Shown: piece by piece, positions 1-38,329 of the stretch
Position numbering within the stretch: position 1 is the stretch's first letter
Layout of the letters: each line of letters begins with the position of its first letter
IMG/VR virus record: IMGVR_UViG_3300044723_002769
Coordinates: 1-38,329 of that record
Source of the DNA: a virus
Lineage: Duplodnaviria > Caudoviricetes
Direction: 5' to 3' (one strand)
Length of the DNA stretch: 38,329 bases
Notes under the pieces: model-generated
Database searches by the model: none
Told to the model about the DNA's origin: nothing
The model's input: only the letters and a program-made list of their open reading frames with translations
Program-made: the position numbers and the translations under genes

Positions 1-3000
1 GGAACAAATCAAACTTTAGATATTGCATCAGTAAATACAGATACTAATACTAACATTGGTAACACTGATATTATTAGCGGTTTGACTGCTTTGTCTAGTA
101 TAGATATAGCAAATGATAGTTTAATTTATCGAGACAACAGCGATTCAGGTGCAGTTAAAAAATTAAGTTTAACAGAATTAATGAGTGCAGTAACAGAAGC
201 AATATTACCCGATTTGTCTGCTGATAAAATTACAAGTGGTGAATTTGCTACTGGTAGAATACCAACTTTAGCACAGTCTAAAATTACTGATTTGACTACG
301 GATTTGGCAGCAAAAGTTCCTACTTCTAGAACTATTGCAGGTAAAGCACTTTCTAATAACTTAACATTAGCAGTAAATGCCGCAGGTAAATTAGAAGTTA
401 ATGATGGTGGAACTGCGGTTGTAATACAAAATGCTAGTAATGTTGATGTTGTATTTGATAATTCTAAAATAACTACTGCAACATTGGGATTAGATAATGT
501 AGATAACAAATCTGCTGCTACTTTACAAACTGAAATACTATCTGCTGCAAGTGCCAGTGATGTAGGATTAGGAAGTGCGGCAAGTGATATAACAACTAAT
601 GCTACTAATATAGCAACTAATGTAACCGCAATTGCACTTAATACTGCTAAAGCCACAAATGTAACAACTGATTTGGGCGTTACAACTACTAGCACTACCA
701 TTGATGTAACTAGTTCTGATGGAACGGATGCTACTTTACCTGTTGCTACAACATCTGCGGGAGGTATATTGAGTGCTGCATTATTTGATAATATTACTGC
801 TAATACTGCTAAGGTTACAAATGTAACAACTAATTTAGCAATTACAGGAACAACAGGTGCAAGAACAATAACTTCTTCTGATGGTACAGATGCGATAATT
901 CCTATTGCTACTTCTGCAAGTGGAACTAATGTATCGGGTTTAATTACTCCTACAATGGTTGATGCTATTACTACTAATACTGCTAAACTAACTGCTAATG
1001 CAGCAAATGTAACTGCTGCTTTGGTTGCTTCTACTACTATTGATAGTGATGACAAAGCAACAATATTGAGTAATATCGGTGCGTCATCATTCGGGGGAGC
1101 GTTTTCTAATTTAACGGATAAACCGACAACCCTTGCAGGTTATGGAATAACAGACGCTCTAGCAGGGACTACCACAGTTGACGATGTTTCCGTAGCGAAT
1201 CTTTTGGCAAGAGTAGATGATTTTGATACTACTCAAGCAAGTACATTTAGAACTTCTATTGGTGCTGGTTCTGCTACTGATAATAATGATTTTATAAATG
1301 CCGCTAGTTTTGCTAGTGGGACATTGACATTATCAAGTGATACATTATCAGATGTAACAGTTGATATTTCGGGTGTTAATACAGATACAGTCTATTCCCT
1401 TACAAATGATTTAGCATCAACAGAAATAACAGCAATACAAAACATAGGCACAACTACTATTTCACCGCAACAATGGGGCTACTTAGGTGCGGCAACAGGA
1501 GCAATAACAAATACAGATTCAAATGTTTCAGTTGATAATCTAAAGACAGCATTAGAAGGGCCATTTGCAGATAATGCAGTTCAAATCGGTGATAATACTG
1601 ATGATATAATTACAATGAGAGGTATAGTAGCAACTACTCTTAATAGCCAAACCATAGGTGCTAATCCTGTATTTACTGATACTAATGATTTCTTAGATGG
1701 TATAACAGCAGATGGAAATAAACTTGTCTTTAGCGTTAGCGGTCAGACTGATGTAGATACGGGAACTTTACTTGGTTCAAATGCTTTTAATTCAACTGCA
1801 TTTTTAACTTCTTATACGGTATCAGAATCAGATGTTACTAATCATCAAGCGGCATTAGAAATTACAGAATCACAAATAAGCGATTTAGGTAATTATTTAA
1901 CTTCTGTATCAACATCCAATATAGTAAATGACGCAGTATCTTATGCTAAAATGCAAAATGTTTCTGCTACAAGTAAAGTGTTAGGTAGGATAACTAGTGG
2001 TGCAGGTAATGTTGAAGAATTAACAGGTGCAAATCTTAGAAGCATAATAAATGTAGAAGACGGTGCGACAGCCGACCAAACTGCTTCTGAAATAACTGCA
2101 TTGTTAAATGATGTAGGAACTTATTCTTTAGGAACAGCAAGTGCGGGAACTATTACTATTAATAATAATATAGATGTAACAGGTAATTTGAAGGTTACAG
2201 GCGATACTATTTATCATAATGAAACTATAAAAATAGTTGAAAATAATACACTTGCTTTCTTTACAGATGATGCAGCAGGTGATGGTGATAATGGTGAAGT
2301 AAGATTAACTGCTGCTGACCCTGTTGATGCTACATATACAGTAACAATACCTGCGGCAGAGTTTACAATACCAACACAAGATACTACTTATTCGGAAGCA
2401 ACAACTTTAGTAGCAGGGCTAATGTCAACTGCACATCACGACAAATTAGATGGTATAGCAGAAAACGCAAATAATTTTTCTCTTTTAGATAATGCAGTAA
2501 CTTATGCCAAGATACAAAATGTTGCTACTGCAAATAGAGTGTTAGGTAGTTCAAGTGCAGGTGGGGCAGTATCAGAAGTTCAAGTATCACAAGATATGAT
2601 TGCTGATGGTGCAGTATCATTAGCAAAGATGGCTAATTTAGCAGACGGCAGAATAATAGGCAATGTATCGGGAAGTGAGGGAACACCTTCTGCTTTAGAT
2701 AAGGATGACTTACATACTTTACTTTCAGTTACAGATGTAGGTGGCAACTTTATGGAAATGGCTAATCCAAGTACGGCAAATACTCCGGCTGTACCTTTAT
2801 TTCCAAGACTTAATGCTGATAATACTATAACTACGTTAAATGCTTCTGACTTTAGAAGTGCTATTGGTGCTTCTGCTAGTGGTGCATCTAACTTCGGTGT
2901 AGGAGATATTACGGGTGCTACTGAGTTTGCAGGTACTCTTGTTGATACTGATGAATTAATATTTAACGATGGAGGAGTATTAAGTAGGATGGATTTTAGT

Positions 3001-6000
3001 GTTCTAAAATCAAATATATTAACTGGTATAGAAGCGGGTGCTGATGTTACAGATGCAACTAATGTAGCAGATGCAGGTGCTTTGATGGATACAGAAGTTG
3101 ATGTAAATATTAAGACATTAACATTACCTGCTAGTACAACAATCACAACATTCGGTGCTTCATTAATAGATGATGCTGATGCCGATACTGCTTTGGCTAC
3201 ATTAGGAGGCACTACTACCGGAATTGCTTTACTTAAAGCAACGAATCCAAGTACGGCAAATTCTCCGGCTGTACCTTTATTTCCAAGACTTAATGCTGAT
3301 AATACTGTGGATTATTTAACTGCTTCACTAATGCTAAGTGCTATTGGTGGAGGAACAGGCGGAGGTTCAGTAACAGAAGTAACAGGCGGTGTAGGTTTTA
3401 CCGTTAATAATGGAACTACTACACCAGATTTAACTTTAGATTTAAGTCAAATTAGTAGTGCAACTTTGGCTACTACTGATTCATTAGTTGGATTTGTAGC
3501 AGGTACGGGTGCAGGTTCTAATTTAAAGGCATCAAGTACTATTGGAAATATTCTTTCTCTTATTGAAATTGCTGATGATACATCCCCACAATTAGGTGGG
3601 AACTTAGATACTAATGGTCATAATATTAAAATTGATGATGCACACGGTATTTTAGATGAAGATGGTAATGAATTATTACTTTTCACAAGTCCCGAATCTA
3701 GTCCTGTAAATTATATAAATATAGCAAATAAGGCAACAGGCAATGCACCAATATTAGCGGCAACAGGGAGTGATGCTGCTGTATCATTAAACATTAGACC
3801 AAAGGGTACAGGTTATGTTAATTTCGATGAAGGAGATATACAAATAGGCACAACTGTTCTTAATGCTACTGCTGCCGAATTGAACGTATTGAACAATTTA
3901 CCTGCTGAAAGTTTCGTTGGAAGAAATGCTGATACAGGTTCAGCAGAAAGACTATCAGTAGCAACCGCATTAACACTATTAGGTGTTACTTCGGGTGCAG
4001 AACCAAACGTTAGAGCGAATTGGAATGAAACAACTTCGTCTAGTGATGCCTTTATTCAAAATAAACCTGATGTTGACAATGTATCAGTTGCTAATTTAAA
4101 AACTGCATTAGCAGGTGGTTTTGGTGATGGTGCGGTTACTATTGGAGATAATGATGACATTGTTACTATTGGCAATAAATTAATAGTAACAGGAGATTTA
4201 GTTGTTAGTGGAACTACAACTACAATTAATACTGCTACTATTGAAGTAGAAGATAACATTCTACAACTAAATACTACACAAGGTACTCCTGATACTGCTA
4301 CTGCGGCTACAAGTGGTATAAGCGTTTATCGTGGTAATGGTATAACACAAGCATCTCTTATATTTGATGATGCTGATGATACTTGGGATTTGACTAATAA
4401 TCTTACTCTTGGTGGAGTATTAACTGCTACAAGTCCGGTATTTACAACTCCTGATTTGGGAACACCTTCTGCAATTAATCTAACTAACGCTACAAGTCCT
4501 CCAACTTGGAATCAATCAACAAGCGGTAATGCTGCTACTGCTACTAAGATTACTACTATAACAAATAGTAATATCGTTCAATTAACTGATGCTCAAACAT
4601 TAACAAATAAAACAATTAATGCGAGTAATAATACTCTAAGTAATATTGCTAATAGTGCTTTAACTTATAGTAGTATAACAATTAATGGTTCTGCTGTATC
4701 TCTAGGCGGTTCAGTTAACACTCCTGATACTGTTTATTCTCTCCCAACTGCCTCTTCAAATATTTTAGGTGGAATTAAAGTTGGTTCTAATTTAACAATT
4801 AGTAATGGTGTATTATCGGGAACTGCTGATACTGTTTACACTCACCCTACACATGATGGAGATGATATAGATATTGACACAACTGCATTAACAGGTGCAA
4901 CTGTTATTTCAGATTTAGACCTTAATATAACTACTGATACATTAGGACACGTTACGGATGCTAATGCTACAATAGCAACAAGAGAATTATCATTAACAGA
5001 CTTAGGTTTTACAGGAGATGCTGATGCTACTGATGATTTAACTGCGGCAGAAATTAGAACTTTAGTTGGAACAGGTAATGGTGGTGTTTTGCCGTCAACA
5101 GGTTCATTAGGAACTTTCTTGAAGCATGATGGAACATTTGGCGCGTTACCTGCTAAAATGGCCTTTACTGTAAGAGACAGTTCAGATACAGATGTTCTTA
5201 TTCCTGATGCTAGATTTATTAAGTTTAATGAAGGTAATGGTTTAGGTATTGCTTTTACAAATACAAATACAGGAGATACAAGCACTCCATTTGAGTTAAC
5301 CTTCCAAGTTAATGATGATGGTATAGGAGCAGACCAATTAGCAAATACTGGTGTTACTGCGGGTTCTTTCACAAGCGCAGATATTACAGTTGATGCACAA
5401 GGAAGAATAACTGCTGCTTCTAGTGGTAGTGGTGGTGGTGCTTCTGCTATTGGTGGCTTAGATGATGTATTAGTAGATTCAACTAATTATATTGATGGAT
5501 TCTTACTTCAAACAGATAGTAATGGTTTAGCGCCTACTACATCTTTTACAGGAAATAATTCAGGAAATATCGGTCTTGGAAAAGATGTATTTACTTCTAT
5601 GACTTCGGGTTCAAATTACAATGTCGGCATAGGTTATAGAGCCTTAGATGCTTTAACTACCGGAGATAATAATATCGCCATTGGATTAGATGCTGGTTCT
5701 TCTGCAACAACAACTTCAGGGGGTGTGTATATAGGGGAGTCAAGTGGTAGACTCGCAACAGGTTTTTACAATACATTACTAGGCCGAAGAACAGGCTACT
5801 CTCTTACAAGTGGGAGTTATAATGTATATCTAGGGGTTTCGGCAGGTGAGAATAATACAACAGGTTCAAATAATACATTCGTTGGTACATTTGCAGGGAA
5901 TAATTCGGGAACGACCTCTAATAGTGTGTTCTTAGGTTATCAATCCGGACAACTAGTTAAAGCGAGTGCAAATATTGCTATTGGGGGTTTAGCATTAAAA

Positions 6001-7017
6001 TGCACCGGAACAGGTGGAACAGGTAATCAAAATATTGCTATTGGGCAATCTTCAATGCAAAATGTAGAAGGTAGTGCTGGTTTTAATATCGGTGTTGGCG
6101 GTCAAACATTTAAAAATCTTACAACAGGTAATAACAACTCCGCTTTAGGATATGAAGCCGGAGAAAACATAACCACAGGAAGTAATAATGTAATACTTGG
6201 GTATGAAGCAGTCACGGAAGTGGGGGCAAATCCAAGTGATACGGTCGCTATTGGTTATCAGGCAGGATGGCAAAATAATGGTTCAAAAAATGTATTCATA
6301 GGCACGAATGCGGGTAGTTCCAATAGTGTTAATAATAGTGGTCAATCAACAGGTCAAAAAAATGTAGGTATTGGTTACTTTAGTCTTTTTAATCTAACAA
6401 CAGGAAGTAATAATATCGCTATTGGTGGAGACTTTGTGGCTAATAACATCACAACAGGTTCAAACAATGTAGTTATTGGTGAAGCAGATGTTCCAAGTGC
6501 AACAGGAGACGACCAATTATCAATAAGTTCGGGTGATGGTGGAGTTACTTGGATTACAGGAGACTCTAATGGTTTTGTAACACACACTAATGGTAGCGAC
6601 CATACATTTGTTATTTTTGGAGAGGAAGGAGATTTATATGCAGGTACAGGAACTACAGGTAATGCTAATGGTTATCAATTTTCATACGGTAATGGTAGGG
6701 CTAATGTAACCAATACAAGTAGTGGAACTGACTTTGGTATTAACGTGCCTCATAATTGTGTTTTAGAAAGAATAGATGTAGTATTCGGTAATAGTGGTAA
6801 TGTAAGTAGCGGCACTACTACGTTTGTTGTAGTAAAAAACGGTTCTAATCAAAGCGGTAATTTAAGCACGAATCATACTAGTGGGGTACATGATACACAC
6901 CATACAGGATTATCTCATGCATTTACAAATGGTGATAGATTTAACTTACGAACAACAACAAGTTCAAGACAAGTTGGCCCTATGAGAATGACAGCAAGAT
7001 TTAGGAGAACAGGTTGA
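1..7017 (+). CDS. Giant tail fibre/adhesin-like protein, 5'-partial (>2338 aa)
   Basis: Frame +1 is open from base 1, so the TTG at 82 is not the true start. T/S/G/A/D/N-rich. Contains phage fibre motifs KPTTLAGYGITDA, LPTASSNILGGIKVG and ITVDAQGRITAA, plus C-terminal GxxNxAxGxxA beta-roll repeats (about 5560-6480). Followed by a fibre chaperone. Confidence 0.8.
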   Translation, partial: GTNQTLDIASVNTDTNTNIGNTDIISGLTALSSIDIANDSLIYRDNSDSGAVKKLSLTELMSAVTEAILPDLSADKITSGEFATGRIPTLAQSKITDLTTDLAAKVPTSRTIAGKALSNNLTLAVNAAGKLEVNDGGTAVVIQNASNVDVVFDNSKITTATLGLDNVDNKSAATLQTEILSAASASDVGLGSAASDITTNATNIATNVTAIALNTAKATNVTTDLGVTTTSTTIDVTSSDGTDATLPVATTSAGGILSAALFDNITANTAKVTNVTTNLAITGTTGARTITSSDGTDAIIPIATSASGTNVSGLITPTMVDAITTNTAKLTANAANVTAALVASTTIDSDDKATILSNIGASSFGGAFSNLTDKPTTLAGYGITDALAGTTTVDDVSVANLLARVDDFDTTQASTFRTSIGAGSATDNNDFINAASFASGTLTLSSDTLSDVTVDISGVNTDTVYSLTNDLASTEITAIQNIGTTTISPQQWGYLGAATGAITNTDSNVSVDNLKTALEGPFADNAVQIGDNTDDIITMRGIVATTLNSQTIGANPVFTDTNDFLDGITADGNKLVFSVSGQTDVDTGTLLGSNAFNSTAFLTSYTVSESDVTNHQAALEITESQISDLGNYLTSVSTSNIVNDAVSYAKMQNVSATSKVLGRITSGAGNVEELTGANLRSIINVEDGATADQTASEITALLNDVGTYSLGTASAGTITINNNIDVTGNLKVTGDTIYHNETIKIVENNTLAFFTDDAAGDGDNGEVRLTAADPVDATYTVTIPAAEFTIPTQDTTYSEATTLVAGLMSTAHHDKLDGIAENANNFSLLDNAVTYAKIQNVATANRVLGSSSAGGAVSEVQVSQDMIADGAVSLAKMANLADGRIIGNVSGSEGTPSALDKDDLHTLLSVTDVGGNFMEMANPSTANTPAVPLFPRLNADNTITTLNASDFRSAIGASASGASNFGVGDITGATEFAGTLVDTDELIFNDGGVLSRMDFSVLKSNILTGIEAGADVTDATNVADAGALMDTEVDVNIKTLTLPASTTITTFGASLIDDADADTALATLGGTTTGIALLKATNPSTANSPAVPLFPRLNADNTVDYLTASLMLSAIGGGTGGGSVTEVTGGVGFTVNNGTTTPDLTLDLSQISSATLATTDSLVGFVAGTGAGSNLKASSTIGNILSLIEIADDTSPQLGGNLDTNGHNIKIDDAHGILDEDGNELLLFTSPESSPVNYINIANKATGNAPILAATGSDAAVSLNIRPKGTGYVNFDEGDIQIGTTVLNATAAELNVLNNLPAESFVGRNADTGSAERLSVATALTLLGVTSGAEPNVRANWNETTSSSDAFIQNKPDVDNVSVANLKTALAGGFGDGAVTIGDNDDIVTIGNKLIVTGDLVVSGTTTTINTATIEVEDNILQLNTTQGTPDTATAATSGISVYRGNGITQASLIFDDADDTWDLTNNLTLGGVLTATSPVFTTPDLGTPSAINLTNATSPPTWNQSTSGNAATATKITTITNSNIVQLTDAQTLTNKTINASNNTLSNIANSALTYSSITINGSAVSLGGSVNTPDTVYSLPTASSNILGGIKVGSNLTISNGVLSGTADTVYTHPTHDGDDIDIDTTALTGATVISDLDLNITTDTLGHVTDANATIATRELSLTDLGFTGDADATDDLTAAEIRTLVGTGNGGVLPSTGSLGTFLKHDGTFGALPAKMAFTVRDSSDTDVLIPDARFIKFNEGNGLGIAFTNTNTGDTSTPFELTFQVNDDGIGADQLANTGVTAGSFTSADITVDAQGRITAASSGSGGGASAIGGLDDVLVDSTNYIDGFLLQTDSNGLAPTTSFTGNNSGNIGLGKDVFTSMTSGSNYNVGIGYRALDALTTGDNNIAIGLDAGSSATTTSGGVYIGESSGRLATGFYNTLLGRRTGYSLTSGSYNVYLGVSAGENNTTGSNNTFVGTFAGNNSGTTSNSVFLGYQSGQLVKASANIAIGGLALKCTGTGGTGNQNIAIGQSSMQNVEGSAGFNIGVGGQTFKNLTTGNNNSALGYEAGENITTGSNNVILGYEAVTEVGANPSDTVAIGYQAGWQNNGSKNVFIGTNAGSSNSVNNSGQSTGQKNVGIGYFSLFNLTTGSNNIAIGGDFVANNITTGSNNVVIGEADVPSATGDDQLSISSGDGGVTWITGDSNGFVTHTNGSDHTFVIFGEEGDLYAGTGTTGNANGYQFSYGNGRANVTNTSSGTDFGINVPHNCVLERIDVVFGNSGNVSSGTTTFVVVKNGSNQSGNLSTNHTSGVHDTHHTGLSHAFTNGDRFNLRTTTSSRQVGPMRMTARFRRTG
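2764..2826 (+). repeat. 63-bp direct repeat, copy 1 (NPSTANTPAVPLFPRLNADNT)
   Basis: 62/63 identical to 3244-3306. Confidence 0.95.
3244..3306 (+). repeat. 63-bp direct repeat, copy 2 (NPSTANSPAVPLFPRLNADNT)
   Basis: 62/63 identical to 2764-2826, offset 480 bp, same frame. Confidence 0.95.
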
Positions 7018-7026
7018 GGTGATTAA

Positions 7027-7278
7027 ATGGTATTAACAGAAGAAGAAGCATGGAATAATGTAAGAACAGGAAGAGATTATTGGTTAGAAAAAAGAGTAGA
7101 TTTTTATCAAAATAAACCTTTGTTGTATAATTCTTTGACTGATGAACAGAAAACTGAATTAGCAACTTATAGACAAGAGTTATTAGATTTCCCTGCTACG
7201 CTTGCTACAATAGTAGGGGATGAACTACCTCTAGACTACGGACAGTATTACCCCGAACCCCCAACATGGATGGATTAA
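7027..7278 (+). CDS. Tail fibre assembly chaperone-like protein
   Basis: W..VR..RD..L...D...LT.EQK.EL..YRQ.L.D.P...P.PP pattern; directly after the fibre gene; SD GAGGTGA upstream. Confidence 0.75.
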   Translation: MVLTEEEAWNNVRTGRDYWLEKRVDFYQNKPLLYNSLTDEQKTELATYRQELLDFPATLATIVGDELPLDYGQYYPEPPTWMD

Positions 7279-7279
7279 G

Positions 7280-7585
7280 ATGGCACTAAAAATTGAATAC
7301 GAAACGAACTTTGGAATAACTTGTAGCGAGGCTATATGTGTAATAGTTGATACTAGATGTAATAAAGAAGTAGATGAAGAAGGAAATAAAACATTCCCTG
7401 TTCAATACAATGGGAAGATATACGCATCGGATGATGCCTACGCTGATGGTGCATCTCCTGTTAGTGGTTTCAATGGTTATTTTTTGATGAGTGAATCTGC
7501 TGCTAAAACTCAATACAACATAATCAAACAATGCTACATTGACTTAAAGACAAAAGATGGTTTTACAGAAGGAATAGATTGTTAA
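7280..7585 (+). CDS. Hypothetical protein, tail-fibre associated
   Basis: 101-aa ORF coupled to the chaperone; last gene of the + strand module. Confidence 0.6.
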   Translation: MALKIEYETNFGITCSEAICVIVDTRCNKEVDEEGNKTFPVQYNGKIYASDDAYADGASPVSGFNGYFLMSESAAKTQYNIIKQCYIDLKTKDGFTEGIDC

Positions 7586-7710
7586 TCTAAACCTAAAGAA
7601 AATACTTCATCTAATAACTTACGTTGAGTTTCTAAGTAATCTCTCCAAGTAGGTTTTTTGAATGCCTTTTCAAAACCTTCTATTTGTGCATCCCAATAAT
7701 CTTCATCCAT
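7582..7710 (-). CDS. Small hypothetical protein (42 aa, MDEDYWDAQIEGFEKAF...)
   Basis: Read by hand; ATG to TAA, starts 1 nt after the stop of the upstream micro-ORF. Confidence 0.55.
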   Translation of the reverse strand: MDEDYWDAQIEGFEKAFKKPTWRDYLETQRKLLDEVFSLGLD

Positions 7711-7711
7711 T

Positions 7712-7795
7712 TTATTCAACTTCTATATCTTTTAATGACTCCATAAAATCTGTCATCCACTTACATTTACCATTGTGATGTGTTCTTTCTTTCAT
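7712..7795 (-). CDS. Micro-ORF (27 aa, MKERTHHNGKCKW...)
   Basis: Read by hand; strong GGGAGG SD upstream. Confidence 0.45.
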   Translation of the reverse strand: MKERTHHNGKCKWMTDFMESLKDIEVE

Positions 7796-8112
7796 CCCTT
7801 TTTTCCTCCCATAAAACATAAAACAAGTGAGTTATTTGTATAGACACAATCATAAAAAAAGTATTCACAAAAAACATGGCAAAATCTAACTCTAATTGAT
7901 TTAGGCCATCTATAACTGATTGATTAATTTCCACTGTTGACAAATCCGCTTCACTCTAGTGTAATTCTAACACTAAGTAGTTAATTTACATTGTGGTATT
8001 TTTTGTGTAAAAACACAAATTCTGCACAGTTTATATACTCTCAGAACTTGCTATTGCATAAAAAATACTATTCTTAAAAAAAATAAGAATACTAACTTAG
8101 ACAAAAATGTCT

Positions 8113-8180
8113 AAAAAAAATTACAAAAAAAAAAGCAGCCTCATGGCCGAATAAAATTAATTATTCGACCACAAAGCCTT
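8113..8180 (-). terminator. Hairpin plus poly-U terminator of the - strand replication operon
   Basis: Minus strand GCTTTGTGGTCGAATAA...TTATTCGGCCATGAGGC stem (G-U pairs work only on -), followed by long T runs. Confidence 0.65.
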
Positions 8181-8294
8181 ACATTTTCTACATTGCCAAA
8201 TCTTGATTTCATCAAGACTACCAACATAGACCCCGCGAATCCGTCTTGGTATTGTTTCTTCTTTACAGAAGTTACATACCTCAACTAGAGCCAC
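8157..8294 (-). CDS. Small Zn-ribbon protein (45 aa)
   Basis: GTG start; CNFC...CRKC; read by hand. Confidence 0.6.
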   Translation of the reverse strand: MALVEVCNFCKEETIPRRIRGVYVGSLDEIKIWQCRKCKALWSNN

Positions 8295-8442
8295 GTTTTT
8301 GTTCCTCATTTATTAGGTTCGTCATATACTCTTCAATAGTATCTTCTGAATATTTACTATTACCAAAGGCTGCAAAAAATAATAACGAAATCATAATTAT
8401 AAAAACAATCCAAATAACAATAGATGTTGCACTTAAAGCCAT
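8281..8442 (-). CDS. Small single-TM membrane protein (53 aa)
   Basis: MALSATSIVIWIVFIIMISLLFFAAFG...; TAATG overlap with the upstream exonuclease. Confidence 0.6.
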   Translation of the reverse strand: MALSATSIVIWIVFIIMISLLFFAAFGNSKYSEDTIEEYMTNLINEEQKRGSS

Positions 8443-9053
8443 TACCACATCACCTCCAAATCTTTCTCAATTGCTTCTTCGAGGGAGAAGCCTTTAACTA
8501 TTTGGTTCTCAACACCATGTTTCCACAAATCATAAACTAATTCACAATCCTTTAAACAATATTCAGCAACTTGAGAGTAGCCTCCTGTTTTCCAAATCTT
8601 TGGTGCATCTGCACTATCCATTAGTTTATCAGAACCAAGTGTATGTTGAACTAAATTAGAAAGAGAATATCTTTCACCATATTCTTTAGAAAGTATTGCG
8701 CTTGTATCAATATATGATTCAGGATTATCTAAGTATTTTCTAATACAATAAATATCCATTGCATTTTTCAAAACAGGCAAGTCAAAGTTTCGTATATTAT
8801 GGCCTAGTAATTTTCCACCGTTATCAAAATGTTTTTCTAAATCGAATTTTAATTCAGATAATGGTTTGATGATTACATTAGATTTTCTCAAATCATCTAC
8901 TGATTTGTCAATATAGATAGTACCTACATCTCCATCCCAAGTACAAACTGTTGATACTTGAAACATATGGGTATTTTCCCAACCACCAATTTCGTGAGAC
9001 ATATTTTTTGTTTCTAAATCAATTGCTAAAACATTAGTCGCCATCTGAATCAT
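8442..9053 (-). CDS. DEDDy/RNase H-like 3'-5' exonuclease
   Basis: ExoI IDLET, ExoII GHNIRNFD, ExoIII YCLKD. Confidence 0.85.
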   Translation of the reverse strand: MIQMATNVLAIDLETKNMSHEIGGWENTHMFQVSTVCTWDGDVGTIYIDKSVDDLRKSNVIIKPLSELKFDLEKHFDNGGKLLGHNIRNFDLPVLKNAMDIYCIRKYLDNPESYIDTSAILSKEYGERYSLSNLVQHTLGSDKLMDSADAPKIWKTGGYSQVAEYCLKDCELVYDLWKHGVENQIVKGFSLEEAIEKDLEVMW

Positions 9054-9116
9054 CCTCTCCGGTTGATTTTAATATATCAAAAATTCTTTCAAACCACATT
9101 TTTTTTCTATATGGTA

Positions 9117-9359
9117 TCACTCTTCATCACCCGTTGCAGACCACAAAGCAGTTATTTTGTCTTGGTCTGCTTTTTGTGGATTAGGTGCTTCTTTAGTGGT
9201 ATCTCTCACTAAGAAAGCAATCAACCTATCTGTTCCGATATTCATTACTGTGCTTAAAGCCCAACCTTGTTGTCCTAACGTGTTTAGTGCTTCAATCATT
9301 ACTTTCGGGCCATCTTTTACATTATACATTTGAAATGTATGTTCATATGTTTTATTCAT
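9117..9359 (-). CDS. DUF4177-like small protein
   Basis: YEH...LNTLGQQGWAL pattern. Confidence 0.55.
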   Translation of the reverse strand: MNKTYEHTFQMYNVKDGPKVMIEALNTLGQQGWALSTVMNIGTDRLIAFLVRDTTKEAPNPQKADQDKITALWSATGDEE

Positions 9360-10930
9360 TTTATTCCTCTCCTTTTTATATTTACAAATCTATTTTTGTT
9401 GTGTCTTATTTCTTCAAAATACTCCTTATTAGATTTGTAGTTCCTATATACTGTTGCAGGTGATGCATTGGTTACTAATCTCACTGTTTCTAATAGTACA
9501 GATTTATTTATCCACTCTCCTGTCTGTCCTTCTATGCTTACTGATTTTCCATTTTCTACTAACTTTTTATATTCCTTTGTAAATACATCTAACTTTTGTT
9601 TCTTGGCGGAAGATAGTCTTTCGGCTCTTAGGGCTGAATCTAACCACAATACAAGAGATTTATAACATTGTTGGGTTACATGAGATGCCTGTAAAACGTG
9701 TTTACTAGTTAGTTTAAACCTATCTTTCTTTGGTAATTTAGGTGCTTCTGCAATACAAGAAAGAACTGCTAGTCTAACCATACTTACTTGCATTCTAGTA
9801 ATGAAATTATTTGCTATCTCAATTACAGCAGGTCGGCTATCATGTACGAAATTTTGAAACTTAATGGTCTCGTTTGTTATTGTATCGTTTACACCTTTAG
9901 AAAAAGTAATTACTTTCTTTCTTCTGATTACTTCTGCTTCTCTAATTTGTTCCTCAGTCATACCGTCTTTTATTTCTAAAGGAACAGAATCATATTGTTC
10001 TTTAAGACATTCATAGATTTCTACGAAAGCATCACCGAACTTGTTGATTGGTGTTTGTGTATCTATAATTCTACCATAATCATTACTCAATGTTTCTCTT
10101 ACAGCATTCTGTTCACTTATAGGAACTTCTCTGATATAGATTAGACATCGTTGCAGTAGTCCGGTTTCTGCTATAACACTAGTTAGTGTTTTAGGAATAT
10201 AAGATGTAGCATAAATAGAACGTCTGCTATCGCAATACATTTCTCCACCTTCTGCTAATTGTTTTGTTATTCTATAATTTTGACCTGCTAGAGTATTCAT
10301 TAAAGTATTCAAATACATAACAACTTCTTGCTTGTGTTGTGTAGGTTTGAAAACACCCGAATATTCGAACTCATCATAAACACAAAGACCATCTCCCTCT
10401 AAACCACCAAACAATTGTTTAGGTACTTGTTCATAAGTAGTATTTCCATCATCATCAGTAATAGTTACATCTTCCATTTTCATTTTACCAATAAGTGCTG
10501 CATCTGTTGTGGATTTAACAGCATGAATAGAAAATCTATTATGTCTTTCACCTGCTGTTTCCGCTTCAACATTGTCTCTATGCCTACCATTAATAATATC
10601 AAAAACATACTGCGCTATTCTACCTGTAAAATTATACATTTCACTTTTACCTGAACCACTTGTTTGTAGCCAAATAATATGAACTCTAACATCTTCTGTA
10701 CCTCTTCCTTTTGGAACGTAAACCATTTCTTTACAAATCTGTCCTAATAGAGAATAGGCCGATAATATAGCGGGTACTCTATTGTTTCTAGATACTTCTA
10801 TTGCACTATCTGCATATTCTTCAACTATTTTTGGTAATCTCAGAGTGGTGTTTATTGTTTCATTAAACTGATTTCTCATTGCTTCTTCTAGTAGTTCATC
10901 TTCATTAAAATTATTATCAATATTTTTCAT
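9356..10930 (-). CDS. Divergent MCM-like AAA+ replicative helicase
   Basis: Walker A TSGSGKS, Walker B VYDEFE, STTDAALIG, LLQRC (Arg finger-like) and ITRMQVSMVRLA (MCM sensor II-like); lies next to the primase. Confidence 0.65.
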   Translation of the reverse strand: MKNIDNNFNEDELLEEAMRNQFNETINTTLRLPKIVEEYADSAIEVSRNNRVPAILSAYSLLGQICKEMVYVPKGRGTEDVRVHIIWLQTSGSGKSEMYNFTGRIAQYVFDIINGRHRDNVEAETAGERHNRFSIHAVKSTTDAALIGKMKMEDVTITDDDGNTTYEQVPKQLFGGLEGDGLCVYDEFEYSGVFKPTQHKQEVVMYLNTLMNTLAGQNYRITKQLAEGGEMYCDSRRSIYATSYIPKTLTSVIAETGLLQRCLIYIREVPISEQNAVRETLSNDYGRIIDTQTPINKFGDAFVEIYECLKEQYDSVPLEIKDGMTEEQIREAEVIRRKKVITFSKGVNDTITNETIKFQNFVHDSRPAVIEIANNFITRMQVSMVRLAVLSCIAEAPKLPKKDRFKLTSKHVLQASHVTQQCYKSLVLWLDSALRAERLSSAKKQKLDVFTKEYKKLVENGKSVSIEGQTGEWINKSVLLETVRLVTNASPATVYRNYKSNKEYFEEIRHNKNRFVNIKRRGIK

Positions 10931-10942
10931 TTTTCTTTCTCC

Positions 10943-11641
10943 TTATATTTGCATTTTCTCTTCTGAGTTTAATGTATCAACAATACGTTTTGCTAATACA
11001 TTACCGATACCATCTATTTCAGATAGTTCGGAAGGTGATGCCTCGCCAATTTCCATTATAGAACCAAACTTCTTTATCAAAAGTTTAGCCTTTTTATCAC
11101 TTACACCTTTAATTGTAGATAATACATCCACTCTTAAATCAGTAGTGCTAATTTTCTTTTGTTTTACAATTCTAGGAATATATACTTCTCTATCATGTGG
11201 TTGCATCTTACAAACAACTGCAATCAATTCTGCTGCTATTAATGCATCTCTAACCCAAATAATACTACAATCGGTATCTAATATTATTTTACCCATTGAA
11301 CCAAAGAATTTTTTTCTAAGAATAACTCTTTGTGCTGTTTTATTCATGCTAGTTTTTATGTGTTCTAAATGCTTACGAAAACCATCTTCAAATGAACCAT
11401 AAACAATAACTAAATTATTTACATATGCTCTATCCATATTATCTAATTGATTCCACAATCTTTTATTTACAATAGATTGAATAAAATCAAAAGAAGATTT
11501 GGCCTCGAAACAAACGTCATTGAAAACATAGTCGCCAATTTCTAACCATTGCTTTTCAAATGGTACGTTTAGACTTTGGGCTTTTTCTATTACTCTCTCT
11601 GTAAGTTCCGAGTTTTCTCTGCTATCTATTATTAGTTTCAT
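10943..11641 (-). CDS. ERCC4/XPF-family structure-specific nuclease with HhH domain
   Basis: IDSRE, GDY, EAKS..DF..SI...RL..QL and C-terminal HhH (IKGVS, IDGIG); start placed at MKLIIDSRE (ATGA overlap). Confidence 0.9.
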   Translation of the reverse strand: MKLIIDSRENSELTERVIEKAQSLNVPFEKQWLEIGDYVFNDVCFEAKSSFDFIQSIVNKRLWNQLDNMDRAYVNNLVIVYGSFEDGFRKHLEHIKTSMNKTAQRVILRKKFFGSMGKIILDTDCSIIWVRDALIAAELIAVVCKMQPHDREVYIPRIVKQKKISTTDLRVDVLSTIKGVSDKKAKLLIKKFGSIMEIGEASPSELSEIDGIGNVLAKRIVDTLNSEEKMQI

Positions 11642-12639
11642 TCGTGATACCTCCAACATTTTCCTACACAATATCCTTGCGTAATTAGAGTTTCACAACC
11701 TGCTGCATGATAACCCTTAGATACAATTCCACTAACATATTTCTTAGTCTTATTGTAATCCCAATCTAACCAAACTTCGGGATGACCCGCTATTGTAGCC
11801 AACTCAGTCATAATCAAATCAGTTACTTCTTTTTGCTGTTCCAAAGAAACCTTCCTTTCACCTAATGTAAGTAAATCCCTGTACCATTGAACCAAGTAAA
11901 CTCTAGCATAATGACTAGGATTCTCAACCATAATTGCATTGTGCATACAGGGTATAATTGGTAAAGTACCGATAGGTTTGGGTATCTCTATTTCAATATC
12001 AGATAGGTGAATTGGTTTCACGGTAGGAAATACAATTCTTTCAGTTCCCGTAGTTATCATAGGATTCCTTTGTTTAGCCATAACTAAAATATCATACATA
12101 GAAACACCTTCTAATGAGGCAAAATCTAAAGGCGAACAATAATAATGATTACCTTCTTTACCACTACTTAGATTCAAAGTGTTTGGTACTCTTCTTAACC
12201 TATTAGTTTGAATACCTGTTCTATCAAGAGTAGGGTGTTCTTTAGCCAATTCGGTATAATATTGTTGAATGCATCTGATATCATTAACTCTCTCACCATA
12301 TGCAATTATATGAAAACCCTTTCCACTAAAGAAGGATTTAAACATGATATTTAGGGAGCATAGTTTCTTACCGACACTCATAAAGTCTCTATGTGCATTT
12401 TCTAAAGGTTCTCCGTGTGCATCAAAATCAAGAAACATCCTGTCAAGAACAACGGAAGAATCTATTTTGGTATTGTCATTCACAACTTCAAAATCATAAA
12501 CTGTTGTATAACAATTCATTCTTCCATTGTAAATATTAACCCAATCAATAAACTCTTTCTTATTCTTCACTATCTTTCTTTTCATCTGTGGTGCGTTCTT
12601 TAAGTGGCTTCCCGCCCAAACTTCCCTCGGAAACATCAT
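11638..12639 (-). CDS. Archaeo-eukaryotic primase, PriS-PriL fusion
   Basis: AEP motifs FLDFD, SGKGFH, RLRRVPNT; C-terminal PriL-like Fe-S Cys pattern PCM...C..L...GYC...C. Confidence 0.85.
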   Translation of the reverse strand: MMFPREVWAGSHLKNAPQMKRKIVKNKKEFIDWVNIYNGRMNCYTTVYDFEVVNDNTKIDSSVVLDRMFLDFDAHGEPLENAHRDFMSVGKKLCSLNIMFKSFFSGKGFHIIAYGERVNDIRCIQQYYTELAKEHPTLDRTGIQTNRLRRVPNTLNLSSGKEGNHYYCSPLDFASLEGVSMYDILVMAKQRNPMITTGTERIVFPTVKPIHLSDIEIEIPKPIGTLPIIPCMHNAIMVENPSHYARVYLVQWYRDLLTLGERKVSLEQQKEVTDLIMTELATIAGHPEVWLDWDYNKTKKYVSGIVSKGYHAAGCETLITQGYCVGKCWRYHE

Positions 12640-12967
12640 TGTTTTCTTCCTCCTTATTTTTATTATTGCTAAAGTTTACATTTGCATTTATTAATTGTTC
12701 TTGTAAAATACTTGCTACTTGTAATTGTATTTCTTCTGTTACTAGAGTTTGAAAGAACGCTCCAAATGTTGTGATTTTACCATTTTTGTAGTCCTCATAT
12801 AAGTTTAGTTCAAAACCAGTATTGCCCCATACAAGTTCTAGTTTTTCTTTAGAATCTAAACTCCCGTATATCTCATCCGAGAAGTTTCTTACTAACTGGT
12901 TCATATTAGTTAAATCTGCAAACGTCCATTCTCTAGAACTTAATATTTCTTCAACTTTATCTTTCAT
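12560..12967 (-). CDS. Hypothetical protein
   Basis: 135-aa ORF in the operon. Confidence 0.6.
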   Translation of the reverse strand: MKDKVEEILSSREWTFADLTNMNQLVRNFSDEIYGSLDSKEKLELVWGNTGFELNLYEDYKNGKITTFGAFFQTLVTEEIQLQVASILQEQLINANVNFSNNKNKEEENNDVSEGSLGGKPLKERTTDEKKDSEE

Positions 12968-13308
12968 TTTAATACCGCCTTCATTCTTTCGTATTCCTTT
13001 CTAAAGTTCTCTGTTGTATCTGTAATATCTACTGTTCCATTGAAAACTGTTCCATCAGGGTCAAAGTCTGTTAAATGTTCCCCGACAAGATACCATTCTT
13101 CAAACATCTTTGCCAACTCTTTATCTTCTTGAAAGAACTTACAATAACTAATACAACCTTCATATCCACCCCAATAGTGTTTATTCATGTGTTCACAAAT
13201 ATCAATCATACTACTTGCACTTACATTTCCATTTGTTACTGCATCTATTATTTGGCTGTGAGTTAAATAACCCAACATATATACCACTTCATTTTTATTC
13301 ATTTTCAT
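12964..13308 (-). CDS. Hypothetical protein
   Basis: 114-aa ORF with ATGA overlaps. Confidence 0.6.
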   Translation of the reverse strand: MKMNKNEVVYMLGYLTHSQIIDAVTNGNVSASSMIDICEHMNKHYWGGYEGCISYCKFFQEDKELAKMFEEWYLVGEHLTDFDPDGTVFNGTVDITDTTENFRKEYERMKAVLK

Positions 13309-13364
13309 TTTTTATGCCTCTCTTTGTATTCTTTCTTTCTTCTAAAATATTCTTTCCACTTCAT
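13305..13364 (-). CDS. Basic micro-ORF (19 aa, MKWKEYFRRKKEYKERHKK)
   Basis: ATGA overlaps at both ends. Confidence 0.4.
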   Translation of the reverse strand: MKWKEYFRRKKEYKERHKK

Positions 13365-13420
13365 TTTTTCCACCTTTTAATTACTGTTGATACCTTACCA
13401 ATGAAAAATATTAATTTCAT
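13361..13420 (-). CDS. Micro-ORF (19 aa, MKLIFFIGKVSTVIKRWKK)
   Basis: Fills the gap; ATGA-coupled to the next ORF. Confidence 0.35.
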   Translation of the reverse strand: MKLIFFIGKVSTVIKRWKK

Positions 13421-13427
13421 TCCCCAA

Positions 13428-13625
13428 CTATTCTTCATAATTTTCATCCTCTAACATTATCAACTTCTGCAAATATATTGCTAAATCTAGAGCCTCTTCT
13501 TGAGCATGAATTAGCCATGCCTTTCTCGTCAAATCAACTCTTTCCATTGTTGTATTATACTTACGTTCACCAATTTCTGCTCTTGCTTCTATTTTTTTAA
13601 TTACTATATCTTCTATCTTACTCAT
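13428..13625 (-). CDS. Small all-alpha viral protein, possibly MazG-like
   Basis: R...G..KY...WL.HAQEEALD..IY with an EExxD acidic motif. Confidence 0.5.
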   Translation of the reverse strand: MSKIEDIVIKKIEARAEIGERKYNTTMERVDLTRKAWLIHAQEEALDLAIYLQKLIMLEDENYEE

Positions 13626-13890
13626 TTACATCCAACTCTCTTACTATTACTACTGCCCTATTTCTTTCCATTTCATATATAGACCACATTGCTATTTCTG
13701 CATCGGACATATGTTTTTTATAATGTTCATCATTACAATCTCCACACCAATCTTTGTCTTCTTTGATTGCTAATTTAGGATGAGAATAATGTTTCTTACC
13801 GCAGTTTTCACAAAATCCATATGGGTCATTATCATTAACTACTAATGCTAGAACCCTAATACCATTATGATAAATCCATTTAACTTCCAT
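13618..13890 (-). CDS. Zn-finger protein
   Basis: CENC...CGDC. Confidence 0.6.
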   Translation of the reverse strand: MEVKWIYHNGIRVLALVVNDNDPYGFCENCGKKHYSHPKLAIKEDKDWCGDCNDEHYKKHMSDAEIAMWSIYEMERNRAVVIVRELDVNE

Positions 13891-14119
13891 TAATTTTATT
13901 CCCCCTTTTAGATAAATATTGTTTTATTGTTGAAACATTTGCTATAAACTCTTGACCTACTTGCATTGTTGGTACAGATTTAATCTCAAATGGGGCTACA
14001 TCTTTTTCTATGTCCTTGTAAACTACAAAAGGAAAATGTACATCAGTCCAATTTTTTAGACCTTTACATGGCGCACACCAAGTAGCAGTCCAAATAATAA
14101 TTTCAGCCATTATAACCAC
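13880..14119 (-). CDS. Thioredoxin/glutaredoxin-like protein
   Basis: WCAPC active site and cis-Pro motif SVPT. Confidence 0.85.
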   Translation of the reverse strand: MVIMAEIIIWTATWCAPCKGLKNWTDVHFPFVVYKDIEKDVAPFEIKSVPTMQVGQEFIANVSTIKQYLSKRGNKINGS

Positions 14120-15006
14120 CCCTCGTCTGCTCCACCATCACAAATATCTAAGTAACTACAATATGAACAAGTTCTAGCATTGTATTTTGTTGGGAATGAA
14201 TTATCCTCATAAGCCTTAATTAATTTCACTATACTTCTCATAAGTGCTTTATGGCTACTTTTCTTCTGTTCTTCTACATAGATATGATTTGAAGCAGGGT
14301 ATCTCCAACCCCAATGTGTTACTTGTTTATCTCGATTAAGACCTATTGCTTCTAACTGTTCAATAGGACAATTATCAAATAATAATTTATAATAGGCCAT
14401 TTCTTTTCTCATCATAGTTTTCTTATACTCTTTCCATACTCCTGTCTTTAACTCCATTGGAATGTAGCCGTTTTTATCTACAAACATTCTATCTATTATT
14501 CCTTGAAGATGAATAACATAATCTCTCTTTAAGGGTAATTTAGGATAGTCTGCTCTATTGATTGTTATTTCAGCATCTAAAGTAATTTCATTAATTACAG
14601 GTAAGAACTCTTCTAATGTACCGTCTTCTTTAGCAACCATAAAACGTTGTGCTTCGTTAATAGACAAAGTTTCATACATTTCAGACATATTATCAATAGG
14701 GAATAAACTAAACATATATTCAGTTACTTCTTTACTATCCATAGTTTCAGCCTTTTTAATATCAAAAACATTGTAGAACTCTTCTAATGCATTGTGAACT
14801 ATTGTTCCGTTGTGCATTGCTTCCGTTGTGTCTTGTGGTTTTCTGTCTATATATCCAAACTCATATTTTTTAGGACACCAATCAAACTGCCCCACCGAAG
14901 ATTTAGTTATCTTTAATATAGGCTTATCTGTGTCTTCTTCTTTCCATTCTGCATTCCATTGATAGGTAAAATTCCTATCAAACCCTTCTTTATTTTGTAT
15001 TTTCAT
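14110..15006 (-). CDS. Cas4-like PD-(D/E)XK exonuclease with Fe-S cysteines
   Basis: WCPKKY, GTIVHNALE, GIIDR, ELKTG, CSYCSYLDIC. Confidence 0.85.
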   Translation of the reverse strand: MKIQNKEGFDRNFTYQWNAEWKEEDTDKPILKITKSSVGQFDWCPKKYEFGYIDRKPQDTTEAMHNGTIVHNALEEFYNVFDIKKAETMDSKEVTEYMFSLFPIDNMSEMYETLSINEAQRFMVAKEDGTLEEFLPVINEITLDAEITINRADYPKLPLKRDYVIHLQGIIDRMFVDKNGYIPMELKTGVWKEYKKTMMRKEMAYYKLLFDNCPIEQLEAIGLNRDKQVTHWGWRYPASNHIYVEEQKKSSHKALMRSIVKLIKAYEDNSFPTKYNARTCSYCSYLDICDGGADEGWL

Positions 15007-15410
15007 TATTCATCATTCTCCGTATCAAACTTAAACTTTAATTCTGTTATTAAAGTTTCCAAACAATCTTCACAATCACAATCCCTACCGTGTAAAACTC
15101 TCGTTTTATTTTTTGGTGCGTAGGTAGTAATGAAAGATTCAGGTGGTTTTTCTATTAGTTTAATTTCACCCTTATTTACTGTTAATCCTATGTATTCTTT
15201 TGAATCAAAGAACATAGTTTCTTTTTTATTTTTATCTATTTTTAGTTTTTTAACTTTCTGTTTTCTATTTTTGTTGAAGAAGTTCTTAATTTTATTATAA
15301 TCACTAATAACTTCCCCTTTAACAAACACACACCAATTTATTATTTTAGCATATTTGATTTTCCATCTTTCTATTCTTCTTTCCATAGACCAAGATAATC
15401 TCAAAACCAT
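15006..15410 (-). CDS. Hypothetical basic protein with HxxxCxCxxC motif
   Basis: 134-aa ORF; HGRDCDCEDC. Confidence 0.55.
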   Translation of the reverse strand: MVLRLSWSMERRIERWKIKYAKIINWCVFVKGEVISDYNKIKNFFNKNRKQKVKKLKIDKNKKETMFFDSKEYIGLTVNKGEIKLIEKPPESFITTYAPKNKTRVLHGRDCDCEDCLETLITELKFKFDTENDE

Positions 15411-16327
15411 TCCCCCAACTCTTGATTTCTACTTTTGGTAATATTATCTATATTCCAACCCATTGCATTGTAGATGGGTTCTGCCTTGCTAACTACTTGA
15501 TAAGCATAATGTAAATAATCGGGAGTAAAATGTTCTAACTCAGATTCATTCTTAACTGAAACCCAAGAAGGAATAGTATCTTCTTGAGTCAATGGGTGAA
15601 TATAAGAAACAGTATTACCTTTTATTTTAATGTAAATATAAGAATCTTCTATTGGTGATTCATTGAAATGGTTGTAATACAATACTCCCTCTATACCCGA
15701 ACCAATTGTGGGTTTCTTATCTTGTAGAGTTCTAAGATTAGGTTTATTACAACACTTCCACTTATCACTAGAAAAATTACTACGGTGTTCTGCAATATTC
15801 TCAATGATTTCTGATAGTGAGAAAACCTTTCCCCATTTCATTTTTTTACATTCTCCCATACATTTCACCTTGAATCTCTCTTCACGATACCTAGTTCTAT
15901 TAGTAAGCATAGATAATTCTATATCTCCCGATAAAACCTTATTGAATAAATCGTGTAAGTAATTAGTAATAGTTTCTTCACTATTACCATCAACCCACAT
16001 TCTCAGAACCTTTAGTTGAGTTTCTTTTGCTAATTTAGTTTGTGCAACTCTCTTTGCAGAAAAACCTGTAAGAACAAACTCATCTTCTTCGAGGTATTCT
16101 CCATCCTTCCAAGAAATCAAACCTGCATTTCTGTTCTTAGTTGCACCAACACCTAAAGATTTGTAATATTTTTCAAACTCTAAAGTAACAGGGTGTTCAT
16201 CTAAACCTAATAAATTAGGAAAAGATTTCCTAACATGGTCGTTAATTTCACTACAAACTTTCTTTGCTTTTTCTATATCATCACATTGTACATAAATTGA
16301 ATCAGTGTGTCCGTAAACAACCTTCAT
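15401..16327 (-). CDS. polB: Family B DNA polymerase, C-terminal part (motif C and thumb)
   Basis: Starts MKVVYGHTDS; LEFEKYY; PIP-like end NQELGEWF. The first 30 aa of the ORF-track call are probably not translated. Confidence 0.88.
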   Translation of the reverse strand: MKVVYGHTDSIYVQCDDIEKAKKVCSEINDHVRKSFPNLLGLDEHPVTLEFEKYYKSLGVGATKNRNAGLISWKDGEYLEEDEFVLTGFSAKRVAQTKLAKETQLKVLRMWVDGNSEETITNYLHDLFNKVLSGDIELSMLTNRTRYREERFKVKCMGECKKMKWGKVFSLSEIIENIAEHRSNFSSDKWKCCNKPNLRTLQDKKPTIGSGIEGVLYYNHFNESPIEDSYIYIKIKGNTVSYIHPLTQEDTIPSWVSVKNESELEHFTPDYLHYAYQVVSKAEPIYNAMGWNIDNITKSRNQELGEWF

Positions 16328-16446
16328 GTTATCATCCCCGCTACTATAACAGCAACAATGATGACACTTACTAAAATAAACGCTGTCGCAAGTCCGATTT
16401 GTAACACTAACAAACATTGTCCTAATTTCATATATCTTTTACTCAT
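16324..16446 (-). CDS. 40-aa hydrophobic membrane peptide inserted between the PolB halves
   Basis: MSKRYMKLGQCLLVLQIGLATAFILVSVIIVAVIVAGMIT; TAATG overlap upstream and ATGA overlap downstream. Confidence 0.6.
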   Translation of the reverse strand: MSKRYMKLGQCLLVLQIGLATAFILVSVIIVAVIVAGMIT

Positions 16447-18146
16447 TATAATTCCCTCGCTTTAAATGCGGCTAATCTAATAGCCTCTCTAGCACTAGCA
16501 GTAATACTAGCGGCTAGGTCTATATCAGCCCAACCAAATCCTTGATAGGCTGTAATACCATAAAATGATGCCATCAATCTCTTGACCGCCATTTGATTAT
16601 TATTCCACTTAATCTTATCATCTTTGGTTGTTGATTCTTTCATATTCTTTTTGTATTCGTTTCTTAATGCTTTAAGTTCAATAAGAGACTTAGGTAATAA
16701 TCCTAACTTATCTGTATTGTAATACAACATCTTCTCTTCCTTAACTTCACTAAAATCTCTAGGTATTGCTAGATTAACTGCAAACTCAGTAGGACTTTTA
16801 GATTTAGACTCCCATGATATATTTCTTGAAATAATCATTGAAGGGTATAGACCTGCAAAATCAAATGCTGCTACGTTATCATATCTACCATTAGTACCTT
16901 CTGTTAATGGATTGTATATCATTGCTCCATCATAGTTAACCTTCTCACCTTTCTTACCTGTTGGTGCTTTCCAATTAGCATTACGCATAAAATATATTCC
17001 TCCCATATTACTTGCATAGAAGCAAGCATCAAAAGGAGCAACTAGTAATTTTTGTAACGCTAAAACTGAATCAATACAATGGTTTTCATCATCTATTCTT
17101 TTGATTAACTCAACATCTTTTATTGCATATTCTAAATATGTTTCAGTGTCCTCTAACCAACCTCTAGCAAAGAACTCATTTTTATCGGGAAACCTTTCAC
17201 TAACTAATTTCTTATCTCCTAAAATAGTTTCAGAAATATAATCTAAAGCCATAGAAGGTAATGTTCCTCTTTGTGAATCGTTCCATTGTCTTTCAAAGAC
17301 TAAATCCAATGCTACTGTAATTACTCCCTTAATTGGTTGTGTTATAGGAGAAGAACTATTTACTTGTTTAGGATATATCTTAACTTTGTTATCCTTCCAA
17401 GAAACTCCCCTTACTTCATTAAAGGGAGATAACATTCTTGAATCAATATTGTAAATACTATTTCTCTCTATTAGTTTAGGTAAGTCGAATTTCCAACCGA
17501 ACCATGAGATTAACATATCCGGTCTCGTTTGAATAAAATATGTTAAGAAGTTGTCAAGCATAGATTCTTCTGACTTGAATATTTTTAAGTTATAATTCCT
17601 TCTTAATTTGTAAAGGAACTCCATACTAAGTTTTTGTTCTAAGTTAGGAAACCAAGCGAATACACTATACTCATCATCATAACTATCGTATATTACTATA
17701 CAAGTAATCTTGCCATCATGTTCTCCGCCTTGCATCCATTCCATATCCCAAAAACACTTACGCATTTTATAATCGGGAATAGAACTTAACTCATCAACAG
17801 CATACCGATAATGATGTGGTATATCTGCTTCGTAAGTGTCAACACCTAATTCTTCTAACTTCTCTCTAATCTGATACCTAAGACTAGGAGATTTAGTACC
17901 CCAAGAAACCTTCACCAAAGATTCACCTTCAAGAGATACCCAATCTCCTAATTCGTAAGTTAAGTCAACCCGAAACTTACCTCTTGTATTATTATCTTTA
18001 ACTAACAAATTATTGTGTCTAGTTGACGTAGCCTTAATGAAAAAGTAATGTTTGAAGTCTTTCAAAGAAACAGTTTCTTGTAGTCTGTTATTATTTTCAT
18101 CTCTCCAAACTAATCCTATTCCATTTTTTATCTCATTAATTATCAG
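16446..18146 (-). CDS. polB: Family B DNA polymerase, N-terminal part (exonuclease plus motifs A and B)
   Basis: ExoI WDMEW, ExoII KFD, ExoIII YAIKD, motif A DFAGLYPS, motif B KRLMASFYG. Start uncertain: CTG at 18146 with a GGAG SD, or TTG at 18065. Confidence 0.9.
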   Translation of the reverse strand: MIINEIKNGIGLVWRDENNNRLQETVSLKDFKHYFFIKATSTRHNNLLVKDNNTRGKFRVDLTYELGDWVSLEGESLVKVSWGTKSPSLRYQIREKLEELGVDTYEADIPHHYRYAVDELSSIPDYKMRKCFWDMEWMQGGEHDGKITCIVIYDSYDDEYSVFAWFPNLEQKLSMEFLYKLRRNYNLKIFKSEESMLDNFLTYFIQTRPDMLISWFGWKFDLPKLIERNSIYNIDSRMLSPFNEVRGVSWKDNKVKIYPKQVNSSSPITQPIKGVITVALDLVFERQWNDSQRGTLPSMALDYISETILGDKKLVSERFPDKNEFFARGWLEDTETYLEYAIKDVELIKRIDDENHCIDSVLALQKLLVAPFDACFYASNMGGIYFMRNANWKAPTGKKGEKVNYDGAMIYNPLTEGTNGRYDNVAAFDFAGLYPSMIISRNISWESKSKSPTEFAVNLAIPRDFSEVKEEKMLYYNTDKLGLLPKSLIELKALRNEYKKNMKESTTKDDKIKWNNNQMAVKRLMASFYGITAYQGFGWADIDLAASITASAREAIRLAAFKAREL

Positions 18147-18150
18147 ACGC

Positions 18151-18912
18151 TCAACTCCTATCCATGTAGGGTGCTTTCAATAATATTCTAGTTGGCGATA
18201 CAAACAGAATAGGTGAGTCATCTTTAAGATAAATATTAACTATTGTCTTGAAGAATCCGTGAAAGAAACCTGTAAACTCAACTGTTGAAGGTTCACCATC
18301 TCTAGTCATTGGTTGTATTGTAGTTTCATACTTATCCAAATCAGTTTTGATAGATGACATTGTAAATATATCATTGTTGTAGTCAAACTTATATCTAGCA
18401 GTATTGATTACATCACAGCCCTTTGTTGCTTCTGATAATGCATGAGAAGAAACATGAAGTTTAGTCTCAAAGGTAGTTCTTCTAAAAGTAGGAAATGTTA
18501 CATTAACATCTCGTACTGTCTTCTCGAACTCAACTAACATATCAATCATAGGCTGATGACTATGTTCAACTACTAAAGGTAAGGTAGCGTTTGATGATTC
18601 ACTACTAATATACAAAAAGTCATTTGCTTCAACAGTAACTACTCCTGTAAATCCCTTTAGATATTTTACAGTCTTTTTGATGTCAACTACGGCTGAACCG
18701 CTTTCAGAAGTGGTCTCACCTAAATTGTGGTTTAATCCACAAATAGTAGTGTTATCAGCATTCCATATTTGTAGCGTGTTACCATTAACTACTAAATATG
18801 CGTGTGCCGATAACATACCATTTTTAGATTCTCCACCATCGAAGTATCTTCCTTTTAATGCTACACTTTCTATTAATTCACTCAGTTCCTTTGCTTCTAT
18901 TATTATTTTCAT
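18151..18912 (-). CDS. pcn: PCNA-like sliding clamp
   Basis: 253 aa; N-terminal MKIIIEAKEL..LIE; C-terminal V.IYL..DSPI.F...LLKAP typical of PCNA; adjacent to polB. Confidence 0.75.
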   Translation of the reverse strand: MKIIIEAKELSELIESVALKGRYFDGGESKNGMLSAHAYLVVNGNTLQIWNADNTTICGLNHNLGETTSESGSAVVDIKKTVKYLKGFTGVVTVEANDFLYISSESSNATLPLVVEHSHQPMIDMLVEFEKTVRDVNVTFPTFRRTTFETKLHVSSHALSEATKGCDVINTARYKFDYNNDIFTMSSIKTDLDKYETTIQPMTRDGEPSTVEFTGFFHGFFKTIVNIYLKDDSPILFVSPTRILLKAPYMDRS

Positions 18913-18927
18913 TGTTATTTATCTCCA

Positions 18928-19767
18928 TTATAATTCACCTGTTTTTAACTCAGGTATTCCATTCCATTGATTTCCTGTTTCTTCTAATACGAAGACAGGC
19001 CATTTCTTACCTACCATTTTGGAATTAGTTTTACTAGCAGTTAGTGTTGCCATGTAGGTTGTTTTCTTTCCTAACTTTTGTTCCTTTATGTTTACTATTT
19101 GTAATAGTTTATGTGGTGTAGTTTTGTACCAATCGGGTATTTCCCCTACTGCAATTGGTGCGCCTATACCTTCGTAAACAGGTTTCATATGTGTAATAAG
19201 AAACCTGTTAGTTCTTAATGCTACAAAAGGATTAATGATTCTATCATAAATCTTATTTCTAACTTTCCAATCTAATGGGCTTACTCTTACTGTATCTGAA
19301 TCCTGTATTACAGAACCACTTCTTGCTGCATTCTTTACTAATGATTTACGAAGTACATCACTAGAACCTTCATAGATTTTATCTACGCCATCTAAAATTA
19401 CAGCCTTTACATTTCCTTCTTTAATTTGTTCTTCTAACATTTTAATCCAAGTTGAACAGTTGTGAAATGTTTCATCCCAATTCATAGAACCATCTTCATT
19501 CCAAACATTAGGAACAAACACTCTTATGTTTTCATCTCTATTCCATGCTGAATCCCAAGTTGCAGTTGAACCGTCATCTAAGTCTAGTATTTCTACTGTC
19601 ATACCTTTCTTGATTTCTTCTTCGGTTCTGCAATCCATTGCTAAACCGGACTTACCGACTTTAGGGTTGCCTGTAATTCCTAATAGTAGGAACTCTTTTT
19701 CTCTCTTCATTCTGTCTTGTATTTGTTGCATTATTATTTTCTTTCTATCTTCATAACTCATTGTCAT
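18928..19767 (-). CDS. RecA-superfamily (AAA_24/Sak4/RadA-like) ATPase
   Basis: Walker A GNPKVGKS, LDLDDG, Walker B VILDG, FLITH. Confidence 0.75.
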   Translation of the reverse strand: MTMSYEDRKKIIMQQIQDRMKREKEFLLLGITGNPKVGKSGLAMDCRTEEEIKKGMTVEILDLDDGSTATWDSAWNRDENIRVFVPNVWNEDGSMNWDETFHNCSTWIKMLEEQIKEGNVKAVILDGVDKIYEGSSDVLRKSLVKNAARSGSVIQDSDTVRVSPLDWKVRNKIYDRIINPFVALRTNRFLITHMKPVYEGIGAPIAVGEIPDWYKTTPHKLLQIVNIKEQKLGKKTTYMATLTASKTNSKMVGKKWPVFVLEETGNQWNGIPELKTGEL

Positions 19768-19990
19768 TTAAATCACCATTCATATTGTAATCGAAGAGAT
19801 TTGTTATTTCCTCTAAATCTTCTCCGTCAACTTTTATTCTTATTTCTTTTCCTGATGGGAAATGGAACTTAACCCAAAACTCACCTGTTTCGTCATTCAT
19901 CCTTCTAGTAGTAAAATCAACTTTACTAACATTGAACCAATAACTACTACCTTTTATTATTGTATTGTTTATTATTTCATATTCTTTCAT
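19751..19990 (-). CDS. Small beta-rich (PH-like) protein
   Basis: Pattern shared with 29135-29419 and 34385-34672. Confidence 0.55.
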   Translation of the reverse strand: MKEYEIINNTIIKGSSYWFNVSKVDFTTRRMNDETGEFWVKFHFPSGKEIRIKVDGEDLEEITNLFDYNMNGDLNDNEL

Positions 19991-20010
19991 TTTATATTCT
20001 CCTTTAAGAT

Positions 20011-20029
20011 TAAGGGTATTGCACCCTTA
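20011..20029. promoter_or_regulatory. Intergenic hairpin after the SSB gene
   Basis: TAAGGGT-ATTGC-ACCCTTA, perfect 7-bp stem. Confidence 0.45.
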
Positions 20030-20066
20030 TAGCCAACAATGTGTGCATGACTACACTTTTACATAA

Positions 20067-21293
20067 TCAGTCAAAGAACCAATCGTCTTCTTCTGATTCA
20101 ACGTGTTCAATTAGTTCGGGACTTCCGCCTCTAGCACTAATAACATAGATACCGCTAACATTAATTGTTAATGGTCTCAATGCACCTTCATCATCTGTTC
20201 CTTGACTTGTTCTACCGACTACAATAACTTCTGAGCCAATACCAAAATCAATTACTAATGAAGATGGAATCCAACAAGTAGTCGCTGTGAAGCCATCATT
20301 GTCAAAGTTGAACTCGGTAGTCAAATCATCAATGTTAATGATTCTATTACCATTACCTGTTGGTGTCATATTAATACTAGTAACTGTACCATCAGTAACA
20401 ACGTAACGTTGTTTGTATGGTCTAGAAGCAGCATTACTATGAGCCTGTTCTAAGTCAACTAATGGGCTGTAATTTTCAGTACAGTACTCCATAATTATAT
20501 CTTGAACAGAACCAAACGGTACTCTCTTTCTATCATCTTCTTCTGCTAAATCATCGTTAAGAATCAAAGACTCCATTGTTCTAGATTTACCACCGAAGAT
20601 AGTACTATAATCTTCGTTCATAAAGAACGCATCAAAGTGTACCCATTCAAAAGTATTAGGTGTAAAAGTAAGAGATGATTCACCTTTGTAACTAAAAGCG
20701 AATGCTCCCATTCTTCCATCAACTTCACCAACAAAAACTCCGGTTCTTCTCCACTCTGAAACGGGTGTAGGTTTACCGTAGTTCTTCTTATTCCAAGCAG
20801 CATCATTAGTATTTAATGGTACTAAGAACAGACCATTATCTAATGCTACATTGTTTTCAGGTAATGCTTCCATAACCTTTACTCTTTCTTCGTTATCTCT
20901 CATCATTCTACCTTCAAACTTTCCGTCTTCTGTTTGTGCAAAGATTGCAACTTTTCCAAGAGAGTAAGTTAAATCACTATCTCTATTGTACTCTTTTACT
21001 ACTCTGTCTCTATCCAATGCCATTATATCTACTGCATCATTTATAGATACAAAGAACCCAAATGCTTTCTTGTAGAAAGAATTATTCGTATTGGTTTGTG
21101 TCTTTTCGCGATTTAGTATGTTTCTAGCACTACTAAAATATTGTCGCCAAAGTCCTCTAGCCAATAGAGGTTCTTTAGATGCATCGAGATTGTTCTTAGA
21201 ACATATGTCCTCGAACTTACTCATAGCATCTTCCTCGGATAAACCGAGCAGTTCTGCTGCTTTCATTATTTCATTTTTCATTTCTTCATTCAT
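20067..21293 (-). CDS. RPA-like OB-fold ssDNA-binding protein
   Basis: C-terminal OB-like strands (GTVTSI...CW...FGIGSEVIVVGRT...INVSGIY); acidic-aromatic tail EEDDWFFD; replisome context. Confidence 0.6.
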   Translation of the reverse strand: MNEEMKNEIMKAAELLGLSEEDAMSKFEDICSKNNLDASKEPLLARGLWRQYFSSARNILNREKTQTNTNNSFYKKAFGFFVSINDAVDIMALDRDRVVKEYNRDSDLTYSLGKVAIFAQTEDGKFEGRMMRDNEERVKVMEALPENNVALDNGLFLVPLNTNDAAWNKKNYGKPTPVSEWRRTGVFVGEVDGRMGAFAFSYKGESSLTFTPNTFEWVHFDAFFMNEDYSTIFGGKSRTMESLILNDDLAEEDDRKRVPFGSVQDIIMEYCTENYSPLVDLEQAHSNAASRPYKQRYVVTDGTVTSINMTPTGNGNRIINIDDLTTEFNFDNDGFTATTCWIPSSLVIDFGIGSEVIVVGRTSQGTDDEGALRPLTINVSGIYVISARGGSPELIEHVESEEDDWFFD

Positions 21294-21294
21294 A

Positions 21295-21537
21295 TTATTT
21301 ACTCCTTTTTTTCCTTTCGTATTTTATTTCAACCAATCCTTCGGCTGCCATTACTAATCCGCAAAGCACCCAAAAGAAATTGGAATCTACACTAATGTAA
21401 TTTAACGTGTTCAATATTGGTAGTACAATTAGTGCTATACCACCTGCCACGATTATCTCATATCTAAGTATGAGATGTTCAAAGTCGTCTTTATCAACAA
21501 CTCCATCTTTGTTAAAGTCAAAGAATTTTTTTACCAT
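21295..21537 (-). CDS. EF-hand-like two-TM membrane protein
   Basis: DFNKDGVVDKDD loop followed by two hydrophobic helices. Confidence 0.6.
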   Translation of the reverse strand: MVKKFFDFNKDGVVDKDDFEHLILRYEIIVAGGIALIVLPILNTLNYISVDSNFFWVLCGLVMAAEGLVEIKYERKKRSK

Positions 21538-21614
21538 CTTCTTCTCCCCCTGTTACTGTCTAACATTTTAATTAATATTCTCAATCCAATCAACCCCAAA
21601 AGTAACTCTATCAT
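21531..21614 (-). CDS. Micro-ORF (27 aa, hydrophobic then basic)
   Basis: MIELLLGLIGLRILIKMLDSNRGRRRW; ATGA overlap with rfc. Confidence 0.45.
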   Translation of the reverse strand: MIELLLGLIGLRILIKMLDSNRGRRRW

Positions 21615-22531
21615 TTAATCATCTGTCCTACCATCCAAGATGCCAAGACTTTTGGATTCATATTATTACTACGCCATTCTGTTTCGCCAATTATACGAAG
21701 CATTTTGAACTTGTAATTAGAATCACTTTCAGTTTCTAGAACTGTTGTATGTAAATTAATACATATAGTCTTCATGTCTGTTGAATCGTAAATCAATTTA
21801 TGCACCTTCTCTAAAGCATTTTCATAGTTATTTTCATTTATCATTGTTATAATTTCAGAGTATGGTTTCATATTCATGTCTATTTGATATTGGAGAGTTC
21901 GTTTACTTGCTGATGAAGCCTGTAATTCATTCAACCCTCGTCTTAAGTCTCCTTGTAGATATGTAATAAACTTATCTAATTCCTCTTCTGAATGTGTATT
22001 TATGTTCTCTTTTGACAAGATTTCGGACATTATGTATTTCATGTCTTTATTGTTAAGTCGCTTAAAATTATAGTTAGCACACCTTGACATTAAAGGATTA
22101 ATGATTTTGTGTCTATCATTACAAGTAATAATAAATCTACAATTATCAGAATATCTTTCCATAATTCTCTTTAGTGCATTTTGTGCATCTTTAGTCATAC
22201 CATCCATTTCATCTAGTAAAATAATCTTAAATGGTACATCACCGATTCTTTTAGTAGAAGCAATCTCTTTGATTCTATTTCTTACTGTTTCTAACTTTCT
22301 ATCATCAGAAGCATTAATCTCAAAGAAATTATTCTTTCTATTATTTTCTAATATTCCATTTGCTAAAGAAATAGCAGCAGCAGTTTTACCTACACCTGCT
22401 ACACCATATAATAATATGTTAGGCATTTCTTTATTAGCGACCCAATGTTCTGCATCTAATACAAAATTAGTTTGTCCTATTATGTCGCTAAGTTTAGTTG
22501 GTCTATATTTTTCAGTCCATAATTCACTCAT
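21611..22531 (-). CDS. rfcS: Replication factor C small subunit (clamp loader)
   Basis: WTEKYRP, GVAGVGKT, EINASDDR, LLDEMD, SRC, GDLR. Confidence 0.95.
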   Translation of the reverse strand: MSELWTEKYRPTKLSDIIGQTNFVLDAEHWVANKEMPNILLYGVAGVGKTAAAISLANGILENNRKNNFFEINASDDRKLETVRNRIKEIASTKRIGDVPFKIILLDEMDGMTKDAQNALKRIMERYSDNCRFIITCNDRHKIINPLMSRCANYNFKRLNNKDMKYIMSEILSKENINTHSEEELDKFITYLQGDLRRGLNELQASSASKRTLQYQIDMNMKPYSEIITMINENNYENALEKVHKLIYDSTDMKTICINLHTTVLETESDSNYKFKMLRIIGETEWRSNNMNPKVLASWMVGQMIK

Positions 22532-22827
22532 TGTATCGCCCTCTGTTTCAAACTTTTAGTTGTAATGCCGTTGGCTTTATCTTTAGCCATTCTTTCTTTA
22601 TAGGCTCTTAGACCGTAAGTAATAACATCAATAGGATTGTCAAACAAGTCTCCTATCCTAGAAGGTATTACTATTACACAATCACAGAAATCACAACATC
22701 TTCCTTCTGCAATTGGTGCGGCATTGTTTCCACTCGTAGTGAAAACTTTACCAAATAACATTTTATGTTCTATGTTCTTTAGACAAATAACACATTGTAA
22801 AATATCAAAACCATCTTTAGTTTTCAC
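22528..22827 (-). CDS. Cys-rich Zn-binding protein
   Basis: CVIC...GNNAAP...GRCCDFC. Confidence 0.6.
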   Translation of the reverse strand: MKTKDGFDILQCVICLKNIEHKMLFGKVFTTSGNNAAPIAEGRCCDFCDCVIVIPSRIGDLFDNPIDVITYGLRAYKERMAKDKANGITTKSLKQRAIQ

Positions 22828-22949
22828 TACTCTTCCTCTCCTTTTAATTCATTAATTAGTTTTAGAAACAGTTCATTTTGTTTCTCTAACAAATCTAACA
22901 TTTTATCCATTCTTCTTTTATATTTTCTATCATTCAATTGTTTTCTCAT
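22827..22949 (-). CDS. Small coiled-coil protein (40 aa)
   Basis: MRKQLNDRKYKRR...; GAGGA SD; read by hand. Confidence 0.5.
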   Translation of the reverse strand: MRKQLNDRKYKRRMDKMLDLLEKQNELFLKLINELKGEEE

Positions 22950-22967
22950 TTTTATTCCTCTTTATTT

Positions 22968-23819
22968 TTATAACCACTTATCTAAAGTGGGCGAAGGTAA
23001 AACTACCTTCTTTGATTCTATTTTTCTTTTCTCTCCTAGTTTTAATAACCTACATTCAGAATTATCTAACTTAGTCATGGCATATTTTTTGAACTTATCA
23101 TCTTTCAATAAATCTTGTAAAAGATAGGTTTCATGTCTTCTTAATCCTAATCTATTAGCAATACTACCTAACTTAGAATACTTTCTTCTAGTGGGCATTA
23201 CCATCTTAGCACTTAGTTTACCATTATGAGAATATGCTAATAACTCATAAAAGTAAGAACTATCCCAACGTCTTTTCACATTATTATCAATGAATGATAT
23301 TTTGTTTGGGTTTATATTTGGTATAATCCAAGATAGTATTTGATTATCTGCGGGACTATTCATCTTTAATTTAGTAGCGACTTCATCTCTATCTCTATTA
23401 GTTAGATATTCTCTTACTAAAGTGAACATATCTAAATCATAATTGATAGGTTCATCTGCTCTAGGTGATATGTTTAGGACATCTAACTTTTCTGTCGGTC
23501 TTTTCATATCACATAAGTTATACAACGAAGTAGGTACTGCTTTTTTACTATCCGTAATTAATACAACTTGACCTGCATATTCTAAGACCGTTCTTCTTAT
23601 TAAATCAGTATTAGGTTTATAGTGCATCTCGTCAATAATAATACCAACGTCTTTAGGAATACTAAAGTTATCAGTAATATCATACTCATTTGCATACATA
23701 ACTATTGGACTATCAGATACAAAGGACATTGCCCTTTTCATTTTATCCATTTTTGTATTGCCTAGTACTACTATTGGTTTACTCTTCATGTGTTCTTTGC
23801 TTATTTTTATTAGACTCAT
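22968..23819 (-). CDS. Degenerate RFC large subunit-like protein
   Basis: Decayed Walker A (VVLGNTKMDK), IIIDEMH, PIP-like end TLDKWL, close to rfcS. Confidence 0.5.
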   Translation of the reverse strand: MSLIKISKEHMKSKPIVVLGNTKMDKMKRAMSFVSDSPIVMYANEYDITDNFSIPKDVGIIIDEMHYKPNTDLIRRTVLEYAGQVVLITDSKKAVPTSLYNLCDMKRPTEKLDVLNISPRADEPINYDLDMFTLVREYLTNRDRDEVATKLKMNSPADNQILSWIIPNINPNKISFIDNNVKRRWDSSYFYELLAYSHNGKLSAKMVMPTRRKYSKLGSIANRLGLRRHETYLLQDLLKDDKFKKYAMTKLDNSECRLLKLGEKRKIESKKVVLPSPTLDKWL

Positions 23820-24123
23820 TCATTCTCACTTCCATTATTTGTTCATAATTAATATTACATTCGTGGCATTGTACTTGTATTATATACCACTTTAAGTTGT
23901 TTTCTTCTACTACACCTGCATCACAATAAAAATCATTGTTGCCGCATTCTTGACAACCATTCCAAAGTATTTGGTGTATATGATAACCTAATATTTCTGT
24001 ATCGTCAACAGAATCAACAGGTTTATTTTCTAGAATTGAAAGATTACACATTTCACAAATATGTTTACCGTTCTTAGTAGGTCTTAAATCGCATCTAGGA
24101 CAAACTACTTCTTTTTTTTTCAT
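23779..24123 (-). CDS. Double Zn-ribbon protein
   Basis: Four CxxC pairs. Confidence 0.6.
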   Translation of the reverse strand: MKKKEVVCPRCDLRPTKNGKHICEMCNLSILENKPVDSVDDTEILGYHIHQILWNGCQECGNNDFYCDAGVVEENNLKWYIIQVQCHECNINYEQIMEVRMNESNKNKQRTHEE

Positions 24124-24521
24124 ATTAGATACCCCTTCAACTCTAGTATTTCATCAAGACCATCCATTGTCTTGTGTCGGTTGGTATCTATTATATCTTT
24201 AACTTCTTTAAAGACATCCCAATTATTATCAAATGATACAGATGACATATTATATGTCTGTAAAAATCTATTTATATCTTCTGATTTAGTTATAGTTAAT
24301 ATTGGCCTTTGTCTATTTTTAGACTCCGATATTTTATATTTACTCTGAATATTATTTTGTAAGAAGCAACGGTGTAGTGCCTGTAATCTTCCACCGTTAC
24401 TCCTAAAGACTATTGATAATTTTACTCTATAACCTAGACTATACCTTTCCGCTTTGATAATTGATACTGTTGGTTTTGCTATTACAGAACAAACACCAAG
24501 AACAATATTGCGGTCTAGCAT
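24120..24521 (-). CDS. LAGLIDADG-fold protein, catalytic motif degenerate
   Basis: GYRVKLSIVF, F.EV..II....HKT.DGL.EILELK typical of single-motif LAGLIDADG proteins; the motif helix reads VLGVCSVIA. Confidence 0.6.
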   Translation of the reverse strand: MLDRNIVLGVCSVIAKPTVSIIKAERYSLGYRVKLSIVFRSNGGRLQALHRCFLQNNIQSKYKISESKNRQRPILTITKSEDINRFLQTYNMSSVSFDNNWDVFKEVKDIIDTNRHKTMDGLDEILELKGYLI

Positions 24522-24535
24522 ATTAACTCCTTGTG

Positions 24536-24563
24536 CAATAGGTAATTAATATTTTACCTATTG
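24536..24563. promoter_or_regulatory. Perfect 10-bp inverted repeat (operator or hairpin)
   Basis: CAATAGGTAA-8 nt-TTACCTATTG, immediately upstream of the SD of the LAGLIDADG-like gene. Confidence 0.55.
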
Positions 24564-24569
24564 TATTTT

Positions 24570-26114
24570 CTATATCATATTTTTTATATCTTCCATTGTG
24601 TTGCAATTAAAAGCGTGTTTGTCATTCCTAATCCTAACAACTCTAGGAAATCTCAAGCCATAATTACCATCAGAATCTTGTGATATTAAATCACATCTTA
24701 CTTCTAAGACAATTCTAGGTAGAACGTAGAACACATCGGAAGAATATTTATCAATTATTTTTTTAAGTTCAGTTGTTAAATACAGTAAATCTCCATCAGA
24801 TAACCCACTACCAACATTGCCTACACTTTGATAACCATTTTTAGTTTTGGCAGATATCCCAAAAGAACCGAACAACCCCGCCCTTCTACCTTCACCATAT
24901 TTAGCAGAAGATATAACTAAATCCAATTCAATTCTAGGCGGTTTATGTTTCAAAATATTATTACTTCTACCACTCCTATACTTAGCATCTAAATCCTTTA
25001 TCATAATACCTTCAAAACCATTGTTAATAGATGTGTTATATGCTGATTCTATTGTAGTTTCTTCTGAAAAACTCCATACTCTGTTTTCCATAGGGAAGTC
25101 TTTCAGATGCGAAAGACGCTTTAGATATGGCTCGTCAATTAACAAGAACCCCATGTATTGTATTATATCGAATATAACCATTTTAACAGGGCATTTAAGC
25201 ATGGCTTCTTGTTTATCTTTAGCATGAACCCTAGCGGCCATTTTCTTATGAGGAGCAGGTTCTATACTGCCATTTTCAATGACAGGATATATCTCAGTAT
25301 CTAAAATGCAAGTACTGGCGTTAAATTTTTTAACTTGTTCTACAACATCTAGAAATTGGTTAGTAACTATCTTACCTTTCCTGTTAAAAATCATTACATC
25401 GGACTTGTTTTTATGAATTTGGTATCTATTACCGTCATATTTAACATCTAAAATATAATTTTTAGGTAAATTATTAGAATATGTTTTTGCTAAAGATGGT
25501 TTTAGGAACATTCCTGTTTGAATAGTGGTAGGAGGTTCTTTTCCTTGCTCTAAGTATTGAAAAACAGTAGAAACAGGTTGAATAGAAGATAAATACTCTA
25601 CTCTTTGGTTAGGAAACCTTCTTTTGACTGCCTTAACAACAGTCGAATTAGAGACACTGTTTCTAGGTGTCCTTAACCAATAACGAATAAACCATTTTAA
25701 TTCTAAATTAGACATATTATTAACTGATTCAGCAAAAACAGTATAAGAATCACTATTTATGCTAGAACAATCTAATGTTAACAGAGAATATAATTGTTTA
25801 ATACTATAATTACTTTCTTTACCGTTAGGTAAAAACTGATACATACCTTCTCCTATATCTCCCCAAATTTCTTCTTCTGCTTTAACTTCTTCATCAAACA
25901 ATTCTAATGCGTTTGCTATCCAAGTTACTGCACGTTTATTTCCAATAGAATTAACTTCTAAATTAAGACTAAGAATATCTATAACAGTTTTAGGATTAGT
26001 AAATGAACTAAGAGATTCGTCTATGATTCTAATTTTGTTTGTTGTACTATCTTGTAGTTCTAGTGCTTCACACATTCTTGCAAATCTAATTAGTGTCATC
26101 CTTGTTCGCCTCAT
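24570..26114 (-). CDS. lig: ATP-dependent DNA ligase
   Basis: KYDGNR, LDTE, FDI, EGIMIK, LRFPRVVRIRNDK. Confidence 0.95.
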   Translation of the reverse strand: MRRTRMTLIRFARMCEALELQDSTTNKIRIIDESLSSFTNPKTVIDILSLNLEVNSIGNKRAVTWIANALELFDEEVKAEEEIWGDIGEGMYQFLPNGKESNYSIKQLYSLLTLDCSSINSDSYTVFAESVNNMSNLELKWFIRYWLRTPRNSVSNSTVVKAVKRRFPNQRVEYLSSIQPVSTVFQYLEQGKEPPTTIQTGMFLKPSLAKTYSNNLPKNYILDVKYDGNRYQIHKNKSDVMIFNRKGKIVTNQFLDVVEQVKKFNASTCILDTEIYPVIENGSIEPAPHKKMAARVHAKDKQEAMLKCPVKMVIFDIIQYMGFLLIDEPYLKRLSHLKDFPMENRVWSFSEETTIESAYNTSINNGFEGIMIKDLDAKYRSGRSNNILKHKPPRIELDLVISSAKYGEGRRAGLFGSFGISAKTKNGYQSVGNVGSGLSDGDLLYLTTELKKIIDKYSSDVFYVLPRIVLEVRCDLISQDSDGNYGLRFPRVVRIRNDKHAFNCNTMEDIKNMI

Positions 26115-26316
26115 TTTTATTATTTATTTTTTCCAACGCTTTAATTAACGTAGGTAATTCTTCCATATTTATTCTAACTCCTTTTCTTGTTGGTTTTCCA
26201 TCTGAATACCATCTAACATCCACGACTTCAACTTTCCAAAACTCTCCTGTTTTGATTAGTAATTCAGTAGTAGCATTACGTGGTACTCTTGCTATAATAT
26301 CCATATCATCACTCAC
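26086..26316 (-). CDS. PC4/YdbC-like ssDNA-binding protein
   Basis: VDVRWY..GKPTRKGV.I..EEL. Confidence 0.8.
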   Translation of the reverse strand: MSDDMDIIARVPRNATTELLIKTGEFWKVEVVDVRWYSDGKPTRKGVRINMEELPTLIKALEKINNKNEANKDDTN

Positions 26317-26399
26317 TCTTCTTCACATCCTTTAATAATTCTCGTTGATTTCCATTTTCTTAATATCCATTCTTTAGTCATATAATCTTCGTCTTCCAT
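26313..26399 (-). CDS. Micro-ORF (28 aa)
   Basis: MEDEDYMTKEW...; stop-start overlaps on both sides. Confidence 0.4.
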   Translation of the reverse strand: MEDEDYMTKEWILRKWKSTRIIKGCEEE

Positions 26400-26803
26400 T
26401 ATGTAAACCAACCTTCCTTAAATCTAGTAAGTTCCTTATGTGTGGTGAAATATCTAGGTGATTCTAAATCATCTAATCTATTGGCTACCCAAATAACTCC
26501 ACCCAAACTACTTATCTTAACAATTTCATATTGTCTCTTCTCATCACACTCGAATATTTCTTCTGTATTAACTTCGGGTACTAAACCGTAGTTTCTAGAT
26601 AATTCAGTTGCTATTTGTTCAAGGTTATTAGAAACATATTGTACTATTAGATTTCGTTGTATTGGAACTTTAGCGTCAACTACTAACTTCATCTTACCTG
26701 TCATGTCGCAGACTTTACATTTGTTTCCTTCACAAATAGGACATAGTATTTCAGCAGGTAGTGGGGCAGGGAACTGAATAGTAACCGCCTTGTGTTTAAC
26801 CAT
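26399..26803 (-). CDS. Protein with DnaJ-like Zn-finger motif
   Basis: CPICEG..CKVCDMTG. Confidence 0.6.
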   Translation of the reverse strand: MVKHKAVTIQFPAPLPAEILCPICEGNKCKVCDMTGKMKLVVDAKVPIQRNLIVQYVSNNLEQIATELSRNYGLVPEVNTEEIFECDEKRQYEIVKISSLGGVIWVANRLDDLESPRYFTTHKELTRFKEGWFT

Positions 26804-26882
26804 TAGAAACCCTTTTCCCTACAATAACATTCGTAACAAAAACCATGACGGTAAACTGTGTCTTCACAATAAAGACAACAAC

Positions 26883-27389
26883 TCACTCTGTTCCTCTCCA
26901 TTCTCTGTATGTAACTGTATAATTAACAGTTACATCATAGGTGAAATCGGAGAAGTACAAATCTGCTGTTCCAATAGAAGGAGCATAGCCGCTAGACCAA
27001 AGATAATCATATTGAATAATATCTAAATTAAGTCTGTTCATGTAAGTTATGTTTTGAGATAAATAACCCCCGACTTCAAAGGTGTAGTTGTGAAAAGTTA
27101 CAGTATTATTATCTACTGTAAAACTTAAGTGCGTTACAGTATAGTTATAACTTATTACTTCTAACCATGTTGTAGAATTACCTAATGTAATTATAGGTGT
27201 AGTTGCATTTTCATCTTCAACTAATACTGTAAAAGTCCCTTCTAACGTTGAAGAGTTGGGTATAATTCTGTCGTCATCTGATGGAGGGTCGGGAATAATT
27301 TCTCCCGCACACCCCGATAACATTACTGCTACCAAAAATACTAATCCAAATTCTCTCAATGTTGTTTGTCTGCTATTTTTTTCATTCAT
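26883..27389 (-). CDS. Predicted lipoprotein
   Basis: Hydrophobic h-region and lipobox LSGC; many N-x-T/S sequons. Confidence 0.7.
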   Translation of the reverse strand: MNEKNSRQTTLREFGLVFLVAVMLSGCAGEIIPDPPSDDDRIIPNSSTLEGTFTVLVEDENATTPIITLGNSTTWLEVISYNYTVTHLSFTVDNNTVTFHNYTFEVGGYLSQNITYMNRLNLDIIQYDYLWSSGYAPSIGTADLYFSDFTYDVTVNYTVTYREWRGTE

Positions 27390-27694
27390 TTAAACGCACC
27401 TAACCCTAGTTGTTCACCTTTCGGATTACTAAAATGCTCTTTAAGTTGTTCTTTTCTTTCTTTCTCTAAATCCTTTTCATGTTGAACTAACATCATAATT
27501 TCAAAGGCTCTAGATAACTTCTTGTCGTCATTAGTTAACATAACTAAATCTCCTTCTTTATTTTCGTGAAGACATTCGTCTAGTAACTTTCTCATGTAGC
27601 ATACTAAATCTGTTAATTCCTTATTGTCCTTGACTAGAGACTTTACTGCCTTAGCAACATTGTTTGTGTTTTCAACTAATTCTTTATTATCCAT
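27386..27694 (-). CDS. Helical protein with C-terminal PIP-box-like motif
   Basis: Ends QLGLGAFK. Confidence 0.6.
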   Translation of the reverse strand: MDNKELVENTNNVAKAVKSLVKDNKELTDLVCYMRKLLDECLHENKEGDLVMLTNDDKKLSRAFEIMMLVQHEKDLEKERKEQLKEHFSNPKGEQLGLGAFK

Positions 27695-28267
27695 TTATTC
27701 TTCACCGTCCTTTACAGGTTCTATATCATCAAAAACTGTTTGTTGTAGTAAACCGTAGAAAACCTTCTTTGCAGAATAAGTTCCTTCTTCATATTGTTCA
27801 TTGTTCATGTTAACAGCAAGATATTGATTATCTCCAAGTACTATTGCACTCTTCATCATAGTATTCCAAGTATTTACAGTTCTCCAATCAGTACTGCTTA
27901 GGTACGCTTCTCCAAAAGGATGAGTATGAATCCAACTCTTAATCGGTATTCTCATTGGTGCGCCATTTACTAATTCGTCTTCATGTCCTTGAAAAGATAC
28001 GAAAGCGGGAGTACCGCTACTAATATACAAATCATCTTTGTCATCTATTACTACTTGTACTTCCATACCTTCTAACACTTCATCGGACATTTGCCAAATA
28101 GCAGATAGAAACATTTCTGTATCTGCACACGGCCTAATAAAATTAACACCGCCTTCACTATTAGACATATCCTTGTAAACACTTCTGATGTGTTCTTTCC
28201 AATCAAAGTCTTTCATTGCTTCTTCATTTTCTTCATTATTTATTTCTTCTTTATTTTCTTCTTTCAT
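27695..28267 (-). CDS. JAB/JAMM (MPN+) metallo-isopeptidase
   Basis: E...HTHPFGEAYLSSTD matches E-xn-HxH-x7-S-xx-D. Confidence 0.88.
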   Translation of the reverse strand: MKEENKEEINNEENEEAMKDFDWKEHIRSVYKDMSNSEGGVNFIRPCADTEMFLSAIWQMSDEVLEGMEVQVVIDDKDDLYISSGTPAFVSFQGHEDELVNGAPMRIPIKSWIHTHPFGEAYLSSTDWRTVNTWNTMMKSAIVLGDNQYLAVNMNNEQYEEGTYSAKKVFYGLLQQTVFDDIEPVKDGEE

Positions 28268-28269
28268 TT

Positions 28270-28512
28270 TTATATTCCCCCCATTTGTTCTACCATAAAG
28301 TCTTGAGAGTTCTCAAACTCATGGAATGCTTTATGTCCGGCTATGAAACCACCTGCGTGTCTTTTAGTTCCCATGAACTCTTCTAGACAAACAGGACAAC
28401 ATACCTTGACTATTTCTGCTTGTAAGTAAAAACCATCTGTTGCAATAACATTCATTATATTACCTACATCTTCTTCTATTAAATCATCTATTTCTGTATC
28501 TTCTTCACTCAT
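28270..28512 (-). CDS. C2H2-type Zn-finger protein
   Basis: CPVC...HKAFH; between the E1 and JAMM genes. Confidence 0.65.
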   Translation of the reverse strand: MSEEDTEIDDLIEEDVGNIMNVIATDGFYLQAEIVKVCCPVCLEEFMGTKRHAGGFIAGHKAFHEFENSQDFMVEQMGGI

Positions 28513-29138
28513 ACATTCACAACCATTTTATCTGTTACATCATTATTATCGTTAAACCAACGTTGAATCCATTGAGTCGCAATACCTGCTATGGCAATGT
28601 GCATAGTACTAATATCTTTAGCAGAACCATCCCAATCACCGCCTTGACAACTGAATGAACCTTCTGCACCAACAAGTAAGTCAGGTATTAATGTGGGATT
28701 AACTTTGTATGAAATCAATACTCCGTTCCTACCTTGCGCTCTAAGGTCTAACCACTTAACAGGACTATCTTCACCATGTCCTGTTTTGTAAAGTAGTCTT
28801 CTTGCTGCTAAGTTATCCACACAGCAGATTACTAAATCATATTTCTTTTCAGTTAATTGTTTAGCAGTAAGGACTTGATGTTCTCTTTTGTCGTTTAATG
28901 CAGGTTGTATTCCAATCTTGTTTCCCAATACTCTAACTTTAGATTTACCAATATCTTCAACATTAAAATTCTGATAAGACAAGTTCTTTTCTTCTACCTT
29001 ATCATCATCGTAAATTGTAATATCATACAACGCTTGTCTTTCTTCACTAATTCTTTCTAGGAAAGATGCTAGATAACTACCTATTCCACCTGCCCCAATT
29101 ATCAATAATTTTCTTTGTTTTAATTTCTTTGTTTTCAT
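28509..29138 (-). CDS. E1-like (ThiF/MoeB/UbaA family) Ubl-activating enzyme
   Basis: IIGAGGIGS, DDDKVEEKNLSYQ, IGKSKV, CVDNLAAR; candidate catalytic Cys in SCQ. Confidence 0.92.
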   Translation of the reverse strand: MKTKKLKQRKLLIIGAGGIGSYLASFLERISEERQALYDITIYDDDKVEEKNLSYQNFNVEDIGKSKVRVLGNKIGIQPALNDKREHQVLTAKQLTEKKYDLVICCVDNLAARRLLYKTGHGEDSPVKWLDLRAQGRNGVLISYKVNPTLIPDLLVGAEGSFSCQGGDWDGSAKDISTMHIAIAGIATQWIQRWFNDNNDVTDKMVVNV

Positions 29139-29419
29139 TCTAATTCCTCTTTTTCATATATTTCTTTTGGTTCTGTTTCAGAAAGAGACAAGTGATATTC
29201 ATGTTCTGTTTCCCATAGATTCGTAAATATTAGTAATTCTTTGTCTGAAACAGTAGCGGTAAAAATAGTACCGCTTTGCATATGAATATCTAATTCATAT
29301 TTTGCCTTAGACAAGACTCCTTTCTTTGCTATCTCTCTTATGGAAAAAGCAGTACAATAATTAATATCTATTGTAGTTCTTCCTGTTGTTGTTCCCATTG
29401 TCATTTTTCTTCTTATCAT
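29135..29419 (-). CDS. Small beta-rich (PH-like) protein
   Basis: Pattern shared with 19751-19990 and 34385-34672. Confidence 0.55.
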   Translation of the reverse strand: MIRRKMTMGTTTGRTTIDINYCTAFSIREIAKKGVLSKAKYELDIHMQSGTIFTATVSDKELLIFTNLWETEHEYHLSLSETEPKEIYEKEELE

Positions 29420-29420
29420 T

Positions 29421-30353
29421 TTATCTTACTCCATTCATTATATTTTTTGTTGTATATGACCTTAACTTAGTTTTGTCTAAATTAAGATTTACACACATCT
29501 TTCTTGTTTTTTCTCTTATTGTTACTTCACTAACTGTACTACAATCTCCAAGTGCAACTTGTGTAATACTTTTTGAATTATAATTTTGTCCTACAATCCA
29601 TATTGCTGCTACTATATCGCTAACAGTAAAAGTCAAATCAAAATTATCATAACATTGTTTTGCATAATCTACAAAATTATAACAATCCATTCTAAAGTTT
29701 CCCTCTATCTTCTCTTTAAATCTAGTTTTTTCTCTAGAGTTTAGTTTGACTATAATACTAGAAACCATTTCGTCTGTATTTAATTGACTAAATATGTGTG
29801 ATTTACCGAACTTTCTAGTTACTCTTTTTGATGTTCTCATAATATTTTTTACGGGAACTTTAATTTTCTTAGAATAATCTTTTAGGGAAACCGGAATACC
29901 TCTTTCCTTTAGTACATAATATACAATACCTGCTGCTACGTCATCTAAAGGTAAACCTCTAACTAAATGTTCGTCTTTTAATATTCTATATTTTTTAATA
30001 ACTTCATTTTTTAATTTACCACCATTGTAATATGAAAGGTATATACCCGTAGCAACTAACACTTTATTTTCTGAATCATTATGATTTGTTCTCATATTGT
30101 TTGTTCTCAAAGCATAATCAGTTTTACTTTTAACATCCTTTCTTTCAATAATAGAACCTAATTTATATGAGTCAGTCGAGTTTTGAAAGTAATTATTTCT
30201 GATGTAACCTTTACTTTTTTCTGTTGAGAAAAAATTTTTATTAGTTTCTTCAAATATATTTACTGATAATATCAAACCACAATCAGCACAAATAGTTTCA
30301 CCCATTCTTTCATCGAAAGTTGTAGTGGTGGATTCGCATTCAAAACACTTCAT
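29421..30353 (-). CDS. tfb: Viral transcription factor B (TFIIB-like)
   Basis: N-terminal Zn ribbon CFEC...GETICADCGL; cyclin-fold repeats VAAGIVY and TQ..LG..STVSEVTIR. Confidence 0.88.
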   Translation of the reverse strand: MKCFECESTTTTFDERMGETICADCGLILSVNIFEETNKNFFSTEKSKGYIRNNYFQNSTDSYKLGSIIERKDVKSKTDYALRTNNMRTNHNDSENKVLVATGIYLSYYNGGKLKNEVIKKYRILKDEHLVRGLPLDDVAAGIVYYVLKERGIPVSLKDYSKKIKVPVKNIMRTSKRVTRKFGKSHIFSQLNTDEMVSSIIVKLNSREKTRFKEKIEGNFRMDCYNFVDYAKQCYDNFDLTFTVSDIVAAIWIVGQNYNSKSITQVALGDCSTVSEVTIREKTRKMCVNLNLDKTKLRSYTTKNIMNGVR

Positions 30354-30436
30354 TTCATCACCATTATCCTACAACAATCGCTATCTTTAACCCGAAGGTC
30401 GCCTAGTTCTTTTTTACATTTATTACATATTTTCAT
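30350..30436 (-). CDS. Cys-rich micro-ORF (28 aa, MKICNKCKK...DCC)
   Basis: Abuts the upstream stop and has an ATGA overlap with tfb. Confidence 0.45.
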   Translation of the reverse strand: MKICNKCKKELGDLRVKDSDCCRIMVMK

Positions 30437-31819
30437 TTATTCATTCTCCTTCATTCTTTTCTTGTGTAAATATTCATCACACTTTCTTTGACTCCAATGG
30501 TTTAACTTAGACCTATCTAATCTAGCCATAACTCTACTTCCATTTTTCAAATCATCGTCTATTAACGGTCTAATTGTATAGAGATGATGTGCTGCTACAT
30601 CTTCATTTACCAATGCTAATGCCCTCGCTGTTAGTTGGTCTCCGATACTAGCACCCTTAGAAACATTGTCAATACAAATAGAACCGGAAAGTTTCATACC
30701 ATGCCAATTTCCTCTTTCGTCAGAGAAACCAACTATTTGATGAGTACTAACATCTTGATTACCTCTTTTCATACCATCACCTGTATAAGTAACAACCCAA
30801 TCACAATACTTACCATGAACAAATAATGCTTTATTCTTAGGGTTTCTGAATTGTACGAAGTCAATCTGAGGTGTTTCTGCTGCAATATCGAACAACAATT
30901 TAGTTGCCCTATCTTCTACAATATCAGAAGTTCTATGTTGTAATAACCATTGAGTCATTTTCTCTAATTCTGTTGCGGTTGGTTTGCTACCCATTGTTTG
31001 TTCCCAAAGGAACTCGTTAGTAACACCAACATTCCATTTCTTACTCCTCTTCTTACCGAACTTAAAGTAATCAATAAAGGTACTCAATTCTTTAGTAGAT
31101 AGAACACCCCAAACACTGTCAGATATTTCTAATACACATTCGTCATCACTAATTAGTTTAGTATTGATAACAACCTCTGTTTGTCTAAATAGATGATTAA
31201 AATGATATGGTGTTCTATTTTCCAAAGCATATAGGACATTATGAGGAAAGGTAGTAACTTTTACTGCGTAAGTAGTTAATTGTTTTGAACACTTTGTTAG
31301 TGCTGCTCTTAGAATTATCTTACTAATCGCTTTAACTACATCTGCTTTGTTTCTAGGTAATCCGTTAATATAATATCTTTTATTAGTGCGACCATAGAAT
31401 ATTTTACTTTGGCCGTTGTAATATTTGAAAGATATTGTATTCATAAAATTATCTTTATCGGTATCGTAAAGTTTGTGAGGAAAAAGAACTTCCTCGACTT
31501 TCTTAGAAAGAGATTCTAGAACAGGGTCAGAACCTTCCACAGAAGTATTCATGTGAGTTCTTCTACAAGTAACAATTCTTTCACCAAACGAATTTAGATT
31601 TTTTGTTTTATAATCATAAACTTTGTCTGAGTTAGACAAATGTCTGTATGAGTCTAAACCCTTTTTTTTAGCAATCACGGCACTCTTAGTTCTGTTTATA
31701 TTTCGCTCATATAGTGTGCGGAATATTTTCTTGTTGTTATTTTCGATTCTTAATAATAGACTTGATGTAATTTGATTTCCACCATCACCTACTGTTGGTA
31801 TTATATATTTTATTTTCAT
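30437..31819 (-). CDS. Large protein with putative C-terminal E2/UBC-like domain
   Basis: Predicted helix, 4 strands, then H-x5-GSICID and a helix, resembling the E2 active-site region; clustered with Ubl, E1 and JAMM. Confidence 0.5.
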   Translation of the reverse strand: MKIKYIIPTVGDGGNQITSSLLLRIENNNKKIFRTLYERNINRTKSAVIAKKKGLDSYRHLSNSDKVYDYKTKNLNSFGERIVTCRRTHMNTSVEGSDPVLESLSKKVEEVLFPHKLYDTDKDNFMNTISFKYYNGQSKIFYGRTNKRYYINGLPRNKADVVKAISKIILRAALTKCSKQLTTYAVKVTTFPHNVLYALENRTPYHFNHLFRQTEVVINTKLISDDECVLEISDSVWGVLSTKELSTFIDYFKFGKKRSKKWNVGVTNEFLWEQTMGSKPTATELEKMTQWLLQHRTSDIVEDRATKLLFDIAAETPQIDFVQFRNPKNKALFVHGKYCDWVVTYTGDGMKRGNQDVSTHQIVGFSDERGNWHGMKLSGSICIDNVSKGASIGDQLTARALALVNEDVAAHHLYTIRPLIDDDLKNGSRVMARLDRSKLNHWSQRKCDEYLHKKRMKENE

Positions 31820-32075
31820 TTTTAATTTCTCCTTTTATTATTTGAATATTATTTCTTTTTTGTTTTTGTGTAAGGTGTGTTTTACAATAAAGACTATCTC
31901 TATATTTAATTTTCTTACACCTTTCACCTTTGTTAGTAATCCCGACACACCTTTCTTCCGGTGGTGGATTTCTAATACAAGAAAAACACAAATTAGTTGT
32001 TGAGTTTTTTCTTGATGTATGATTTCTTGTTCCTAATTTTTCATTACATATTCTACATTTCATTTTTATTCCCAT
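31785..32075 (-). CDS. Double Zn-finger protein
   Basis: CRIC...CFSC plus C.G.T.KG.RC...YC..H. Confidence 0.65.
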   Translation of the reverse strand: MGIKMKCRICNEKLGTRNHTSRKNSTTNLCFSCIRNPPPEERCVGITNKGERCKKIKYRDSLYCKTHLTQKQKRNNIQIIKGEIKNENKIYNTNSR

Positions 32076-32092
32076 CTTTTTTTTTTATTTTT

Positions 32093-32195
32093 AATGGGCA
32101 TCCCACCCATTTGATAACAACTCCCGTTATTGGGATTACTTAACAGTGCAATGCACCATATAGTAATTACCGATAGATACTATAATCTATGGTAA
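32093..32195. other. Cluster of abutting hairpins downstream of the Ubl gene
   Basis: ATGGG/CCCAT, TCCC/GGGA, TTACT..GTGCA/TGCAC..AGTAA and TTACC.ATAGAT/ATCTAT.GGTAA. Confidence 0.4.
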
Positions 32196-32216
32196 GATAG
32201 TAACACTTTAACAGAA

Positions 32217-32426
32217 TTATTGGTTTCCGCCAACAATTGCTTGAACAAGGTTAACAGTTTCAACATCATTCCAATTTATGTCGCTAATAGATTCACGGCT
32301 AACCATGTCATTATCAACATAAACCCAATGAGTTGGGTGTTCTGCTATCTGTTCAATCATCTCAGATGTCGTAACATCTAATTCTGTATGTCCTCTTTCA
32401 TTCATTATTCTCAATTTCATTTTCAT
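32217..32426 (-). CDS. Ubiquitin-like (beta-grasp) protein with GG plus 2-aa extension
   Basis: 69 aa; strand-strand-helix-strand layout (WVYVDN); ends VNLVQAIVGG-NQ. Confidence 0.8.
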   Translation of the reverse strand: MKMKLRIMNERGHTELDVTTSEMIEQIAEHPTHWVYVDNDMVSRESISDINWNDVETVNLVQAIVGGNQ

Positions 32427-32454
32427 TACTTCCTTTTTTTTGTTTCAACTATTT

Positions 32455-32721
32455 TTAAGACTGTGTTGACTGTCTCGCTTGATTAAGCGTGTTCTCTAAC
32501 GATGATATGTAAGATTTTAATTCTCTCTTATCACCGAGGAGTTGTGTTTGCATTGCTTCATAGACTTCTATCTTTTGACGCAAATCTTGCACTGTTTTCT
32601 CAAGACTTTGAGCGTATGTTAAAAGATTTGTGTAATCTCCTTTCATGCTCTCAATAATCTGTTCACTAGTTATTTCCGGTTGTTTTTCTTCTTTCTTTTC
32701 TTCTTTCTTAGCCATTTTCAT
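32455..32721 (-). CDS. Coiled-coil protein
   Basis: Heptad-like Q/E/K/L pattern. Confidence 0.6.
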   Translation of the reverse strand: MKMAKKEEKKEEKQPEITSEQIIESMKGDYTNLLTYAQSLEKTVQDLRQKIEVYEAMQTQLLGDKRELKSYISSLENTLNQARQSTQS

Positions 32722-33712
32722 GCACCTCGTTATCTCCTAAGAGAATATCATTACGTCTTCGTAAGATATTAATAAGACTATCGCATTGTTTGGGTGAAGG
32801 TCTCTCCATCCTCACAATTTTCCTTCTCATATCTCTTAGAAATCTTCTTTCCCAATTATTTTGGGCTTCGCCTGTTGTAAAAGGTCTAATTCCGAAATAT
32901 TTACAACAATGTAAAAACTTTTGTTGGTCTAAATCATTATCATTTACTGTAACTAATTTCTTAGTAATATATGAATCAACATTATCTAAATGAATTATTC
33001 TATTAGAATCAATGGAGTCCATCTTATTTACAATATCCAAATGTTTTTGCATATTGATTTTAAATAAAACTAAATCTTCCATAAGTTTATCATTTGGAGT
33101 TCCTCTTTTACTATCTCTTTGTCTTCTAGGATTGTCGGGATGATTCCATCTCCAAACAATAGAAGCCATTTCATAGGTAGGAGTACCATACAAACCATTA
33201 CTACTTTTACGAATAAAGGTCTCAGGTCTGTAATCTTTAACAGATTCTTCCCAATATGTTTTTCCTGTTTTCTTAACATTGATTCTCAAATCTAATTCTT
33301 TAATTTCATCAAAAGTATTAGTAAACTCTTTGCCATTTTCTTCCCACCAAGCATCTTTAATTAAAGTTTGAACAGCAGTCTGCTTCCAATCTTCAATCAT
33401 CTTCTCAGTAATAGTTCTCCTATCTATTTTCAATTTCTCTTCCATATGTCGAAGAACCATCCAATTATTAATACAACTTGAACCTACAATTTCTAGTATT
33501 CCATTTTCAGTATTTTCAATTTCAAAATGATAAACTATATCGTGTCCGCAAAGACAAGAATTAGGATGTCCTGAAACATGATTACTTGTTGTTTCATTAG
33601 GAGACTGTTTCCAAACATTTCCTGTAATTCTCCATTCCTTTTTTGCTTCTTCATAATCATTAGAATTAGATAATGCTAGTAATTTATTTGTTAATCTACT
33701 GTAAGTAGCCAT
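32708..33712 (-). CDS. Conserved viral protein with CxCGH...VGSxC Zn motif
   Basis: CLCGHDIVYHFEIEN...VGSSCI. Confidence 0.6.
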   Translation of the reverse strand: MATYSRLTNKLLALSNSNDYEEAKKEWRITGNVWKQSPNETTSNHVSGHPNSCLCGHDIVYHFEIENTENGILEIVGSSCINNWMVLRHMEEKLKIDRRTITEKMIEDWKQTAVQTLIKDAWWEENGKEFTNTFDEIKELDLRINVKKTGKTYWEESVKDYRPETFIRKSSNGLYGTPTYEMASIVWRWNHPDNPRRQRDSKRGTPNDKLMEDLVLFKINMQKHLDIVNKMDSIDSNRIIHLDNVDSYITKKLVTVNDNDLDQQKFLHCCKYFGIRPFTTGEAQNNWERRFLRDMRRKIVRMERPSPKQCDSLINILRRRNDILLGDNEVHENG

Positions 33713-33942
33713 TACTCCATCCTCTCATTTTGACGTTGTTCTCTAAGAAATCCATCTAGTAGCATATCTATATTCTTATACAATGCTTCGGGTAATCCAC
33801 CAATTGTTTTACGGTTTAATGATAACCAAATCAAATGATTTTGGTTTAATACAACCTTAACTTCATCATCCTCATTCATCGTTATTACTAACGGAGGCAT
33901 CTCATTATCATTCACCATTCTAAATTCTACATTTCTTTCCAT
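33712..33942 (-). CDS. Hypothetical protein
   Basis: 76-aa ORF in the operon. Confidence 0.6.
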   Translation of the reverse strand: MERNVEFRMVNDNEMPPLVITMNEDDEVKVVLNQNHLIWLSLNRKTIGGLPEALYKNIDMLLDGFLREQRQNERME

Positions 33943-33944
33943 AT

Positions 33945-34187
33945 TTATTCCTCTTCTTCCGATGCTCTAACCCAATGATTATTTAATTCTCTAGCAAAAA
34001 ACAGTTCTTCGGTATCAGCGAACCAACATACTAGTCCGGTGTTAGAAACTTTACTTCTTACTATTTTGATTACTGATTGGTTATACTTGTTAATCCAAGT
34101 AACACCTCTCAAATCTTCAATACCATCCGGTATTGGGGCATTCTTTGCTAATTCTTCATTTCTTCTTATTCTTTCTTCTATATTCAT
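33945..34187 (-). CDS. Hypothetical protein
   Basis: 80-aa ORF with GGAGG SD. Confidence 0.6.
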   Translation of the reverse strand: MNIEERIRRNEELAKNAPIPDGIEDLRGVTWINKYNQSVIKIVRSKVSNTGLVCWFADTEELFFARELNNHWVRASEEEE

Positions 34188-34190
34188 TTT

Positions 34191-34400
34191 TTATTCCTCC
34201 TTATACATATCAGTGTAGTCTTTTAATTCATTGACTACACCATCCATTGTTGCACCTATTACTGTAAGTGCATCATCTAGAATTACTCTCCTCATCATGG
34301 ATAGATGAGGGAGTTTTTCATATGCTTCCACTAATTTATTGTAGTGGTATTTCATTGCTTCTAGATTTTCTATTAATTCTTCGGTCATTCCTCTTCCCAT
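34191..34400 (-). CDS. Hypothetical protein
   Basis: Short helical ORF. Confidence 0.55.
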   Translation of the reverse strand: MGRGMTEELIENLEAMKYHYNKLVEAYEKLPHLSMMRRVILDDALTVIGATMDGVVNELKDYTDMYKEE

Positions 34401-34672
34401 AGTTCATCTTCTCCAAGAAGGGTTTTTTGTTCTTTGAATCTATTAATGACTTTTTTTAGATTCTTAGGGCTAGTTGCTGTGATAAAGTTTTGTCCTCCCT
34501 TTAAGAAAAGTACAATTTTATACACATCTCCGTTTTTAGTAGTGGGGTAGATAAACTTAGTTAAATCATCATTTGGTTTTAATTTACTCCAAGTGAATGC
34601 TTGAACATCGTCTATACAAACAACACCATTCGTAAATCTTGCATAGTGTTTTTTACTAAAATCTTCAACCAT
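34385..34672 (-). CDS. Small beta-rich (PH-like) protein
   Basis: Start placed at MVEDFS after the GGAGTGA SD; pattern shared with two other ORFs. Confidence 0.55.
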   Translation of the reverse strand: MVEDFSKKHYARFTNGVVCIDDVQAFTWSKLKPNDDLTKFIYPTTKNGDVYKIVLFLKGGQNFITATSPKNLKKVINRFKEQKTLLGEDELWEEE

Positions 34673-34682
34673 AATTACCAAC

Positions 34683-34799
34683 TCAATCACTCCGAGTAGG
34701 TTTAGGGTCAAAACATTTCTTACATTGAAAACCGTGTTCATTGCTCCAAATCTTTCTAACCTTTTTACAGGTTATACATCTTTCAACAATAACGTTCAT
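34683..34799 (-). CDS. Small Zn-ribbon protein (38 aa)
   Basis: MNVIVERCITC...CKKC; read by hand. Confidence 0.55.
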   Translation of the reverse strand: MNVIVERCITCKKVRKIWSNEHGFQCKKCFDPKPTRSD

Positions 34800-34803
34800 A
34801 GGA

Positions 34804-34986
34804 TTACTTCCTATTAATTCTAATACTTTTTCGATGCAACATTAGGTTTCCTAGATGTTGGTAACGTGAAATGGGATTACCATTTGCGTTCAACACTGGT
34901 TCATCCGGTAAACATAATGGTCTTGGTTTTCTTTCACCGCTTTCTATTTGCTGTTGTATTTTAATTCTATATTCTTCTATATTCAT
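34804..34986 (-). CDS. Hypothetical protein
   Basis: 60-aa ORF with AGGAG SD. Confidence 0.55.
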   Translation of the reverse strand: MNIEEYRIKIQQQIESGERKPRPLCLPDEPVLNANGNPISRYQHLGNLMLHRKSIRINRK

Positions 34987-35270
34987 TTTTTATTTCTCCT
35001 TTTGCTTTCTTTTATCATTTGTTCTAATGTAAGGCCATAATCCATATGACCTTCGGGTAGTGAAGATAACCTACTACCTTGAAGATTTCTCAACATAGAA
35101 ATAATATTAGCAGCCGCTTTAGTAAAACGTTTATCTGCTACACTATCTCCTTTTGGTACTCCTCTTTCCCTAACCTTTTCAATAGAAACAATAAAATTTT
35201 CATTGTTAGGGTTGTGTAATATTGCTCTTATTATTTCATATTCTGCGTGTTTAACATTCTTAAAGCGCAT
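34983..35270 (-). CDS. Hypothetical basic protein
   Basis: Start placed at MRFKNVK after AGGAGG. Confidence 0.55.
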   Translation of the reverse strand: MRFKNVKHAEYEIIRAILHNPNNENFIVSIEKVRERGVPKGDSVADKRFTKAAANIISMLRNLQGSRLSSLPEGHMDYGLTLEQMIKESKRRNKK

Positions 35271-35844
35271 CCTTAATCCTCCTAAAATCTGCAAGCATAT
35301 CTGCATAAACTTGTTTTCTTTCTTTTGTTTTAATTTCAGTATGGTTTTCAGGCCACCAATATGGAGGATTAGTTTTCCATTGTCCTAATTTCCATTTATC
35401 TTCCAAATAGTAATTACGATATTTTTCTACAACTGACATATTGTCAAAATCTTTTATTTTTCTACAATTCATATCTTCTGATATTGCTACTGCGAATGGA
35501 GTTAAACCTATGTCGGGCAGGTCATCAATAACATTAGTCCATAGGTCATTATGTAATAATAATAATTTCTGAACTTTATGTTTCTTTCCGTATCTGACAG
35601 TATATTCAGCACATAATGCTGCGGTATGTGTTAGTAGGAAAGAGAAGTTTTGTTGACTTTCCCTAGCCCAAATAGTGCAGGGATGATTTAACATTACAGG
35701 TTTGAATGGGACATTTTCATATCCCAAATGGTCTGCTATTGTTGATAACATTTGTAAACTTTCAGTTGGCATTTTAACAACGTGTTTATCACACATCATC
35801 TTAGCACATTCTTCTGCATCTTCTGATAAAATAAATATATTCAT
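35260..35844 (-). CDS. Pyrimidine-dimer DNA glycosylase-like protein
   Basis: MNIF.L...CA...CDKHVVKM..E..QMLST, NHPCTIWARES..N, EYT.RYGK.H. Confidence 0.8.
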   Translation of the reverse strand: MNIFILSEDAEECAKMMCDKHVVKMPTESLQMLSTIADHLGYENVPFKPVMLNHPCTIWARESQQNFSFLLTHTAALCAEYTVRYGKKHKVQKLLLLHNDLWTNVIDDLPDIGLTPFAVAISEDMNCRKIKDFDNMSVVEKYRNYYLEDKWKLGQWKTNPPYWWPENHTEIKTKERKQVYADMLADFRRIKDAL

Positions 35845-36158
35845 TTTAATTCCTCTATTTCTATTTTAGGTGTGGAAATTACAATATCATCGTCGGTTTG
35901 TCCGACACCCACATTATTGTCCCCAGTGGTTAATTCTTTTTCGTTTCGCACACTTTTTCTAAACTTTCTAATATCTTTTAACATTACTAATAATGTTACA
36001 CTAATAACAGAAATAGAAATTATCTGTACATTTTGAAATAGTAATTCTAAATTACTATCTGTCTCTTGTCTTAGTTCTAATTTCGTTGAGTTAAAAATTC
36101 CCAAAAAACCAAAAAAAAGCAGGGAAGAGTAAGTTAAGACTTTTCTCAACTTACTCAA
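35841..36158 (-). CDS. Two-TM membrane protein
   Basis: Two hydrophobic segments. Confidence 0.55.
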   Translation of the reverse strand: MSKLRKVLTYSSLLFFGFLGIFNSTKLELRQETDSNLELLFQNVQIISISVISVTLLVMLKDIRKFRKSVRNEKELTTGDNNVGVGQTDDDIVISTPKIEIEELK

Positions 36159-36321
36159 CCCCCTCTACGTCTATACCATGTTTATCAAAGAAATCTACTG
36201 AATTAATATATTCAATATAATCTTCCATAGAACATGGTAAGCATGGTTCTATTTCAATACCACCTTCTGCTTGTTGCACTGCTATTATTCCTCTATCATT
36301 ACATTCTTTACACTTAACCAA
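36151..36321 (-). CDS. Small Zn-finger protein (56 aa)
   Basis: TTG start; CKECNDRG...CLPC; read by hand. Confidence 0.5.
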   Translation of the reverse strand: MVKCKECNDRGIIAVQQAEGGIEIEPCLPCSMEDYIEYINSVDFFDKHGIDVEGVE

Positions 36322-37753
36322 TTCTTTCACCTACATAATTTAAAGTCTTCTTTGCTCTTGTGATAGCCACATAACAAAGGTTAGTCTCTTGTTGTTTATC
36401 TGCATCAGACTTAGCCATAGGATGAGGCATAAGTTGAGGCTCTAAAATCCAAATGTTATCTTTTTCTAATCCCTTTGCTTTGTGAATAGTAGCAAAGATA
36501 ACGCCACGTTTCTTTCCATCACCAAAGATTGCTTTGATGTTGTCGAGAATACCTTGAACAGTATTTGCATTTCTAGTAAGATAAGTAATACATTGTCTCT
36601 TATCGTCAAGAGATTGAACTAATCTTTCCTTGTCTGCTTTTCTGAATACATCCATTTGGTATTCGATATGTTTGTTAAGTAATGGTAAGAAATCAGATAC
36701 TAACATATCATTATTCTTAGTTACTTTACCAACTAGTAATTGTAAACTGTAACCAATGTCTCTACCTAATACAAAGGCAGGTATTCCTTCTGAGATTAGT
36801 TGGAAGCAATTCTGAATTAGAGGAGCATTTGTTCTGCATAAAACCATATCGCCAACTTTAGGGTCAAAGGCTACATTAACATTTACTTCACCATCTTCTG
36901 CATCTTCTCTACATGAGTAATCACTAAAGAAACGATTTGCCTCTGCAACTACTGTCTTAGGACATCTCCATGTAATGCTAAGAGTAAACTCTTTTACACC
37001 TCTAGGAGATTGAGATAATGTATCTTGGAATAATTTCATTGATGCTGAATCAGCACCTCTGAATCCATAGATTGCTTGCTTTGGGTCTCCAACTACAATC
37101 ATTCGTCCACCATTACAGGTCTTCAAAATTAATTGTCTTTGGACTTCATTGAAATCTTGTGCTTCATCAACAAAGACTACATCATAATGTTTGACATTCA
37201 TATCTAATTCGACAGGTAGCCAAATCATATCATCGAAGTCAACTACTGATAAATCCATACAATTGTTTTTAATTGTGGGTAAGTATTTCAAAGCATTATT
37301 CATTTCTAATACACCATCGAACTCGATATTGTATTCTTGCATGATTGAGATAATTGAATCTCTATCGTCCCATTCAACCATTGATGATTTAATCAGACTA
37401 ACTAATTTAACCAATTGTGTCTTTGACTTAAATTTCTTACCAAGTAAATTCTCTACAATATTGTAGGTTTTCTTATTATCAATTTTACAGTTTCTTCTTT
37501 CTGATTTAATCGCTGCAAGTCCTAAACTGTGAAACGTTTTTGCTTCACAATCGTCAGGTAGTTGGTTTGCTAATTCTTGTTGGATTGCTTTATTAAATGC
37601 TAAAAAGCACTTTCTGCCAACAACGTTTTCAGCACCATTTACAATTGTAAAGGTTTTACCTGTACCTGCACCTGCATAGACCATCATGTGAGAATCACCG
37701 TAAGTCATTTCTTTCCATATTTCTTCTTGTTCATTTGTTCCTTTTATTTTCAT
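36314..37753 (-). CDS. UvrD/Rep-like SF1 helicase
   Basis: AGAGTGKT, VDEAQD, VGDPKQAIYGFRGA, TIHKAKGLE, YVAITRAK. Confidence 0.95.
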   Translation of the reverse strand: MKIKGTNEQEEIWKEMTYGDSHMMVYAGAGTGKTFTIVNGAENVVGRKCFLAFNKAIQQELANQLPDDCEAKTFHSLGLAAIKSERRNCKIDNKKTYNIVENLLGKKFKSKTQLVKLVSLIKSSMVEWDDRDSIISIMQEYNIEFDGVLEMNNALKYLPTIKNNCMDLSVVDFDDMIWLPVELDMNVKHYDVVFVDEAQDFNEVQRQLILKTCNGGRMIVVGDPKQAIYGFRGADSASMKLFQDTLSQSPRGVKEFTLSITWRCPKTVVAEANRFFSDYSCREDAEDGEVNVNVAFDPKVGDMVLCRTNAPLIQNCFQLISEGIPAFVLGRDIGYSLQLLVGKVTKNNDMLVSDFLPLLNKHIEYQMDVFRKADKERLVQSLDDKRQCITYLTRNANTVQGILDNIKAIFGDGKKRGVIFATIHKAKGLEKDNIWILEPQLMPHPMAKSDADKQQETNLCYVAITRAKKTLNYVGERIG

Positions 37754-37789
37754 TTTTATTTCCTCTTTTTGTTATTGTTATATTTGGGA

Positions 37790-38329
37790 ATGTGATAGTT
37801 AGGGAAATTGGGTCGCACCACACGACTAGATAGGAGATGTCAACACGTTACCGAACAGAGAACGAATTTTCCAATTTATTATTATCTAAAACCTAACTCA
37901 TAAAGATTCTTATTTTCTAGTTCCGAAGGTAGTAAGACAAGAATCGTTGAGTGTGAAGGGACATACTACTATGGCTAAACAGTAGTATGCCCCAAAGTCG
38001 GGTAAGCCCCGAAAGTGATAAACTTTGAATTTGAAAGGGGAAAGAAAAAACGTACTATGCCGCTTTACACGAAGGTGGTATGATAACGTTAGTCATGTGT
38101 TACCAATGATATTTTATTGCTCATGCCGACTACTAATATTACTTACAAGGGCATAGTCTCGAAAGACTATGACTAAAACTGCTTTCATCATTATTGCGCT
38201 TAGTTCTTTGGAAATACCTTTTCGAAAGAAAGCATTTTTTAGATTGCCATAAACCGACTAAGAATTAATTCGCTCTTGAAGAACTTTCACTACTTCACTC
38301 CCGAAGGCATTTTTCGCTACTTGTAATTC
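37790..38329 (-). ncRNA. Putative large structured non-coding RNA(s), family unassigned, probably 5'-truncated by the window end
   Basis: No ORF of 60 aa or more. Several UUCG-capped hairpins, stems with G-U pairs valid only on the - strand, long-range helices and an internal U-tract at about 38030-38052. Confidence 0.65.

Follow-up and report, generated by a model that had tools for sequence, protein, structure and literature searches.

The window analysed here, i.e. a whole stretch of 38,329 nucleotides of viral DNA, encodes a ubiquitin-like modifier (Ubl), an E1, a predicted E2 and a JAMM protease that, judging from sequence comparisons and structure models, probably form a self-contained viral cascade, which would operate without an E3 and place single tags on protein lysines during infection. 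An earlier note on this DNA had proposed that the virus carries its own tagging cascade, and this remains the best reading, given the beta-grasp fold predicted for the Ubl and the co-occurrence of the genes; however, a double zinc finger, a cysteine micro-ORF and a 94-aa gene that the note had counted in are not part of the core. The new element is the C-terminus of an 80-aa C2H2 finger, Gly-Gly plus one residue, which may mark this protein as a second modifier.

Source virus and conservation of the locus

The window is a magrovirus-like fragment of ocean origin, with Poseidoniales archaea as the likely hosts. Hallmarks of Magrovirales (Aoguangviridae-like) are present, namely split PolB, RFC, ligase, TFB and an SF1 helicase. 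Relatives of this virus have genomes of 77-103 kb, and one of them (G001) encodes MCP, portal and prohead protease; a 90-100 kb Caudoviricetes genome is a criterion for Magrovirales (ICTV profile).

All nine ORFs named in the earlier note were found, on the minus strand, within 27695-32426. The expected co-occurrence across related viruses was borne out as well: the 60 full-length related loci all show one fixed order (Ubl, 460-aa gene, TFB, E1, JAMM), and the 460-aa gene, TFB, E1 and JAMM (the Ubl aside) were also present in 44/44 loci picked by DNA ligase. Because this order is kept in 60/60 loci and the dN/dS of the cassette against close relatives is 0.03-0.37, the arrangement goes beyond chance. 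Besides, non-Ubl neighbours are about equally syntenic, with a 334-aa gene in 60/60 loci, and synteny alone is therefore no proof of a common pathway. The compact 4.7 kb cassette described previously is real in this window but lineage-specific, as more distant relatives carry a ~630-aa class II ribonucleotide reductase (RNR) between the Ubl and the 460-aa gene. The genes thus do not make up a tight operon, with RNR, TFB and variable ORFs intervening.

The Ubl family is large, comprising 919 clusters at 90% identity. On the host side, a GTDB scan with two E1 motifs, which rules out close E1 relatives only, led to four confirmed stretches out of 72, none of them archaeal; three were virus-like contigs in bacterial MAGs and one was weak. 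Small contigs of close relatives span the region in four metatranscriptomes, at a word share of 5-7% that is not proof of transcription. A sigma-70 promoter scan, a type of scan unsuited to archaea, stayed at chance level, and no common hairpin was evident 3' of the Ubl among the subset of loci inspected.

The TFB (29421..30353, minus strand; Zn_Ribbon_TF 5e-9, NCBIfam TFIIB 3e-12) always lies between the E2 candidate and the E1, in 60/60 and 44/44 loci, and is linked to the cascade genes by position. Three other ORFs, all on the minus strand and formerly listed as parts of the system, turned out to be accessory. The 94-aa "PH-like" ORF (29135..29419) occurs in only 23/60 loci and differs in placement among relatives. 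The 28-aa Cys-rich micro-ORF (30350..30436), for which 13 of 14 distinct motif matches were clear relatives, is mobile and sits elsewhere in the relative L020. The 96-aa "double Zn finger" ORF (31785..32075) is present in 2/60 loci, at the position that the class II RNR takes in relatives; it was fused with the end of a ~105-aa ORF through a ~250-bp deletion (junction near 31865), and its DUF5763/WRC matches stay under the cut-off.

The ubiquitin-like modifier

The Ubl gene (32217..32426, minus strand) encodes 69 aa, or 67 when counted from the second Met, and ends in VGG-NQ, that is, Gly66-Gly67 followed by a two-residue tail. A beta-grasp fold, which the earlier note presupposed, is predicted by modelling: the AF2 model has a mean pLDDT of 89, and the Foldseek matches listed are ubiquitin, SUMO, NEDD8, ISG15 and related domains (probability 0.95-0.99, E 2.6e-3 or worse, TM-scores 0.41-0.50). 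Caldiarchaeum ubiquitin is among these listed matches, none of which bears a ThiS or MoaD title. When a profile of the family was run against PDB sequences, no Ubl was matched.

The GG pair is conserved in 42/42 Ubls and invariant also across 173 sequences, in which the tail behind it measures 0 (5 sequences), 1 (66), 2 (94) or 3-5 residues (4) or is a long read-through (4). It is hence 0-2 aa long in 165/173, while its sequence varies. A core lysine is absent in 146 of the 173, and since most Ubls lack lysines, chains of this modifier are unlikely. When longer Ubls in tandem were sought, one 146-aa fusion emerged from 7999 scored candidates.

A minimal E1, a JAMM protease and the question of sulfur transfer

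The E1 (28509..29138, minus strand) is a ThiF-family protein of 209 aa (ThiF 1.9e-18) whose best PDB match is UBA5 (1.5e-10). Its adenylation motifs (GxGGxG, DxD, Lys, D-N) are present, with a Pfam match above cut-off and invariant columns. E1s usually carry an ATP-binding Arg as part of the canonical motif; this one has a Tyr at that position. Cys164 is conserved in 41/41 sequences, with C106 invariant as well, and is the candidate for the catalytic cysteine expected after the core. The zinc-site CxxC was found in 0/41 sequences, and there is no N-terminal extension, only 7-16 residues (in one case 25) preceding GxGGxG.

For the JAMM/JAB zinc protease (27695..28267, minus strand; E69, H114, H116, S124, D127), Pfam gives no match, whereas profile searches matched AMSH-LP (1e-5) and an Rpn11-like protein (6fjv, 1.3e-5). 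The motif E...HxH-x7-S-x2-D is intact in 48/48 sequences. It is also intact at six loci where GG already forms the end of the Ubl, which suggests that the protease may have a removal role beyond trimming.

A ThiF-type E1 would also fit a sulfur relay, in which the Ubl would carry a thiocarboxylate for host or viral thiolation of tRNA, a cofactor or a DNA base. JGI labels some of the Ubls as ThiS, moeB is a VIBRANT category in a magrovirus supplement (PMC10160649), JAMM proteases are known to trim sulfur carriers (from the available part of PMC1779556), and the client could be host-encoded. We nevertheless regard this reading as highly improbable. The earlier note had seen no sulfur-relay genes in the window, and this extends to the relatives: ThiG, MoaE, rhodanese and PF01171 (TtuA/TilS family) were found in 0/21, 16 of which are at least 90% complete, with controls positive in 11-14/14, and no sulfur client was found among the 98 ORFs of G001. 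Moreover, the fold matches of the Ubl are ubiquitin-type, the JAMM is retained where trimming is unneeded, and a sulfur relay leaves the E2-like domain of the 460-aa protein unexplained.

The 460-aa protein as candidate E2

The predicted E2 (30437..31819, minus strand) consists of an N-terminal part of ~290 aa and, at roughly residues 296-435, a C-terminal domain predicted to be of UBC/RWD type, in which the sequence GSICID surrounds Cys382. The AF2 model has a pLDDT of 88, and in the VIA structural search 41 of the 50 rows listed were E2/UEV/RWD proteins, aligned over residues ~296-435, with a best Z of 5.4 (the tool's guide value being 8) and an rmsd of 3-4 A. Foldseek E2 rows had probabilities of 0.28-0.41, none at E 1e-3, and the BFVD matches were three full-length relatives only. 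C382 is kept in 76/76, 57/57 and, down to 14% identity, 91/92 sequences, and the other five cysteines are unconserved. In E2s, the catalytic Cys lies between strand 4 and a long helix. Cys382 in the model follows strand 4 and precedes a long helix (392-404), and from this secondary structure and the motif we infer it to be the equivalent of the E2 catalytic Cys. The loop between strand 4 and Cys spans 15-95 residues across the family. The case for a putative E2, as in the earlier note, is made by the single conserved Cys382 and a weak similarity to the UBC/RWD-type fold; the HPN motif is missing (0/92), and the E2-like domain has no conserved His.

By sequence, neither PDB profile searches nor the ESM Atlas connected the protein to an E2, Pfam gave no Prok-E2 match on 76 family members, and hhalign found no match with Prok-E2_D of phage Edson (probability 1.5%) or with the L024 partner. 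A complex prediction for the E1 and residues 283-447 scored 0.01 and returned "no answer", which counts neither way. Haloarchaeal sampylation works without an E2, and the virus could likewise rely on SAMP-like tagging by the E1 only. The 460-aa protein would then be a Cys enzyme of another kind or would partner in transcription with the TFB, which its gene always adjoins. The weak fold match and the lack of a sequence link to any E2 are in line with this view, yet we consider it improbable in the light of the predominantly UBC/UEV/RWD-type structural matches and of a sole conserved Cys placed as in E2s. Besides, once the distances of the ligase and the 334-aa gene are taken out, the distances of the 460-aa protein track those of the Ubl (0.35) and the E1 (0.34) more than those of the TFB (0.13), descriptive figures from non-independent pairs.

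An E2 candidate without HPN or His might also point to a cascade with a non-lysine acceptor (nucleic acid, lipid, hydroxyl), and Bub systems use oxyesters according to the part of the source available (PMC11601596). Alternatively, the kit might mainly soak up or reverse a host Ubl defence, as has been the interpretation of Borg JAMMs (available part of PMC12660748); the nearest named Atlas neighbour, a 170-aa ThiS-family Thermoplasmatota cluster (score 0.84), is a lead only. We judge this group of explanations very unlikely, as both catalytic positions are Cys, like in thioester cascades, and a protease would suffice for counter-defence alone, yet four genes stay together.

Proposed mechanism

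In the lysine-directed cascade that we favour, the JAMM would clip the 1-2 residues past Gly67, and the E1, probably as a homodimer, would adenylate the Gly and bind the Ubl in a thioester with Cys164. From there the modifier would be handed to Cys382 of the 460-aa protein, which would ligate it without an E3 and choose the target through its N-terminal ~290 aa together with the variable loop ahead of Cys382; removal of the tag would also fall to the JAMM. For bacterial BilB, the loop before the Cys has been proposed as the element that recognises targets where there is no E3 (available part of PMC10557695). Because the kit is wrapped round the TFB in the replication arm, our guess is that the target might be a protein of transcription or replication, from either the host or the virus.

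An 80-aa C2H2 finger as a possible second tag

The C2H2 zinc finger of 80 aa (28270..28512, minus strand), an accessory gene found in 30/60 loci, ends in Gly-Gly plus one residue. This conserved tail had been overlooked in the earlier note. It is present in 91 of 93 distinct homologues, and the family is one of just 2/59 with such a tail in every member. The tail may be a mere consequence of the next gene's ribosome-binding site, with which its coding sequence overlaps. Against this stands that the GG is retained where the next gene is convergent, including on archaeal chromosomes, and since the tail is thus kept where no ribosome-binding site is needed, the finger may be a second modifier or a decoy. 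That a protein other than ubiquitin can serve as a tag is known from CBASS, which attaches a non-ubiquitin protein. A two-tag cascade, in which the JAMM and E1 of the Ubl would also process the GG-X finger for attachment to proteins, and in which archaeal hosts would have captured the finger at least twice with the tail kept, is a tentative idea that we deem rather unlikely; within it, the host-captured finger is perhaps a decoy against the viral cascade.

Comparison with known systems

The archaeal SAMP system (SAMP1-3, UbaA, JAMM1) likewise combines a small beta-grasp GG protein, a ThiF-type E1 and a JAMM in an archaeal setting. In contrast to it, the viral E1 lacks CxxC and scores 34 bits with the UbaA model (cut-off 450), the Ubl requires trimming, an E2-like partner is present and no sulfur clients were found in the virus. 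The Caldiarchaeum/Asgard operon (Ub-E1-E2-RING-Rpn11) resembles the viral set in the post-GG tail of its modifier and in its Rpn11, to whose likes the JAMM profile extends (6fjv), whereas the viral Ubl is mostly lysine-free, there is no canonical UBC sequence match, and Pfam matches of the window and of G001 include no RING gene.

Bacterial BilABCD consists of the Ubl BilA, the E2 BilB, the JAB BilC and the E1 BilD (PMC10557695). As far as the available part of that source goes, it shares with the viral set the four parts with no E3 seen, a protease-removed residue after the Ubl Gly, a conserved Cys on E1 and E2, and a variable loop ahead of the E2 Cys. However, BilABCD is a host defence operon, while the viral genes are a core set interleaved with RNR and TFB; the 209-aa E1 lacks the inactive adenylation domain (IAD) and zinc site of BilD; and the E2 candidate lacks the His beside the Cys of BilB and has its ~290-aa N-terminal part in addition. 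PADLOC 2.0 Bil models matched neither the Ubl nor the 460-aa protein nor the JAMM, and BilD matched only via the ThiF core.

The same four activities (Ubl, JAB, E1, E2) are found in class 6d or PRTRC-type operons of Iyer/Aravind (available part of PMC1779556), and PRTRC_ThiF is the best NCBIfam model for the viral E1, albeit at 65.9 bits against a cut-off of 144.75. The 460-aa family is without the His after Cys that defines class 6d E2s in that source. As for phage versions, Bacillus phage Edson encodes Prok-E2_D, JAB and ThiF, and crAss-type phages carry X-Y-JAB-ThiF after the primase; the 460-aa family matches neither Prok-E2_D nor the crAss-type Y protein.

Archaeal viruses or mobile elements that carry genes of the ubiquitin system have been described before: the Helarchaeota virus Nidhogg has three E1s (10.1101/2021.07.29.454249), and Borgs encode numerous JAMMs besides a single SAMP (PMC12660748). 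In the available parts of these papers, such genes are individual components with a presumed action on the system of the host, and a full archaeal-virus set is not described there, whereas here the whole conserved set is virus-encoded. Our literature search found no published description of the viral system.

Significance

In prokaryotes, Ubl-E1-E2-DUB cascades have been characterised as defences of the host. In the present case, the complete kit behaves like core genes in a large family of marine archaeal viruses, and the E2 family concerned was unrecognised by the profile libraries used. As every component is small, reconstitution is feasible even with an uncultured virus and host. It would allow experiments on the minimal requirements of a cascade lacking an E3 and on the ability of a zinc finger to act as a tag. 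If true, our reading would reveal the viral side of archaeal ubiquitin-like conjugation, run by an E1 of 209 aa.

Conservation of the gene set

All the ORFs listed in the earlier note were found in the window, and the gene set that it had read as a ubiquitin-like conjugation system is real and conserved in viruses. Five genes, encoding the 69-aa ubiquitin-like protein (Ubl; 32217-32426, minus strand, as are all that follow), a 460-aa predicted E2 (30437-31819), TFB (29421-30353), a ThiF-family E1 (28509-29138) and a JAMM protease (27695-28267), are kept together in related viruses, with the same order and strand in 60/60 loci with enough flank. The other proposed members turned out to be accessory: the C2H2-type 80-aa finger (28270-28512) occurs in 30/60 loci, a 94-aa ORF (29135-29419) in 23/60 and the 96-aa Zn-finger ORF Zn96 (31785-32075) in 2/60, the last reflecting two ORFs of the 31785-32217 region fused by a ~250-bp deletion near 31865. 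More distant relatives carry a class II RNR gene between the Ubl and 460-aa genes, which is absent from the window's lineage.

Of the 25 viral loci returned by an E1 query, 23 were syntenic relatives, and a profile of the 460-aa protein returned 80, of which 79 were new; near-copies are included, the first 104 loci representing 56 distinct 460-aa proteins at 85%. To avoid selection on the cassette, a second set was chosen by its ligase (best 80 of 573 kept), a control that is only partly independent because the ligase profile was built from cassette-bearing viruses. The 460-aa protein, TFB, E1 and JAMM were present in all 44 of these 80 loci with 9 kb upstream, and the Ubl was visible in 34; in the other ten, the 460-aa gene begins at most 2.7 kb from the locus edge, so that the Ubl would fall outside. 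Among the long records, 20/21 hold a single-copy Ubl; G012 has no Ubl match, and the contig of its locus ends 1.3 kb ahead of the 460-aa gene. Comparison with four close relatives gave dN/dS values of 0.03-0.37.

Besides, a 334-aa protein without a Pfam family (32708-33712) lies upstream of the Ubl in 60/60 loci and has conserved C53, C55, H57 and H62 and a WRWNH motif; it is possibly a metal-binding enzyme or cascade partner. Downstream of JAMM, a highly conserved 134-aa protein with two CxxC pairs (26399-26803; 54/60 loci) is not a Pfam RING.

The window is one 38.3-kb virus record, and its relatives measure 77-103 kb. Genes for a split PolB, RFC, ATP-dependent ligase, ERCC4 nuclease, UvrD helicase and TFB lie in the window's minus-strand arm, in agreement with the Magrovirales gene set of the ICTV profile (PMC10768690), and because of this resemblance we infer that the host would belong to the Poseidoniales. 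The relative G001 encodes capsid, portal and prohead protease; between the latter two genes, a protein of at least 831 aa (L109:17507-19999) includes a second ATP-dependent ligase domain. Magrovirus-like contigs with the cassette (L105, L106, L107 and, in G023, the three Ubl-bearing contigs C18, C29 and C32) were binned in bacterial MAGs, probably mistakenly; L106 and L107 form a divergent virus group with unchanged cassette order.

Ubl, E1 and JAMM

The Ubl yielded an AF2 model (pLDDT 89), whose listed Foldseek matches are ubiquitin, SUMO, NEDD8, ISG15 and related domains at probability 0.95-0.99, but with E >1e-3. Its family comprises 919 clusters at 90% identity (1366 candidates), and its Atlas clusters are viral. 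The GG is invariant (42/42); among 173 distinct Ubls, it is followed by no residue in 5, one in 66, two in 94, three to five in 4 and a longer read-on in 4, and 146/173 lack a core lysine. Since a start codon seldom follows closely downstream of the Ubl gene, a ribosome-binding site does not account for this GG.

The E1 comprises a bare ThiF core and is closest in the PDB to UBA5 (1.5e-10). Its Cys164 is invariant (41/41), CxxC is absent, and the glycine loop lies almost at the N-terminus. Where E1s typically carry Arg, this family mostly has KNxxYQ; the invariant R113, R133 and R137 may compensate, or else the chemistry may be altered. JAMM retains its complete motif in 48/48 sequences, with AMSH-LP and an Rpn11-like protein as its matches. 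Because the full motif persists in six loci where no residue follows the GG of the Ubl, we suggest that JAMM may also take off conjugates. As to a sulfur relay, ThiG, MoaE, rhodanese and PF01171 were missing from 21/21 relatives with positive controls, and Pfam revealed neither a sulfur client nor a RING in G001 (98/100 ORFs of at least 85 aa, the two longest left out); its clients could possibly be encoded by the host.

The candidate E2

The 460-aa family (192 clusters at 50% identity; longest contig among ten sampled clusters 92 kb, thus virus-sized) was linked to E2s by none of the sequence methods used. Its AF2 model is confident (pLDDT 88). The best Z in a structural search against 48,161 chains was only 5.4; residues ~296-435 aligned to E2, UEV and RWD domains, Cap2 and BubB among them, in 41/50 matches, as counted from their titles. 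In Foldseek, five matches to this region exceeded a probability of 0.12, four being E2 chains (0.28-0.41), all non-significant. Cys382, the sole conserved cysteine, is kept in 91/92 full-length representatives, whose identity goes down to 14%; the one sequence without it diverges after strand 4. Cys382 follows a 15-95-residue loop and precedes a long helix, and the family has neither HPN nor a conserved His. BilB has an extended variable loop at the same place, proposed to serve E3-independent target recognition (PMC10557695). Altogether, the 460-aa protein is probably an E2.

A possible second tag

GG plus one variable residue also ends the 80-aa finger in 91/93 distinct homologues. Among 59 families with at least 15 members, only the Ubl (72/72) and the finger (38/38) have such a tail throughout; the share is 24% in the next-ranked family and 2/104 for JAMM, whose gene is equally coupled. 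This GG would alternatively be kept as the ribosome-binding site of the next gene, given that its codons read GGAGGA in 58/93 homologues, that an ATG lies closely downstream in 85/93 and that the two exceptions retain GGTGG out of frame. Yet in seven cellular loci of two contexts, where no such site is needed because the next gene is convergent, GG-X is retained with changed third positions. We consider the odds of protein-level selection on the tail about even, and conjugation of the finger itself unlikely.

Lone GG-X fingers occur in about three settings on contigs of cellular archaea (L312:6001-6243, L314:310-552, L340:5992-6240, L343, L345, L346, L348, L280:3642-3887), next to PCNA, Nop56 and fibrillarin in some cases and next to FtsY and prefoldin in others, and on the viral-collection contigs L262 and L264 (GC 0.44) without the cassette nearby. 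Since the cellular copies sit at separate positions among viral ones in a quick tree (76 columns, many open forks, 'cell' label including short viral pieces), they were likely captured from viruses.

Known systems and proposed mechanism

The viral cassette falls outside Bil, PRTRC and SAMP. No description of it was found in literature listings on magroviruses, archaeal viruses, Poseidoniales, crAss-type phages and ubiquitin-like systems, although the supplements of PMC11706807 or Zhou et al. 2023 (Environ Microbiol) may annotate these genes; term searches of magrovirus main texts and supplements found only moeB, as an annotation category (PMC10160649). Elsewhere, E1s are carried by Nidhogg viruses (10.1101/2021.07.29.454249), and JAMMs and one SAMP by Borgs (PMC12660748).

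Phages hold analogous, non-orthologous sets. In Bacillus phage Edson, consecutive genes encode Prok-E2_D, JAB and ThiF (L121:2726-5810), all annotated hypothetical, and crAss-type and related phages have primase, X, Y, JAB and ThiF (L024:5207-8648, L025:3594-6851, L120:1412-5660, L122:1538-5669), the ThiF annotated 'thiamine biosynthesis protein'. Y, with a His-rich...C-x-G motif, may be an E2, which could be tested in cultured members.

The archaeal virus cassette most likely operates like Bil. Judging from its anatomy and Bil chemistry, JAMM would trim the Ubl, E1 would adenylate it and form a thioester on Cys164, and the Ubl would move to Cys382 of the 460-aa protein; single tags would be attached without an E3 and taken off again by JAMM. 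The constant position of TFB within the gene set makes transcription a lead as the target of tagging, but TFB distances track those of the Ubl least (0.00 after background removal).

What the first reader, a model, noticed from the sequence alone, without database searches (positions are those of the whole stretch)
30437..31819. Unannotated 460-aa protein may be a divergent E2 fused to a large targeting domain
The C-terminal third reads as helix (EDRATKLLFDIAAE), strands (IDFVQF, ALFVHG, DWVVTY, VSTHQI), then WHGMKLSGSICID (Cys codon at 30674-30676) and a helix (IGDQLTARALAL). This parallels the UBC order and the H..G.IC(L/I)D site, although HPN is absent. The roughly 300-aa basic N-terminal part could select substrates, giving an E2-E3 hybrid.
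Basis: inference. Interest (0 to 1): 0.75.

Follow-up and report, generated by a model that had tools for sequence, protein, structure and literature searches.

The report
Magrovirus E2-like enzyme in ubiquitin-like cassette
This conserved protein of an ocean virus, probably of archaea, ends in a domain predicted to fold like a ubiquitin-carrier (E2) enzyme with one near-invariant cysteine, and it sits among the virus's own small tag-like protein, activating enzyme and trimming protease, so the virus likely tags proteins itself; what the protein's large front part does is not shown.

Summary
The ORF is real, and the E2 reading is the best one. Cys382 (codon 30676-30674) is kept in 202 of 203 family sequences. 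Residues 295-436 model as a UBC-like fold, but weakly (best Z 5.3, no Foldseek or Pfam hit). HHalign puts Cys382 on the E2 catalytic cysteine at only 5-15% probability.

The order is identical in 135 of 135 complete loci.

The 'E2-E3 hybrid' is unproven. Residues 1-296 fold confidently but match nothing. Only 1-190 is basic and variable; 191-296 is the most conserved part and may dock the E1 instead. The TFB-like gene nearly always abuts this one, so it is a candidate partner or target.

I found no description in the papers searched; one supplement lists a magrovirus 'moeB'. This scan has already reported the same family on other magrovirus DNA (e1-5344352, e1-9764842, e1-6093648, e1-5984974). 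Verdict: new variant of prokaryotic Ubl conjugation, untested at the bench.

The parts
30437..31819 (-). 460-aa E2-like protein (whole ORF)
   Evidence: ORF; 155 homologues by word search, 192 by profile search; model pLDDT 87, pTM 0.65
30512..30931 (-). Predicted UBC/E2-like domain, residues 297-436
   Evidence: VIA rows span 295-436 and are mostly E2/UEV/RWD entries; best Z 5.3 (rmsd 3.2, 86 aligned) and 5.1 (rmsd 4.0, 117 aligned)
30674..30676 (-). Cys382, predicted catalytic cysteine in G-x-I-C-I-D-N
   Evidence: 202 of 203; aligned to the E2 catalytic Cys by HHalign at low probability
30932..31249 (-). Conserved middle domain, residues 191-296 (helix, five-strand meander, three helices), fold unassigned
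   Evidence: Most conserved region: median pairwise identity 0.48, against 0.39 for 297-420 and 0.24 for 1-190; W237 203 of 203; no fold match
31250..31819 (-). Variable, basic N-terminal alpha/beta domain, residues 1-190, fold unassigned
   Evidence: Net charge +20; family median +9, positive in 97% of 203; best Z 4.5 to an immunity protein
32217..32426 (-). 69-aa ubiquitin-like candidate ending Gly-Gly plus a 2-residue tail
   Evidence: GG invariant in 56 of 56; tails of 0-4 residues in 104 loci; weak Pfam ThiS match in 14 of 56, best E 8.4e-4; not folded here
29421..30353 (-). TFB-like protein (zinc ribbon plus cyclin folds), candidate partner or target
   Evidence: Pfam Zn_Ribbon_TF 5e-9, NCBIfam TFIIB 3e-12 below cut-off; starts within 40 nt of the E2-like stop in 169 of 192 distinct loci and within 254 nt in all 192
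28509..29138 (-). 209-aa ThiF/E1-like adenylating enzyme with invariant GxGGxG and Cys164
   Evidence: Pfam ThiF 1.9e-18; best PDB sequence match UBA5, E 8e-11; Cys164 67 of 67
27695..28267 (-). JAB/JAMM metalloprotease with E69, H114, H116, S124, D127
   Evidence: All five invariant in 69 of 69; Prok-JAB in 43 of 49 members; AMSH-like hits, E 9e-6
30350..30436 (-). 28-codon Cys-rich micro-ORF between the E2-like and TFB-like genes
   Evidence: Read from the sequence; near-identical in 10 other loci of the closest clade, absent elsewhere

Best explanation
The protein is likely the carrier (E2-like) enzyme of a virus-encoded ubiquitin-like conjugation system, and its near-invariant Cys382 is predicted to hold the viral 69-aa tag as a thioester. 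Inferred sequence of events: the JAB protease trims the tag's short tail to expose Gly-Gly; the ThiF/E1 adenylates it and, probably through its own Cys164, passes it to Cys382; the E2-like protein then transfers it to a target without a separate E3, as in bacterial Bil systems; the JAB can reverse the link. The conserved middle domain (191-296) most likely serves the core reaction, for example by docking the very small E1, which has no appended E2-recruiting domain. The variable basic domain (1-190) is the likeliest place for target or nucleic-acid binding. The adjacent viral TFB-like protein is my leading candidate partner or target. Shown here: gene content, order, residue conservation and predicted fold. 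Inferred: all chemistry, the domain roles and the target.
For: Cys382 in 202 of 203 sequences down to about 14% identity, the only conserved Cys in the protein. Residues 295-436 align to UBC-fold entries: by my count of titles, 34 of the top 50 rows among 48,161 chains are E2, UEV, RWD, FANCL, Cap2 or BubB entries (similar). HHalign to 110 viral canonical E2s gives a colinear alignment from helix 1 to the C-terminus, with Cys on Cys at the highest column confidence; only windows that contain Cys382 score above 2%. Among 165 distinct viral or MAG loci, with enough flank the Ubl is present in 123 of 123, the E1 in 155 of 155 and the JAB in 123 of 123. All 135 loci with all five genes keep the order Ubl, E2-like, TFB, E1, JAB. 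The reciprocal holds: 79 of 80 Ubl-seeded viral loci and 37 of 37 long metagenome loci carry the E2-like gene. The Ubl Gly-Gly does not overlap a downstream start, and it carries a tail of the kind JABs trim (PMC10557695 passages). Prokaryotic E2s that lack the classical His are known (PMC1779556 passages), and Bil conjugates without an E3 (PMC10557695 passages).
Against: The fold match is weak: best Z 5.3, only 2 chains at Z 5 or more, below the Z 8 that the tool calls distinctive. The top row (FANCL) and many others are non-catalytic UBC-fold modules. Foldseek finds nothing at E 0.001, and 0 of 72 domain sequences match any E2 Pfam family at E up to 1. HHalign probability is 5-15%, against 91% for the Cap2-versus-E2 positive control, and it is partly circular because the E2 set was collected with the same motif. 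The match to Cap2-type E2 is 0.3%. There is no HPN and no conserved His anywhere. E1 Cys164 aligns, at low confidence, to a zinc-site Cys of Cap2 E1s and not clearly to a catalytic one. The Ubl fold was not modelled. Gene order is also conserved for unrelated replication genes in these viruses, so synteny alone does not prove one pathway.
Confidence: 0.72

Rival explanations
1. The protein is a cysteine enzyme or binding module of another kind: a non-catalytic RWD/UEV-like scaffold for the viral TFB, or a Cys protease or deconjugase acting on the Ubl. It is not a Ubl carrier.
For: Weak fold scores with RWD/UEV/FANCL among the best rows. No E2 family hit. Its tightest genetic link is to the TFB-like gene, not to E1 or the Ubl: median gap to the Ubl about 2.8 kb, against under 40 nt to TFB in 169 of 192 loci.
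Against: The one conserved Cys falls at the E2 catalytic position, and RWD/UEV modules lack it (recalled). No conserved His for a protease dyad. A JAB already supplies processing.
Confidence: 0.13
2. The cassette is a sulfur relay: the ThiS-like protein is adenylated and thiocarboxylated, and Cys382 carries a persulfide or thioester for thiolation of tRNA, DNA or a cofactor.
For: The only recurring Pfam signal for the small protein is ThiS (14 of 56). The E1 matches ThiF/MoeB models and is listed as 'moeB' among magrovirus auxiliary genes (PMC10160649 Table S3 header).
Against: No rhodanese, desulfurase, ThiG, MoaE or thiouridylase was recognised among the 30 window ORFs scanned. The partner has a UBC-like fold. 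The best solved match of the E1 is the Ubl-activating enzyme UBA5.
Confidence: 0.08
3. The protein accepts the Ubl but is itself the end point: it stays loaded or modifies itself, and the load switches its binding to TFB or DNA. No outside target is tagged.
For: A large obligate N-terminal part is present in all full-length members (about 330-520 aa in protein searches), and no convincing stand-alone E2 domain was found. Position 167 is Lys or Arg in 181 of 203.
Against: No invariant Lys in the protein (K167 120, K260 124 and K337 137 of 203). Characterised Bil systems conjugate to other proteins (PMC10557695, PMC11601596 passages).
Confidence: 0.07

Closest known systems
Canonical E2/UBC enzymes (Pfam UQ_con PF00179; UBE2S 1zdn, Ubc12, Ubc13, Ubc9)
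   Same: Predicted helix-four-strand meander-Cys loop-helix core (Z 4.5-5.1, rmsd about 4, 107-122 residues aligned); G-x-I-C-x-D around the Cys
   Different: No HPN; no Pfam match; its own invariant residues (Q355, D394, Q395, R399, T415); a 296-residue N-terminal extension of unknown fold
Bacterial BilABCD (PMC10557695, passages read)
   Same: Ubl precursor with a tail, E2, JAB and E1, with no E3 gene; the authors propose that a variable E2 loop selects targets
   Different: Virus-encoded, not host defence; the E1 is a single 209-aa domain, not IAD plus AAD plus CYS; no CEHH motif; no PADLOC Bil match for the E2-like protein, Ubl or JAB; a TFB-like gene is embedded
PRTRC / operon type 6d of Iyer et al. 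2006 (PMC1779556, passages read; TIGR03736)
   Same: Ubl, JAB, E1 and an E2 lacking the classical His; the best NCBIfam match of the E1 is PRTRC ThiF
   Different: E1 scores 65.9 bits against a cut-off of 144.75; no PRTRC model matches the E2-like protein, Ubl or JAB; the downstream conserved His of type 6d E2s is absent
Archaeal SAMP system (Haloferax UbaA, SAMPs, JAMM1/2; PMC4895103, passages read)
   Same: Small ThiS-like Gly-Gly tag, E1 and JAMM; a basal transcription factor (TBP2) is a shown target
   Different: SAMP conjugation uses no E2 (recalled); here a dedicated E2-like gene is always present and the system is viral
Nidhogg Asgard viruses (bioRxiv 10.1101/2021.07.29.454249, passages read)
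   Same: Archaeal viruses encoding ThiF/E1-like genes
   Different: The passages report only E1-like genes, proposed to use the host E2 and Ubl; this virus carries Ubl, E1, E2-like and JAB candidates itself

Membership tests
Canonical E2/UBC (PF00179) | UBC fold | tested here: inconclusive
   UBC-fold entries dominate the list but best Z is 5.3, and Foldseek gives no hit
Canonical E2/UBC (PF00179) | Conserved Cys at the catalytic position after strand 4 | tested here: met
   202 of 203; Cys on Cys in HHalign, probability only 5-15%
Canonical E2/UBC (PF00179) | HPN motif upstream of the Cys | tested here: not met
   His373 in 17 of 203 with 94 gaps; no conserved His in the protein
Canonical E2/UBC (PF00179) | Match to the family profile | tested here: not met
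   0 of 72 domain sequences at E up to 1
Canonical E2/UBC (PF00179) | E1-dependent Ubl thioester on the Cys | not testable with these tools
   Needs biochemistry
Cap2-type prokaryotic E2 (Prok-E2_B, PF14461) | Profile similarity to the E2 domain, usually fused to E1 | tested here: not met
   HHalign 0.3% against an 8-sequence profile that matched canonical E2s at 91%; the E1 is a separate gene
BilABCD | Ubl, E2, JAB and E1 genes together | tested here: met
   135 of 135 complete loci; the Ubl and E2 identities are predictions
BilABCD | BilB CEHH motif and two-adenylation-domain BilD | tested here: not met
   No conserved His; 209-aa E1 with only a partial BilD match
PRTRC system | Components above NCBIfam cut-offs | tested here: not met
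   ThiF 65.9 against 144.75 bits; the other genes have no match
RING/U-box-type E3 or E2-E3 hybrid | Conserved zinc-ligand Cys/His set in the extension | tested here: not met
   Extension Cys positions 85, 177 and 228 are Cys in 24, 6 and 80 of 203; no His position above 65 of 203
RING/U-box-type E3 or E2-E3 hybrid | Known E3 or substrate-adaptor fold in the extension | tested here: inconclusive
   Model pTM 0.84; best Z 4.5 and no Foldseek hit
RING/U-box-type E3 or E2-E3 hybrid | Extension needed for target modification but not for Ubl loading | not testable with these tools
   Needs truncation assays
JAB/JAMM protease (27695-28267) | E-H-x-H-S-D metal site | tested here: met
   E69, H114, H116, S124, D127 in 69 of 69
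Beta-grasp Ubl (32217-32426) | C-terminal Gly-Gly | tested here: met
   56 of 56
Beta-grasp Ubl (32217-32426) | Beta-grasp fold | tested here: inconclusive
   Weak ThiS match in 14 of 56; no PDB sequence match; not folded
Magroviruses (viruses of Poseidoniales) | Archaeal-type replication module; split PolB in group B | tested here: inconclusive
   Two-piece PolB, RFC, weak clamp match and ligase found, as described in PMC5434244 passages; no tree was built and no capsid gene lies in the window

The most novel reading that the evidence does not exclude
Magroviruses run a complete, self-contained ubiquitin-like pathway in which a new class of His-less E2, fused to a domain of new fold, picks its own target without an E3 and tags the co-translated viral TFB (or the host's basal transcription machinery) to time viral transcription.
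Probability: 0.25. Interest if true: 0.85.

Novelty: new variant of a known kind. Interest (0 to 1): 0.66.

Why it matters
Characterised prokaryotic E1-E2-Ubl pathways (CBASS Cap2, Bil, Bub) are cell-encoded, and those with a known role defend against phage. A full set carried as apparently fixed genes by a widespread lineage of marine archaeal viruses would turn that around, with the virus as the tagger. It would also add an E2 class that sequence profiles cannot see. The four small, soluble components can be tested in vitro or in E. coli although neither virus nor host is cultured. The E1 has so far been counted as a 'moeB' metabolic gene, so the annotation of these viruses would change as well.

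Tried and rejected
PDB sequence searches with the single protein and its profile gave nothing significant. ESM Atlas gave no usable hit for either half. The INPHARED phage set has no tblastn match. BFVD gave only three unnamed relatives.

A tandem-RWD or triple-E2 (FANCL-like) architecture was suggested by three rows that start near residue 200. I rejected it: the N-terminal model alone retrieved no UBC entry in the top 50 VIA rows (one weak RWD row in Foldseek, E 0.13), and internal HHalign comparisons scored under 1%. Those absences do not exclude a remote relationship.

Stand-alone E2-domain forms: the short hits examined are mostly on 1-3 kb contigs or cluster with full-length proteins, so I took them as fragments. 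Two lie on 12 and 22 kb contigs and were not inspected.

A second Gly-Gly-tailed protein (28270-28512) was rejected as a modifier, because its GG codons usually overlap the next gene's ribosome-binding site.

Cellular homologues: one GTDB scan with a strict middle-domain pattern found a single locus, L082. It is labelled as a Maricaulis MAG but has the viral gene order, so it is probably mis-binned. This does not test remote host homologues, and no Poseidoniales genome could be searched.

Expression: contigs of four metatranscriptomes cover short pieces from related strains, including 30870-31105, but contigs cannot show transcription.

Pairwise-identity correlations among the cassette genes were no higher than with ligase or RFC, so they say nothing on co-evolution.

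Full report
Setting. The window is a 38,329-base linear virus record, estimated 41% complete. It encodes a two-piece PolB, RFC, a weak clamp match and an ATP-dependent ligase. That fits the replication module of magroviruses and the split polymerase of group B in the passages I read of PMC5434244. I built no tree, so the assignment and the Poseidoniales host are inferred.

The observation. The ORF runs 31819-30437 on the minus strand, 460 aa, and Cys382 is the TGT at 30676-30674. No profile library names it. A word search gave 155 homologues, of which 120 were listed. A full profile search gave 192, of which 150 were listed. In an alignment of the query and the 202 proteins of 330 aa or more (of 261 held), Cys382 is Cys in 202 of 203 rows and a gap in one. 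The other five cysteines are kept in 6-80 rows, and no histidine in more than 65. The conserved site is G-x-I-C-I-D-N, followed by D394, Q395, R399, N405 and T415 (198-203 of 203), with Q355, G336 and W237 invariant upstream. Third-position substitutions dominate against three close relatives.

The C-terminal fold. The full-length model has pLDDT 87 and pTM 0.65. Foldseek found nothing in the PDB at E 0.001; UbcH7 came at rank 44. The wide VIA search of 48,161 chains returned rows spanning residues 295-436. The best were FANCL (Z 5.3, rmsd 3.2, 86 aligned) and UBE2S (Z 5.1, rmsd 4.0, 117 aligned). By my count of titles, 34 of the top 50 are E2, UEV, RWD, FANCL, Cap2 or BubB entries; the second look gave the same picture with best Z 4.9. 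These scores are below what the tool treats as distinctive, and the domain was not folded alone, so the fold is likely but not settled.

Profile comparison. I collected 110 distinct canonical viral E2 domains. HHalign gave 5% probability for the whole domain, against under 1% for seven control profiles and 91% for the Cap2 positive control. With a permissive realignment, the alignment runs colinearly from helix 1 to the end and sets Cys382 on the catalytic Cys. Of 27 sliding windows, the five containing Cys382 score 7-15% and the rest under 2%. This is partly circular, since the E2 set was chosen by that motif. None of 72 domain sequences matches an E2 Pfam family.

Context, the strongest evidence. 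Four neighbours recur. First, a 69-aa ORF at 32217-32426 has an invariant Gly-Gly (56 of 56), a 0-4 residue tail (104 loci) and a weak ThiS match in 14 of 56 members. Second, a 209-aa ThiF protein is closest to UBA5 among solved structures and has an invariant Cys164. Third, a JAB protein has the whole JAMM site invariant in 69 of 69. Fourth, there is a TFB-like gene. Across 165 distinct viral or MAG loci, the Ubl was found in 144 (123 of 123 with at least 5.5 kb upstream), the E1 in 161 (155 of 155 with at least 4 kb downstream) and the JAB in 158 (123 of 123 with at least 7 kb). All 135 loci with the five genes keep the same order. This includes a relative at 17% identity. Ubl-seeded searches return the E2-like gene in 79 of 80 viral loci, the miss being a locus that ends 3.7 kb downstream. 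They return it in 56 of 80 metagenome loci, including 37 of 37 long ones. Other, unrelated genes are also syntenic in these viruses, so order alone is not proof; the case rests on the four complementary activities predicted together.

The TFB link. Gaps from Ubl to E2-like (median 2.8 kb) and from E1 to JAB (median 0.8 kb) take insertions freely. The TFB-like gene begins within 40 nt of the E2-like stop in 169 of 192 distinct loci and within 254 nt in all; the longer gaps hold micro-ORFs, as in this window. Three loci missed by the profile have an overlapping 205-216 aa gene with a zinc-ribbon-like start that I read by eye as a divergent TFB. This suggests coupled expression and makes TFB a candidate partner or target. 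A basal transcription factor is a shown SAMP target in Haloferax (PMC4895103 passages). Against this, no Lys of the TFB-like family reaches 75% conservation, and binding could not be modelled.

The N-terminal 296 residues. Folded alone they give pLDDT 92 and pTM 0.84, but no match above Z 4.5 and no Foldseek hit. They are two different things. Residues 1-190 are basic (net +20; family median +9) and variable: median pairwise identity is 0.24, and the first 98 positions are occupied in under 60% of rows. Residues 191-296 are neutral and the most conserved part of the protein, at 0.48 against 0.39 for the E2-like domain. There is no RING-like ligand set. Variable and basic fits target or nucleic-acid binding; highly conserved fits a core contact such as docking the minimal E1.

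Mechanism, inferred. The JAB trims the tag; the E1 adenylates it and probably forms a Cys164 thioester; Cys382 accepts it; transfer to a target follows without a separate E3, as reported for Bil, where a variable E2 loop is proposed to select targets (PMC10557695 passages). A caveat is that Cys164 aligned at low confidence to a zinc-site Cys of Cap2 E1s, so the E1 thioester step is less sure than adenylation. E2s without the classical His are known in bacteria (PMC1779556 passages), and Bub systems depart further, using oxyesters (PMC11601596 passages).

What is in print. Searches for magrovirus with ubiquitin and MGII virus with ThiF gave 0 papers. Broader searches (listings and abstract starts only) showed no description of this cassette. 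Term searches of three magrovirus papers found no ThiF, ubiquitin or JAB in the main text or in the supplements held, apart from a 'moeB' column in Table S3 of PMC10160649. The supplements held for PMC11706807 total under 9,000 characters, so unseen annotation tables may name these genes, and subscription papers are not covered. Asgard Nidhogg viruses carry E1-like genes only, in the passages read. Earlier notes of this scan describe the same family and cassette on other genomes. I had reached this reading before opening them and do not count them as support. Their claim of a related set in the host chromosome I could not test.

Verdict. This is a real, conserved gene that probably works like an E2 (0.72) but is not a member of UQ_con, Prok-E2_B, Bil or PRTRC by the features tested. 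It is a new variant of prokaryotic Ubl conjugation, carried by a virus. The targeting role of the N-terminal part is open.

Noticed in passing
window 30350-30436 (-): 28-codon Cys-rich micro-ORF (CxxC ... CC) starting right after the E2-like stop and overlapping the TFB-like start; near-identical in 10 other loci of the closest clade, replaced by other micro-ORFs or absent elsewhere.
   Followed up: partly
window 28270-28512 (-): 80-aa CxxC...HxxxH zinc-finger-like protein between E1 and JAB that usually ends Gly-Gly-X; the GG codons mostly overlap the next gene's ribosome-binding site, so probably not a second modifier.
   Followed up: partly
window 15401-18065 (-): Family B DNA polymerase split into 539-aa and 338-aa ORFs, as described for group B magroviruses.
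   Followed up: partly
window 32076-32216 (-) and the same place in relatives: The non-coding stretch after the Ubl gene often holds hairpin-like and recurring sequence blocks across loci; it may be a terminator or a small RNA. Not folded.
   Followed up: no
window 32708-33712 (-) and 26399-26803 (-): Two further unannotated proteins (334 aa with a conserved-looking Cys/His stretch; 134 aa with CxxC...CxxC) recur in 67 and 70 of 81 loci around the cassette and have no library match.
   Followed up: no
window 26086-26316 (-): PC4-like small protein (Pfam E 1.4e-4) conserved in 75 of 81 loci just upstream of the ligase.
   Followed up: no
L082 (whole locus): Contig in a MAG labelled Maricaulis carries the E2-like, TFB, E1 and JAB genes in viral order; probably a mis-binned viral contig.
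   Followed up: partly
L372 11229-11867, L373 11244-11894, L379 10578-11195: In the most divergent clade the gene after the E2-like gene is a shortened 205-216 aa TFB-like protein that overlaps it by 60-80 nt.
   Followed up: partly
window 1-7017 (+): Very long (over 2,300 aa) low-complexity tail-fibre-like ORF, open at the window's start.
   Followed up: no

Follow-up and report, generated by a model that had tools for sequence, protein, structure and literature searches.

A large structured RNA in group B magroviruses, apparently an undescribed RNA family of archaeal viruses

Large ornate RNAs are known from bacteria and from bacterial phages; as a class they are marked by very high abundance in cells and by protein-free homo-oligomers in vitro. 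Two other RNAs offer points of comparison for the magrovirus RNA reported here: RNase P RNA, which cleaves the 5′ leaders of pre-tRNAs, resembles it in size and rough helix order, and the prohead RNA (pRNA) of phi29 is smaller. According to the available text of PMC12286853, L9.3 of OLE RNA switches among four-base palindromes, with an intermolecular bridge seen by cryo-EM, and ROOL and GOLLD RNAs often lie near tRNA islands. Set beside the RNAs described in that text, the magrovirus RNA is like OLE in being large and multi-domain with a four-base loop word that switches among palindromes, and like ROOL and GOLLD in being a sizeable virus-borne RNA whose kissing contacts covary and whose inserts differ. 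However, it has no sequence or model match to OLE, which is bacterial and about 600 nt long, whereas the magrovirus RNA is viral, archaeal-hosted and 311–590 nt long; the dimer is demonstrated for OLE, and here we infer it. ROOL and GOLLD, which it does not match in Rfam, belong to bacterial phages, whereas the carriers here are archaeal viruses without tRNA genes. The RNA represents a genuine family in archaeal viruses, apparently not described before; judged by its covariation signature, this family is of the ornate homo-oligomeric kind and a member of no known family.

The carrier is one virus record of 38.3 kb, analysed over its whole length (hereafter the window). Its genes encode a TFIIB zinc-ribbon protein (TFB), an RFC-like ATPase, an ATP-dependent ligase, a UvrD helicase and a two-gene split family-B polymerase. 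A split polymerase marks the group B magroviruses, which infect marine Poseidoniales archaea (PMC5434244 and PMC10768690, available text). By its split family-B polymerase, TFB, RFC, ligase and SF1 helicase, the window is a fragment of a group B magrovirus (Magrovirales, Aoguangviridae-related), and this gene set bears out the archaeal-virus origin suggested by an earlier, sequence-only reading of the window. ARAGORN found neither tRNA nor tmRNA in the 38.3 kb, and promoter and terminator scans stayed at chance level. A ThiF/E1-like gene (28509–29138, minus strand) and an ORF of 69 aa with a GG motif near its end (32217–32426, minus strand; no Pfam match) perhaps form a ubiquitin-like pair, to judge by resemblance. 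The palindrome ACCATATGGTT recurs in many copies in both RNA-bearing and sister clades, often within CAAAG...CTTTG arms (L008 1400–4300; upstream regions of L002, L004, L006 and L009–L020), and these are likely, putative binding sites of a viral regulator; in L008 such a site precedes each of two tandem paralogous 152-aa ORFs (3149–3607 and 3769–4227), for which no family match was found.

The large RNA occupies a non-coding stretch upstream of the helicase gene, on the same strand as the helicase operon. The features of this region are as follows.

36314–37753, minus strand: UvrD/SF1 helicase gene, downstream of the large RNA and outside it; context and anchor of the homologue search
37799–37952, minus strand: third unit, with a GGUUU...AUAAA internal-loop motif in common with the large-RNA closing stem
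37958–38030, minus strand: next small RNA unit, a leader hairpin and a long hairpin with a GCC-containing loop; no RNA-contig cover
38024–38030, minus strand: ACUC/AUUC boundary word, which opens each unit's leader hairpin; putative processing mark
38036–38329, minus strand: 3′ ~295 nt of the large RNA, from homologues and from RNA contigs running past the window end
38036–38046, minus strand: 3′ strands of the two-part closing stem (the U-rich tract of the earlier reading), from covariation of tail and 5′ region
38052–38061, minus strand: near-invariant word GGCAUAGUAC, from homologue comparison
38071–38076, minus strand: 3′ strand CUUC of the inner long-range helix; its partner GAAG lies beyond the window
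38081–38105, minus strand: 7-bp hairpin with the kissing loop; loop GACUA (38094–38090) is the partner of the leader word
38112–38134, minus strand: conserved block AGUAGU...UAAAA, a small imperfect hairpin and then an A-rich word
38152–38171, minus strand: CAUAGUCU-UUCG-AGACUAUG hairpin, inserted at the periphery in the subclade to which the window belongs and missing from compact homologues
38191–38204, minus strand: palindrome block ACUAA-GCGC-AAUAA; GCGC (38199–38196) is the self-complementary word and predicted intermolecular contact
38205–38229, minus strand: 10-bp hairpin directly 5′ of the palindrome block, with the UUCG at 38223 inside its stem
38297–38311, minus strand: C(UUCG)G hairpin of the variable domain that follows the inner helix, kept in L177, L008, L002 and L179

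Homologues were fetched by helicase-anchored scans, and relatives extend past the window end; L008, with 99% helicase identity, aligns at 88% across the whole stretch. We hand-anchored 22 homologues on common blocks; a contig fetched more than once was counted a single time, and the partial window, L003, L176 and L178 were excluded, as was L192. They bear out the earlier proposal that the minus strand carries a large non-coding RNA of several domains which continues past the window end, and the relatives supply a 5′ part that makes it bigger than the 300 nt first proposed. The missing 5′ ~245–295 nt, seen in L008 (4882–5125) and L177 (2015–2305), comprise the leader hairpin, the closing-stem 5′ strand, the CUUAGCGG hairpin, the AAGAU block and the inner-helix 5′ strand. 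Among the 21 homologues with a 5′ start the element measures 311–590 nt, the one in L008 (4882–5422) being a long example, and its block order is constant from the leader hairpin to the closing-stem 3′ strands. The 5′ part runs from an ACUC/AUUC-opened leader hairpin through closing stem a, a ~12-nt loop UUU...AUAA and closing stem b to AAGAU and the inner helix. Then come a variable multi-hairpin domain, a hairpin, the palindrome block, an optional hairpin, AGUAGU...UAAA and the kissing-loop hairpin, and last the inner-helix 3′ strand, 9–10 nt, GGCAUAG and the closing-stem 3′ strands. The CUUAGCGG hairpin loop is present in 16/21 full-length homologues at varying locations.

Three long-range contacts covary among the homologues: the two-part closing stem, the inner helix and a kiss between the leader and a 3′ loop. 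The inner helix spans 4–6 bp, and four of its positions are all paired in 22/22 homologues by 11 distinct strand pairs, including GAAG/CUUC, GGAG/CUCC, AGGG/CCCU, GCAG/CUGC, AAGG/CCUU, UGAG/CUCG and GAGG/CCUC; a first automatic register had paired 15–21 of the 22, and the registers of seven rows were then set by hand. For the closing stem, a homologue's own tail on its own 5′ region gives −16.6 kcal/mol versus −13.3 kcal/mol for foreign tails, with the own tail ranking only 11th for L008 and 9th for L187. Kiss pairs include UAGUC/GACUA, UUGUC/GACAA, GUGAC/GUCAC, GGUGC/GCACC, GUAAG/CUUAC and GACGG/CCGUU; L177 has just three pairs, and the automatic loop pick was wrong for L004. Permutation tests, which ignore relatedness and use hand-anchored blocks, matched the observed signal in 0/200,000 cases for the inner helix (Watson-Crick count, 11 strand pairs), 7/100,000 for the closing stem (13 lineages) and 115/200,000 for the kiss (10 lineages, one row each). 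Only one strand tolerates changes that yield G-U pairs. The RNA combines the large size (311–590 nt) and the extensive covarying long-range structure by which large ornate RNAs are recognized. Single-sequence folding scores the window part no better than shuffles (z 0.39), so that the evidence for structure is comparative and not thermodynamic; z-scores of 11 full-length homologues are weak as well (−2.1 to +0.4).

Local elements named by the sequence-only reading fared unevenly against the homologues. Its four UUCG words are present (38305–38302, 38226–38223, 38163–38160 and 38073–38070, minus strand) over a background averaging 0.55 per 300 nt, and only 1/126 other 300-nt windows reaches four. 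As loops, the role they had been given, the word at 38305–38302 and that of the CAUAGUCU/AGACUAUG hairpin hold up in homologues and the other two do not, the one at 38073–38070 overlapping the 3′ strand of the inner helix. The CAUAGUCU/AGACUAUG hairpin keeps 8/8 pairs in 5/5 close relatives, with A-U to G-U changes, and the 38081–38105 hairpin keeps 7/7 pairs in 5/5; the C(UUCG)G hairpin at 38297–38311 is replaced by an insertion in L175. The hairpin at 38205–38229 forms 9/10 pairs in the window and 10/10, with changed pairs, in L177, L008 and L175, and most homologues have a hairpin at this position. Other proposed pairings exist as words and are not kept: the closing helix TTACAAG (38326–38320)/CTTGTAA (38149–38143) retains 5/7 pairs in 2/3 spanning relatives, CTTAGT (38262–38257)/ACTAAG (38204–38199) is invariant in three close relatives, hence without covariation, and broken in L002, and the terminal hairpin AACGT (38090–38086)/ACGTT (38053–38049) retains 4/5 pairs in 2/4 close relatives. 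The supposed terminator-like U-rich tract turns out to be the closing-stem 3′ strand and is not U-rich in many homologues. The duplicated motif TAGTCGG...GCAAT has spacers of 6 and 5 nt rather than 4/5, and its first copy is gone in L008 and L175. Kink-turn and box C/D RNAs are marked by a conserved box C word and tandem G-A pairs; by the familiar consensus, a box-C-like word such as the proposed ATGATGA (38191–38185) occurs in just 3/21 full-length homologues, and we rejected that class.

The four bases that precede (A/U)NUAA are GCGC in 11, CCGG in six and GGCC in five of the 22 homologues, and so are self-complementary in every case. This first count searched for palindromes and was circular, whereas an open-descriptor search and the comparison with the tree were not. 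Left open to any of the 16 G/C four-mers, the descriptor matched 42 rows in 408 loci, repeat fetches counted; every row was palindromic and belonged to the RNA-bearing clade, and the palindrome switches about five times on the helicase tree (read by eye, some forks being weak). The simplest reading is that it pairs between two molecules, because four adjacent bases cannot self-pair in one chain, an argument also applied to OLE RNA (PMC12286853); a second exact copy of the element's own four-mer is absent from 21/21 elements. We regard this predicted intermolecular contact as reasonably probable. Such switching is covariation of the kind that, in ornate RNAs, only intermolecular pairing explains; one lineage is without the block. 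By themselves, four base pairs are a weak contact for a dimer. Models of one molecule often pair the palindrome internally (unpaired probability <0.2 in 5/11 homologues), and often pair the block with the invariant 3′ word, which may be the state of the monomer.

Pairing of this kind would also suit an RNA that acts in cis on the early replication operon, as a leader or attenuator. The RNA would then be the helicase transcript's terminated 5′ leader and would switch between a palindrome block paired with GGCAUAG and a free block. A 3–5-bp helix between the pre-palindrome bases and the invariant word is possible in 16/21 homologues, the element always lies upstream of the helicase operon on the same strand, and RNA cover stops near its 3′ end. 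However, the distance to the helicase start varies from ~100 to ~1,900 nt and includes further RNA units or ORFs, L184, L193 and L194 have an ORF upstream of the RNA, the tail covaries with the 5′ end and does not stay U-rich, and the switching of the palindrome is left unexplained. We consider attenuation unlikely and retain intermolecular pairing as the preferred reading.

Further homologues came through a marker independent of the helicase. A 62-aa beta-beta-alpha protein is found only in RNA-bearing genomes (L008 2796–2960, minus strand; L417 8933–9121, plus strand), and its gene fetched 22 loci, of which 14 were new. The large RNA is present in 11 of these 14, the other three having too little flank, and all 22 + 11 homologues fall in one subclade. 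Eight of the 11 have the palindrome block, palindromic in 8/8 (six GCGC, two CCGG); the remaining three, L458, L459 and L465, form the one lineage in which no block is recognisable. A 4-bp inner helix was found in 6/8 and a kiss of 4–7 bp, including new pair types, is possible in 8/8, with the own loop the best kiss partner in only 2/4 later lineages and tied in one. The 62-aa protein is itself a candidate partner of the large RNA; it has no match among Pfam, PHROG, Atlas and PDB sequences and no clear fold match (best Z 4.3), and therefore supplies no evidence of partnership.

The earlier reading could assign no family, and Rfam 15 agrees: the window has 0 matches at E ≤ 1, five loci gave two chance matches, both away from the large RNA, and two full-length elements gave only fragments at E 4–7.6. 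Covariance models of ROOL, GOLLD, OLE, group I and II introns, small ribozymes, SRP and tmRNA found no match, and no conserved word of the hammerhead type, by its familiar consensus, was found. Group I introns interrupt a gene, have splice sites and share a P3–P7 core; with no model match and an intergenic location in the homologues inspected, and with the core order judged against general knowledge, we rejected this class. BLAST against annotated phages returned 25-nt chance matches only. As search patterns, the duplicated motif TAGTCGG...GCAAT hit 119 viral loci and no homologue, the 3′ word hit 16 loci (seven known members and nine chance matches), and a two-gap pattern hit at least 120 loci with only already-known members among the matches listed. 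Genome-wide, CTTAGCGG gave 29 matches versus 16 for the reversed control (16 records), a signal too weak to use. A helicase scan of GTDB genomes returned no Poseidoniales contig, and there was therefore no host genome for homologue search.

A ribozyme built like the RNase P catalytic domain, processing neighbouring RNA units or tRNAs, would be laid out as a closing stem, a second helix, a variable domain and then a pseudoknot joining the palindrome block to the invariant 3′ word. The helix order resembles that of RNase P RNA, the size fits, and the invariant 3′ word follows the inner helix at 9–10 nt, the place expected for conserved region V. Against this, the RNase P model RF00373 has no match at the large RNA in three records (one match at E 0.14 lies elsewhere), the catalytic words CR-I and CR-V, by their familiar consensus, are found in 0/21 homologues, and the would-be P4 is unsupported, showing no compensatory change and falling to two pairs in three lineages. 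We hold this ribozyme reading to be improbable. Still less credible is a small-protein mRNA or tmRNA-like tag whose functional part would be the 25-codon frame at 38191–38114. Five close relatives preserve this frame together with its stop and a 3-nt indel, but it occurs in just 5/24 sequences, and no peptide is conserved family-wide. ARAGORN found no tmRNA, there is no T-arm between the closing helices and no tag frame is conserved, so tmRNA was rejected.

The literature is similarly silent in the texts covered. Fremin et al. 2023 mined viral csRNAs from IMG/VR intergenic regions, with models of 29–151 nt in the available text (PMC10690425). Short pieces of the large RNA could sit there unnamed because the same kind of region was mined; contig identifiers and the invariant word have no match in six supplementary files of that paper. 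The available texts of the magrovirus papers PMC11706807, PMC5434244 and PMC10160649 mention no non-coding RNA, nor do the ICTV profiles (including PMC10768690), and the available text of a genome-language-model preprint (10.64898/2026.09.22.753630) does not mention magroviruses. No such RNA was found in the literature within coverage that takes in few subscription papers.

The large RNA is also present in RNA libraries. Of 20 sequencing runs matched, six are RNA, and four of these, which were picked with this very stretch and come from four 2025 estuary or sediment studies that may be one campaign, were compared with window positions 30000–38329. Contigs of all four metatranscriptome runs cover the large RNA; they carry no strand, ends or level, start at 38060–38105 and, where the overhang is readable, extend past 38329 by 138–272 nt. 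This overhang fits a start near the ACUC word, which lies 243 nt upstream in L008 and about 290 nt in L177. An L008-like strain covers the same stretch in two of the four runs. Elsewhere in the 8.3 kb the RNA contigs gave one 190-nt helicase piece and a few poor matches of ~35 nt. Positions 37760–38059 have no RNA cover in these runs, which proves nothing, because short RNAs get lost in such libraries. RNA libraries can contain DNA, and the element adjoins a repeat-rich non-coding region, as would be expected if it acted at the DNA level, through single-stranded hairpins and protein sites near the origin, and were transcribed in passing. Yet the best DNA runs contain 0.91–1.00 of the query words against 0.26–0.44 for the RNA runs, whose cover is limited to this stretch; G-U changes are tolerated on one strand only; and alternation among three palindromes is not what a protein site would show. 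A DNA-level element is thus very unlikely.

Each record of the RNA-bearing clade has one copy. A sequence-only model matches 4/19 virus records, all of this clade, and 0/15 sister magrovirus records (six of them at least 90% complete), a model that a far-diverged version would escape; the split polymerase is also present in 3/3 sister records tested. The large RNA follows, 0.1–1.5 kb downstream, a (CT)n or (CTA)n tract with inverted TGAGAA/TTCTCA repeats on either side (L008 4728–4765 and equivalents), which, from its sequence, is likely a candidate origin or terminus. That position would suit an RNA that handles DNA, either origin-associated (ARRPOF-like) or forming a prohead-RNA-like ring by head-to-tail leader-loop kisses. 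The magrovirus RNA is like phi29 prohead RNA in being viral, with a covarying non-palindromic loop contact able to link molecules, and phi29 rings are built from four-base non-palindromic kisses (PMC7357161, available text). Unlike phi29 pRNA, however, it lies by the replication operon, and sister viruses share the tract region and replication genes without such an RNA. The type genome of the group encodes ordinary small and large terminase subunits (PMC10768690), and a packaging RNA is therefore not needed. DNA handling thus seems to us a rather unlikely function.

The large RNA heads, or lies within, an array of smaller hairpin units with a common closing-stem motif. Their number varies (window 37896–37799, minus strand; L005 620 and 741; L178 355 and 452; L187 2718; L265 2883), and by their common GGUUU...AUAAA closing stem and ACUC/AUUC boundaries the units, as far as motifs can tell, are a modular RNA array. 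The long hairpin of the next unit has an anticodon-like loop (window 37958–37992, minus strand; L002 5765; L003 122; L005 906; L008 5478; L175 2789), containing GCC in most and GUC in L008 and L175, which makes it a possible tRNA-loop decoy.

A contrast between the clades concerns tRNA. Genes for tRNA occur in 0/9 RNA-bearing records (G001–G003 and G019–G024, two of them at least 90% complete) versus 9/10 sister records (G004–G007, G009–G011 and G014–G016), a single phylogenetic contrast of one clade with another. A chaperonin gene splits likewise (1/6 RNA-bearing versus 6/7 sister records), and codon use shows no clear difference between clades that would explain the tRNA contrast. In the sisters L009, L016 and L017, tRNA-Leu occupies the same place. 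Matches of ~160 nt in sister records G014 (74102–74263), G015 (41900–42061) and G016 (76023–76181) are probably intron-bearing tRNAs.

We propose, with about equal weight for and against, that the large RNA is a self-pairing, compactly folded, RNA-only scaffold or decoy acting most likely on the host translation machinery. It may be cut from a longer early transcript at the ACUC/AUUC words, a step we rate as an even call and propose because the RNA starts right at the end of an ORF in some genomes. Its ends would close into the two-part stem and so protect it, the covarying long-range helices would give a compact fold, and the palindrome contact would probably join copies into a stable RNA-only complex. 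The leader-loop kiss could be made inside one molecule or could link several; in the latter case rings or cages might form, which we find doubtful. The near-invariant words AAGAU, GGCAUAG and CUUAGCGG are putative binding places of a partner, tentatively the ribosome, tRNA or a tRNA-directed defence nuclease. This is the weakest step, and translation is taken as the lead because RNA-bearing records are without tRNA genes and sisters have tRNA-Leu at the same place. A bolder version, which we think unlikely, is that palindrome contacts and head-to-tail leader-loop kisses assemble many copies into a ring or cage made of RNA alone, the first from an archaeal virus, substituting for the sisters' tRNA-Leu(UAA) and tRNA-Arg(UCU) by tRNA capture or as a decoy for an anticodon nuclease. 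The codons UUA and AGA do occur within the near-invariant words where these are likely single-stranded, possibly by chance coincidence.

The finding would place an unrelated family of ornate RNAs in viruses whose hosts are among the most abundant archaea of the sea. Its natural compact versions, 311–330 nt long and including L264 1177–1488 and L190 1519–1847, are well suited to cryo-EM, and three natural palindrome alleles, many kiss alleles and a sister clade without the RNA offer built-in controls. Together, these allow a test of whether archaeal viruses evolved RNA-only oligomers independently, and of what their targets may be.
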